Positions 1 through 31,162 of a DNA stretch of 31,162 nucleotides are shown piece after piece. The notes under the pieces are model-generated. The model did no database searches and was not told where the DNA came from. It worked only from the letters and a program-made list of their open reading frames with translations. The DNA lies in the NCBI GenBank assembly GCA_024232295.1, contig JAAEPT010000013.1, positions 1-31,162 on the forward strand, read 5' to 3'. Source of the stretch: Cytophagales bacterium. Lineage in GTDB: Bacteria > Bacteroidota > Bacteroidia > Cytophagales > JAAEPT01. How positions within the stretch are numbered: position 1 is the stretch's first letter; each line of letters starts with the position of its first letter. A program made the position numbers and the translations under genes.

Positions 1-26
1 CAACTTTCTGCAAATATTTTTCTTCA

Positions 27-310
27 AAAGCGAATGCAAAGTTAAGAAGTTTTTAAACTTAAAACCAAAAATTATTTTTGATTTTTTTCTTCTTATTTTA
101 TCAATAATTTTTCTTTCAAAAATTATTGATTCGCTTCCTCTCAAAGCGAGTGCAAAGATAAGAGGTTTTTAATTTTAAAACCAAAAATTATTTTTAGTTT
201 TTTTTTAATCAATTTTTTCTTCATCATTTCAAAGAATAAAACTTTTACTTTTAATTCTTTTCACCCCCCTTTCTCTTAAAGGGATTGCAAAGGTAGTACT
301 TTTTATCTGT
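27..310. repeat. Degenerate tandem direct repeat of three units. The conserved cores are 27-88, 143-207 and a partial 278-310 (AAAGCGARTGCAAAG-RTAAGARGTTTTTAAnyTTAAAACCAAAAATTATTTTTRRTTTTTTT); period is about 115-135 bp. Units 2 and 3 are each preceded by a 6-bp inverted repeat (131-136/144-149 and 267-272/278-283).
   Basis: Direct comparison of 27-88 with 143-207 gives about 90 percent identity over about 60 nt. The third copy keeps the AAAGGGATTGCAAAGGTAG core. In units 2 and 3 the hairpin stems differ in sequence but keep complementarity. Confidence 0.6.
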
Positions 311-486
311 AACACAAACTTAAATCAAAAAACTATAATTATTCATAAAAAACAATGATTGATTGACCTTGATAATACACTTATAGAACACTATAAATCA
401 ATATTTAATGATTAGTTAAATATGACAACAAATATTTAGATTTAATTTTGCTTTATCTATTATCACTTCCTTTGTATTTTAGTAAA

Positions 487-1440
487 ATGGCTTCAAAAAG
501 AATAATACATAAAAACATAAAAGTTACATTTCTTCTTATACTATTTCTTTTTCCATTATCTCAGTATGCTCACACATCTCAAAAAAAGATAGTGATTGTA
601 TTAGATCCTGGACATGGAGGGAATGACCCTGGTAAAAGTATCAATGTAAAGACAGGGAAATCTGAGAAAGAACTAAACTTACTTATTTCAAAAAAAGTTG
701 GTAACTACTTAACCAAAAATCTACCTTTTGTAAAAGTAGTCTATACAAGAACTAAGGATCACTACTTATCATTAGACCAGCGGTGTAATATTGCGAATAA
801 AAATAATGCTCAATATTTTGTAAGTATTCATTGTAACTCTAGTCAAAACCGATATGCTTCAGGAACAGAAACACATATACACACAAAGGCTTTTAAAAAG
901 AGCTTAAAGTTGGCTCAATTTATAGAAAAAGAATTTAAAACAAGAGCTAAGCGAAAAAGTAGAGGAATAAAAACAAAAAAAGACCGAAAGCATAACCTAC
1001 AAGTTCTATTAGACACAAAGATGCCTTCTGTATTGATTGAATGCGGATTTCTAACCAACAAAACAGAAGGAAAATATTTGAATTCTAATTATGGACAGGA
1101 AATTATAGCTTCTGCTATTTTCAGAGCAATTCGTTCTATGATATATTATGAATATCCCAAACTAAAAAAAGAGAATCAAAAAGTAGAAAAATCAAATAAG
1201 AAAAAGCGTACTTATTACCGTATCCAATTTATGGCAAGTATAGATCCTATTTCTACGGATGCCAGAGAGTTTACAAAGATCAAACAACCAATAGAACGCA
1301 TTAAAATAGATTACAAGAGTATTTATAAATACAAGTATGTAGTAGGAAAACATATCTCCAAGAAAAAAGCACAAAAAATGCTAAGGCAAATTAAAAAACT
1401 GGGATATAAAGATGCATATATCATCAAAATGGAAATGTAG
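487..1440 (+). CDS. N-acetylmuramoyl-L-alanine amidase (Amidase_3 family) with a C-terminal SPOR domain. The ORF opens at 448, but the signal-peptide-like start is the MASKRII methionine at 487.
   Basis: There is a VLDPGHGGNDPG zinc-amidase motif, plus HCNS and ECGFLTN motifs typical of AmiC-type amidases. An N-terminal signal peptide is present. The C-terminal YYRIQFMAS...KDAYIIK segment resembles a SPOR peptidoglycan-binding domain. Confidence 0.85.
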   Translation: MASKRIIHKNIKVTFLLILFLFPLSQYAHTSQKKIVIVLDPGHGGNDPGKSINVKTGKSEKELNLLISKKVGNYLTKNLPFVKVVYTRTKDHYLSLDQRCNIANKNNAQYFVSIHCNSSQNRYASGTETHIHTKAFKKSLKLAQFIEKEFKTRAKRKSRGIKTKKDRKHNLQVLLDTKMPSVLIECGFLTNKTEGKYLNSNYGQEIIASAIFRAIRSMIYYEYPKLKKENQKVEKSNKKKRTYYRIQFMASIDPISTDAREFTKIKQPIERIKIDYKSIYKYKYVVGKHISKKKAQKMLRQIKKLGYKDAYIIKMEM

Positions 1441-1445
1441 TAGAA

Positions 1446-2603
1446 ATGAAAATAGATTTTATTGAAAAATTAAAACAAAGTATTGAAAATGAAGAATTCA
1501 TTAAATGTACTTTGGGAAAAATAAAAAGTAAAGAAGAACCTAATCTTCAAAACATTTATATAAAGCCTATCAATATTAAGGATGAATATGTTTTGTCATT
1601 CTTATATAGACACAAAACAAAAGATGTCACAAAAAACTTTTCTATTACTGAAGCCATTGACAAAATCTCGAGTTTAATTGGTAATGAAGTACTAAGTGCA
1701 CATTCTTTTTCAACTGAAGAAAATTTAGAGCTTTTATTTAATAAAAAGAGAAAAGCAACACTTCGCAACCTCCCTCCTACTCTAAAAAAAGAAAGTTCTG
1801 AACACAATCGAACAAAAAGGAGATTAATTAGTGCTGAAAATAATATTTACTTAAAAAGATTAGGCGTTGTTTCTTCTAAGAATGAAGTTTATCACAATAA
1901 ACAAGATAAATTTAAACAGATTAATAAATATGTTGAAATTGTAGAAGCACATCTTAAGGATTTAGACCTCTCTCCTAGTATACATATTGTTGACATGGGT
2001 TCTGGAAAAGGGTATTTAACTTTTGCTTTGTATGATTTTTTGAAAAATTCATTAAATTTAGATGTTCATATCACAGGAATAGAGCTCAGAAAAGAGTTAG
2101 TTGACCTTTGTAATGATATTGCAAAAGAGGCTAATTTCACAAATCTTACTTTTAAAGCTCAACTAATAGAAGAATATCAATGTGAACAACTAGATATTTT
2201 AATTGCTTTGCATGCTTGTGACACAGCAACTGATGATGCTATTTTTAAAGGACTTTCTGCTAATGCTTCCTTCATTATGTGTGCTCCTTGTTGCCACAAA
2301 CAAGTTCGTAAACAAATGAATTGTACTACAGAACTACAAGGTATTTTAAAACACAATATTTTTGAAGAAAGGCAAGCAGAAATGGTGACTGATGGAATAC
2401 GTTCATTAGTTTTAGAAGGGTTTGGCTACCAGACACAAGCTTTTGAGTTTATTTCAAATGAACATACAGGGAAAAATGTAATGATTATTGGAAAGAAAAA
2501 CTCAAATGAACATAAAAAAGAAGCTTTTGAACAAATCCAATTAATCAAACGTAATTTCGGAATTGACAAGCACTATTTAGAAACACTAATAGAAAAACTA
2601 TGA
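1446..2603 (+). CDS. Class I SAM-dependent methyltransferase
   Basis: Motif I is IVDMGSGKGYLTFAL (hh-D-h-G-x-G-x-G). A downstream acidic residue (ITGIELR) and LHACD motif follow. The ORF is 385 aa with an N-terminal extension. Its stop overlaps the next start (ATGA at 2600-2603). Confidence 0.8.
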   Translation: MKIDFIEKLKQSIENEEFIKCTLGKIKSKEEPNLQNIYIKPINIKDEYVLSFLYRHKTKDVTKNFSITEAIDKISSLIGNEVLSAHSFSTEENLELLFNKKRKATLRNLPPTLKKESSEHNRTKRRLISAENNIYLKRLGVVSSKNEVYHNKQDKFKQINKYVEIVEAHLKDLDLSPSIHIVDMGSGKGYLTFALYDFLKNSLNLDVHITGIELRKELVDLCNDIAKEANFTNLTFKAQLIEEYQCEQLDILIALHACDTATDDAIFKGLSANASFIMCAPCCHKQVRKQMNCTTELQGILKHNIFEERQAEMVTDGIRSLVLEGFGYQTQAFEFISNEHTGKNVMIIGKKNSNEHKKEAFEQIQLIKRNFGIDKHYLETLIEKL

Positions 2604-3673
2604 TAAAAAATTTAATAACTAAAAAAAGACTTATATATGTAGCTGTATTTCTTGTTTTTGTAGGACTTATTGAAATCCTTATTTATTTTGAAAAACAAGC
2701 AAACGGAAACATTACTTCTCTTGCCGATGGCTTATGGTATGGATTAGTAACCCTTACCACTGTAGGTTATGGAGATTATTCTCCAGTCTCCCCTATGGGT
2801 AGAATTATTGCAATTATCTTTTTATTCGCCAGTTTGGGACTTTTGGGTTTCTTGGTGGGTAATGTAACAAATAAAGTCACAAACTATATGGAAAAGAAAA
2901 AACTAGGACAATTTGGAACAAACTTCAAAAATCACATTCTTCTTATTGGTTGGAATGATTTTGCAAGACAAGTTACAGATGAAATCATCAAAACATCTCA
3001 CCCTGTTGCTATTGTAACAAACAATAAAAATGATATTGATCTAATCAATGATTCCTATGAAGAGAATGATAATGTTTTCTGTATGTTTGCTGACTATCAT
3101 AATCTAGAAGCATTACACAAAGTAAATATTGAAAAGTCTGCTACCGTATTTGTAAATCTTGATGATGATACCGAAGTTTTAGTTTATCTTTTGAATCTGA
3201 AACAACACTTTAGAAAATTACAAATTGTAGTTTCATTAAATAATGCAAACTTAAAAAATACTTTTCTTGAAGCTGGAGTAACTTATGTAGTTTCTAAGAG
3301 TGAAATTGCTTCTAAACTGGTTGCTAGTTTTATCTTTGAGCCAGATGTAGCTACTCTTACAGAAGATATGATGTCAACAGTAAGTGCAGGAAATGGACAA
3401 GACTTTGACATTCAACAATATGAGGTAACAAAAGATAATCCTTTCTTCAGTAAAAATTGTTTTGATACTTTCATGGATTTAAAGCTAAATTATGATAGCA
3501 TTTTACTAGGAATCTCAAAATTTGAAGATAATAAATGGAAGCTTATTAAAAATCCATCAAAAGAAGTGACTGTAGGCTTAGGAGATTACTTAATTCTAAT
3601 GGCAAATGGGGATAATAAACAAAGTTTAGAAAATGATTTTAATGTACCTGAAGGTAAAATCTTAAAAAACTAA
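2600..3673 (+). CDS. Potassium channel protein: two TM helices, a pore loop and a TrkA-N/RCK-like cytoplasmic domain
   Basis: The K+ selectivity filter TLTTVGYGD lies between two hydrophobic helices. It is followed by ILLIGWNDFARQV, a Rossmann-like RCK beginning. Confidence 0.85.
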   Translation: MIKNLITKKRLIYVAVFLVFVGLIEILIYFEKQANGNITSLADGLWYGLVTLTTVGYGDYSPVSPMGRIIAIIFLFASLGLLGFLVGNVTNKVTNYMEKKKLGQFGTNFKNHILLIGWNDFARQVTDEIIKTSHPVAIVTNNKNDIDLINDSYEENDNVFCMFADYHNLEALHKVNIEKSATVFVNLDDDTEVLVYLLNLKQHFRKLQIVVSLNNANLKNTFLEAGVTYVVSKSEIASKLVASFIFEPDVATLTEDMMSTVSAGNGQDFDIQQYEVTKDNPFFSKNCFDTFMDLKLNYDSILLGISKFEDNKWKLIKNPSKEVTVGLGDYLILMANGDNKQSLENDFNVPEGKILKN

Positions 3674-3679
3674 CATAAT

Positions 3680-4426
3680 ATGTTGACAATATTAGGAATC
3701 ATTGTAGCTCTGGCAATTGTATTTGTTGTTAATTTTTTGATCGTCAAAAAAATTGAGGAACAGCCTGATAATCGTTTTCAGAATTCGGTTCTTATTAAAA
3801 ATCCTGAAGAAGTTGCCTTATTATTCCATGATATCAAACATGCTGTAAAAGTGTGTTTGCTGATATTGGAAACAGAGCGATATATTGTTTTTAATACAAG
3901 AAGAACAAAGTTCAAGAAAACAAAAAAAACATTTGAAATAAAAAAATCACCATTAATTCATCTAGTTTATCAAAAAGCTTTTAGATTTCATGGAGAACAA
4001 ATATCTGTTGAAGAGGTAATTGAAAGAATCGAAAAGTTTCAAGGATTTGAGGAGAATTTTTATCATAAACTTCAAGAAAATGGTATCAAAAAACCTTTGA
4101 GGCATTTTGATATGCTTTTCTTTACTAGATTTGTAAGTATATTATTGATTTCAATTATTTGTTTAATAATCCCAACAATCAATAATGTAAATGGATTATA
4201 CTTTCTCTTGTCAATTATCTTGGGGGGTGCAGCAATCTTTTTGATTTTTACACAATTGAAAATTGCTGAGTTGACTGAAGAAGGAGAAGAATATATTCGA
4301 ATGAAGAAAAGAAGTATTAGTAAATCTTTTCCAGATGATCCTAATGTGTATGCTCAATCAATGCATATTGCTAAAGTAGGAGAAAAAGGGTTTATAGAGT
4401 TGCGTAAAAAATATTATTTGACCTAA
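3680..4426 (+). CDS. Hypothetical membrane protein (about 3 TM helices)
   Basis: Intact 248-aa ORF immediately downstream of the channel gene. It has an N-terminal TM, two further TM segments near residues 140-190 and a Lys-rich linker. No motif recognised. Confidence 0.55.
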   Translation: MLTILGIIVALAIVFVVNFLIVKKIEEQPDNRFQNSVLIKNPEEVALLFHDIKHAVKVCLLILETERYIVFNTRRTKFKKTKKTFEIKKSPLIHLVYQKAFRFHGEQISVEEVIERIEKFQGFEENFYHKLQENGIKKPLRHFDMLFFTRFVSILLISIICLIIPTINNVNGLYFLLSIILGGAAIFLIFTQLKIAELTEEGEEYIRMKKRSISKSFPDDPNVYAQSMHIAKVGEKGFIELRKKYYLT

Positions 4427-5952
4427 TGCCAATGCCTCCAATCATTCAAGTAGTACTCTAAAATAACTGGTTTATTTAGAGTACTTATTGTTTTTTCTGG
4501 GACCAAAACATCTTTTTCGAAGTTAAAAATGGAATGTAGAACTTCATTTGTAAGATATTCTGTTTCTACATTTAGTTTTATAGGATTAGGTAAGACTTTA
4601 TTGGTTGCCAAAACCCAACCCCAATCACCAAAAGAAGGAACGTAGGCATGACAAGGATAAGTGTATTCAAAACCACTTGCCTTTACTGTCCTATCAATAC
4701 ACCAAAAAGTATGCTTAGCAAAGTAAACACTTGTTGCTTGTGTCATAAAAACTCCTGTCTCTTTCAATCTCTTTCTCACCAACTTGTAAAATTCTCGACT
4801 ATATAAACGAGCTAATGACGTATTATTAGGATCTGGTAAATCAATGATTATTGCATCATATTTTTTTTCATTTTTCAACAAAAATTGGAAAGCATCTTGG
4901 TGAATTACTTTTACTCGTTCATTTGTTAAACTATTTTGATTGGCTTGTTTGATATAATGATTTTGAGTAGAAATTTGATTTACTAAAGGATCAATATCAA
5001 TAATTGTTAATTCTTTTAACCCCTGATATTTCAACATTTCTCTAGCTCCTAATCCATCTCCTCCTCCTAGCATTAACACTTCTTGACAATCCTGTTTTAC
5101 AGAAAATGGAACATGAACTAAGATTTCATGATAACGATGCTCATCGATTGTAGAAAACTGTAAATTTCCATTCAAAAACATTCGAACATCATTTTTACTT
5201 TTGGTCACTACAATCCTTTGATAAGGGGACTGTTTGGCATATACAATTCTATCTTCATACAAACCTTGCTCCCAAATACGCAACAACTTTTTGGAGAACA
5301 CAAGCATTAGTAATAGAAATACACTAATGACAATACTCCATAGTAAGTATATTTTTCGTTTTCTGGTAGATAGTTTTTTAGCAAAGAAAATAAGGTTCAA
5401 AAAACCTATACCCATATTAATCAACCCAAAAATCAATGAAGATTGAAATGTTCCAAAGAAAGGGAGAAAAATAAAAGGAAAAATTAATGTTGCTAATAAA
5501 GCTCCAAAGTAATCTAGTGTTAATACATTGGATAAGTTTATTTTCAACTTATCATAATCCTCCATAACTCTTGTGAGCAGAGGAACTTCTAAACCTGTAA
5601 GTACACCTATCACTGTAATGAGTAAGAGCATGATAGGATAATAAAAAAACGAGAGGGAGAAAACCCAATAAAGAATAGGAATAGCCAAACCTCCTATAAA
5701 ACCCAAAAGAATTTCTACAAGAATGAATTTAGTTAATAGGTCTGTGTTAATTTTTCGAGAAATTAATGCACCAATACCCATAGCTGCCATATAAACACCT
5801 ATTGTAATGGAAAATTGCTTCACACTATCTCCCATAAAATAAGAAGAGGCTGTGCTAATCAATAACTCATAAATGATAGAACAAAGTCCTGCAATGAAAA
5901 TGGAAAAAATAAGGACAAATTTCTCTTTTTGCTTCTTCTTATTTTCCTGCAT
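4423..5952 (-). CDS. Membrane-anchored polyamine aminopropyltransferase (spermidine synthase-like), paralog 1. It has a multi-TM N-terminal half and a SpeE catalytic C-terminal half. The start is probably the MQENKKK ATG at 5952; the ORF extends to 5979.
   Basis: LMLGGGDGLGAREMLKY is the dcSAM-binding GGGDG motif. TIIDIDP and IIIDLPDPNN are the SpeE acceptor-site D-x-x-DP motif. About 7 hydrophobic helices occupy the first 230 aa. Overall it is collinear with the ORFs at 6885 and 12570. Confidence 0.85.
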   Translation of the reverse strand: MQENKKKQKEKFVLIFSIFIAGLCSIIYELLISTASSYFMGDSVKQFSITIGVYMAAMGIGALISRKINTDLLTKFILVEILLGFIGGLAIPILYWVFSLSFFYYPIMLLLITVIGVLTGLEVPLLTRVMEDYDKLKINLSNVLTLDYFGALLATLIFPFIFLPFFGTFQSSLIFGLINMGIGFLNLIFFAKKLSTRKRKIYLLWSIVISVFLLLMLVFSKKLLRIWEQGLYEDRIVYAKQSPYQRIVVTKSKNDVRMFLNGNLQFSTIDEHRYHEILVHVPFSVKQDCQEVLMLGGGDGLGAREMLKYQGLKELTIIDIDPLVNQISTQNHYIKQANQNSLTNERVKVIHQDAFQFLLKNEKKYDAIIIDLPDPNNTSLARLYSREFYKLVRKRLKETGVFMTQATSVYFAKHTFWCIDRTVKASGFEYTYPCHAYVPSFGDWGWVLATNKVLPNPIKLNVETEYLTNEVLHSIFNFEKDVLVPEKTISTLNKPVILEYYLNDWRHWH

Positions 5953-6196
5953 GTATTCCTCCTCCACGTTGACTACCACCTGTTACACTTCCACTTCTTA
6001 CACTTGGCTCTCCTCTATAATAAGAAACATTTCCTGTTCCATACCAAAATGATGGACCAGATGAATATGTTCTAGTTCCTTGATAATACTCTATATCATA
6101 TCCCTTTAAATAGCCCCAACCTTCTGAAGCATAATAAAACATTACTCCATACAAAAGAAGTAATATTGAAACTGTTGCAATTGAATATTTTAACAT
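5939..6196 (-). CDS. Small membrane-anchored Tyr/Gly/Ser-rich protein (85 aa). It resembles the C-terminal tail of the lipoprotein at 12643-13389.
   Basis: It has an N-terminal TM helix (SILLLLYGVMFYY) and then a low-complexity Y/G/S/R segment ending GGGIHAGK. Its stop overlaps the SpeE-like start by 14-41 nt. It is directly downstream of the 6199-6765 ORF with a 2-nt gap. Confidence 0.5.
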   Translation of the reverse strand: MLKYSIATVSILLLLYGVMFYYASEGWGYLKGYDIEYYQGTRTYSSGPSFWYGTGNVSYYRGEPSVRSGSVTGGSQRGGGIHAGK

Positions 6197-6198
6197 GA

Positions 6199-6765
6199 TT
6201 AATTTTCTTCTGTGTTAAACAATGAATCTTTATAAATAATAAGTATTGATATGATACTAATGATAAGTGAAGAGACACCCACCATAAGGAAAATCAAAGG
6301 ACTTCCTGACCTTTTGTATAAATGAACATAAAAAGGATAAGCACTTCCACTTTTTGTTTCAACACATTTAATTTCTAAACTTGTTTTACCTTCTGGAAGA
6401 ACAAAATCATACTCTAATTTCCTATCATCTTCTGCCCAATAATATCCTTCATCATAACCTGACTCTTTCCACAATTCTTTCCCTAAAGAAAATAAAGTAG
6501 TTTCATTTTCATCTTCTGCACTCACCTCCAAAAACACCCATTGGTTATTTTCTATATCAGAACGAATTTGCAAATTATAAACTCCTTGCTCCAAAGAATC
6601 CATTACCAAAATACCATCTTGTGATGATGATTTTTCAGTTATATGACTTTCAGAAAGAAAAAAAGAAGTGGAAATAAGACACAATATTCCAAATGCAAAT
6701 ACAATTACTGTGGTATTTTTCCACAACTTTTCAATATTGATAAATTTATCCTCAAAAAATGGCAT
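6199..6765 (-). CDS. Hypothetical bitopic membrane protein (188 aa); possible distant paralog of the 13406-13960 product
   Basis: It has an N-terminal MPFFEDKFINIEK, TM helices near residues 18-40 and 160-180, and an acidic middle part (GVYNLQIRSD...YDEGYYWAEDD). It is the first gene of a minus-strand three-gene cassette. Confidence 0.6.
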   Translation of the reverse strand: MPFFEDKFINIEKLWKNTTVIVFAFGILCLISTSFFLSESHITEKSSSQDGILVMDSLEQGVYNLQIRSDIENNQWVFLEVSAEDENETTLFSLGKELWKESGYDEGYYWAEDDRKLEYDFVLPEGKTSLEIKCVETKSGSAYPFYVHLYKRSGSPLIFLMVGVSSLIISIISILIIYKDSLFNTEEN

Positions 6766-6843
6766 AATCTCTTATTTGATAAAGCTTTCACTATTATTTG
6801 TTCGAATTTAAAAAAATTAGATGATATTTATCTATCAAACCCT

Positions 6844-6851
6844 ATTTTTGA
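6844..6851 (+). promoter_or_regulatory. Candidate Bacteroidetes-type -7 promoter box TATTTTTG for the 6885 operon
   Basis: It matches the TAnnTTTG -7 consensus of Bacteroidetes sigma-A promoters, about 34 nt upstream of ATG 6885. No clear -33 TTTG was seen. Confidence 0.25.
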
Positions 6852-6884
6852 AAGAATTTTATCTGATTGTTTAACTTTTAGTTT

Positions 6885-8414
6885 ATGTCAAAAAAGAAAT
6901 ATTCTACCATTGTAATGGCTTCTCTCTTCGCAACAGGTCTTGCAGGGATTGTTGCAGAATATATATTAGCCACTTTAGCCACTTATTTTCTTGGGAATGC
7001 AGTATTACAATGGACTATGATTTTGTCTGTAATGTTGTTTTCAATGGGCTTGGGGAGTAGAATTAGTAGATATTTCAATAAAAATCTACTAGAGAAACTT
7101 GTTATCATTGAATTTGTACTAAGTGTACTTGCTTCTATTTGCACCCTAAGTACTTATGGAATGATGGCTGTGACAGAATCAATTGGGGTAATTATTTATG
7201 GATTTAGCATTGCTATTGGTTTGTTAATTGGAATGGAAATTCCTTTGGCTACACGTGTTAATAGTGATTATGAAGAGTTAAGGGTCAATATTGCCTCTGT
7301 CATGGAAAAGGACTATTATGGTAGCTTATTAGGAGGTGTATTTTTTGCCTTTGTTGGACTTCCTTTCTTTGGCTTGACTTATACTCCATTTATCTTAGGT
7401 TGTATCAACTTTGCAGTAGCAATAGTTCTTTTTATTCAACTAAAATCATTAATTAAGGTTGAGTTTCAAAAGAAGTTAATTGGTGGAGCTATTGGTGTAG
7501 GATTGATTATTGGAATAAGTTTATACTTTGCCCCTTCTATTGTCTTGTTTGGAGAACAAAGTCGATATGAGGATAAAATCATTTATGAAGAACAAACTCC
7601 TTATCAATTGATTAAAATCACTGAACGAAACAATATTCATCGTCTTATCATTAATGATGACCAACAACTAAATACTTCTGATGAATATTTGTATCATGAA
7701 CCATTGGTACACCCAGTAATGAAACTGACCAATACTCCAAAACATGTATTGATTCTTGGTGCTGGTGATGGTTGTGCAGTAAGAGAGGTTTTGAAATATC
7801 CTTCAGTAGAAAAGATAACATTGGTAGATTTAGACCCTGCAATGACTCGTTTGGCTTCTAGTAATCCAATTTTTACAGAGCTTAATAAGAATGCTTTCCA
7901 AAATCAAAAGGTGAATATTGTTCATGCTGATGCCTTCAATTATTTAGAAGATAATGAAGTTTATTTTGATGTAATGATTATTGACTTTCCAGACCCAAAA
8001 ACAGTAGATTTGAATCGTTTGTACACCCATGAGTTTTATAAGCTTTGTGCAAAAAGATTAAGATCTCATGGAGCAATTATTACACAAGCCATTAGTCCTT
8101 ACTTTACACCAAGTGCTTTTCAGTGTGTAGAAAGAACAGTAAAACATGCAGGTTTTCATACATTACCTATTCACAACCATGTAATGTCTTTTGGGGAATG
8201 GGGTTGGATTATTGGTTCTAAGAAAATAACAAGTCCATTACTCAAAGAGCGTTTACAAGCTATGCAGTTTGATAAGGTGGAAACAAAATGGCTAACACAT
8301 GATGCCATGTCATTAATTACTTCTTTTGGAAAAGACATTATCAAACTTGATTCAATTGAAGTGAACTCAATTCATAACCCAATATTATATCGCTATTACG
8401 AAAGAGGTCAATAA
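6885..8414 (+). CDS. Membrane-anchored polyamine aminopropyltransferase (spermidine synthase-like), paralog 2
   Basis: LILGAGDGCAVREVLKY, TLVDLDP and IIDFPDPKT are SpeE motifs. The N-terminal half is multi-TM. It is very similar to the 11035-12570 product (for example FATGLAGIVAEYILATLATYFLGN versus FATGFAGIVAEYTLSTLASYFLGN). The TAATG overlap with the next gene lies at 8412-8416. Confidence 0.85.
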   Translation: MSKKKYSTIVMASLFATGLAGIVAEYILATLATYFLGNAVLQWTMILSVMLFSMGLGSRISRYFNKNLLEKLVIIEFVLSVLASICTLSTYGMMAVTESIGVIIYGFSIAIGLLIGMEIPLATRVNSDYEELRVNIASVMEKDYYGSLLGGVFFAFVGLPFFGLTYTPFILGCINFAVAIVLFIQLKSLIKVEFQKKLIGGAIGVGLIIGISLYFAPSIVLFGEQSRYEDKIIYEEQTPYQLIKITERNNIHRLIINDDQQLNTSDEYLYHEPLVHPVMKLTNTPKHVLILGAGDGCAVREVLKYPSVEKITLVDLDPAMTRLASSNPIFTELNKNAFQNQKVNIVHADAFNYLEDNEVYFDVMIIDFPDPKTVDLNRLYTHEFYKLCAKRLRSHGAIITQAISPYFTPSAFQCVERTVKHAGFHTLPIHNHVMSFGEWGWIIGSKKITSPLLKERLQAMQFDKVETKWLTHDAMSLITSFGKDIIKLDSIEVNSIHNPILYRYYERGQ

Positions 8415-9529
8415 TGAAAAATCAGTGGTTATTTTCTCGAAAAATTGATTTGTTATGGTTGGGCTTACCTGTTTGGCTTTCTTGGGTCTTTTGTTTTTTA
8501 CTTCCACAAGAAATTCACCAATTCAAAATGCCTATTTGGGCTTGGGCAATCTTTATTTTGGGAATAGATGTAAGTCATGTTTGGAGTACCATTTGGAGAA
8601 CTTACTTTGACAAACAAGAATTTAAAAGTCATAAAAAAACACTTATTCTTGCTCCTATTTGTGCTTTTGTAGGCATTATGTTAATTACACAAGTTTCAAC
8701 CTTCTTCTTTTGGAGGATCCTTGCTTACATTGCTTTATTCCACTTTATCAAGCAACAATATGGCTTCTTTGCCCTTTATCGAGCAAAATATAAACACAAG
8801 ATTAATCATCGTTTCTTAAAGGATAAATTTGTCATCTACTTTTCCATGCTCTACCCTGTTTTTCATTGGCACTTAAATGGAAATCGTTTGTTTAATTGGT
8901 TTATTAATGGGGACTTTGTCACACTCAAAAGTTATCTATTACAATTAGGACTTACAGAATCTTTCTTTATTTACTTTAATGGAATTGCCAATACAATTTA
9001 CTGGCTAATATTGATAATTTGGTTAATTGAAGAAATCTATCAATGTAAAAAGCACAAACTAGAACTTCCTTTTGGTAAAATCATTTGGTTATTCGGTACA
9101 GGGATGAATTGGTATTTAGGTATTGTATATTTCAATTCTGACATTGCATTTTCAGTCACAAATGTAGTTGCACATGGTATTCCATATTGTATTTTAGTAT
9201 TTATCTATGTTGAAAAGAAAAAAGAACTTGTACAACAAAAAAGTTTCACTATACCTAAGTGGGTTCTACATATTTCAATGATGCTAATTGCCATTTTAAT
9301 TTTTGCATTTGTAGAAGAATATTTTTGGGATTTATTTTTATGGAGAGAAAAAACAGCCTTTTTTGGTACAATTCTCCATTATCCAACACAAGTCATCAAA
9401 GACCCTCTAGGACAACGATTAGTCATTGCATTACTTTCTATTCCACAAGTTACTCATTACATCATTGATGGCTTTATTTGGAAGAATAATGATAAGAACC
9501 CATTCCTAAAACCTGTACTCTTTTCATGA
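8414..9529 (+). CDS. Polytopic integral membrane protein (371 aa, about 9 TM helices), function unknown
   Basis: Aromatic-rich hydrophobic helices run throughout. It is translationally coupled to both neighbours (TAATG at 8412-8416, ATGA at 9526-9529). Confidence 0.65.
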   Translation: MKNQWLFSRKIDLLWLGLPVWLSWVFCFLLPQEIHQFKMPIWAWAIFILGIDVSHVWSTIWRTYFDKQEFKSHKKTLILAPICAFVGIMLITQVSTFFFWRILAYIALFHFIKQQYGFFALYRAKYKHKINHRFLKDKFVIYFSMLYPVFHWHLNGNRLFNWFINGDFVTLKSYLLQLGLTESFFIYFNGIANTIYWLILIIWLIEEIYQCKKHKLELPFGKIIWLFGTGMNWYLGIVYFNSDIAFSVTNVVAHGIPYCILVFIYVEKKKELVQQKSFTIPKWVLHISMMLIAILIFAFVEEYFWDLFLWREKTAFFGTILHYPTQVIKDPLGQRLVIALLSIPQVTHYIIDGFIWKNNDKNPFLKPVLFS

Positions 9530-11061
9530 AAAGGCGAGATTTCTTAAAAATATCATCACTTGCTCTTTTTCCTTGGACTGCCTGTACTTATTCTCAACAA
9601 GAAAATCACATTCCCATAAAGGTACTTTCTGACCACAAAATAGGGCATTTAGTGTGGAAAAGTATCTTCTTTCCTAAAGAACGAGCAGTCAAAAAACATG
9701 ATATTCTAATTGTAGGTGGTGGAATTGCTGGTTTAAGTAGTGCTTATCAATTACAAGACAAGGACTTTATACTTTGTGAAGCTTCTGAAAACTTGGGAGG
9801 AACATCAAGTGCTTATGAATACGAAGGAATGCCTTTTGCACAAGGAGCACATTATGATCTCTCTTATCCACAAAATTATGGAAGGGAGTTTTTGAATATG
9901 CTTTCTTCCTTAAATCTTATCAACTATAATCAAAAAACAGAGCTTTGGGACTTTACTGATACACAACATTTAATTCACCCTAGTATTGAAAGTAGGGCTT
10001 TTGTAAAAGGAGAATTTTATGATGATGTAATTACGGATAAAGAATTTGGCAAAAAGCTTCATACTATCTTAGATAAATATGAAAATCAAGTCCCCTCTCC
10101 CACTCGACTCATTAACAAAAAACTACATCATCTTAATGAGATTTCTTTCTTAGATTTTCTCAGAAAAGAAGGTTTAAATATTCCTGCTGAGTTTGTGAAT
10201 CAAATTGATTATCATATGATGGATGATTATGGTGGTACAGCTCAACAAGTCTCTGCTTTGGCTGGAATTCATTACTATAAATGTAGACCTTATTCAACTA
10301 AGAAAGATAATGTTAAACTCTTTTCTCCACCACAAGGAAATCATTATTTCATTGAGAAAATAAGTAAGAATATTCTTCACAAAGAACGACTACTTTGTCA
10401 AAGATTGGTCAAAAAGATTACTCCACTTACAAAAGGTTTTTCTGTAGAGGTGATTAATGCTCAAAGTCAAAAAATAGAACAATTTGAGGTAAATAAAGTG
10501 ATTTATGCAGGAACAAAACATGCTTTAAAGTATGTCTACCCACAAGATCATCATTTATTCAAAAATAATGAATATGCTCCTTGGCTAGTTGTTAATCTAG
10601 TTTTACCACATCAAGAACAATTTCCTGCTTATTGGCAGAATGAAATATTGAGCAATGAAAAAGCTTTTATGGGTTTTGTTAATTCTCATAGTCAGTTGAG
10701 ACCATCGGATTCTCCTTTTCAAGTACTAACTTCTTATTATTGCTTTCAGCCTGATGAACGAAAAAAAGTACTAGAAACTTTAGATAATCCTCGTCCATTC
10801 GTAGAAAACACAATTGAACATATTTCTAATTATTATGATGAAGACATCCGTCCTTATATCATTCAAGCTTTTATAAAAGGGATTGGGCATGCTATGGCAA
10901 TACCCAAACCTTATTTTTTATTGAACGACCAAAATCAACATAGGAGTCATGAAAACCTTGTCTATGCTGGTGTGGATAATGGCAGAATTCCAATTTTCCC
11001 AGAAGCTGTAGATAGCGGAATTTTGGCAAGTAACTTAATACATTCCCCAGTTTCCATTTAA
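9526..11061 (+). CDS. Tat-signal FAD-dependent oxidoreductase of the flavin amine-oxidase / phytoene-desaturase superfamily; a possible polyamine oxidase
   Basis: The N-terminus MKRRDFLKISSLALFPWTAC is a twin-arginine motif followed by a hydrophobic segment and a Cys. The dinucleotide fold is ILIVGGGIAGLSSAYQL, followed by CEASENLGGTS (E...GG motif). Confidence 0.7.
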   Translation: MKRRDFLKISSLALFPWTACTYSQQENHIPIKVLSDHKIGHLVWKSIFFPKERAVKKHDILIVGGGIAGLSSAYQLQDKDFILCEASENLGGTSSAYEYEGMPFAQGAHYDLSYPQNYGREFLNMLSSLNLINYNQKTELWDFTDTQHLIHPSIESRAFVKGEFYDDVITDKEFGKKLHTILDKYENQVPSPTRLINKKLHHLNEISFLDFLRKEGLNIPAEFVNQIDYHMMDDYGGTAQQVSALAGIHYYKCRPYSTKKDNVKLFSPPQGNHYFIEKISKNILHKERLLCQRLVKKITPLTKGFSVEVINAQSQKIEQFEVNKVIYAGTKHALKYVYPQDHHLFKNNEYAPWLVVNLVLPHQEQFPAYWQNEILSNEKAFMGFVNSHSQLRPSDSPFQVLTSYYCFQPDERKKVLETLDNPRPFVENTIEHISNYYDEDIRPYIIQAFIKGIGHAMAIPKPYFLLNDQNQHRSHENLVYAGVDNGRIPIFPEAVDSGILASNLIHSPVSI

Positions 11062-12570
11062 ATAATAATGATATAGCATTGGATTGGATGTTGTATTCAC
11101 CTTAACAGTAGACAAATCCATTTCACTTTTTCCAAAAGAAGTAATCAATAGCATTCCATCATTATTCAACCATTTTGTTTTTACATCATCAAAATGAAGA
11201 GACCTTAATGCCTTTTTTAATCCTTCTTTGTCCAGTGATTTATGACCAATCACAAAACCCCATTCTCCTAATGTAAGCACTTGATTATGAATTGGAGCTG
11301 TAGAAAACCCTGCAGATTCCATGGTGATATCAATACAATGAAATGCTTTGGTTGCAAACTGAGGCGAACCTGCTTGTGTAATAATTGCACCATTTGGTCT
11401 TAATTGATGATAACACAATTGATAAAATTCCTTAGAATACAACTTGGACAAATCAACAGATTTTGGATCTGGCAAATCCACAAAAATTGCATCATAAAAA
11501 TCTTTTGTTTGCTCTAAGAACTGAAAACCATCTTGATTAATAATTGTCAATTTTTCCGTTTCTAATGCTCCTTTGTTTAATGCTTTCAAAACAGGGTGAC
11601 TTCTTCCTATTTCTGTCATTTTAGGGTCTAAATCCACCATTGTAATTTTTTCTACAGATGGATATTTAAGCATTTCTCGAACAGCACAACCATCACCACC
11701 ACCCAAAATCAAAATATTTTTAGGCTGGTTTGCCATTTTCATCACAGGGTGTACTAATGGCTCATGATACAACCATTCATCTAGACTTGATAATTGCTGA
11801 TTACCGTTGATAAATAACCAATGATGGTCTTTCCATTGAGTAATGACAATTTTTTGATACTTACTTTGGTGTTGATAAATAATTTTTTCACGATAACGAG
11901 ATTGTTCACCGAACATCATAATAGGTTTAGCAAAGTAAATTCCAACAGCTAAAATAAGTGCAACTCCGAAACCCAATAATTGAAATAAGCGAAATCTAGA
12001 AATATGGCTTTTGAATCTAAAAAATAATAGAAATGCCACCAAGAAGTTAATTGCTCCCAATACAAATGGTGTATAAGTAAGCCCTAAGAATGGAATACCA
12101 ATAAAAGCAAAAAAACCTCCTCCTAGTAAACTACCAAAATAATCAACAGCCATTACAGAAGAGATATTTTCCCTTAAGTCTTGAAACTGTTCATTAATAC
12201 GAGTTACTAAAGGAATTTCCATTCCCACTAATAATCCCACAATAATACTTAGTAAATAAACAATAATTGCGGTGAACTCAGTAAGACCTGCTACAGTATA
12301 TACTACAATTGCAGAAAATGAAGAAAAAATGGATAACAGAAATTCTAAAATTAGAAATTTCTCTAATAACTTATCCTTAAAATATTTACTCAATTGACTA
12401 CCTAATCCCATTGAAAACATCATCACTGAAATAATCAATGTCCATTGTAATAGTTGGTTTCCCAAAAAATAAGATGCTAAAGTAGAAAGTGTGTATTCTG
12501 CTACAATTCCAGCAAAACCTGTAGCAAAAAGAGCAATCTTTAATAAATGTGATTTTGAATTTTGATTCAT
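11035..12570 (-). CDS. Membrane-anchored polyamine aminopropyltransferase (spermidine synthase-like), paralog 3
   Basis: LILGGGDGCAVREMLKY, TMVDLDP and FVDLPDPKS are SpeE motifs. The N-terminal half is multi-TM. Its 3' end overlaps the convergent oxidoreductase gene by 27 nt. Confidence 0.85.
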   Translation of the reverse strand: MNQNSKSHLLKIALFATGFAGIVAEYTLSTLASYFLGNQLLQWTLIISVMMFSMGLGSQLSKYFKDKLLEKFLILEFLLSIFSSFSAIVVYTVAGLTEFTAIIVYLLSIIVGLLVGMEIPLVTRINEQFQDLRENISSVMAVDYFGSLLGGGFFAFIGIPFLGLTYTPFVLGAINFLVAFLLFFRFKSHISRFRLFQLLGFGVALILAVGIYFAKPIMMFGEQSRYREKIIYQHQSKYQKIVITQWKDHHWLFINGNQQLSSLDEWLYHEPLVHPVMKMANQPKNILILGGGDGCAVREMLKYPSVEKITMVDLDPKMTEIGRSHPVLKALNKGALETEKLTIINQDGFQFLEQTKDFYDAIFVDLPDPKSVDLSKLYSKEFYQLCYHQLRPNGAIITQAGSPQFATKAFHCIDITMESAGFSTAPIHNQVLTLGEWGFVIGHKSLDKEGLKKALRSLHFDDVKTKWLNNDGMLLITSFGKSEMDLSTVKVNTTSNPMLYHYYLNGNWGMY

Positions 12571-12585
12571 TGCCTTAAAAAGAAA

Positions 12586-12619
12586 AATGGTAACTGTGCA
12601 AGTTACACAATTACCATTT
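12586..12619 (-). promoter_or_regulatory. Intra-operonic hairpin between the lipoprotein gene and SpeE-like paralog 3. The 9-bp stem AAATGGTAA/TTACCATTT encloses a nested GTAACT/AGTTAC mini-hairpin, followed on the minus strand by a TTCTTTTT tract about 15 nt before the ATG.
   Basis: Perfect inverted repeat 12586-12594 / 12611-12619. The inner repeat is 12592-12597 / 12600-12605. It looks like a terminator or attenuator. Confidence 0.4.
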
Positions 12620-12642
12620 CATTATACTTTGATATTATTAGA

Positions 12643-13389
12643 TTATTTACCAAATCCTCCACCGCTAGAACGGTAACTTCTGCTACTATTATAACGAGAA
12701 GTACCACGAGCAGAAGCTCTAGATCTTCTTGCTGAAGAAGATGAAGAAGACCATCCACTTTTATTTGCTCTACGAGAGAAGAAATCAGGACGCTTAGATT
12801 TATTGTAAGCACTATTTGTTCCATACTGAGGATTACTTACATTAGAACCATAGTAAGGACGACTTCCTCTGTATACACTAGAGTATGTACTGTAGTGATT
12901 ACGGTATACTCTACGAGAATGATCCATACCCAACATTGGAGACATATAAGAATAACGAGAATAGAAAATCCAAACTCCACCATTCCAAGAACCATAACGA
13001 GAGTTTCCAACATAACTATTGTATCCTGGAGGAGATGGTACTTTAGAAACTTTTCCATCTTCAGACTTAGAAGCTAACTCCATACCCAAATAATTTTCGT
13101 TTCTCCAGAAAAATGCTTTCGAAACTTTGATCTTATCTGTAGTCTTTTCGGTAATCTCATCACCTTTCTCTGTCAAAATCTTGTATTTATGATAGTATGT
13201 ATCAGAAAAAATACCTTCATCTACATCCATATCTTCTAAAATAATACTAAAAGATTTCTCATCCTTCATTTGCTTGATAAGCTTATCAACAGGAGTTTCT
13301 TTGTACTTAGGCCCACCACAGCTACATGAAGATAAAAAGGCTAAGCCCATAGAAATAATACTTAATAAAAATAAGTGTCTCATAATCAT
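12643..13389 (-). CDS. Lipoprotein with a Tyr/Ser/Arg/Gly-rich low-complexity C-terminal tail
   Basis: The signal peptide plus lipobox is LAFLSSCSCGG. There is a globular N-domain, and then YSRYSY...SSSSSARRSRASARGTSRYNSSRSYRSSGGGFGK. The biased codon repeats spawn spurious ORFs on both strands here. Confidence 0.7.
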   Translation of the reverse strand: MIMRHLFLLSIISMGLAFLSSCSCGGPKYKETPVDKLIKQMKDEKSFSIILEDMDVDEGIFSDTYYHKYKILTEKGDEITEKTTDKIKVSKAFFWRNENYLGMELASKSEDGKVSKVPSPPGYNSYVGNSRYGSWNGGVWIFYSRYSYMSPMLGMDHSRRVYRNHYSTYSSVYRGSRPYYGSNVSNPQYGTNSAYNKSKRPDFFSRRANKSGWSSSSSSARRSRASARGTSRYNSSRSYRSSGGGFGK

Positions 13390-13405
13390 TTATTAATCTA
13401 TAAAT

Positions 13406-13960
13406 TTAGTTTGCCACTGGAATGATATTCGAAATTTCAAACTCCTCGATATAAACACCTACAGAAGCTTCAATTTCGTATTCCCCCCAACGATCAATTC
13501 CAATGAATTTTTTTTCTGTTTGATCCAAAAACTCCCAATTTACTACTTTAGACCAACTATCATCATAATTTGGATCATCTTCCCAATCACGACAGTGCCC
13601 TAAATTTTCACTTGATAAGTAATAAGTTTCACCTTTATACTCAATTCGTTTCATTGGTTCATCATCCTCCACAATATCATGCTTTAAGTTTTTGTCAATA
13701 GACATGATATTCACTTTTTCAGAGATAGATAATTCCAACTCATCTTCATCAGCTACATACAAATAACGAACTTCATCTCCGCTATCTAGCTTGTATTCTT
13801 TTGCATAAAAGTTATTTCCCCAGTCATACTCATAAATCTCCTTTACTTGCCATGACTTTAAGAAGTAGTCAATAAAGTCTCCTTCTTGTAAATTGCGAAC
13901 AGTAACCTCCCCTCTAGAAGGCTTCTCTTCCTTTTTATTGAAAAAATCAAATAAACCCAT
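13406..13960 (-). CDS. Hypothetical acidic cytoplasmic protein (184 aa); first gene of the second three-gene cassette
   Basis: N-terminus MGLFDFFNKKEEK, then TVRNLQEGDFIDY...YDWGNNFYAKEYKLDSGDE. No TM. It lies 16 nt upstream of the lipoprotein gene on the same strand. Confidence 0.65.
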   Translation of the reverse strand: MGLFDFFNKKEEKPSRGEVTVRNLQEGDFIDYFLKSWQVKEIYEYDWGNNFYAKEYKLDSGDEVRYLYVADEDELELSISEKVNIMSIDKNLKHDIVEDDEPMKRIEYKGETYYLSSENLGHCRDWEDDPNYDDSWSKVVNWEFLDQTEKKFIGIDRWGEYEIEASVGVYIEEFEISNIIPVAN

Positions 13961-14036
13961 AAATTTTCCTTTTTAAACTTAGACGAAAGATAACAAATAT
14001 TTTTTTGTATCTTGTTTTTTTTAAACGAAAAAATAG

Positions 14037-14435
14037 ATGAACAAACCCGAAAAAAATCTTGGGCAACATATTCTTGCTGAATTTTATGAGTGTGATGCTG
14101 ATATATTGAATGATGTCGATTTTTTGGAAAAGACATTTAATGAGGCATCAGAGGCAGCAAATGCAACAATTGTAAAATCTGTATTTCACCCTTTTTCACC
14201 TGTAGGTGTTACAGGAGTAGTTGTAATCATGGAGAGTCATATTTCTATTCATACATGGCCTGAGTTTGGTTATGCGGCAGTAGATTTTTTCACATGTAGT
14301 GATAAAATGCAATATCAGAAAGCATATGACTATATCGCAAACAAGTTAAAATCAAAAAATCACACTTCTCAAAAAGTAGAAAGAGGTTTTCCTCAGCATC
14401 TCAAAGAAACACACTTAATGAATAGTATATTATAA
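14037..14435 (+). CDS. speH: S-adenosylmethionine decarboxylase proenzyme, pyruvoyl-dependent, small SpeH/class 1 type
   Basis: HILAEFYECD and VVIMESHISIHTWPE are present. The predicted self-cleavage site is Glu-Ser at nt 14232-14237. Size is 132 aa. Confidence 0.9.
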   Translation: MNKPEKNLGQHILAEFYECDADILNDVDFLEKTFNEASEAANATIVKSVFHPFSPVGVTGVVVIMESHISIHTWPEFGYAAVDFFTCSDKMQYQKAYDYIANKLKSKNHTSQKVERGFPQHLKETHLMNSIL

Positions 14436-14445
14436 GAAGGAAGAT

Positions 14446-15243
14446 TTACTCTTCCTTTTTTTCATTTAAGTTATTTAGTCTATCCAATAAAGTTTGGACT
14501 TGCTTTTCTAATTGTACAACTCGGTACTCAATATTTTTAGTTTTCTTAAAAAATGTAGTGTACCTACCACAAAGCTCCCAAACTTCCAATACTTCATTTT
14601 TTCCAAGTTCCATGGTATCATAAGTAATATTATCAGCTTTTAATGAAATCAAGTGGTCAACAGATACAACTCGTCTTGTAAAAACACCATGGTTCGCAAC
14701 AAAAACATAGACTCTATTTAATTCAATATCTCGAATATCAACAGATTTTGTAATTAGAATATCACCATTATACATTCCACCACTATCCATCAACATTTCA
14801 CTACCTTTCAATTCAAAAGCACGAACCCTTCCTTCTGAAATTCTTTCTGGAAATTCAACAATTGGTAGTTTTGAGATATAATCCATTACCTTACATTTAT
14901 TACAGTAATCCTTATATTCTTTAATTTTTACCAAAGGAATACTCTTTTCTGTATGAACTTTCTTTTCTTTTTCTGAAGCTACAGAAGAAGACAATGCCTT
15001 TCTCTCTTTAAATATATCAAAATGATAAACATCATTTACCGTCAGCTCTTTTGTAAGCAAATCACCAATTGCTACTCCAAAATGATTGGCTATTTGAATA
15101 ATTGTATCAATTTTGGGATCAGCTCTTCCTTCTTCATAAGCTCCAACACTTGTACGAGCAAGGTCAAATTTTTTGGCAAATGCTGCTTGACTTAGCTTTC
15201 TAACTGTACGAATCTTTCGTATATTCTTACCTATATATGACAT
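14446..15243 (-). CDS. XRE-family HTH transcriptional regulator with a C-terminal S24 (LexA/CI-like) peptidase-fold domain and a coiled-coil tail
   Basis: The N-terminal IRKIRTVRKLSQAAFAKKFDLARTSVGAYEEGRADPKIDTIIQIANHFGV is a Cro/C1 HTH. ELKGSEMLMDSGGMYNGDILI resembles the LexA GDSM...GDLV core. It is divergent from the yjfI/pspA-like operon. Confidence 0.75.
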   Translation of the reverse strand: MSYIGKNIRKIRTVRKLSQAAFAKKFDLARTSVGAYEEGRADPKIDTIIQIANHFGVAIGDLLTKELTVNDVYHFDIFKERKALSSSVASEKEKKVHTEKSIPLVKIKEYKDYCNKCKVMDYISKLPIVEFPERISEGRVRAFELKGSEMLMDSGGMYNGDILITKSVDIRDIELNRVYVFVANHGVFTRRVVSVDHLISLKADNITYDTMELGKNEVLEVWELCGRYTTFFKKTKNIEYRVVQLEKQVQTLLDRLNNLNEKKEE

Positions 15244-15552
15244 ATTTCAAAGATAATCTATTTTTTTTGACATCAAAATCCGCTAAAGGAAACAAATAGC
15301 CAACATTTTGAGATTATCTATGTTTTTTTAGAAATTATTTTGCCAATATTTTTGGATATTCCAGTTTTCTTAGTACCTTTACAATGTCAAAAGGAAATAA
15401 CGGGAACAAAATGAAGAAAAATACATACAAAAGCAGTCACCCTCCATAACTTAGAGCCCTGCTGTTTTATAAAAATTTAAAATTGAATATTTGGATTTCG
15501 TTTAGTAACTTAAAACAAGTATTTAGAATTTTTAAAATAAACACAAAGAATC

Positions 15553-15948
15553 ATGGAAAGTAACTTTTTAAAAGTAAAAGATTACATTTTAGAATTACAG
15601 TACGATATCGTACACGAAAGTGCAGAAGATGGGGTATTCGTAATCAACAAAGCAACTGAAGGAATTTCAAACTTAGTTATCTGTTGTGCAGAACCTATCT
15701 TAATTATTGAACAGTTTTTGTTTGAGTTATCAGGAGATGCAAGTGCTATTCACAAAGAGCTCCTACAAAAAAGCAGAGATATTATCCACGGAGCTTTCGT
15801 ATTAGACGAAACAGGAACAAAAGTAATCTACCGTGATACTTTGCAATTAGAAAACCTTGACCTTAATGAATTAGAAGGGACATTTAACTCTCTTGCCGTT
15901 TTATTAAGTGAATATGGTGATAAAATTATCGAATTTTCCAACAATTAA
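15553..15948 (+). CDS. Small acidic cytoplasmic protein; YjfI-like (T3SS-chaperone-like fold) partner of PspA, assigned by size and position
   Basis: 131 aa, no TM, placed 11 nt upstream of the PspA-family gene. This matches the E. coli yjfI-yjfJ arrangement (YjfI is 133 aa). Sequence-level family assignment was not verified. Confidence 0.45.
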   Translation: MESNFLKVKDYILELQYDIVHESAEDGVFVINKATEGISNLVICCAEPILIIEQFLFELSGDASAIHKELLQKSRDIIHGAFVLDETGTKVIYRDTLQLENLDLNELEGTFNSLAVLLSEYGDKIIEFSNN

Positions 15949-15959
15949 AATTTAAGACT

Positions 15960-16676
15960 ATGAACATATTTAAAAGATTATTCAAAATTGGTGAAGCTGA
16001 AGCTCATTCTGCAGTAGATAAATTAGAGGATCCTATCAAAATGACGGAACAAGGTATCCGTGATATGAAAAAAGATTTAGATAAAAGTTTACATGCATTA
16101 GCTGAAGTGAAAGCATTAGCAATTCGTTCTAAAACTGATTTAAATTCATATAGAAGTAAAGTTTCTGACTACGAGAAAAAAGCAATGGCTTTATTACAAA
16201 GAGCTGAGCTTGGTCAAGTTTCTCCAGAAGAAGCTGATCGTTTAGCATCTGAAGCTTTGGTTAAAAAAGAAGAGAGCCAAGGTCAAGTAGATAGATTATC
16301 TTCTGAGCAAGCTACTTATGATAAGCAAGTTGGTCAGTTAGAGGCAAGTGTAAGAACAATTCGTTCAAATATTAGTAAGTGGGAAAATGAGTTGAAAACA
16401 TTGAAAGCTCGTGTAAAAGTAAGTTCTACTACTAAAAACTTAAACAAGCAATTAGCTCAAATTGATTCTACTAGCACAGTAGCTATGTTAGAAAAAATGA
16501 AGAACAAAGTTGCTGAAGAGGAAGCTTTAGCTGAGTCTTATGGAGAAATCGCAAACGCTAGTAAGAGTGTTGACGATGAGATTGACAAAGCATTAGAAGG
16601 TTCTGCTGAAGTAAAAGCACATGATTCATTAGCTGCATTAAAAGCGAAGATGGCTGCCAACAAATCTAACCTATAA
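15960..16676 (+). CDS. PspA/IM30 (phage shock protein A / Vipp1 / ESCRT-III superfamily) protein, YjfJ-like
   Basis: The N-terminal MNIFKRLFKIGEAEAHSAVDKLEDPIKMTEQGIRDMKKDL is the typical PspA family start. The whole 238 aa is heptad coiled-coil with a low-complexity C-terminus. Confidence 0.85.
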   Translation: MNIFKRLFKIGEAEAHSAVDKLEDPIKMTEQGIRDMKKDLDKSLHALAEVKALAIRSKTDLNSYRSKVSDYEKKAMALLQRAELGQVSPEEADRLASEALVKKEESQGQVDRLSSEQATYDKQVGQLEASVRTIRSNISKWENELKTLKARVKVSSTTKNLNKQLAQIDSTSTVAMLEKMKNKVAEEEALAESYGEIANASKSVDDEIDKALEGSAEVKAHDSLAALKAKMAANKSNL

Positions 16677-16691
16677 TAGAAGGTTATATAA

Positions 16692-17444
16692 TTGACATTT
16701 TTAAAAAAGTCCAATACATTGCACGCCAATGGTTGGGCTTTTTTTACCCTAATTTTTCCAAGTTATATGATAGAACTATTCAAGTACTCTTTTGCCTACA
16801 TCAATTTAATACCTACTTGCCTGTTACTTTTAACCCTTATCTATTGGTTTTGCACAATATTAGGAGCATTAGATTTAGGTTTTTTGGATTTTGACCTTGA
16901 ACCAGATGGTGAAATAGATGTAACTATGGATGTTGAAATCAGTGGACCAAATGTTGAAGTTGATTCAGAAACAGGAAGTATTCCTGTTGGCTATTCTATA
17001 CTAGGTTTTTTCAACATAGGAAAAATTCCTTTTATGCTGTTCTTTACATTACTTTCCACTCCTATGTGGTTCATTTCAATTGTAGGAAATTATTACCTAG
17101 GAATTGAAAACTTTGTTTTATCATTAGCCCTATTAGCTGGTAACTTTTTTGTCAGTATGCTAATCGCAAAATTTATTAGTACTCCATTTGTTTATATTTT
17201 CAAAAAAATGGCAGAAAATGAAGAAGACTCTTTTACTCCTATAGGAAAAGTATGTACAGCAAAATATACTATCGATTCATCATCGTATAGTCAAGCCATT
17301 GTGATTGGCAAAAATGGAGCTGATCATATTATTACAGTCAAAACCTATGAAGGAAAAGAAATCAAAAAAAATGAACATGGCTTGGTAATAGAACATGATG
17401 AAGAAAATAACTTCTATACGGTTGAACCACATCAAAAATTGTAA
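16692..17444 (+). CDS. NfeD/YqiJ-like membrane protein: N-terminal TM helices plus a C-terminal beta-rich OB-like domain
   Basis: It has hydrophobic helices, then KVCTAKYTIDSSSYSQAIVIGKNGADHIITVKTYEGKEI. It sits immediately upstream of the flotillin gene, as in E. coli yqiJ-yqiK. The true start may be an internal Met such as 16767. Confidence 0.55.
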   Translation: MTFLKKSNTLHANGWAFFTLIFPSYMIELFKYSFAYINLIPTCLLLLTLIYWFCTILGALDLGFLDFDLEPDGEIDVTMDVEISGPNVEVDSETGSIPVGYSILGFFNIGKIPFMLFFTLLSTPMWFISIVGNYYLGIENFVLSLALLAGNFFVSMLIAKFISTPFVYIFKKMAENEEDSFTPIGKVCTAKYTIDSSSYSQAIVIGKNGADHIITVKTYEGKEIKKNEHGLVIEHDEENNFYTVEPHQKL

Positions 17445-17483
17445 AATCTTAAACTTTTTATAAACGTAAATATAGTAACTCAA

Positions 17484-19649
17484 ATGAACCTTTATCTTTT
17501 ACAAGCATCAATGCTCGAAAATGCGGGATTGACAATAGCACTTATTGTTGTCTTTTTCTTTGTAGGATTTATTGCTTTTATCCTCAAAATGTATAAAAAA
17601 TCTTCTCAAGGAGAAGCAATTGTACGTACAGGTATGGGAGGTACCAAAGTATCTTTTAGTGGAATTTTTGTCTTTCCTGTTATTCATCAAATGGAAAGAA
17701 TGGATATTACATTGAAAAAAGTAACTATTTCTCGTCAAGGAAAAGATGGACTAATCTGTAGAGACAACTTAAGAGCAGATATCCAAGTAAATTTCTTCAT
17801 TCGTGTAAATAACAATGAACCTGATGTTAACAAAGTAGCTAAATCTATTGGTTGTAAACGTGCATCTGACCCAACTGCTCTTATTGAATTATTTGATGCA
17901 AAGTTTTCAGAAGCATTAAAAACAGTAGGTAGACACTTTGATTATGTAGACTTATACAATTCTCGTGAAGAATTCAACAAGAAAATCACAGAACAAATCG
18001 GAAAAGATTTGAATGGTTATGGTTTAGATGACTGTGCTATTGATTACCTAGAACAAACTCCAATTAGTTCATTAGATGAACAAAACATCTTAGATTCTGA
18101 AGGTATCAAGAAAATAATTGACCTTACTTCTGAAGAGAAAATCAAAGCAAACTTGATTCTTCGTGACAAAGAAAAAACAATTAGACAACAAGATGTTGAA
18201 GCAAGAGAGACAATCTTAGAGTTAGATAGACAACTTGCTGAAAAAGAAGAGAAACAACATAGAGAAATTGCAAATATTAAAGCAGTTGAAGATGCTGAGA
18301 AAATTCGTGTAGAACAAGAAGAACGATTAAAAGCAGAACAAGCTCGTATCTCTACACAGGAAGCATTAGGAATTTCGGAAGAAAACAAAATGCGTGAAAT
18401 CTTAATTGCTCAAAAAAATAAAGAAAAAACTGTTGCTGTTGAAAACGAACGTGTAGAAAGAGAAAAGCAGTTAGAAGAAACTGAACGTTTAAGAATTGTG
18501 GAATTAGCACAAATCGAAAAAGAAAAAGCTCTTGAAGAAGAACGTAAAAACATTCAAGATGTAATTCGTGAACGTGTAATTGTAGAGAAAGCAGTAGTTG
18601 AAGAAGAAGAAAAAATCAAAGATACTAAAGCTTTAGCTGAAGCTGACCGTGAAAAAGATGTTGCGTTAAAAGAAGCAGAAAAAGATGCTCAAGAAGCCTT
18701 AATTAGACAAACAAAACAAGCAGAGGCTTCTAAGCAAGCTGCTGAATTTAGAGCTAAACAAGTTCAAATCGAAGCAGAAGCAGAACAAACTTCTGCCTTG
18801 AAGAAAGCAGAGGCAATCAAAGTATTAGCTGATGCAGAGGCTTCTAAACAAGCTGCTGTTGGTTTAGCTGAGGCTCAAGTAATGGAAGCAAAAGCAGAAG
18901 CAAAAGAAAAAGAAGGTGAAACTGAAGCAAGAGTATTAGAGCTTAATGCTCTGGCTGATGCGAAAGGTATTCGTGAACGTTCTCTTGCTCAAGCTGAAGC
19001 TGATCTACAAATCGGACAGGCTGATGCACAAGTTATTGAAGCAAGAGCAAGTGCTGAAGAGAAAAAAGGATTAGCTGAAGCCAAAGTACTTCAAGAAAAA
19101 CTAGCTTCTGAAGCTAAAGGTATTGAAGAGAAAGCTGCTGCTATGCAGAAATTGGATGGTGTAGGTAGAGAGCATGAAGAATTCAAATTACGCCTAGAGA
19201 AAGAGACAAAAGTAGATTTAGCTCATATTCAAGTTCAAAAGGATATTGCAGAAGCACAAGCAACTGTATTAGCTGAAGCAATGAAATCTGCTAAAATTGA
19301 TATTGTTGGTGGTGAACCAGTAATTTTTGATAAGATTATGGGTGCTATTGCTAAAGGAAAATCTATTGATAGATTAGTAGATAACAGTAAAACTGTAGAG
19401 CAAATCAAAGACACTTTCTTTGACACTTCTAATGGTGGTTCTTTCAAAGAAAACTTAGCAAACTTCATTGACCAATTCAACATTGACTCTGAAACAGTTA
19501 AGAATTTAAGTGTAGCTACATTACTCAACACATTATCAAAGGAACATGAAAGTGATCCAGCAAAAATCAAACAATTAGAAGAGTTTGGAAAAATTGCTAA
19601 TGTATTGGGAATAGCTAATCAAGCAATTGGAAGCTTAGGTATTCTTTAA
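17484..19649 (+). CDS. Flotillin family (SPFH/band-7) protein with a long Ala/Glu/Lys-rich coiled-coil
   Basis: It has an N-terminal TM and an SPFH core (GGTKVSFSGIFVFPVIHQMERMDITLKKVTISRQGKDGLICRDNLRADIQVNFFIRV). Extensive EA-repeat coiled-coil follows (about nt 18150-19200). Confidence 0.9.
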   Translation: MNLYLLQASMLENAGLTIALIVVFFFVGFIAFILKMYKKSSQGEAIVRTGMGGTKVSFSGIFVFPVIHQMERMDITLKKVTISRQGKDGLICRDNLRADIQVNFFIRVNNNEPDVNKVAKSIGCKRASDPTALIELFDAKFSEALKTVGRHFDYVDLYNSREEFNKKITEQIGKDLNGYGLDDCAIDYLEQTPISSLDEQNILDSEGIKKIIDLTSEEKIKANLILRDKEKTIRQQDVEARETILELDRQLAEKEEKQHREIANIKAVEDAEKIRVEQEERLKAEQARISTQEALGISEENKMREILIAQKNKEKTVAVENERVEREKQLEETERLRIVELAQIEKEKALEEERKNIQDVIRERVIVEKAVVEEEEKIKDTKALAEADREKDVALKEAEKDAQEALIRQTKQAEASKQAAEFRAKQVQIEAEAEQTSALKKAEAIKVLADAEASKQAAVGLAEAQVMEAKAEAKEKEGETEARVLELNALADAKGIRERSLAQAEADLQIGQADAQVIEARASAEEKKGLAEAKVLQEKLASEAKGIEEKAAAMQKLDGVGREHEEFKLRLEKETKVDLAHIQVQKDIAEAQATVLAEAMKSAKIDIVGGEPVIFDKIMGAIAKGKSIDRLVDNSKTVEQIKDTFFDTSNGGSFKENLANFIDQFNIDSETVKNLSVATLLNTLSKEHESDPAKIKQLEEFGKIANVLGIANQAIGSLGIL

Positions 19650-19669
19650 TTTTATTTTAACAATACTTT

Positions 19670-19707
19670 GCCTGATATTTCCTTTTGGGGAGTATCAGGC
19701 TTTTTTT
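19670..19707 (+). terminator. Rho-independent terminator-like hairpin between flotillin and the giant ORF (stem GCCTGATA/TATCAGGC, 15-nt loop, then T7)
   Basis: Perfect 8-bp inverted repeat 19670-19677 / 19693-19700, followed by TTTTTTT at 19701-19707. Confidence 0.6.
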
Positions 19708-19737
19708 ACACTTTTTTTACTCATTTAGTACACTGTA

Positions 19738-22700
19738 ATGAACGAAGAAAACATACAATTAGAAGGAGGTACATACGAAATTCTCAAAAATCGTTTACTG
19801 CAAGAAGGTTCTCAACTTCGAGAAAAACTACAAGACCTTAATATTGCTAGACAAGATGTATTTGGAGCTATTCAAACACAGCTTATATCAAATGAGCGTA
19901 TTACCACAGAAAACAATTGTATTCCTTGGGATATGTGCCCTATCCACAATCGTTTTCTATTTGGATACAATGTTTTTTTAGGATTAAAGACAGAAATTAA
20001 ATTAAGTGATGTTTTTAGTTATTATGAATACCAAGACCATCAATTCCACCAAGAAGAATTAAAAATATTAGAAGATGATAATTTTCTAAGTGATTTTAAT
20101 AATCTATATAAGTATTATAAGAGCGCTCAATTTGTACGATTTTTTAAGCGAGACTTGTACTTATACATGATTTTTAGAATCAGTAAAGAAGTTAATGATA
20201 TCAAAGCCTTCAAATGGGAAATTGGTAGTGATGGCTCATTAACTTATATAGATGCTAGAAGTGATCATGAAATCAAATATCCTGCACAGCATGAGTTTAG
20301 TTGGAAAAAAACAACTCGTGAGATGCATAGAAAAGGATTACACCCTCACATCTCTATAGAAGATAAAATTTTTGTAGAAACAATTGGTGGAGATTTAACA
20401 ATTAAAGTTGAGGATAATACAAATATTGGTAAAGGTATCTTCTCAGAAGCAGTTAAGAATCCAGGACAGACATTAGATGATGCAGAGTTTAATTATGCAA
20501 TTATTGATAATCTAATTGTCTTGAGAGTCAAACCTTATCAAGAAAATGAGTATCGCTATATTGTTTATAATGAAAAATTACAAGAGGCAAAAAGAATTGA
20601 TGCTCTAAAAGAATCTTGTATTTTCTTACCTGAGGGTCATGGACTAATCTTCGCCAATGGTTATTACCTACAAACTGGTGAATTCAAACTTTTCGACCAT
20701 GATCTAAAGAATTTATTGTTTGAAAGACAAATCTCATCTCCTAATGGTGAAGATTATCTATATGTCTTTTACAATCGTCTACATGGTATTTACTTATTAT
20801 TGTCTTATAATATCATTGAACAAACAATTAGTACCCCTATCATTTGTCATGGTTATGCCATCTTTGATAATGGAGAATTGTGTTATTTTAAAGCAGATGA
20901 AGAGGCTAAAAAACATCACAGTATTCAAATTTGGCAAACCCCTTATATTCATTCTGATTTTGAAATTCAAGCTAATAAAGAGTCTTATTTATATAAAATA
21001 GGAAATAAGGATATTGTGAAGGCAATGGCTGATGCTCATGGTATTCTAAACTTATTAGATAAAGACGATAGTTATGGTAATCTGTATTTGGATATTCTAA
21101 AAGAATCAAATGATACACTAGATTCTCATTATTGGTTAACTAGTGAAGAAGCCTTCAATTTAGCAGAGCCAATTACTGAGATTAAAAATACAGCAAAGTC
21201 TGCTATTGATGAGTTTGAAAAAGTTCTAACAATTCGTAAAAACACAACTCAACGAATTCAGGAAGTTAGTCAAGAAACAGAAAGCTTATTACAAGAAGTT
21301 AGACGTTCTACTCCAAAACATATTGACGAATATGTTCAATTTTTAGGAAAATTACGTTTAGCAAGAGGTGAGGTCATTTCCCTTAAAGAATTACGTTATA
21401 CAAACTTACCTCTCATTGACAAACTAGAGGAAGAAGTTGCTCAAGCTAGTGCAAACACTTCTGAAGGTTGTGTTAAGTTTTTAGTAAAAAAAGAAGCACT
21501 ACAACCTTATGAACAAAAAGTAGAAGATATTAATCAAACGATTGATAAACTTGAAAAAGTTATTGATGCAACAAGGATTGAAGAAAAAATTGATGCTACT
21601 TCCAAAGAATTAGAATTATTGATTGAGATTGTGAGTAATCTAAAAATTGAAGATGCTACACAAACTACTCAAATCATTGATAATATTTCAGCTATTTATG
21701 CTCGTTTCAATCAAATTAAGGTTTCCTTAAAAAGAAAAAAGAAGGAATTACAGAGTGTAGAAGGTAAAGCTGAATTTAATGCTCAACTCAAATTAATTCA
21801 ACAAGGCCTTATCAACTATCTTGATGTATGTGATAAACCAGAAAAATGTGATGAATATTTAACCAAATTAATGGTTCAGCTTGAGGAATTAGAAAGTAAA
21901 TTCTCTGAATTTGATGAGTTTATTGAACAAATTACTATCAAGCGTGAAGAGGCTTATAATGCTTTTGAAGCCAAGAAAGTTGCTTTAATTGAAGCAAGAA
22001 ACAAACATTCAAATGCTCTTTTAAATTCTGCTAATCGTATTTTGAAGTCTGTACAAAATCGTGCAAAAAACTTCAAAGAACTCAATGAAATCAATGGTTA
22101 TTTTGCCTCTGACTTAATGATTGATAAGGTCAGAAATGTAGTTGAGGAATTAGTAGAAATTGGAGATACTGTAAAAGCTGACGATATTCAGAGTCGTTTA
22201 AAATCTACACAAGAAGATGCTATTCGTCAATTGAAAGATAAGCAAGAGTTATTTGTAGATGGTGAAAATGCAATTCAATTAGGAAGTCATAGTTTCCTTG
22301 TTAATAAACAAAGCCTTACCTTAACAATTGTTCCAAGAAATGAAGAATTATCTTTTCATTTGACTGGAACAAACTTCTTTGAAAAGATTAAAAATGAAAA
22401 ACTAAATAGTTATCAACATTTTTGGGAACAAGATTTAGTTTCAGAAAACAAAAAAGTATATCGTGGAGAATATTTAGCTTATCAAATCTTTTTGGAGGCT
22501 AAAGAAAAGAAAGAGCTTCTTCAACAATTAGCTCAATCTACTGAGAAAGAAAACCTACAATTTGTACAACAGTTCATGTCTGTTCGCTACAATGAGGGAT
22601 ATATCAAGGGAGTACATGATGTTGATGCTGATAAAATATTAGGGCAACTAATACAGCTTTATCAAACAGCTGATTTACTTCATTATTCTTCTGATTCAAG

Positions 22701-25206
22701 AACCTTAGCAAAACTATGGTGGACTGAATTTCTAGAAGAAAGCATCAAAAAGGATTTTGATCAACAATTAAAAGGTGCTGGTTTATTATTACAAGTTTTT
22801 CCACAGAACACAGCTTTTGAAGAATTAAAAGAAGAACTTCAACAAGCAATTCAGCCTTTTGTTGAAGAAAGTGCTTTGTTTGATGTAAGTAGTATTGAAG
22901 AAGCAATTGATTATCTTTTTGATGAATGTACAAGAGGAAATCAGTTTATCATACATTATGAAGCTCATAAAGTTTGTCAAGATTTCATACAGTATCTTAA
23001 AGAGCATCAACAAGAAAAAATATTCCAAAAGTCTATTGATGGACTAAAAGGAAATAAAATAGCTCAATACCAGTTGATAAAAAATTGGGTTCTTGCTTTT
23101 GTGGGCTCTCACTCACTTGATTGTAATGAACACTTGAATGAAATTGCTTCTTGTTTGTTCTCACAAAATCACAATGGTAATCAAGTTATTCATACACAAT
23201 TACAAACAACTATTGAAGGTTTACAAGGGAATCATGATACCATTGTAAAACAAGCTTATGCACTTCATTATAATCAATTTATTCAGAAAATGGAGCATTA
23301 TGTCTCGCATACTGTTCCTGAATACTTGCATTATATTCAACTGAAAAAAGACTTAACTCAGCAATTTGAAGCAGAACTACGACTCAATGAGTTTAAGCCT
23401 CGTGTGATGAGTTCTTTTGTTCGTAATGAATTACTTGATAAGGTTTATTTACCAATTATTGGAAATAACTTAGCCAAACAAATGGGTACTGCTGGAGCAA
23501 ATAAGCGTACTGATTTGATGGGTATGTTGCTCTTGCTCTCTCCTCCTGGATATGGTAAAACAACTTTAATGGAATACATTGCCAATCGTTTGGGCTTGAT
23601 TTTCATGAAAATTAATGGTCCTGCTATTGGTCATCAAATTGTTTCGCTTGACCCTGCTGAAGCTCAAAATGCTGGTGCAAAAGAAGAATTGAAAAAGCTA
23701 AACCTTGCTCTTGTAATGGGAGACAATGTAATGCTTTATTTAGATGATATTCAGCACTGTAATCCTGAGTTTTTACAGAAGTTTATTTCTCTTTGTGATG
23801 CTCAACGAAAAATTGAAGGGGTTTATAAAGGACAACCTAAAACCTATGACTTTAGAGGGAAAAAAGTAGCTGTTGTAATGGCTGGTAACCCATACACAGA
23901 AAGTGGTGATAAGTTCCAAATTCCAGACATGCTTGCCAACCGTGCAGACATCTACAATTTGGGAGATATTTTGGGTGATTCAGAAAATGCCTTTAAATTA
24001 AGTTATTTACAAAACTGTCTTACTTCCAATGCTGTATTAAGTAAAATTGCGAGTAAAACACCAAAAGATGTTTTGACTTTGGTGCGTATTGCAGAAACAG
24101 GAAGTCAAGAAAACATCAACTTTGAAGGAAATCATTCTAAAGCAGAAATTAATGAATATCTTTCTGTTGTTAAAAAGTTATTAACAATACGAGATGTGGT
24201 TCTAAAAATGAATTTGGCTTATATTGATTCTGCTGCACAAGCTGATGAATACAGAACAGAGCCTCCTTTCAAGCTTCAAGGTTCTTATCGTAATATGAAT
24301 AAATTAGCAGAAAGAGTGGTTCCAATCATGAATGATGATGAATTACAAACGTTGATTATTTCTCATTATGAAAATGAAGCTCAAACATTAACTACTGGTG
24401 CAGAAGCCAATTTATTAAAGTTTAAGGAGTTAGTTGATATTTTGAGTGAAGAGGAAATATTAAGATGGGAAGATATCAAAAAGACCTTTGCAAGAAATAA
24501 TAAATTAAAGGGGATTGGGGGCGAAAGTTTTGGACAAATTCTATTACAAATGGAATCTATTTCTGAAGGACTTTCTTCTATTAGTCATCAATTAAAAGAT
24601 CGAAACAACTCTTCTACTCCTACTATGACTAATACAGAAGTTCCTCAAAATACTTCAATTGTTGTAGAACAGGAAACAAATGAAGAATTGGTAGGTATTT
24701 TGAAAGTTTTGCAGGAAAATCAACAAAAGATTGTTACTGAGTTGGTAGAGCAAAAAGACATTCAAGACCAACAATTGCATAAGGTTCAACAAAAGGAAAT
24801 TGCTGAACACAAACAAAAAGAAGAACAAGAAGCTCTTTTAGAAAAGGTTCTTAAAGAAGAAAAAGAAAAACTAAGTGTACTAAGGAATCAATTGACAGTA
24901 GCTATCAAAGAAAAAATTCTGATTGAAGATACAGAAGATAGTCACTTTAGCTATTTATTTGCTTTCGAAAACAAGACTGAACAGAAGATCAAAGGTTTTG
25001 TAGGAACATTAGAATTCAGAAGTAGTGAAGGTATCATTGTGCATAACCTTAGTGTTAGCTATGAGGAAGGCATTGAACCTTTGGGTACTGTGCAATGGGA
25101 AGCACAAATGGAATTCAATCCATTCTTAGAAAAAGACATTCTTTTGAAAAATATGAGTATTGATGAACTACAAACAATATGGATTCCTAAGAAAATCCTC
25201 TTTTAG
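19738..25206 (+). CDS. Giant 1822-aa protein with an internal MoxR/AAA_5-like AAA+ ATPase domain (about aa 1240-1450) and long coiled-coil regions
   Basis: It is a single uninterrupted ORF. Walker A is LLLSPPGYGKTTLMEY (nt 23541-23570). Walker B is VMLYLDDIQHCNPEFL (nt 23733-23780). The NP motif VAVVMAGNPYTE (nt 23870-23900) is typical of MoxR/dynein-related AAA+. There are coiled-coil stretches (aa about 480-760, about 1640-1720) and a beta-rich C-terminus. Confidence 0.8.
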   Translation: MNEENIQLEGGTYEILKNRLLQEGSQLREKLQDLNIARQDVFGAIQTQLISNERITTENNCIPWDMCPIHNRFLFGYNVFLGLKTEIKLSDVFSYYEYQDHQFHQEELKILEDDNFLSDFNNLYKYYKSAQFVRFFKRDLYLYMIFRISKEVNDIKAFKWEIGSDGSLTYIDARSDHEIKYPAQHEFSWKKTTREMHRKGLHPHISIEDKIFVETIGGDLTIKVEDNTNIGKGIFSEAVKNPGQTLDDAEFNYAIIDNLIVLRVKPYQENEYRYIVYNEKLQEAKRIDALKESCIFLPEGHGLIFANGYYLQTGEFKLFDHDLKNLLFERQISSPNGEDYLYVFYNRLHGIYLLLSYNIIEQTISTPIICHGYAIFDNGELCYFKADEEAKKHHSIQIWQTPYIHSDFEIQANKESYLYKIGNKDIVKAMADAHGILNLLDKDDSYGNLYLDILKESNDTLDSHYWLTSEEAFNLAEPITEIKNTAKSAIDEFEKVLTIRKNTTQRIQEVSQETESLLQEVRRSTPKHIDEYVQFLGKLRLARGEVISLKELRYTNLPLIDKLEEEVAQASANTSEGCVKFLVKKEALQPYEQKVEDINQTIDKLEKVIDATRIEEKIDATSKELELLIEIVSNLKIEDATQTTQIIDNISAIYARFNQIKVSLKRKKKELQSVEGKAEFNAQLKLIQQGLINYLDVCDKPEKCDEYLTKLMVQLEELESKFSEFDEFIEQITIKREEAYNAFEAKKVALIEARNKHSNALLNSANRILKSVQNRAKNFKELNEINGYFASDLMIDKVRNVVEELVEIGDTVKADDIQSRLKSTQEDAIRQLKDKQELFVDGENAIQLGSHSFLVNKQSLTLTIVPRNEELSFHLTGTNFFEKIKNEKLNSYQHFWEQDLVSENKKVYRGEYLAYQIFLEAKEKKELLQQLAQSTEKENLQFVQQFMSVRYNEGYIKGVHDVDADKILGQLIQLYQTADLLHYSSDSRTLAKLWWTEFLEESIKKDFDQQLKGAGLLLQVFPQNTAFEELKEELQQAIQPFVEESALFDVSSIEEAIDYLFDECTRGNQFIIHYEAHKVCQDFIQYLKEHQQEKIFQKSIDGLKGNKIAQYQLIKNWVLAFVGSHSLDCNEHLNEIASCLFSQNHNGNQVIHTQLQTTIEGLQGNHDTIVKQAYALHYNQFIQKMEHYVSHTVPEYLHYIQLKKDLTQQFEAELRLNEFKPRVMSSFVRNELLDKVYLPIIGNNLAKQMGTAGANKRTDLMGMLLLLSPPGYGKTTLMEYIANRLGLIFMKINGPAIGHQIVSLDPAEAQNAGAKEELKKLNLALVMGDNVMLYLDDIQHCNPEFLQKFISLCDAQRKIEGVYKGQPKTYDFRGKKVAVVMAGNPYTESGDKFQIPDMLANRADIYNLGDILGDSENAFKLSYLQNCLTSNAVLSKIASKTPKDVLTLVRIAETGSQENINFEGNHSKAEINEYLSVVKKLLTIRDVVLKMNLAYIDSAAQADEYRTEPPFKLQGSYRNMNKLAERVVPIMNDDELQTLIISHYENEAQTLTTGAEANLLKFKELVDILSEEEILRWEDIKKTFARNNKLKGIGGESFGQILLQMESISEGLSSISHQLKDRNNSSTPTMTNTEVPQNTSIVVEQETNEELVGILKVLQENQQKIVTELVEQKDIQDQQLHKVQQKEIAEHKQKEEQEALLEKVLKEEKEKLSVLRNQLTVAIKEKILIEDTEDSHFSYLFAFENKTEQKIKGFVGTLEFRSSEGIIVHNLSVSYEEGIEPLGTVQWEAQMEFNPFLEKDILLKNMSIDELQTIWIPKKILF

Positions 25207-25217
25207 ATAATAAAAAG

Positions 25218-25260
25218 AAACCCCTTGACCAAATTAGAATTAAGGGGTTTTTTATTTTTT
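25218..25260. terminator. Bidirectional rho-independent terminator between the convergent giant ORF and the OM protein gene
   Basis: AAACCCCTT (25218-25226) pairs with AAGGGGTTT (25242-25250) around a 15-nt loop, followed by TTTTTATTTTTT. An A-run lies upstream for the opposite strand. Confidence 0.7.
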
Positions 25261-26149
25261 AGTCTTCTTTATTAAGAAGAAATCGATAAGCCATTCGTAT
25301 TTGAAAACCTGTTCTAAAGTCAGTATTTATATTATTTTCTAGCGTTCGTTGATCGTTAGCAATTGAACCAACCACTGACCACAAAGATGGATAATCCTCA
25401 TAACGTGAATAATCCTTGATTGCATAAACAAATATAGCTTGTAATATCAATGTTTCATTCAAAAGATCAATTTGAATATAAGGCAAAATATCACGAGTAT
25501 TCACATGATAGTAAGCGTTTTCATATTGTGTTTGATTAAAACCAAGATTTGTAGCTCTTACTGTTGTTCCCACTCTAATATTTTTATAAAAGCGATAATT
25601 CATATCCAGATACATTGGTAAATAATAATCAAATTCCCAACGTTTCTTTGGAGAGCGATAATAAAAACCTAGTATTGGTGTGAAGTTATTTCCATAGGCT
25701 TCTGTTGTATAGTATGCTCCAAAACGCCAAGTGAAATAATCATTCTTCTTGTAAGAACTTACTGTCCAAGCACCTAATTGATAAGCATCACTTCCTGCAT
25801 TTAAATCAGAAGCAATCTTAGGCAAGAAAATAAAGTTAGAAGACCACTTCTCAGAAAACTTATAATTTAGTCCCAACTGTAAAGTAAAAGAGTATAAACT
25901 AATTTTTTCATCATCACCAATTGAATTGGCTACATTGTGGTATGCTTGATCAAGACCTGTAATAATAGCTACATCATCATTAATGACAATAGGGGCTTTT
26001 AACTTCAAACTTTGATATTGTACTACATCATCTCCTGTATCTACTTGCTCATAATAGGCACGAACAAGACTCACATAATCTTGAGCAAAAATAAAAGTAC
26101 TTGTAAATAAGAAAAATGATAAAAATGAGATAATTCTATACATAGGCAT
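25259..26149 (-). CDS. Putative outer-membrane beta-barrel protein with signal peptide
   Basis: The signal peptide is MPMYRIISFLSFFLFTSTFIFAQD. It shows alternating aromatic/hydrophilic beta-strand pattern and is Tyr/Asn/Gly-rich, 296 aa. Confidence 0.55.
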   Translation of the reverse strand: MPMYRIISFLSFFLFTSTFIFAQDYVSLVRAYYEQVDTGDDVVQYQSLKLKAPIVINDDVAIITGLDQAYHNVANSIGDDEKISLYSFTLQLGLNYKFSEKWSSNFIFLPKIASDLNAGSDAYQLGAWTVSSYKKNDYFTWRFGAYYTTEAYGNNFTPILGFYYRSPKKRWEFDYYLPMYLDMNYRFYKNIRVGTTVRATNLGFNQTQYENAYYHVNTRDILPYIQIDLLNETLILQAIFVYAIKDYSRYEDYPSLWSVVGSIANDQRTLENNINTDFRTGFQIRMAYRFLLNKED

Positions 26150-26182
26150 GTTTAATTTAAGGTTCTTAATGAAGTTACAAAA

Positions 26183-27079
26183 TTATAACTTCTTTTCCCA
26201 CATATTTTTCTGCCTTTCTAAGGTCTTTTGGAATTTAGCAGGAGCTTCTATTTCTAGCTTCATTTCTTGAAAAGTAACAGGATGTGTGAAGGTCAGAGCT
26301 ATTGCACTCAGAAACATACCTTTACCTTGAAAAACCTTCTCTTGATCTCCATAAATCTTATCTCCTAGAATTGGCATCCCTTGTTCCAATGAATGAATAC
26401 GAAGTTGATGTGTTCGTCCTGTATGTGGATAATAATTCACCAAAGTTAGAAAACCTGTTTTTAATGAAGGGACCTCCTTGATAACTTCATATTCGGTTAA
26501 AGCCTCTTGTTCATTGATTGGAGTATTGATAAACCCTTTCTTCTCACCCAACTTTCCTGTCAAAATTGCTTGATAACACTTTTTAATCTTCTTTTCGCTA
26601 AACAAACTCCCCAATTCAATCAACATTTTTTTGGTCTTGGCGATCATTAACAAACCAGAAGTTGCATAATCCAAACGATGAACAGGTTTAGGTACTTTCA
26701 AAGCATCTATTTCAGAGGAAATATTTATATTGAAAAGTAAGGCATTCTGAATTGTTCTAAATTTATTTCCACTTACTTCGATTCCTGCTGGTTTATTGAT
26801 CACTGCCAAATACTCATCTTCATATACTACAGGAAATGAGAGTTCAAAAATAGGACTTTGTTTTTCCTCTTCAAACAATTCTATTTTTTGGTCTTTTTTT
26901 ACCCAATCTCCTTGACTTCCTTCCTTATCATTCACCATAACCAATCCCTTTTTAATTGCTTTTTTTGTAGCATTTCGAGAAGGTAAATAATCAGCAAAAT
27001 GTTCTTGTAAATAATCCAACAAGCGAGTCTTCAAATGATAATTCGATGGGGTTTTGTGACTATGAAGAAGAATTTTCAT
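26183..27079 (-). CDS. RluA-family 23S/tRNA pseudouridine synthase with an N-terminal S4-like domain
   Basis: The catalytic motif is VHRLDYATSGLLMIAK (HRLD...TSG). LRIHS is also conserved. Confidence 0.9.
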   Translation of the reverse strand: MKILLHSHKTPSNYHLKTRLLDYLQEHFADYLPSRNATKKAIKKGLVMVNDKEGSQGDWVKKDQKIELFEEEKQSPIFELSFPVVYEDEYLAVINKPAGIEVSGNKFRTIQNALLFNINISSEIDALKVPKPVHRLDYATSGLLMIAKTKKMLIELGSLFSEKKIKKCYQAILTGKLGEKKGFINTPINEQEALTEYEVIKEVPSLKTGFLTLVNYYPHTGRTHQLRIHSLEQGMPILGDKIYGDQEKVFQGKGMFLSAIALTFTHPVTFQEMKLEIEAPAKFQKTLERQKNMWEKKL

Positions 27080-27168
27080 ATTTTTTTCGGGTTTTGTACA
27101 AAAATAACCAATTTCATTTTTTCAACAACGTATGAATTTTACTAAATTAGCAGGCTGATACGAAAACA

Positions 27169-28239
27169 ATGATGGAAGAGCAGTACAACATTCAAATTAA
27201 CAAAACTGAAAACTCACGAATTGGTGAGATCGATTTTAACAACTTAGCATTTGGTAGAACATTTTCTGACCATATGTTTGTTGTTGATTACGAAAATGGT
27301 GAGTGGGGAACTCCACAGATTATCCCTTTTCAAAATCTAAGTTTTAGTCCTGCTTTAATCTCTCTACATTATGGTCAAACAGTATTTGAGGGACTAAAAG
27401 CATTTAGAGATAAAGATGGAGTCGTCTCTGCATTTCGTCCAGAAGAACATGCTATCCGTATCAATAAATCAGCTGAAAGATTGTGTTTACCAACAATTCC
27501 AGAAGATTTATTCTTAGAAGGATTATACAAATTGTTAGAAGTTGATAACGAATGGGTTCCCAAACAAGAAGGATGTTCTTTGTATATTCGTCCTTTGTTA
27601 TTTGCTTCTGAAGAATTTTTGGGAGTAAGCCCTACTCCTTCTAAATGTAAATTCGTAATTTTTGCTTCTCCTGTAGGATCTTACTATTCTGGAGCAATCA
27701 AAGTATTAGTTGAAACAGAGTATGTACGTGCAGCAGAAGGTGGAATTGGTTTTGCAAAGGCAGGTGGTAATTATGCTGCTTCTTTGTTACCAACAAAACA
27801 AGCTGTAGAAAAAGGATACCAGCAACTACTTTGGACTGATGCCAAAGAACACAAATACATTGAAGAAGCAGGAACAATGAATATTATGTTCCAAATCGGA
27901 GATACATTAGTAACTCCGGCTACTAGTACTTCTATCCTTTCAGGAATCACACGAAAGAGTGTTGTTGCCTTAGCTAAAAAATGGGGCTACAAAATTGAAG
28001 AAAGAAAGGTAAGTGTAGATGAATTAGTAGAAGCTCATAAACAAGGTTTATTGAAAGATGCTTTCGGAACAGGTACAGCTGCTACAATCACACAAATTAG
28101 TCACATTGGTTACAATGGTGTAGATTATGAGTTACCTCCTGTAGAAGGAAGAGAATTTTCTAACAGAGCGAGTGATTATTTACAAAAATTAAAGGATGGT
28201 CAAGAAGAAGACTATATGAATTGGATGGTTAAATTATAA
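27169..28239 (+). CDS. ilvE: Branched-chain amino acid aminotransferase (class IV PLP enzyme)
   Basis: GQTVFEGLKAFR contains the catalytic Lys. EAGTMNIMF and the TPATSTSILSGITRKS PLP-phosphate loop are present. Confidence 0.9.
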   Translation: MMEEQYNIQINKTENSRIGEIDFNNLAFGRTFSDHMFVVDYENGEWGTPQIIPFQNLSFSPALISLHYGQTVFEGLKAFRDKDGVVSAFRPEEHAIRINKSAERLCLPTIPEDLFLEGLYKLLEVDNEWVPKQEGCSLYIRPLLFASEEFLGVSPTPSKCKFVIFASPVGSYYSGAIKVLVETEYVRAAEGGIGFAKAGGNYAASLLPTKQAVEKGYQQLLWTDAKEHKYIEEAGTMNIMFQIGDTLVTPATSTSILSGITRKSVVALAKKWGYKIEERKVSVDELVEAHKQGLLKDAFGTGTAATITQISHIGYNGVDYELPPVEGREFSNRASDYLQKLKDGQEEDYMNWMVKL

Positions 28240-28268
28240 CCTATAATCTCAATTTTAAACAAAAAAAT

Positions 28269-28305
28269 AAGGTAAATCTATCAGATAGATTTACCTTATT
28301 TTTTG
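28269..28305. terminator. Bidirectional terminator shared by convergent ilvE and the metallophosphoesterase gene (12-bp perfect stem AAGGTAAATCTA/TAGATTTACCTT, 4-nt loop, T-run)
   Basis: Inverted repeat 28269-28280 / 28285-28297, then ATTTTTTG. An A7 run lies on the other side. Confidence 0.7.
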
Positions 28306-29057
28306 CCTTTTATTTGATTCCATGATTGATAATTCCTACCCTCTTCTTCTGGATACAATTCCCTACAAGGAGTAGATTGAAAAATTTCTTTGCTATCCAA
28401 ATCAATCATAGATACTCTTCCTTTATAAGCAGCTTCAGTATCCATTAGCCAAATATTACCCCAATTTTGTGGTGTATTATAAACCTCTTCACTTTCTGAA
28501 AAACGCTGAACAGGTGTGTGTCCTACAAAAATCTCTTTCCAACGTGTTCCCCATTTCCAGTTCTCAATATTTTTAAAATAAAAAGCATCATATGCCATCT
28601 CTCTGGTCCAACAGAAATCTTCTGTAGCTACTTCTGATAAATTTATTTTAGGGTATTTTGCGACTGTAAAAGGTACACCTGCATGTGTAAATAAGCAATC
28701 ATCTTCTTCATGATAATAAACAGAATCTTGTAGAAATTGTAAATGCTCTTTTTTTATATTATTTCTACCTCCCAAAGAATTCATGGTTGCCCTTCCCCCA
28801 TGTTTTATCCATGTAAAAGTAGGAAATTCTTGCCTAGTATAGTACATCCAAGCCCATTCATCATGATTTCCTCTAATGACTACCTTATTTTTGATACGAG
28901 AAAGAAGATCAATACATTCAGCAACTTCACTCCAACCATCCACCACATCTCCCAACACAATCAATTTATCCTCAGATAAGTCAAATTGAACCTGTTGGAA
29001 AAGTTCTGTGATAGCTCGATAAGCTCCATGAATATCTCCAATAACAAACCTTCTCAT
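28296..29057 (-). CDS. Calcineurin-like metallophosphoesterase (Ser/Thr phosphatase / ApaH-like)
   Basis: The motifs are GDIHG, LGDVVDGWSE (GDxxDRG-like) and RGNHDEW (GNHE). Confidence 0.85.
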   Translation of the reverse strand: MRRFVIGDIHGAYRAITELFQQVQFDLSEDKLIVLGDVVDGWSEVAECIDLLSRIKNKVVIRGNHDEWAWMYYTRQEFPTFTWIKHGGRATMNSLGGRNNIKKEHLQFLQDSVYYHEEDDCLFTHAGVPFTVAKYPKINLSEVATEDFCWTREMAYDAFYFKNIENWKWGTRWKEIFVGHTPVQRFSESEEVYNTPQNWGNIWLMDTEAAYKGRVSMIDLDSKEIFQSTPCRELYPEEEGRNYQSWNQIKGKK

Positions 29058-29086
29058 ACAACAAAATTATAACAAAAAGTGAAAAT

Positions 29087-29122
29087 AAAAAAACCACAGA
29101 AGGACAATCCTTCTGTGGTTTT
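29087..29122 (-). terminator. Rho-independent terminator downstream of rpsA (CCACAGAAGG/CCTTCTGTGG 10-bp stem, 5-nt loop; U-run on minus strand)
   Basis: Perfect inverted repeat 29094-29103 / 29109-29118. On the minus strand the hairpin is followed by the 29087-29093 run of seven T (an A-run on the plus strand). Confidence 0.75.
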
Positions 29123-29152
29123 CAGTAATCCTACTAAGAGGTTTACAATGAA

Positions 29153-30913
29153 TTATTTATTATTCAATTGCTCTTTTAATTGAGCTAATGCATCTAAATC
29201 ACCTAAAGTAGATTTGTTTTCAGCAGTTGCTTTTTGAGCACCACCTTTCTTTCCACCTTTTTTCTTCTTCTCTTGAACCTCAGTATGAGTATGAGTATGA
29301 GATAAAACGATTCTTCTTTCGTTTTTCAAGAACTCTAATACTTGGAAGTCTAAGTTTTCACCTACACCAGCAGCTTGTCCATCAGCTTTCACTAAATGCT
29401 TAGTAGCAACGAATCCTTCTAATCCGTAAGGTAATTCTACTAATGCACCTCTATCGTTCTTGCTTGTAACAGTTGCAGAGTGAGAAGAACCGATCTCAAA
29501 TACAGTTTCGAAAGTATCCCAAGGATTCTCTTCTAACTGCTTATGACCTAATGCTAATTTCTTGTTATCAGCATCTAATTCTAATACAACAACTTCTAAC
29601 TCTTCGTTTACTTTCACGAATTCAGAAGGATGCTTCACTTTCTTAGACCAAGATAAGTCAGAAACGTGAACTAAACCATCAACTCCTTCTTCTAACTCGA
29701 TGAATAAACCGAAAGTAGTTAAGTTTCTTACTAATCCAGTGTGCTTAGAACCTACAGCGTACTTAGTTAATAAGTCTGCTTTCTTCCAAGGATCCTCAGT
29801 TAATTGCTTGATACCTAAAGACATTTTCTTATCTTCTCTATCAATTGTCAATACTTGAGCCTCTAACTCATCACCTACTTTCAAGAAATCTTGTGGATTT
29901 CTTAAGTGCTGAGACCAAGACATTTCAGAAACGTGGATTAATCCTTCTACACCTGGTTGTAATTCTAAGAATGCACCGTAGTCAGCTACGTTTACAATCT
30001 TACCTTTTACAGTAGAACCAATTTCGATAGTTTCAGGTAAAGTATCCCAAGGATGAGCAGTTAATTGCTTCATACCTAAAGAAATACGCTTCTTGTCATC
30101 ATCAAAATCAAGAACTACAACGTTTACTTTATCATCTAAGTTTAATACTTCTTCTGGGTGAGAAATACGTCCCCAAGAGATATCAGTGATATGCAATAAA
30201 CCATCAACACCACCTAAATCGATGAATACACCAAAGTTAGTCATGTTCTTGATAACACCTTCAAGTACTTGACCTTTCTCTAAGTTATTCAAGATTTCAG
30301 CTTTTTGCTTCTCAAGATCTTTCTCGATCAATACTTTATGAGAAACTACTACGTTATCGTTAGCATAGTTGATTTTCACAACCTTAACCTCCATCTTCTT
30401 ACCTACAAATACATCGAAGTCTCTGATAGGCTTAACGTCAATTTGAGAACCTGGTAAGAACGCCTCAATTCCGTAAACATCACAGATAAGACCACCTTTA
30501 GTTCTTCTCTTAACAAAACCTTCAATAACTGTATCCTCTTCGAATGCACCTTTGATATTTTCCCAAGCAGAAACGATTTTCGCCTTTCTTCTTGATAAAA
30601 TTAATTGACCTTGAGCATCTTCTTGGCTTTCTACATAAACCTCAACCTCATCACCAATTTCTAATTCTTTTTCTAAATCTCTGAATTCAGATCTAGCTAC
30701 TAAACCATCAGATTTAGAACCAATATTTAAGATAACGTCTTTGTTGTTGATACCAACAACGATACCTTTGATTACTTCTTTCTCTGCTACTTCATTAAGA
30801 GTTCCATCATATAATGCTGCTAACTCTTCTTTTTGTGCTGCTGAGTAATTTGATCCGAAACCACCTTCGTCAAAATTATCCCAATCAAATTCTTCAATAC
30901 CTGTATTAGACAT
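29153..30913 (-). CDS. rpsA: 30S ribosomal protein S1
   Basis: Six tandem S1 domains with recurring G..V.G.V....FG.FV.L..G..GL.H.S..SW motifs. A Lys/Gly-rich C-terminus is typical of Bacteroidetes S1. 586 aa. Confidence 0.95.
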   Translation of the reverse strand: MSNTGIEEFDWDNFDEGGFGSNYSAAQKEELAALYDGTLNEVAEKEVIKGIVVGINNKDVILNIGSKSDGLVARSEFRDLEKELEIGDEVEVYVESQEDAQGQLILSRRKAKIVSAWENIKGAFEEDTVIEGFVKRRTKGGLICDVYGIEAFLPGSQIDVKPIRDFDVFVGKKMEVKVVKINYANDNVVVSHKVLIEKDLEKQKAEILNNLEKGQVLEGVIKNMTNFGVFIDLGGVDGLLHITDISWGRISHPEEVLNLDDKVNVVVLDFDDDKKRISLGMKQLTAHPWDTLPETIEIGSTVKGKIVNVADYGAFLELQPGVEGLIHVSEMSWSQHLRNPQDFLKVGDELEAQVLTIDREDKKMSLGIKQLTEDPWKKADLLTKYAVGSKHTGLVRNLTTFGLFIELEEGVDGLVHVSDLSWSKKVKHPSEFVKVNEELEVVVLELDADNKKLALGHKQLEENPWDTFETVFEIGSSHSATVTSKNDRGALVELPYGLEGFVATKHLVKADGQAAGVGENLDFQVLEFLKNERRIVLSHTHTHTEVQEKKKKGGKKGGAQKATAENKSTLGDLDALAQLKEQLNNK

Positions 30914-31070
30914 ACAAATAAAATTTTAATACATGAATACTTCACTTGTATTTACTATAAAAGTGAACCATTCAAATTTAGTTAAACATAATACCATGAA
31001 AGTAAACATGATACCCCTTTCACTTGAAAGGTTTGCAAAGATAAGCCTTTTATTTTTTAGATAAAAAAAA

Positions 31071-31101
31071 CCCTATAAAAAAATCATTTTATAGGGTTTT
31101 T
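31071..31101 (+). terminator. Terminator-like hairpin (CCCTATAAAA/TTTTATAGGG, 6-nt loop, T5) at the right edge; probably ends an upstream gene outside the window
   Basis: Perfect 10-bp inverted repeat 31071-31080 / 31087-31096, followed by TTTTT. An A8 run precedes it. Confidence 0.55.
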
Positions 31102-31162
31102 CGTTAAAATGTATCAGAATTGACTCTTTTTCTGAAGAATAATTACTTTTTCTCCTCTCTTA

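Follow-up and report, generated by a model that had tools for sequence, protein, structure and literature searches.

Among the closest described relatives of the locus analysed here is the PspA-CesT/Tir operon, in which a 7TM-spermine-synthase is combined with YjfL/DUF350, a Ctha_1186 lipoprotein and DUF4178, as in Shewanella oneidensis SO_3765 (Ravi et al. 2024, mSystems, PMC11237479). That report noted a K+ channel with membrane SpeE systems. With reference to Li et al. 2019 it proposed that 'other substrates' may be aminopropylated by such systems, and it offered as one option a PspA system that 'monitors polyamine concentration' (PMC11237479). Neither this kind of enzyme nor its association with PspA is new to the literature. 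The MFS-SpdSyn fusions (NF037959) share with enzymes of this type a membrane domain fused to a SpdSyn-like domain and a linkage to AdoMetDC and DUF350. Work by Li and co-workers in 2019, on other species, reportedly found that such fusions fail to produce spermidine, that organisms carrying them lack it and that an E. coli speE mutant was not complemented. A third point of reference is NCBIfam NF002956 (PRK03612), which we take to be COG4262, 'predicted spermidine synthase with an N-terminal membrane domain'. No acceptor substrate of the NF002956 family is established in the literature that could be searched.

The window, a 31,162-nucleotide stretch of a Cytophagales bacterium (GCA_024232295.1, contig JAAEPT010000013.1, positions 1 to 31,162, forward strand), encodes three proteins of the NF002956 type. 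Paralog 1 lies at 4423..5952 on the minus strand (509 aa from the ATG at 5952, the open reading frame reaching a GTG at 5979), paralog 2 at 6885..8414 on the plus strand, where it heads a three-gene operon, and paralog 3 at 11035..12570 on the minus strand. A preliminary sequence-only reading had called these three ORFs of about 510 aa, each fusing a multi-TM region to an intact aminopropyltransferase domain, and our searches agree on both counts. In profile searches all three matched NF002956 'polyamine aminopropyltransferase' over their full length (613, 545 and 558 bits for paralogs 1, 2 and 3; cutoff 472 bits), and a Pfam search located PF01564 in the C-terminal half of each (142 bits in paralog 1). 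They have the same build as the 522-position NF002956 model, about seven TM helices and then PF01564, and match it end to end with no structural difference. Paralogs 1 and 3, at 57 and 55 bits, also exceed the 40-bit cutoff of NF037959, but all three fit NF002956 about ten times better.

The glycine-rich motif reads GGGDG in paralogs 1 and 3 and GAGDG in paralog 2, D-[LF]-P-D-P is present in all three, and both motifs align with solved SpeE structures; the C-terminal halves are aminopropyltransferase domains with intact motifs by profile search and structure alignment alike. Like canonical soluble SpeE and SpeD, the system retains the catalytic fold, the Gly-rich loop, the acidic ribose-binding residue, D-x-x-D-P and a class 1b AdoMetDC. 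The closest structures are the aminopropyltransferases of Thermus thermophilus (1UIR/3ANX) and Pyrobaculum (7XIF), and the nearest solved relatives of paralog 3 are these Thermus and Pyrobaculum polyamine aminopropyltransferases. Unlike canonical SpeE, the paralogs add an N-terminal 7-TM domain, a C-terminal segment of about 60 aa and non-metabolic partners, and topology prediction places their catalytic domain outside the cytoplasm; the sequence-only reading had rightly set this apart from the canonical soluble pathway. Where E. coli SpeE presumably has the Tyr of its 'P-T-Y' acceptor-site segment, the alignment shows His, which we treat only as a lead.

Paralogs 2 and 3 share 55% identity, which is less than the 'very close' relationship first proposed, and paralog 1 is indeed more divergent (35-36% to either). 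The SpeE tree resolves two deep clades, A with paralog 1 and B with paralogs 2 and 3. Paralog 1 shows 46-55% identity to enzymes of Desulfobacterota, Nitrospirota, Bdellovibrionota and Alphaproteobacteria, and groups with SpeE enzymes encoded after the x188 and x85 genes (below) in other phyla; paralog 3 shows 56-58% identity to its counterparts in the DUF4178-lipoprotein-DUF350 operon of Roseivirga, Melioribacteraceae and Fulvivirga. Three SpeE copies at a single locus are unusual among the fetched loci: the others have one, Fulvivirga ulvae has two and a second MAG (L001) has three, with the same layout and PspA context.

Hydropathy analysis placed about seven hydrophobic helices within the first ~220 aa of each paralog. 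The mean number of K+R per loop across 20 homologs alternates (3.5, 0, 2.9, 0.1, 2.6, 0.5 and 3.8), and with seven TM helices and the N-terminus inside, these charge counts and the hydropathy suggest that the SpeE catalytic domains face the periplasm. Outside placement of the catalytic domains by charge counts is a new observation. To our knowledge no pool of decarboxylated S-adenosylmethionine (dcSAM) exists outside the cytoplasm, which counts against an outward-facing catalytic domain. The TM domain has four invariant acidic residues (E25, E76, E118 and D143), and weak MFS_1 matches, obtained for 2 of 16 SpeE TM domains, are consistent with a fold made of an MFS half plus one helix.

Each paralog is encoded with its own partners. 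Directly before paralog 1 on the minus strand are x188 (6199..6765) and x85 (5939..6196), the latter overlapping the paralog 1 start; this order, x188, x85 and then a SpeE gene whose best match is paralog 1, recurred in 15 of 15 loci from four phyla. x188 consists of a TM helix, a nine-strand β-sandwich and a second TM helix (AF2 model, pLDDT 91.9) and belongs to an un-curated family with 192 cluster representatives at E<=1e-3 and the conserved motif LFSFGKELWxExGYDxxGxWxE. x85 carries a single TM helix; its exported tail, rich in Gly, Tyr and Ser, ends in RGGGIHAGK. The protein gave no match in Pfam and NCBIfam searches. In L001 and in each of the 15 fetched loci an x85 homolog (77-106 aa) is encoded immediately before the SpeE gene, and every one of these homologs terminates in GGG-x(1-4)-K. 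Upstream of this set in other loci there are often CesT, PspA, DUF4178 and DUF350 genes, and an AdoMetDC or K+ channel gene is often near. The x188 and x85 pair is not mentioned in the text or in one supplement of Ravi et al. 2024 (PMC11237479); as judged from gene order and family membership, set A appears to be a version of the PspA-CesT-linked 7TM-spermine-synthase operon for which we found no earlier description.

Paralog 3 follows a DUF4178 protein (13406..13960, minus strand; PF13785, 69 bits), which is soluble, with no TM helix and an N-terminal MGLFDFF peptide, and a lipoprotein (12643..13389, minus strand) with an LSSC lipobox, a globular N-domain and a low-complexity tail of Ser, Arg, Tyr and Gly that ends in SSGGGFGK. 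The lipoprotein has 77 homologs, a GK end occurs in 66 of the 71 full-length family sequences analysed, and it fits the supplement's description of the 'LipoSIG+Ctha_1186+Low-comp' protein of Ravi et al. (PMC11237479). Roseivirga, Melioribacteraceae and Fulvivirga combine DUF4178, lipoprotein, DUF350 and SpeE genes with CesT and PspA, a linkage that agrees with the Shewanella operon of Ravi et al.; in two further loci (L002 and L020) the DUF4178-lipoprotein pair has no adjacent SpeE gene. By gene content set B is identified as the published operon version, here without DUF350, a constant member of that operon that is absent from the window. Sets A and B would represent two variants of one published operon that share a genome here.

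The sequence-only reading had instead described paralogs 1 and 3 as the ends of a duplicated three-gene cassette, which does not hold, since the first genes are unrelated (x188 against the DUF4178 protein gave nothing by BLASTP and an HHalign probability of 0.3%) and the SpeE genes fall in two deep clades. The start M-x-[FL]-F-[DE]-x-F, cited as common to the two first genes, is confined to close relatives and marks neither family. The same reading was right that the 6199-6765 product is TM-anchored, by two helices, and that of 13406-13960 is not; the DUF4178 protein of clade-A loci does bear an N-terminal TM anchor, unlike the soluble one here. Although unrelated, the x188 and DUF4178 families co-occur within one operon in other genomes and are fused in three proteins (P0126, P0220 and P0221). 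These Zn-ribbon and DUF4178 fusions to x188, together with DUF4178-lipoprotein fusions (P0032 and P0055), suggest that DUF4178 lies inside and the x188 and lipoprotein domains outside. The lipobox and the TM anchors on x85 and x188 likewise indicate that the partners in both sets are exported or membrane-spanning. As the earlier reading had seen, the x85 and lipoprotein tails share a Tyr/Ser/Gly/Arg-rich make-up, and our analysis adds a conserved C-terminal GGG-x-GK end, but their proposed homology found no support beyond composition in BLASTP, HHalign or a profile-versus-shuffle test. The common GGG-x-GK end of both exported partners is a new observation. Diatom silaffins carry long-chain polyamines on Lys, Braun's lipoprotein has a C-terminal Lys, and in both the covalent chemistry takes place on a lysine amine. 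The partner tails are by analogy also exported and of low complexity, rich in Ser, Gly, Tyr and basic residues, with a conserved Gly-Lys end, but have no sequence relationship to either, and any modification here is putative.

The paralog 2 operon continues, as first described, with a polytopic membrane protein and a Tat-signal flavoprotein. The former, mem371 (8414..9529, plus strand), has many invariant His, Asp and Glu residues and found no match in PDB or Pfam; its 613 homologs include no named protein and none with a Pfam domain. The latter (9526..11061, plus strand; PF13450, PF01593 and PF01266) is an FAD amine-oxidase-like protein starting MKRRDFLK and is predicted to be exported because of this twin-arginine signal, whose RR motif is kept in the L001 and L022 homologs. 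mem371 adjoins a membrane SpeE and an amine oxidase also in L001 and Fulvivirga ulvae.

The speH-type gene reported nearby is confirmed as a class 1b S-adenosylmethionine decarboxylase (14037..14435, plus strand; PF02675, 139 bits; TIGR03330, 146 bits) with the pyruvoyl processing motif ESHISIHTWPE; by these matches we identify it as the dcSAM supplier. Pfam matches define an XRE-HTH and S24 peptidase (LexA-like) protein at 14446..15243 (minus strand), a candidate regulator whose gene also adjoins CesT/PspA in L001, L002 and L022. The initial reading overlooked the surrounding context: a PspA membrane-stress module (15553..25206, plus strand) of CesT_Tir_1 (PF22550, 173 bits), PspA/IM30 (PF04012, 142 bits), a YqiJ-like TM protein, Band-7/flotillin (PF01145) and an 1822-aa AAA+ ATPase, the L001 and L002 homologs containing DUF3686 and AAA domains, and a K+ channel with an RCK/TrkA-N domain (2600..3673, plus strand; PF07885 and PF02254), homologs of which are encoded after SpeE in L008, L015 and L021. 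This context places the locus in the system of Ravi et al. 2024 (PMC11237479). CesT_Tir, PspA, DUF4178, the low-complexity-tail lipoprotein, 7TM-SpdSyn, AdoMetDC, amine oxidase and K+ channel are all named by Ravi et al.; the window differs in its three SpdSyn genes, the x188 and x85 pair, the missing DUF350 and the move of CesT-PspA into a flotillin/AAA+ operon. Because that operon is separate, with the regulator gene between, its co-regulation with the SpeE sets is an assumption.

Essentially following the sequence-only reading, the paralogs might be ordinary membrane-anchored synthases that turn putrescine, agmatine or other diamines into free spermidine or longer polyamines for the cell's general needs and differ in amine preference only. 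Intact catalytic and dcSAM-binding motifs, an adjacent AdoMetDC gene, a plain 'polyamine aminopropyltransferase' equivalog for all three and solved relatives that build long polyamines in thermophiles are what one would expect of such enzymes, and the amine oxidase would suit polyamine turnover. Polyamine synthesis at or across the membrane is a possible role. We nevertheless consider the ordinary-synthase account unlikely: the linkage to non-metabolic partners (x188/x85, DUF4178/lipoprotein and PspA/CesT) is tight and ancient across phyla, Pfam and NCBIfam searches found no putrescine-forming decarboxylase in the window, and the predicted topology sets the catalytic domain outside the cytoplasm. 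The reported lack of spermidine and of speE complementation also speaks against it. That lack might be explained if the acceptor were an amine-bearing membrane lipid (phosphatidylethanolamine, or ornithine or another amino lipid) whose head group the TM domain presents, the added positive charge strengthening a stressed membrane, like MprF or EptA. A membrane-embedded enzyme whose conserved TM domain runs straight into the catalytic domain would agree, as would the linkage to the bilayer-acting proteins PspA and flotillin, yet the strictly co-occurring tail proteins are left without a role, no lipid-handling domain was found and the TM domain is transporter-like in its weak MFS matches, unlike known lipid-modifying enzymes; we give this idea a rather small chance.

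It is more improbable still that the domains mainly sense polyamine or dcSAM levels with little turnover and relay them via the membrane domain to PspA, as the linked ligand-gated K+ channel and the monitoring option of Ravi et al. could imply (PMC11237479). A reaction-free role is hard to reconcile with catalytic residues that are all conserved between clades only 35% identical and with a dedicated AdoMetDC kept beside the enzymes in many loci.

We favour, with some reserve, a composite envelope-stress locus with three partner sets, whose acceptor is probably not putrescine. A single cytoplasmic AdoMetDC would provide dcSAM, which may reach the outward-facing catalytic domains through the acid-lined TM domain. 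The three PRK03612-type enzymes would then hand the aminopropyl group to a membrane or envelope acceptor, each with its own presumed partner set: paralog 1 with x188 and x85 (A), paralog 3 with DUF4178 and the Ctha_1186-type lipoprotein (B), and paralog 2 with mem371 and the amine oxidase (C). Working with the neighbouring PspA-CesT-flotillin-AAA+ membrane-repair genes, they may yield a product that, under stress, gives an envelope component a different charge or chemistry.

The roughly 510-residue proteins encoded at 4423-5952 (minus strand; paralog 1), 6885-8414 (plus strand; paralog 2) and 11035-12570 (minus strand; paralog 3) were examined for family membership and catalytic motifs. The NF002956 model (PRK03612, 'polyamine aminopropyltransferase') matched paralogs 1, 2 and 3 at 613, 545 and 558 bits, respectively (cutoff 472), covering model positions 8-521 of 522, while PF01564 matched the C-terminal half of each over profile positions 1-177 of 186 at 142, 128 and 137 bits (cutoff 22.9). 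The closest solved structures are the polyamine aminopropyltransferases of Thermus thermophilus and Pyrobaculum (E ~1e-33). The glycine-rich dcSAM loop reads GGGDG in paralogs 1 and 3 and GAGDG in paralog 2, the I/V-D-[IL]-D motif, which supplies the acidic residue closing the following strand, lines up with Thermus SpeE MVDID, and the invariant catalytic DLPDP/DFPDP aligns with Thermus DLTDP. The corresponding motif of Escherichia coli SpeE, which we take to be DCTDP, aligns at the same place and agrees with this picture. A DE[HYW][RL]YHE segment is likewise invariant across the three proteins. These matches and motifs mark all three as intact enzymes of a known, curated membrane aminopropyltransferase family. 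The sequence-only reading had proposed membrane-fused, spermidine-synthase-like enzymes from the same open reading frames, each of which was found as described. Its further statement that this is not the canonical cytosolic spermidine pathway also stands: canonical SpeE/SpeD involves a soluble cytoplasmic spermidine synthase that uses putrescine, whereas the three enzymes here are integral membrane proteins. Paralogs 2 and 3 share 55% identity and paralog 1 shares 35-36% with either; an exact-sequence look-up of paralog 3 returned no record.

Hydropathy analysis places seven hydrophobic transmembrane (TM) segments within residues 1-221 of each paralog. The seven segments are kept in 20 homologs with charged loops in alternation, the mean Lys+Arg count per loop being 3.5, 0, 2.9, 0.1, 2.6, 0.5 and 3.8. 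The alternating loop charge, combined with an array of seven helices, points to an N-terminus inside and a catalytic domain outside, so that the catalytic domains are predicted to lie outside the cytoplasm. Among the SpeE homologs, four acidic positions within or next to the TM helices do not vary. Weak MFS_1 matches to the TM domain fit one MFS half plus an extra helix, and a comparison of this domain with the PDB gave no match.

The three enzymes are encoded with three distinct, evolutionarily stable partner sets, one dcSAM source and an adjacent PspA stress module on a complete 31,162-bp contig of a Cytophagales bacterium MAG, approximately 31% G+C. Paralog 1 is tightly packed with two minus-strand genes, x188 (6199-6765, 188 aa) and x85 (5939-6196, 85 aa), the latter overlapping the start of paralog 1. 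Paralog 2, encoded on the plus strand, shares a stop/start overlap with mem371 (8414-9529, 371 aa), a membrane protein gene whose stop in turn overlaps the start of a 511-aa FAD amine-oxidase relative (9526-11061). Paralog 3 lies on the minus strand with a 184-aa DUF4178 protein (13406-13960) and a 248-aa lipobox-bearing lipoprotein (12643-13389). The dcSAM source is an AdoMetDC encoded at 14037-14435 on the plus strand. Nearer the start of the window, a K+ channel with an RCK domain (2600-3673) is preceded by an N-acetylmuramoyl-L-alanine amidase (PF01520) and a soluble Methyltransf_32 protein (448-2603), neither of which displays a visible link to the SpeE/PspA system. After the channel comes a 248-aa protein of no assigned family (extending to 4426), with four hydrophobic segments predicted, which also adjoins the paralog 1 homolog in a related MAG locus (L001). 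K+ channels come after the SpeE gene in three further loci as well (L008, L015 and L021).

The sequence-only reading had taken paralogs 1 and 3 as the last genes of two copies of a duplicated three-gene cassette. Results at each position of the cassette argue against duplication. The products of the first genes (6199-6765 and 13406-13960) showed no similarity by BLASTP and an HHalign probability of 0.3% when an x188 alignment of 119 sequences (105 after redundancy filtering) was compared with an eight-sequence DUF4178 profile, and x188 was rejected as a DUF4178 relative on both analyses. The 13406-13960 product is a DUF4178 protein (PF13785, 69 bits), and the 6199-6765 product matched no Pfam or NCBIfam model. 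The M-x-[FL]-F-[DE]-x-F start attributed to both does not hold at family level, as M-x-F-F occurs only in the closest x188 relatives and MGLFDFF only in DUF4178 proteins of the Bacteroidota type. The tailed middle genes do have a common composition and a common ...GGG-x-GK end, as had been noticed, without detectable homology: BLASTP of x85 against the lipoprotein gave an E value of 1.3, HHalign gave a probability of 2% confined to the signal region, and an x85 profile placed 0 of 71 lipoprotein tails above the 99th percentile, real tails scoring no better than shuffled ones. The resemblance between x85 and the lipoprotein tail was accordingly put down to composition, and x188 had no detectable similarity to the N-terminal domain of the lipoprotein. 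For this pair we claim a common end and composition and not common descent, as far as these comparisons reach. Finally, the SpeE genes of the two supposed cassettes are not closest relatives. A neighbour-joining tree resolved two deep SpeE clades, clade A holding paralog 1 and the x188/x85-linked enzymes and clade B holding paralogs 2 and 3 and other Bacteroidota enzymes; paralog 3 is closer to paralog 2 and to these enzymes than to paralog 1. The earlier reading was right about the enzymes and the genes around them and wrong about the duplicated cassette, and its interpretation is partly supported.

Although a word-index search with x188 recovered the query alone, an exhaustive HMMER search returned 192 cluster representatives, and the protein is no orphan. 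Members of the family consist of a TM helix, a conserved LFSFGKELWxExGYDxxGxWxE core and a second TM helix, and an AlphaFold2 model built from the family alignment (pLDDT 91.9) displays a nine-strand β-sandwich between the two helices. A scan for the family in one genome per species yielded 15 loci from Desulfobacterota, Nitrospirota, Bdellovibrionota and Alphaproteobacteria. The order x188, x85, 7TM-SpeE was found in 15/15, with paralog 1 the best match of the SpeE protein. Upstream, many of these loci encode, in order, CesT, PspA, DUF4178 and a 286-aa multi-TM protein, and an AdoMetDC or K+ channel lies near many of them. A multi-TM reading frame of 284-288 aa is present in six x188-type loci and was likened to DUF350 by its operon slot alone, the slot being that of DUF350 in L019, L021 and L022. 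Across phyla the x85 family follows the consensus of a TM helix and then RGWGYxGYxGYxxGPSFFYWGGP..Y..PSVRxGSxGGPxHRGGGxxGGK, and every one of the 15 sequences finishes with GGG-x(1-4)-K. No description of the x188 and x85 partner pair was found in the searchable literature. In the related MAG locus L001 the genes are arranged as in the window, with three SpeE genes and an additional tandem x188. Its two x188 copies (L001:16934-18145; 216 and 183 aa) are only about 36% identical to the x188 of the window, against 81% for the neighbouring lipoprotein, which marks x188 as a fast-evolving component.

Homologs of the lipoprotein led to the arrangement (CesT-PspA)-DUF4178-lipoprotein-DUF350-SpeE in Roseivirga, a Melioribacteraceae MAG and Fulvivirga ulvae. 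This arrangement is the PspA-CesT-linked 7TM-spermine-synthase (7TM-SpdSyn) operon published by Ravi et al. 2024 (mSystems, PMC11237479). The lipoprotein of the window combines a lipobox with a globular domain and a low-complexity tail, sits where the published operon has its lipoprotein, and is likened to Ctha_1186 by description. Its family ends in ...RS(R)GGGFGK, with the final Gly-Lys kept in 66/71 sequences. Like the published operon, the window contains CesT/Tir-PspA and DUF4178; unlike it, the window lacks DUF350, which is constant in the other loci. No DUF350 Pfam match was obtained among the open reading frames scanned (1446-19649), and tblastn with five query proteins gave no credible match in either the window or L001, a weak match at 1563-1985 lying inside the soluble methyltransferase and being spurious. 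DUF350 may be encoded elsewhere in the genome. DUF350/YjfL was seen within DUF4178-lipoprotein-DUF350 operons of L002, L019, L021 and L022. Two DUF4178-lipoprotein pairs have no membrane SpeE gene within 10 kb: that of L002 still adjoins AdoMetDC, DUF350 and CesT-PspA, and that of L020 (Bernardetia) lacks all three of these neighbors.

Natural fusions join the same components. Zn-ribbon+DUF4178+x188, x188+DUF4178 and DUF4178+lipoprotein proteins were identified (P0032, P0055, P0126, P0220 and P0221), DUF4178 and x188 being fused in either order and DUF4178 also being fused to N-terminal zinc ribbons. These fusions tie DUF4178, the lipoprotein and x188 together functionally, and they imply that DUF4178 lies inside with its partner domains outside. 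DUF4178 carries an N-terminal TM anchor in x188-type loci (L006, L009, L013-L015 and L017) and begins with MGLFDFF in the Bacteroidota type. The latter is similar to the amphipathic N-terminus of the nearby PspA (M-x-I-F-K-R-L-F), and MGLFDFF may be a membrane-binding peptide. The fusions, the lipobox and the TM anchors of x85 and x188 together agree with an outward-facing catalytic domain. DUF4178 and x188, which occur both in one operon and in fused proteins, are two different parts of one system, and the window contains the two forms of that system and not a duplicated cassette. The locus is best described as a three-enzyme composite of the published system.

The PspA module itself consists of a CesT/Tir-PspA pair at 15553-16676, comprising CesT_Tir_1 (PF22550, 15553-15948) and PspA/IM30 (PF04012, 15960-16676), in a transcription unit separate from the SpeE genes. 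It is followed on the plus strand, up to 25206, by a YqiJ-like TM protein, a 721-aa Band-7/flotillin protein and a 1822-aa AAA+ ATPase, whose homologs in L001 and L002 carry DUF3686 and AAA domains. The CesT-PspA-YqiJ-like-flotillin-AAA+ series matches the other operon type that Ravi et al. (PMC11237479) describe for PspA. A LexA-like XRE-HTH protein with an S24 peptidase domain (14446-15243) is encoded between AdoMetDC and CesT/PspA in the window, and its gene holds this place in L001, L002 and L022 as well, which makes it a candidate for regulating the entire locus. Reading three divergent or intergenic regions by eye for a common operator revealed nothing convincing.

The partner set of paralog 2 is of another kind. 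All 613 homologs of mem371 are unnamed, and Pfam and PDB searches with it, a profile search included, gave no match. The protein is polytopic, with approximately six His and many Asp/Glu residues invariant, which suggests an uncharacterised membrane enzyme, possibly a metalloenzyme. It also occurs away from any nearby SpeE gene on a Planctomycetota contig (L023). The amine-oxidase relative bears a twin-arginine signal that is kept in two homologs, and on this basis it most likely leaves the cytoplasm already folded and carrying its flavin. In the cultured isolate Fulvivirga ulvae (CP089981; L022, 5266-11168), AdoMetDC, membrane SpeE, mem371 and amine oxidase genes lie back to back with an SpeE-DUF350-lipoprotein-DUF4178-PspA-CesT operon. 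The SpeE beside mem371 in this isolate is 40% identical over 287 aa to paralog 2 and, judged by this identity, represents a third, more distant type and not a paralog 2 ortholog.

Membrane-fused spermidine synthase homologs are present in many bacterial phyla. Thousands of genomes reportedly carry them, and such fusions are said not to make spermidine. We found no experimental study of the 7TM-SpdSyn/PspA system in the searchable literature. The favoured reading is that the enzymes hand aminopropyl groups on to an acceptor in the envelope, one other than putrescine and probably situated at the inner membrane's outer face, as part of the response to membrane stress. The main weakness of this reading is that dcSAM is not known to occur outside the cytoplasm; its delivery would fall to the TM domain. 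Three other readings compete with it. The enzymes could carry out ordinary polyamine synthesis, a role named by the NF002956 family and set against what is said of spermidine production by such fusions; they could modify amino-lipids; or they could act as sensors.

For transfer to an envelope acceptor, the C-terminal lysine of the tail proteins is a concrete candidate for the missing acceptor, as suggested by the conserved ends of x85 and the lipoprotein. A fuller version, which we consider improbable as a whole, would have periplasm-facing catalytic domains aminopropylate the Gly-Lys ends of exported tails and thereby reinforce the envelope. The dcSAM would arrive through the acid-lined 7-TM domain of each enzyme, and one or more aminopropyl groups would be added to x85 (clade A) or to a Ctha_1186-type lipoprotein (clade B). 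The product would be a membrane-tethered, protein-bound polyamine that strengthens the envelope under PspA-sensed stress, and the Tat-exported amine oxidase would trim or recycle it. If true, this would constitute a novel protein modification, the bacterial equivalent of silaffin-type lysine-linked polyamines, and would end the long search for the acceptor used by membrane SpdSyn fusions.

With three adjacent enzymes that differ in their partner sets, the locus provides a natural comparison set. Two testable leads emerge from the analysis: the widespread x188 and x85 partner pair, and the Gly-Lys end common to two otherwise unrelated exported partners on the predicted side of the catalytic domain. 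Should either lead give the acceptor, SAM-derived aminopropyl chemistry would be linked to envelope-stress repair.

Follow-up and report, generated by a model that had tools for sequence, protein, structure and literature searches.

A flotillin and giant AAA+ ATPase core joined to a regulator-CesT-PspA unit in a Cytophagales gene array

The window analyzed here, a 31,162-nt stretch of DNA from a Cytophagales bacterium (contig JAAEPT010000013.1), encodes a PspA-family protein, a flotillin, and a giant AAA+ ATPase in a single array, which raises the question of which protein the array is built around and on what the ATPase might act. The initial annotation had described five co-directional genes with short gaps and read them as a module centred on PspA. 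An ORF check of the window recovered all five on the + strand within 15553-25206, with intergenic gaps of 11, 15 (90 if the third gene starts at an ATG), 39, and 88 nt. The features of the locus are as follows.

11035-14435, unstranded: linked polyamine block of four genes (Pfam; lipobox and TM analysis)
11035-12570, - strand: multi-TM spermine-synthase-like protein (Pfam, TM analysis)
12643-13389, - strand: lipoprotein with an S/R/Y-rich tail (lipobox)
13406-13960, - strand: DUF4178 protein (Pfam)
14037-14435, + strand: AdoMet decarboxylase (Pfam)
14446-15243, - strand: divergently transcribed regulator with an XRE-type HTH, a LexA-like S24 domain without the catalytic dyad, and a C-terminal coiled coil
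15244-15552, unstranded: divergent intergenic region of 309 nt, presumed promoter and operator
15553-15948, + strand: CesT/Tir-like small protein (Pfam CesT_Tir_1), 131 aa, obligate partner upstream of PspA
15960-16676, + strand: PspA/IM30 family protein of the bacterial ESCRT-III superfamily, 238 aa
16767-17444, + strand: divergent membrane protein of the YqiJ/DUF1449 (NfeD-like) type, with three hydrophobic segments and, at its C-terminus, a beta-rich domain
17484-19649, + strand: YqiK-type flotillin, 721 aa, with an N-terminal membrane segment, SPFH/Band_7 domain, and Ala/Glu/Lys-rich region
19670-19707, + strand: intrinsic-terminator-like hairpin between the flotillin and ATPase genes, 14-bp stem, 3-nt loop, then T7
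19738-25206, + strand: giant soluble AAA+ protein, 1822 aa

The reading frame of the third gene is open from a TTG at 16692 (250 aa), while the NCBI product P0121 (225 aa) begins at the ATG at 16767, which is the more likely start. The array is flanked by genes of housekeeping or metabolism, namely those for a pseudouridine synthase, an aminotransferase, and ribosomal protein S1 along with the polyamine genes, and neither a mobile-element gene nor a GC anomaly was seen in the window.

The five family calls of the initial annotation held at the family or superfamily level (Pfam, BLASTP, and hhalign). The first gene matched CesT_Tir_1 across its full length (E=4.7e-51), and its orthologues were 53-65% identical among 15 aligned Bacteroidota loci. 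It had been called YjfI-like, of which a superfamily and positional relation stands (PMC11237479), but the protein belongs to CesT_Tir_1 rather than DUF2170 and, compared pairwise, was not significantly similar to E. coli YjfI. Placement of 15960-16676 in the PspA/IM30 family was borne out by the profile search (PspA_IM30, E=2.7e-41, 142 bits against a cutoff of 33.9) and by BLASTP matches to E. coli PspA (E=1e-12) and YjfJ (9e-10), with scores under the NCBIfam equivalog cutoffs for PspA and LiaH. The third gene had no match in its own Pfam search; its family profile aligned to E. coli YqiJ with a hhalign probability of 96.5% (E=1e-9, 179 columns), nine of 20 family members matched Pfam YqiJ_N and one matched NfeD, and a homologue (P0128) is named "DUF1449 family protein" by NCBI. 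Hydropathy analysis identified its three hydrophobic segments, as well as a TM segment at residues 16-34 of the flotillin. The latter matched Band_7 at residues 41-181 (E=3.6e-13, Pfam) and E. coli YqiK (BLASTP E=4e-46, 29% identity over 438 aa), and its long Ala/Glu/Lys-rich region is presumed to be a coiled coil.

Conservation of the gene order was assessed in two locus sets, both the best 80 of more than 449-550 matches and biased toward relatives of the window. The triad of YqiJ, flotillin, and ATPase genes occurred in this order in 59 of 65 best-80 loci with enough upstream DNA, and it covered at least seven phyla, including Bacteroidota, Planctomycetota, Verrucomicrobiota, Desulfobacterota, Clostridia, Omnitrophota, and Kiritimatiellota. 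The full array with its divergent HTH/S24-like regulator was found in at least 22 Bacteroidota genomes among the best 80, spanning Cytophagales, Flavobacteriales, Sphingobacteriales, and Hymenobacteraceae. The gene order is thus conserved among relatives, far beyond the random juxtaposition that the initial annotation had named as a refuting outcome. The centring on PspA, however, was not upheld. In 37 best-80 loci, YqiJ and flotillin accompanied the ATPase and no CesT/PspA lay closer than 10 kb; these loci included all six non-Bacteroidota groups sampled. Conversely, the regulator-CesT-PspA unit was also found without the triad, directly adjoining the polyamine block, in at least eight loci. 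The gene immediately 3' of PspA was YqiJ in 26 and DUF4178 in eight of the best 80 CesT-anchored metagenome loci, and PspA itself lay directly 3' of the CesT-like gene in 22 genome loci and most metagenome loci of the best-80 sets. The array is thus composed of two separable units, a YqiJ-flotillin-ATPase core and a regulator-CesT-PspA unit that is specific to Bacteroidota within the sample, and the centre of the module is the flotillin and ATPase rather than PspA.

The architecture of the ATPase bears on what it may act upon. Pfam detected DUF3686 (E=1.4e-188), DUF7902, and weak AAA/AAA_5 matches at residues 1264-1387, and the domains are arranged as follows.

residues ~48-400: beta-propeller (DUF3686), preceded by an N-terminal helix
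residues ~417-836: long helical/coiled-coil region with DUF7902 inside, followed by a small beta domain
residues 909-1142: helical domain
residues ~1220-1620: AAA+ module, single
residues ~1640-1822: clade-specific coiled coil and beta-sandwich

The best structural match of the modelled protein was the MoxR protein NorQ, and NorQ, ClpB, and Lon were all structurally closer to the AAA+ module than Vps4. Given this match, a beta-hairpin ahead of sensor 1, a pore-loop-1 sequence (GPAIGHQIVSLDP) without an aromatic residue, and no MIT domain detected by Pfam, the ATPase is not Vps4-like; the assignment to a MoxR/AAA_5 type in the initial annotation agrees with the structure model and the weak AAA_5 match. 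MoxR ATPases usually have a VWA protein as partner; the array encodes no such protein, which counts against the remodeller reading given below. The Walker B motif is an invariant Asp-Asp rather than Asp-Glu, so that ATP turnover could be slow or regulatory, a further point against that reading. Since hydropathy analysis identified no TM segment in the ATPase, any membrane action must go via partner proteins.

These features weigh on the proposal that the ATPase is a dedicated motor for PspA polymers, analogous to Vps4 acting on ESCRT-III in archaea and eukaryotes, with flotillin and YqiJ as a platform only. The window and at least 22 Bacteroidota genomes do place an ESCRT-III-superfamily protein and an AAA+ ATPase in the same co-directional array. 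A Vps4-like ATPase is apparently absent from bacteria, leaving the role unfilled (2025 review, PMC7619361), and ATP-dependent remodelling was also suggested for PspA-AAA+ associations by Ravi et al. (PMC11237479). However, the Vps4 analogy found no specific support: the clade is not that of classical AAA proteins, the conserved partner is flotillin, and either unit occurs without the other. No C-terminal feature distinguished PspA proteins of triad-linked and triad-free contexts, and the LAxLKAKM tail that they carry is also found in PspA of E. coli, where this kind of ATPase is lacking. The proposal is therefore considered rather improbable.

Two other readings, one of the giant protein and one of the module as a whole, were considered. 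Many homologues carry the database name "DNA repair ATPase", DUF3686 is described as an "ATPase involved in DNA repair", and weak P-loop matches to RuvB were found (E ~1e-5, under cutoffs), which would make the membrane-gene neighbours incidental. This is highly improbable, as only ~45 residues at the P-loop resemble RuvB, domain searches of the protein revealed neither a nuclease nor a helicase nor a DNA-binding domain, its conserved partners are membrane proteins in the 59 of 65 best-80 loci above, and a literature search found no paper mentioning DUF3686. An anti-phage defence or abortive-infection system, which often contains large multi-domain ATPases and membrane effectors, would accommodate a weak PADLOC match of the AAA+ region to mad8 (E=1.7e-4) and the slot of variable small ORFs separating flotillin and ATPase in other loci. 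Nevertheless, PADLOC matched no component convincingly (the PspA matches were coiled-coil noise), the flanking genes are of the housekeeping or metabolic kind and show no GC anomaly or mobile-element gene, as noted above, and the ATPase is 45-61% identical over ~1,600 residues across best-80 loci and phyla, unlike fast-evolving defence genes; a defence role is accordingly given very little credence.

The polyamine genes adjoining the array suggested a further alternative, in which the regulator, CesT, and PspA form a polyamine-linked membrane homeostasis locus with DUF4178, the lipoprotein, the TM spermine-synthase-like enzymes, AdoMet decarboxylase, and a K+ channel, and the triad is an independently acting cassette that happened to land in a permissive operon. 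The polyamine link noted in the initial annotation holds and is seen again in other genomes. The window contains three TM spermine-synthase paralogues, an amine oxidase, AdoMetDC, DUF4178, and a K+ channel. The series DUF4178, lipoprotein, and TM spermine synthase lay directly 3' of PspA in eight metagenome loci (best-80 set) and directly 3' of the ATPase in nine others (L005, L008, L030, L049, L082, L116, L121, L134, and L143), among which L116, L121, L134, and L143 have the triad between PspA and the polyamine block, as if it were an inserted cassette. The triad is also autonomous in other phyla, and polyamine operons form a separate CesT/Tir-PspA class in Ravi et al. (PMC11237479). In contrast, of 39 metagenome loci that could be classified, 26 had the triad next to the CesT-PspA dyad, as did 22 genomes of four Bacteroidota groups (best-80 sets), an adjacency so widespread that persistence of a neutral insertion is unlikely. 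Functional coupling of an SPFH protein and PspA moreover has an experimental precedent in B. subtilis, cited in PMC10936438 and PMC7619361. The cassette alternative is regarded as unlikely.

Comparison with known systems placed the locus among operons described previously. The novelty implied by the initial annotation did not hold, as the operon type was reported from comparative genomics (Ravi et al., 2024, mSystems; PMC11237479, main text), together with a chaperone/remodelling interpretation. The identical six-gene layout, including the divergent "cHTH+Protease", is listed for Dokdonia donghaensis (ANH61663.1, Table S3), also of the Bacteroidota, with the same gene content and order as the window. 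Abbreviated flotillin-YqiJ-(ATPase) operons were described as more widespread, and polyamine-linked CesT/Tir-PspA operons as separate. The window differs in that its polyamine block is inverted and upstream of the regulator rather than downstream, a PspC/Toastrack neighbour is absent, and the ATPase has an extra C-terminal coiled coil and beta-sandwich. The locus is a further example of an operon type known from in silico work alone: the paper reports no experiments, and our literature search found no experimental work on any component of the operon type. Beyond that description, the present analysis adds the AAA+ clade assignment and the loss of the S24 catalytic dyad.

Parts of the array resemble other operons. 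An NfeD-like multi-TM gene directly precedes flotillin in E. coli yqiJ-yqiK and B. subtilis yuaF-floT, as in the window. In E. coli K-12, however, sibD/ibsD follow yqiK and no giant ATPase is found there; the window flotillin is also longer (721 versus 553 aa), and its YqiJ homologue is too divergent for a Pfam match of its own. Similarly, PspA and an SPFH protein share the B. subtilis pspA-ydjGHI operon, whose partners YdjG/YdjH are zinc-ribbon and TPM-domain proteins (PMC11237479) and which lacks CesT-like, YqiJ, and AAA+ proteins. E. coli yjfIJKLMC links a CesT/Tir-superfamily small protein, then a PspA-family protein, to polyamine-related genes (PMC11237479), which are the YjfC ligase, DUF350, DUF1190, and DUF2491 rather than the TM spermine-synthase-like protein, AdoMetDC, DUF4178, and lipoprotein of the window. 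The E. coli counterparts are scattered, as had been stated, with yqiJK at 3.19 Mb and yjfIJ at 4.41 Mb. To our knowledge, HflK/HflC-FtsH is the only well-studied bacterial pair of an SPFH assembly and an AAA+ hexamer, and it offers a functional analogy, by resemblance only, for a flotillin scaffold with an AAA+ partner. FtsH is a membrane-anchored protease of the classical AAA+ clade and HflK/C faces the periplasm, whereas the window ATPase is a soluble protein outside that clade and lacks a protease domain.

From the family identities, conserved gene order, modularity, and AAA+ clade computed here, we infer a set of contacts and steps in which a flotillin/YqiJ platform would be remodelled by the ATPase, with PspA as an accessory effector and the adjacent polyamine genes in the same functional neighbourhood; the reading as a whole is held with about even confidence. 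On the cytoplasmic side of the inner membrane, the YqiK-type flotillin would build an SPFH scaffold or cage, which the three-TM YqiJ may anchor or regulate by means of its C-terminal NfeD-like domain. Docking by its propeller and coiled coil, the soluble ATPase could use ATP to assemble, open, or disassemble the scaffold or its clients, in the manner of MoxR remodellers and not of a threading unfoldase. The CesT-like protein may hold PspA assembly-competent or in check, and PspA would be drawn to the platform, where it would seal or reshape membrane under stress. A precedent for this recruitment is known from B. subtilis, in which PspA requires the SPFH protein YdjI to reach the membrane (cited in PMC10936438 and PMC7619361).

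The HTH/pseudo-S24 regulator is predicted to control the array. It matched HTH_3 (E=1.8e-10) and, under the gathering score, Peptidase_S24 (E=4.7e-4, Pfam), and was divergent upstream of CesT in 42 of 49 metagenome loci and, intact, in 21 of 22 full-array genomes (best-80 sets), with a truncation in L071. Its family HMM aligned to residues 111-180 of E. coli LexA (E=2e-8); the Lys156 column was Arg in 19 of 22 orthologues, and nothing was conserved as Ser at the position of Ser119. The intergenic region at 15244-15552 had no Rfam match and contains the 9-bp palindromes AGATAATCT (15251-15259) and AGATTATCT (15311-15319). The palindrome is a candidate operator only, its role being unproven because it is not kept in orthologous intergenic regions.

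Within the array, the hairpin at 19670-19700 followed by T7 had an MFE of -21.3 kcal/mol (z=-5.8), and none of 200 shuffles folded as well. With such a strong terminator hairpin, the co-directional array need not be one transcript, and the hairpin is a candidate attenuator keeping expression of the ATPase below that of the structural proteins. A similar hairpin lay 3' of flotillin in ~10 of 77 other best-80 loci, while unrelated, variable small ORFs occupied the flotillin-ATPase gap in many others; given these ORFs and the hairpin, stoichiometric co-expression of the two proteins is not guaranteed. In Clostridia loci, the ATPase gene begins -10 to 13 nt from the end of the flotillin gene, so that the pair is contiguous or overlapping, in keeping with coupled expression.

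The five co-directional ORFs reported in the initial annotation were all recovered at the coordinates it had assigned to them on the forward strand, with intergenic gaps of 11, 15, 39, and 88 nt:

15553-15948, + strand: gene 1, CesT/Tir-like protein (ORF and Pfam)
15960-16676, + strand: gene 2, PspA/IM30 protein (ORF and Pfam)
16692-17444, + strand, probable start ATG 16767: gene 3, YqiJ/DUF1449 protein (ORF and family profile)
17484-19649, + strand: gene 4, flotillin (ORF and Pfam)
19738-25206, + strand: gene 5, giant ATPase (ORF and Pfam)

The likelier start of gene 3 is ATG 16767, from which the product is 100% identical to the 225-aa NCBI protein P0121. The array is a real and conserved operon module that is experimentally uncharacterised: searches of the literature on DUF3686 and on flotillin/NfeD/AAA+ combinations found no experimental study of the ATPase or the operon, and the knockout paper on Shewanella SO1376/SO1377 (YqiJ/YqiK) does not involve the ATPase. 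The association itself has been published. Ravi et al. (2024; mSystems, PMC11237479) explicitly described the CesT/Tir-PspA-YqiJ-flotillin-AAA+ operon type, reported abbreviated flotillin-YqiJ-(ATPase) operons as more widespread, and placed a spermine-synthase/DUF4178/lipoprotein operon in a second class of CesT/Tir-PspA operons. The layout listed there for Dokdonia donghaensis (Table S3) is that of the window, its six genes being arranged and oriented alike, with a divergent 'cHTH+Protease' gene among them. No new system was revealed, since that association was already in print. Overall, the observation made in the initial annotation is confirmed, and its interpretation is partly supported.

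A scan with the ATPase alignment over one genome per GTDB species confirmed at least 550 loci; the 80 best were retained, and their ORFs were searched with the window proteins. These 80 loci were distributed among Bacteroidota, Planctomycetota, Verrucomicrobiota, Desulfobacterota, Clostridia, Omnitrophota, and Kiritimatiellota. The gene order suggested by the window proved to be conserved: the triad of YqiJ, flotillin, and ATPase, in that order, was found in 59 of the 65 loci (among the best 80 of at least 550) that had at least 3.2 kb of upstream sequence, and the gene 3 family lay upstream of flotillin in 59 loci of this set. In the Clostridia loci, the flotillin gene directly adjoins or overlaps the ATPase gene. 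The whole array, from CesT through PspA to the triad, occurred in 22 of the best 80 loci, all of them in Bacteroidota and each with a divergent HTH/S24-like gene upstream; the full layout was also found on more than 10 long metagenome contigs. In contrast, 37 loci among the best 80 were triad-only, with no same-strand CesT or PspA gene within 10 kb upstream, where the exceptions were one locus with PspA on the opposite strand (L020) and one with PspA and no detectable CesT (L023). The module had been described as PspA-centred, which is not borne out: the constant partner of the ATPase is flotillin/YqiJ, and PspA is a lineage-specific add-on to a flotillin/ATPase-centred module.

A reciprocal scan of metagenome contigs was performed with the CesT-like protein, and the highest-scoring subset of matches was analyzed. 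In this subset, the gene following CesT and PspA was YqiJ, leading into the triad, in 26 loci, DUF4178 in eight, and another gene in five, while the regulator was located upstream of CesT in 42 of 49 loci. Where PspA led straight into the polyamine block, the order was DUF4178, lipoprotein, transmembrane (TM) spermine synthase, AdoMet decarboxylase (AdoMetDC), and K+ channel. The triad lay between PspA and this block in four related loci (L116, L121, L134, and L143), and the block followed the ATPase in five others (L005, L008, L030, L049, and L082). Both the genome and the metagenome sets are top-scoring subsets, so that these frequencies are indicative and are not population estimates. Because triad-only loci exist alongside CesT-PspA loci that lead directly into the polyamine block, the locus is modular, consisting of an autonomous and widespread triad that in many Bacteroidota is embedded in a regulator-CesT-PspA-polyamine operon. 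An independent action of the triad and the PspA-polyamine unit would accommodate the loci in which either occurs alone and those in which the triad is placed between PspA and the polyamine block; it ranks as the most plausible of the rival readings and was nevertheless judged unlikely.

The polyamine genes noted as adjoining the array were verified, with the same block linked in other loci; in the window, the block (11035-14435) is inverted, and the regulator separates it from the array. It belongs to an unusually dense polyamine neighbourhood spanning 2600-14435, which also includes a DUF4178 gene and the following features:

2600-3673: TrkA-N-gated K+ channel
4423-5979 (- strand), 6885-8414 (+ strand), and 11035-12570 (- strand): three multi-TM spermine-synthase-like paralogues
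8414-9529: 371-aa multi-TM protein (p371), no Pfam match
9526-11061, + strand: flavin amine oxidase
12643-13389: lipoprotein with an S/R/Y-rich tail
14037-14435: AdoMet decarboxylase

The amine oxidase gene (+) and the spermine-synthase-like gene (-) are convergent, and their 3' ends overlap by 27 nt (11035-11061). In L005 and L008, homologues of the amine oxidase and p371 were likewise observed close to the ATPase.

Gene 1 matched the Pfam family CesT_Tir_1 (PF22550; E=4.7e-51, 172.6 bits, cutoff 27) over residues 1-130 of 131. It had been called YjfI-like, a name that fits its position and not its pairwise similarity or Pfam family: no match to Pfam DUF2170 was found, and BLASTP against E. 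coli YjfI returned only a non-colinear fragment of 28 residues without significance (E=0.029). A relation between gene 1 and YjfI at the superfamily level is a profile-profile claim of PMC11237479 only. For gene 2, the proposed placement in the PspA/IM30 family was upheld by a full-length profile match above the curated threshold (PspA_IM30, PF04012; E=2.7e-41, 142 bits, cutoff 33.9), in which residues 2-230 align with profile positions 1-217 of 220. In BLASTP, E. coli PspA (E=1e-12) and YjfJ (E=9e-10) were at similar distances from it. As its scores fell below the NCBIfam equivalog cutoffs for TIGR02977 (61.9 vs 243 bits) and LiaH (44.9 vs 380), gene 2 encodes a member of the PspA family and not an orthologue of E. 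coli PspA or B. subtilis LiaH. In 81 PspA orthologues from any genomic context, a variable acidic linker leads into a conserved C-terminal motif, (D/E)xLAxLKxx(L/M)G (approximately 16630-16676 in the window), and the E. coli PspA tail, LAQLKAKM, is the same. This motif was considered as a MIM-like ATPase-binding motif, (D/E)xLAxLKxxhG, and was rejected as ATPase-specific, since it is retained with or without a downstream triad and in E. coli PspA.

The gene 3 protein alone had no Pfam or NCBIfam match, even at E<=10. However, an alignment of 20 members of its family matched E. coli YqiJ (hhalign probability 96.5%, E=1e-9, 179 columns), and Pfam YqiJ_N was matched by nine of the 20. Hydrophobic segments occur near ORF residues 39-57, 103-132, and 136-170, followed by a conserved beta-rich C-terminus; this predicted beta-rich domain would be OB-like, as expected for the YqiJ/DUF1449 family. 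The family profile, the YqiJ_N matches, and the arrangement of segments and C-terminus bear out the earlier guess of an NfeD/YqiJ-like protein. Similarly, gene 4 is a flotillin as proposed, based on a Band_7 match above threshold (E=3.6e-13, 50.4 bits, cutoff 23.6), a TM segment at residues 16-34 that forms an N-terminal membrane anchor, and an alignment with E. coli YqiK that continues past the SPFH domain (438 aa at 29% identity, E=4e-46). The C-terminal Flot domain of Pfam (PF15975) was not detected in it, even at E<=10.

The gene 5 product matched DUF3686 (E=1.4e-188) and DUF7902, and residues 1264-1387 gave a single, weak match to AAA/AAA_5. Homologues at E<=1e-5 number more than 4,600, mostly of about 1,640-1,660 aa, and between phyla, among the best 80 of at least 550 loci, sequence identity of the protein amounts to 45-61% along some 1,600 residues. 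When the AAA+ module was used as the sole query, 929 representative clusters were retrieved from 1.84 billion proteins (370 at E<=1e-30), and in full-length matches the module was located at about residues 1,200-1,650, which indicates that it is confined to the giant-ATPase architecture. Many homologues are named 'DNA repair ATPase', a name that derives from the Pfam description of DUF3686. As no domain, genomic context, or paper was found to support DNA repair, this looks like a propagated misannotation. Pfam and NCBIfam scans found no nuclease, DNA-binding, VWA, or MIT domain in the protein, and despite the name a function as a DNA repair enzyme is very improbable. It is equally hard to credit that the module is a defence system; the PADLOC-DB v2 defence models gave only weak coiled-coil or P-loop matches to the array components (E>=7.7e-5).

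Residues 1-1200, as modelled by AlphaFold (pLDDT 83), begin with an N-terminal helix and a beta-propeller at about 48-400; very long helices span 417-836 and lead to a small beta domain and then a helical domain at 909-1142. A second model, of residues 1151-1822 (pLDDT 75), contained one AAA+ module with its lid, followed by a C-terminal coiled coil and beta-sandwich that are clade-specific and common only to the nearest relatives (proteins P0002-P0006). Foldseek matched the N-terminal model to IFT-A, clathrin heavy chain, and nucleoporins (E=1e-6 to 1e-4) and also to WD40 proteins. The resemblance to protocoatomers was treated as a generic propeller-plus-helix similarity, because TM-scores reached only 0.06-0.13 and the region after the propeller consists of long single helices and not a solenoid. 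PDB searches with the single sequence and a profile gave only P-loop-level matches, and no structure of the family was found.

Within the AAA+ module, four motifs were invariant in alignments of 15 and 26 sequences: GYGKTT for Walker A, LDD for Walker B (with Asp-Asp in place of Asp-Glu), AGNP, and NRAD; the last two would correspond by position to the sensor 1 Asn and the Arg finger. The model places a beta-hairpin (1358-1371), with only moderate local confidence, between the post-Walker B helix and the strand leading into AGNP. A hairpin at this pre-sensor-1 position distinguishes the HCLR/MoxR/dynein superclade from classical AAA ATPases, Vps4 among them, which lack it. MoxR systems typically have a VWA-domain partner encoded nearby. 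The assignment of the ATPase to a MoxR/AAA_5 rather than a Vps4 type is moderately supported: the modelled hairpin, a pore-loop-1 position without an aromatic residue, and the missing MIT domain speak for it, while the absence of a VWA domain from every window ORF scanned speaks against it. Membership of the Vps4/classical (meiotic-clade) AAA group, judged by an N-terminal MIT domain, an aromatic residue in pore-loop-1, and a classical fold lacking the hairpin, was not upheld, and the ATPase looks MoxR-like and not Vps4-like. A Vps4-like ATPase appears to be absent in bacteria according to a 2025 review (PMC7619361). A Vps4-like role for the ATPase, as the motor that disassembles PspA, would suit its place beside PspA in the whole array; set against the outcome of the Vps4/classical comparison and the triad-only loci, this was considered rather improbable.

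In many loci, the gap between flotillin and the ATPase is 0.3-2.4 kb long and holds one to three small ORFs (L001, L004, L018, L029, L035, L040, L042, and others). These ORFs, such as a PH_40 gene in Pontibacter, were rejected as an extra component because they are mutually unrelated across loci and absent from the window; their lack of relationship across genomes indicates that the gap acts as a variable insertion slot. In the window, the gap contains a strong intrinsic-terminator-like hairpin of 14 bp followed by T7 (19670-19707; -21.3 kcal/mol, z=-5.8), and comparable hairpins were found 3' of flotillin in approximately 10 of 77 other loci. Given this hairpin and the unrelated small ORFs in the gap, the ATPase may be expressed at a lower level than, or separately from, the abundant structural proteins.

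The divergent gene upstream of the array is the regulator:

14446-15243, - strand: XRE HTH and LexA-like C-terminal domain, with a coiled-coil end

The family HMM of this protein, labelled 'cHTH+Protease' in the published Table S3 (PMC11237479), matched E. coli LexA residues 111-180 at the fold level (E=2e-8). Among 22 orthologues, no conserved Ser aligned with LexA Ser119 in either alignment register, and the column of LexA Lys156 was Arg in 19. With the Ser-Lys catalytic dyad lost, the regulator most likely represses as a pseudo-protease without cleavage, and its C-terminal domain would serve in dimerisation or sensing. Two 9-bp palindromes, AGATAATCT (15251-15259) and AGATTATCT (15311-15319), lie 60 bp apart next to its start codon. 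They were dropped as candidate operators of the regulator-CesT intergenic region, being absent from the 22 orthologous regions, and recurrent TTTGCTAAT-type words in Flavobacteriales may be only Bacteroidota promoter elements. A scan for sigma-70-type promoters, a model ill-suited to Bacteroidota, returned 48 sites against 52 in shuffled sequence, and the whole window had no Rfam match.

The mechanism proposed here builds on the constant association of flotillin/YqiJ with the ATPase. A soluble ATPase would dock through its propeller and coiled coil onto a flotillin scaffold at the cytoplasmic face, which YqiJ would anchor or regulate, and, in the way of MoxR proteins, would remodel this scaffold or its clients without threading. 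In Bacteroidota, the CesT-like partner might keep PspA in check, while the HTH/pseudo-S24 repressor would co-regulate PspA, which would be recruited to the flotillin platform; polyamine metabolism would be a linked input or output. The functional link between SPFH proteins and PspA rests on B. subtilis YdjI (PMC7619361, PMC10936438). The initial hypothesis is thereby sharpened to flotillin/YqiJ as the constant partner, a MoxR-like ATPase, and a pseudo-protease regulator.

A bolder and decidedly speculative reading, to which we give little credence, would cast the ATPase in the unfilled role of an ATP-driven remodeller of membrane scaffolds in bacteria, a non-homologous functional counterpart of Vps4 docked on the flotillin/YqiJ platform that in Bacteroidota disassembles or recycles PspA (ESCRT-III-like) polymers. 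If true, the operon would be a complete and self-contained bacterial 'ESCRT-III plus ATPase' machine with an origin independent of the archaeal one. The operon type sets a very large and exceptionally conserved ATPase beside both PspA and flotillin, and bears on the disassembly of PspA/Vipp1 polymers and on the actual role of bacterial flotillins. It is a good experimental target for the remodelling of bacterial ESCRT-III and flotillin assemblies, and the idea is directly testable because carriers in Dokdonia, Leeuwenhoekiella, Maribacter, Aquimarina, Hymenobacter, and Pontibacter are culturable.

Downstream of the array, a gene on the reverse strand (25259-26149) converges on the ATPase gene across a 52-nt gap in which no terminator was detected. 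It encodes a 296-aa protein without a Pfam match, with an N-terminal signal-like hydrophobic segment and Tyr/Asn-rich, aromatic beta-strand-like repeats, which may be an outer-membrane beta-barrel.

Follow-up and report, generated by a model that had tools for sequence, protein, structure and literature searches.

SPFH proteins form closed membrane cages or domes, as exemplified by the flotillin 44-mer (PMC13000311) and by the HflK/C 24-mer, an SPFH cage (as cited in PMC10936438). In B. subtilis, an SPFH protein is required for bringing PspA to the membrane (PMC8581546). Bacteria are considered to have no Vps4-like regulator of PspA (PMC7619361). Ravi et al. (2024) described an operon encoding a CesT-domain protein, PspA, a YqiJ-like protein, a flotillin and an ATPase, for which they proposed chaperone-like, ESCRT-like membrane dynamics (PMC11237479). 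Two further papers, on a P. aeruginosa SPFH protein and on a flotillin-associated rhodopsin, do not mention the giant ATPase in their main text.

We analyzed a window of 31,162 nucleotides from a Cytophagales bacterium, in which these five genes are found in the order CesT, PspA, YqiJ-like, flotillin and ATPase (Table 1). The last encodes a giant protein that is a member of the catalogued, experimentally uncharacterized DUF3686-AAA+ family of PMC11237479, whose members have its Pfam domains in identical order, align with it end to end and lie in a matching operon. It differs from that family in having an extra C-terminal extension of about 185 residues, made of a coiled coil and a β domain, and in that its operon forms part of a larger cluster of polyamine genes. 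Because the architecture and the operon were already published, the novelty implied by a preliminary description of this DNA was overstated. No experimental work on any family member was found in the literature searched.

Table 1. Positions of the genes, domains and motifs discussed in the text
Feature	Nucleotides	Strand	Residues	Remarks
HTH_3 + Peptidase_S24 (LexA/CI-like) regulator	14446..15243	-		divergent; Pfam
CesT/Tir-like chaperone-domain protein	15553..15948	+		Pfam CesT_Tir_1, E=4.7e-51
PspA/IM30 (ESCRT-III superfamily) protein	15960..16676	+		Pfam, E=2.7e-41
YqiJ/NfeD-like 3-TM protein	16692..17444	+		acidic loop, C-terminal β domain
Flotillin-type SPFH/Band_7 protein	17484..19649	+	721 aa	Pfam Band_7
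Terminator-like hairpin + T-run	19670..19707	+		between flotillin and giant genes
Giant ATPase gene	19738..25206	+	1822 aa	DUF3686 + DUF7902 + AAA+ family
DUF3686 region	19816..21132	+	27-465	helix aa 10-42, then β-propeller-like domain aa ~48-400
Helical-bundle/coiled-coil region	21163..22251	+	~476-838	contains DUF7902
DUF7902 (PF25472)	21493-21747	+	586-670	Pfam, E=2e-28
Small β unit	22270..22386	+	845-883	predicted in both structure models; moderate conservation
All-α domain	22462..23382	+	~909-1215	model pLDDT ~90
AAA+ α/β core	23524..23967	+	1263-1410	Pfam, alignment, AF2 model
Walker A GYGKTT	23548-23565	+	1271-1276	Lys = K1274
Walker B LYLDD	23734-23748	+	1333-1337	D1336-D1337
Pre-sensor-1 β-hairpin			1359-1370	between α3 and β4; AF2 model
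Sensor GNP	23884-23892	+	1383-1385	sensor-1 N1384
Candidate Arg finger			R1402	in AAA+ core
Enlarged helical lid/C-terminal helical region	23968..24597	+	~1411-1620
C-terminal extension	24655..25203	+	~1640-1822	clade-specific

The giant gene is real and intact, as had been proposed from its length. It starts with ATG and its only stop codon is the terminal one, compared with 122 to 238 stops in each of the other five frames. The chance of 1822 stop-free codons, computed from the base composition of the window, is about 1e-64. According to BLASTP, the protein aligned with a 1655-aa Pontibacter protein in one segment (residues 4-1636, 1633 columns, 61% identity). This unbroken collinearity with homologues ruled out a frameshift or fusion artefact. 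An identical database protein carries the name "AAA family ATPase [Cytophagales bacterium]."

The family comprises at least 4601 homologues and 447 clusters at 50% identity, from at least 10 phyla. Identity to the window protein was 55 to 74% for the 120 closest matches and 26 to 49% for full-length representatives of the 50% clusters. The same precomputed Pfam set was found in all 120 homologues among the matches listed. Members also occur in Flavobacterium, Proteus mirabilis, Vibrio campbellii, Streptomyces, Deinococcus and the Pseudomonas fluorescens plasmid pQBR103.

We then surveyed 80 related loci, with denominators of 59 to 62 for individual genes. These loci came from Bacteroidota, Planctomycetota, Verrucomicrobiota, Kiritimatiellota, Desulfobacterota, Omnitrophota and Clostridia. 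A flotillin gene lay immediately upstream of the giant gene in 59/62 loci, and a YqiJ/NfeD-like membrane gene was present in 55/61, the order on one strand being YqiJ-like, flotillin and giant gene. Linkage to these two genes is thus near-obligate. The same order is annotated on the Pseudomonas plasmid pQBR103, and in Deinococcus the giant gene follows genes that correspond in size and order. Many loci have intergenic gaps between -11 and 60 nt, as would fit cotranscription. At three loci, no flotillin was found within 7.4 kb. In several Bacteroidota, unrelated genes were inserted between flotillin and the giant gene; these insertions were heterogeneous among loci, which ruled out a conserved extra gene at this position. 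The preliminary description had asked whether the giant gene always co-occurs with the PspA-like/flotillin pair. This held for flotillin but not for PspA, which was found in only 23/59 loci, all of them in Bacteroidota. CesT was found in 20/59 loci, and the CesT-PspA module was likewise restricted to Bacteroidota, as was the HTH-S24 (LexA-like) regulator kept alongside it. Modules of polyamine, DUF4178 and DUF350 genes, themselves linked to PspA, recurrently adjoined the family loci, and pseudouridine synthase and ribosomal protein S1 genes were other metabolic or housekeeping neighbors.

In the window, the YqiJ-like protein itself had no Pfam match and probably has its true start at M26 (nt 16767). 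Among 15 orthologues, YqiJ_N was matched in 6/15 and NfeD in 1/15. The palindromes AGATAATCT and AGATTATCT are candidate operators of the HTH-S24 regulator. The terminator-like hairpin reported earlier between the flotillin and giant genes does exist: a 14-bp stem at 19670-19700 is followed by T7 (dG of -21.6 kcal/mol, z = -5.5), none of 200 shuffled sequences folded equally well (0/200), and its end lies 30 nt before the ATG of the giant gene. A conserved terminator at this position was nevertheless unsupported, since a comparable hairpin was present in only 5/40 related flotillin-giant intergenic regions; in many relatives, the gap was 9 to 60 nt or the two genes overlapped. The preliminary description took the hairpin to suggest lower or separate expression of the giant gene, which is a tentative reading.

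Outside the ATPase module, the protein had been described as lacking any other recognizable domain. This is not the case. DUF3686 (PF12458) matched over profile positions 2-448/448 with E=1.4e-188, scoring 627 bits where the cut-off is 25, and DUF7902 was also found. Structure prediction of the N- and C-terminal segments, proposed earlier as a check, gave a propeller, helical bundles, the small β unit, the all-α domain and a β domain in the tail, and the earlier view of the remainder as coiled coil plus beta-rich regions agrees with the predicted secondary structure. The β-propeller-like domain has about 26 strands in the AF2 model (pLDDT 80-92), and the N-terminal domain matched WD40, paraoxonase, prolyl-oligopeptidase and clathrin-terminal-domain propellers in Foldseek with a probability of ~1.0. 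The N-terminal 1200 aa are collinear in one stretch with representatives of 1600 to 1930 aa. Within the core, conservation is lowest in the all-α domain, with 19 to 38% identity to the query over aa 921-1200. No Pfam match was obtained in aa 840-1221 or in the C-terminal tail. In the predicted structures, the nonenzymatic propeller and helical bundles account for about 1200 residues of a core of ~1640. The C-terminal extension consists of a disordered linker, a long helix (aa 1650-1718) and a β domain (aa 1719-1821, model pLDDT ~90). It is missing in typical members of 1640 to 1660 aa, and only five others among the fetched proteins have it. When the β domain was used as the sole query, the homologue search gave no match and missed even the parent protein, so that it carries no information. 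From lineage to lineage, family members carry different C-terminal tails, some with TPR repeats, ankyrin repeats or Lys-rich stretches.

The ATPase module is a single one, about 1260 aa from the N terminus, and AAA_5 was its best full-length Pfam match (profile positions 2-125/139, above the gathering score), in line with the single buried AAA_5-like module of the preliminary description. The positions given there for Walker A and GNP were exact; the Walker B motif was also correct, but its coordinates (23738-23752) were off by 4 nt. The AF2 model, with a confidence of only 55 to 80 in the core, contains an αβα core and a helical lid, β4 ending with the polar sensor-1 residue and α4 with the candidate Arg finger. 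The core is extremely conserved, with 72 to 88% identity across phyla. In an alignment of 28 sequences, the Walker A motif SPPGYGKTT was invariant, and the second acidic residue of Walker B was an invariant Asp instead of Glu, with the Mg-binding Asp kept. This invariant Asp-Asp could point to slow hydrolysis and to a switch rather than a processive motor. The sensor-1 and Arg-finger residues were also invariant in the family, which suggests that hydrolysis matters. An invariant QGSYR in the lid is a candidate sensor 2. The pore-loop-1 position holds an invariant G-H; the lack of an aromatic residue there is at odds with a classical threading unfoldase.

No solved relative was found in the PDB by sequence searches with the whole protein or with a profile of the 28 AAA+ sequences; the only matches, to p97/Cdc48 and RuvB, covered about 40 residues at the P-loop. 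Having one AAA+ module and not six concatenated ones, the protein is not of the dynein/midasin type, the alternative named in the preliminary description, and no described function was found in the literature searched. It resembles the MoxR/AAA_5 clade (CbbQ, NorQ and RavA) in its pre-sensor-1 β-hairpin. However, the model shows a coil and a continuous α2 (aa 1312-1330) that lacks an inserted β-hairpin, although this is weak negative evidence because confidence is only moderate. Among window ORFs of 80 aa or longer, none gave a match to a VWA domain, the domain of the MoxR partner protein. Unlike Vps4 and other classical AAA proteins, whose PDB matches cover only the P-loop stretch, the giant ATPase has neither an MIT domain (no Pfam match) nor aromatic pore loops, and it is about 4 times larger than Vps4. 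Its linkage to PspA is lineage restricted, whereas that to flotillin is general. The resemblance to Vps4 acting on ESCRT-III is an analogy at most. As in FtsH with HflK/C, the partners of the AAA+ enzyme are an SPFH-family scaffold and an NfeD-type protein. However, the giant ATPase has no transmembrane anchors or protease domain, its SPFH partner belongs to the flotillin subfamily, and it is unrelated to FtsH outside the AAA+ fold.

Our favored reading is that the giant ATPase uses ATP to remodel or switch flotillin/PspA membrane assemblies in partnership with YqiJ/NfeD, a proposal that we consider evenly balanced between right and wrong. It draws on the synteny and often tight linkage with flotillin and YqiJ-like genes, on the β-propeller and long helical bundles as interaction modules, on the absence of any nuclease, DNA-binding or transmembrane domain in Pfam, on the rigid, collinear architecture, on the published work on the operon, SPFH cages and PspA cited above and on the recurrent adjacency of PspA-linked modules. 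Against it, gene linkage does not reveal the substrate, and the Asp-Asp Walker B, the nonaromatic pore loop, the three loci without a nearby flotillin, the genes inserted in several Bacteroidota and the limited AF2 confidence in the AAA+ core count as well. What we infer about oligomerization, docking surfaces, substrate identity and the direction of the reaction is the following. A cytoplasmic mechano-enzyme with a single AAA+ module would work with the flotillin and YqiJ/NfeD membrane pair encoded upstream and, in Bacteroidota, with the CesT-PspA pair as an additional partner. With its propeller and helical stalk of about 420 residues, it would dock to the flotillin/NfeD assembly from the cytoplasmic side, or else to PspA polymers. 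Its AAA+ modules would oligomerize, and ATP binding and hydrolysis would drive assembly, disassembly or turnover of the scaffold under envelope stress. Its functional counterpart might be Vps4 on ESCRT-III or FtsH inside the HflK/C cage. Because PspA is absent from the neighborhood in most phyla, a Vps4-like action on PspA cannot be the general function of the family. It is conceivable but doubtful that the family supplies the missing ATP-driven remodelling of flotillin cages and, where PspA is coencoded, of PspA/ESCRT-III polymers as well; it would then be a functional Vps4 analogue of bacteria, built independently by combining a propeller and a coiled-coil stalk with a nonclassical AAA+ module whose Walker B is Asp-Asp.

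Other functions were weighed. The ATPase could act on clients and not on scaffolds, as a chaperone that extracts or refolds proteins trapped in flotillin microdomains, for instance membrane proteins that are unfolded or mis-inserted; this would liken it to FtsH in the HflK/C cage, minus the protease domain, and seems to us unlikely. It could also be mainly structural, a nucleotide-gated scaffold or tether that forms a sub-membrane lattice or connects flotillin domes with other structures, with AAA+ as an ATP-binding assembly switch and not a motor. The Asp-Asp Walker B, the large share of propeller and helical bundles, the lineage-variable tails and the top Foldseek matches, among them coat or scaffold proteins that combine a propeller with helices (such as clathrin heavy chain, IFT-A and nucleoporins), agree with such a role. 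However, those matches had very low TM-scores (0.07-0.14) over the propeller part only, and the invariant sensor 1 and Arg finger suggest that hydrolysis matters; a scaffold or tether appears quite improbable.

An anti-phage or abortive-infection membrane defence, with the large ATPase as sensor or effector, was suggested by the frequency of large multidomain ATPases in defence islands, the phage-shock-related name of PspA, the CI/LexA-like regulator adjoining the operon and the few family copies on megaplasmids. However, PADLOC gave no specific match (the sole one was generic AAA, E=1.7e-4), a search of 2.9 million viral contigs turned up no family member, the neighbors are metabolic or housekeeping genes, and the fixed gene order and strong cross-phylum conservation are unlike those of fast-evolving defence genes. 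A defence system was thus rejected as very improbable. The name "DNA repair ATPase," used by NCBI for the family, in many database records and in the Pfam description of DUF3686, has the least credibility, and we give that function hardly any weight. Weak RuvB_N matches at the P-loop fit with it, and the S24-type regulator could in principle sense DNA damage. However, the RuvB matches span about 50 residues with 21 to 25 bits, against curated NCBIfam cut-offs of 282 to 299; Pfam finds no domain for DNA binding, nuclease or helicase activity; the gene context is consistently one of membrane proteins; and no paper backing the name was found in the literature searched. The name is misleading and deserves correction.

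For flotillin/SPFH assembly, its turnover and its coupling to PspA-type membrane repair, the giant ATPase is the obvious candidate energy source. As the family is present in tractable organisms, the hypothesis that it remodels these membrane assemblies is directly testable.

The giant ORF (19738-25206, plus strand) starts with ATG and contains 1822 codons with one stop, the terminal one, and the remaining five frames contain 122 to 238 stops across the same span. Given the base composition of the window, the probability of 1822 codons without a stop is about 1e-64. A database protein named "AAA family ATPase [Cytophagales bacterium]" is identical to the product, and a 1655-aa Pontibacter protein aligned with it over residues 4-1636 as one near-ungapped segment with 61% identity. 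A frameshift or fusion artifact was therefore ruled out, and the gene is real, as the preliminary description had held. This observation was confirmed and is in itself not new; its interpretation was partly right. The protein, previously taken as unclassified, belongs to a family already catalogued and described computationally, of which it is a new member bearing a clade-specific tail. The Walker A motif GYGKTT (nt 23548-23565) and the GNP sensor (nt 23884-23892) had been placed exactly; the Walker B motif LYLDD is present, but lies 4 nt further upstream than first given, at nt 23734-23748.

Pfam searches identified DUF3686 (PF12458, residues 27-465, E=1.4e-188) and DUF7902 (PF25472, residues 586-670, E=2e-28), so that most of the protein is recognizable and the earlier statement that no other domain could be recognized was wrong. 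The single AAA+ module gave only weak matches (AAA, AAA_5, RuvB_N, and AAA_22, within residues 1251-1387), in agreement with its previous AAA_5-like assignment. Two AlphaFold2 models, from 40-sequence alignments, covered residues 1-900 (pLDDT 82.9) and 840-1822 (pLDDT 80.1). Sequence and profile searches of the PDB returned just the P-loop stretches of p97/Cdc48 and RuvB and no solved close relative. The AAA+ core is the most conserved region of the protein, yet it had the lowest pLDDT (55-80; nt 23524-24000, residues 424-580 of the second model), and values were high (~90) in the all-α domain, which is poorly conserved, and in the clade-specific β tail. This pattern may reflect low sequence variation within the alignment, or a structure that depends on the state of nucleotide or oligomer.

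Features of the window (nt), of the AlphaFold2 models of the giant ATPase (aa), and of related loci
Feature	Position	Strand
K+ channel, Ion_trans_2 + TrkA_N	2600-3673	
Pfam-negative ORF	3680-4426	
Spermine-synthase-like paralogue	4423-5979	-
Pfam-negative ORF	6199-6765	-
Spermine-synthase-like paralogue	6885-8414	+
Pfam-negative ORF	8414-9529	
Amine oxidase	9526-11061	
Spermine-synthase-like paralogue	11035-12570	-
Pfam-negative ORF (248 aa)	12643-13389	-
DUF4178	13406-13960	-
AdoMet decarboxylase	14037-14435	
HTH_3 + Peptidase_S24 regulator, LexA/CI-like	14446-15243	-
CesT_Tir_1 protein	15553-15948	+
PspA	15960-16676	+
3-TM protein (YqiJ-like)	16692-17444	+
Flotillin/Band_7	17484-19649	+
Pfam-negative ORF	25259-26149	-
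N-terminal helix	aa 10-42	
β domain (propeller), ~26 strands	aa 48-400	
Long helical bundles	aa 417-838	
Small β unit	aa 845-883	
All-α domain	aa 909-1215	
AAA+ α/β core	aa 1263-1410	
Pre-sensor-1 β-hairpin inside core	aa 1359-1370	
Helical lid, enlarged	to ~aa 1620	
Disordered linker between lid and 70-residue helix		
70-residue helix	aa 1650-1718	
C-terminal β domain	aa 1719-1821	
Module downstream of giant gene	L006:12662-16624	
Module downstream of giant gene	L007:7084-10886	
Module downstream of giant gene	L009:4687-9388	
Module downstream of giant gene	L057:6277-10196	

The family comprises at least 4601 proteins at E<1e-5, typically 1640-1660 aa long and usually named "DNA repair ATPase" (NCBI) or "MoxR-like ATPase" (JGI). 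With the N-terminal 1200 aa as the query, 447 clusters were found at E<1e-30 among 1.84 billion cluster representatives. Full-length matches of 1600-1930 aa aligned as one stretch, indicating that the family architecture is rigid. When one genome per species was scanned, at least 565 loci with the giant gene were found, in Bacteroidota, Planctomycetota, Verrucomicrobiota, Kiritimatiellota, Desulfobacterota, Omnitrophota, and Clostridia. Plasmid and chromid records added Gammaproteobacteria (Pseudomonas pQBR103, Proteus, Vibrio, Photobacterium, and Halomonas), Deinococcota, and Actinomycetota; no member was found in viral contigs.

In the window, the CesT_Tir_1, PspA, 3-TM, flotillin, and giant genes follow one another on the same strand, and the regulator gene is divergent from them. 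This very operon has been described as CesT/Tir-PspA with a YqiJ/YuaF 3-TM protein among its partners, its PspA-less abbreviated forms being more widespread (Ravi et al. 2024, PMC11237479). Iterated profiles of the window proteins were compared with the ORFs of 80 related loci, counting those with sufficient upstream DNA. Flotillin was encoded directly upstream of the giant gene in 59 of 62 loci, and a YqiJ-like gene was present in 55 of 61; the three loci without flotillin had unrelated neighbors. PspA (23/59), CesT (20/59), and the S24 regulator (20/58), which accompanies the CesT-PspA module, were found in Bacteroidota only. Therefore, the conserved partner of the giant ATPase is the flotillin/YqiJ pair, and PspA/CesT is a lineage-specific addition. 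Of the co-occurrence with PspA and flotillin raised in the preliminary description, the flotillin part held in nearly all loci and the PspA part in Bacteroidota only; the counts confirm and quantify the wider spread of PspA-less operons.

The 3-TM protein of the window had no Pfam match, and its orthologues matched YqiJ_N (6 of 15) or NfeD (1 of 15). Its listed TTG start is probably too far upstream, the likely start being nt 16767 (Met26); the residue corresponding to Met26 (MxEL...) is the first one in all 14 YqiJ-like orthologues (14/14). This family has a C-terminal β domain and, following its first TM helix, a striking acidic loop, D-x-D-x-D. The gap between the flotillin and giant genes was -11 to ~240 nt in most loci, and larger gaps hold heterogeneous inserted genes. 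In several Bacteroidota, the insertions are unrelated small genes (L002:5990-7460, L024:5957-7364, L046:5810-7478, L062:6454-7472, L018:6853-7484, and L019:6733-7415), some for small proteins with signal-peptide-like N termini and others short unclassified ORFs. The giant gene thus tolerates separation from flotillin, and it may have its own promoter in these loci. The terminator-like hairpin reported in the window is real (19670-19700 followed by T7; dG -21.6 kcal/mol, z = -5.5), but such hairpins occurred in only 5 of 40 flotillin-giant gene intergenic regions. Between the regulator and CesT genes (15244-15552), two small palindromes lie 60 nt apart, each followed by a T-run (AGATAATCT at 15251-15268 and AGATTATCT at 15311-15328); they are candidate operators.

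A polyamine-type cluster (2600-14435), with genes for the K+ channel, the spermine-synthase-like proteins, the amine oxidase, DUF4178, and AdoMet decarboxylase, lies directly upstream of the PspA-flotillin-ATPase operon. Its three spermine-synthase-like paralogues, of ~510 aa and TM-fused, have a ~270-aa N-terminal region followed by a Spermine_synth domain. Ravi et al. 2024 (PMC11237479) connect such polyamine themes with CesT-PspA, but in distinct operon classes; in the window these themes directly adjoin the flotillin/AAA+ class, forming one ~23-kb supercluster. In four further Bacteroidota loci, the giant gene is directly followed by a module of DUF4178, an unknown 248-aa protein, and a spermine-synthase-like protein. 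On the Pseudomonas fluorescens plasmid pQBR103 (L081:351-11485), the order is DUF2491, DUF350, DUF1190, glutathionylspermidine synthase, hypothetical, SPFH, and "DNA repair ATPase." The association of polyamine genes with flotillin/ATPase therefore recurs across phyla in differing arrangements. Five window ORFs (188-371 aa) had no Pfam match, and in other loci the 248-aa one is found together with DUF4178 and the spermine-synthase-like gene.

The AAA+ modules of 28 sequences, whose loci were assigned to seven phyla, were aligned. Invariant throughout were the Walker A motif SPPGYGKTT, the Walker B motif DDIQH (aa 1336-1340, nt 23743-23757), AGNP of sensor 1, QGSYR of the lid, and R1402, which occupies the Arg-finger position. 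Walker B was Asp-Asp and never Asp-Glu (28/28), and the pore-loop-1 position had an invariant Gly-His and no aromatic residue. DnaA has a similar DD Walker B. The Asp-Asp and Gly-His residues argue against a classical threading unfoldase and suggest a slow or switch-like ATPase rather than a threading motor. Among 74 full-length homologues, identity with the query was 72-88% in the AAA+ core, ~50-70% in the propeller, 19-38% in aa 921-1200, and ~3% in aa 1640-1822. The C-terminal ~185 residues form a clade-specific extension common only to five fetched homologues (P0002, P0003, P0004, P0006, and P0126). Comparison of giant-gene 3' ends (loci L020, L026, L028, L030, L032, L045, L064, and L072) showed other tails in other lineages: a QLxxFxxGLxxI helix in one to three repeats, a helical element (VVNKIPxSLLxVLxxQFxLMxxWMxP) in Planctomycetota, TPR repeats (L028 and L072), ankyrin repeats (L032), or Lys-rich stretches (L026, L030, L045, and L064). 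The tails look like exchangeable adaptor modules.

With the gene linkage, domain anatomy, and ATPase constraint established, the best-supported reading, to which we give about an even chance, is an ATP-driven remodeller or switch that acts on membrane assemblies of flotillin/NfeD and, in loci that also encode PspA, on this protein too. The ATPase would dock through its propeller and helical stalk; we infer that it oligomerises, and also infer its docking surfaces, its substrate, and the direction in which it acts. Flotillin assembles into a 44-mer dome attached to the membrane (PMC13000311), and HflK/C into a 24-mer cage (as cited in PMC10936438). In B. subtilis, PspA depends on an SPFH protein for its recruitment to the membrane (PMC8581546), and bacteria are regarded as lacking a Vps4-like PspA regulator (PMC7619361).

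A chaperone directed at a client is an unlikely alternative to such a remodeller, and a scaffold gated by nucleotide is slightly less likely again. A role in defence is improbable, and PADLOC was negative. The family name notwithstanding, a DNA repair ATPase is the least credible reading: RuvB models matched 49 residues only, at 21-25 bits against cut-offs of 282-299, and no DNA-related domain was present, so the "DNA repair" label has no support. A literature search on DUF3686, PF12458, and "DNA repair ATPase" with flotillin found no paper and no experimental study, consistent with the earlier remark that the function had not been described. As the energy source that drives flotillin/PspA membrane systems in bacteria, the family is nonetheless a strong candidate, and a testable one.
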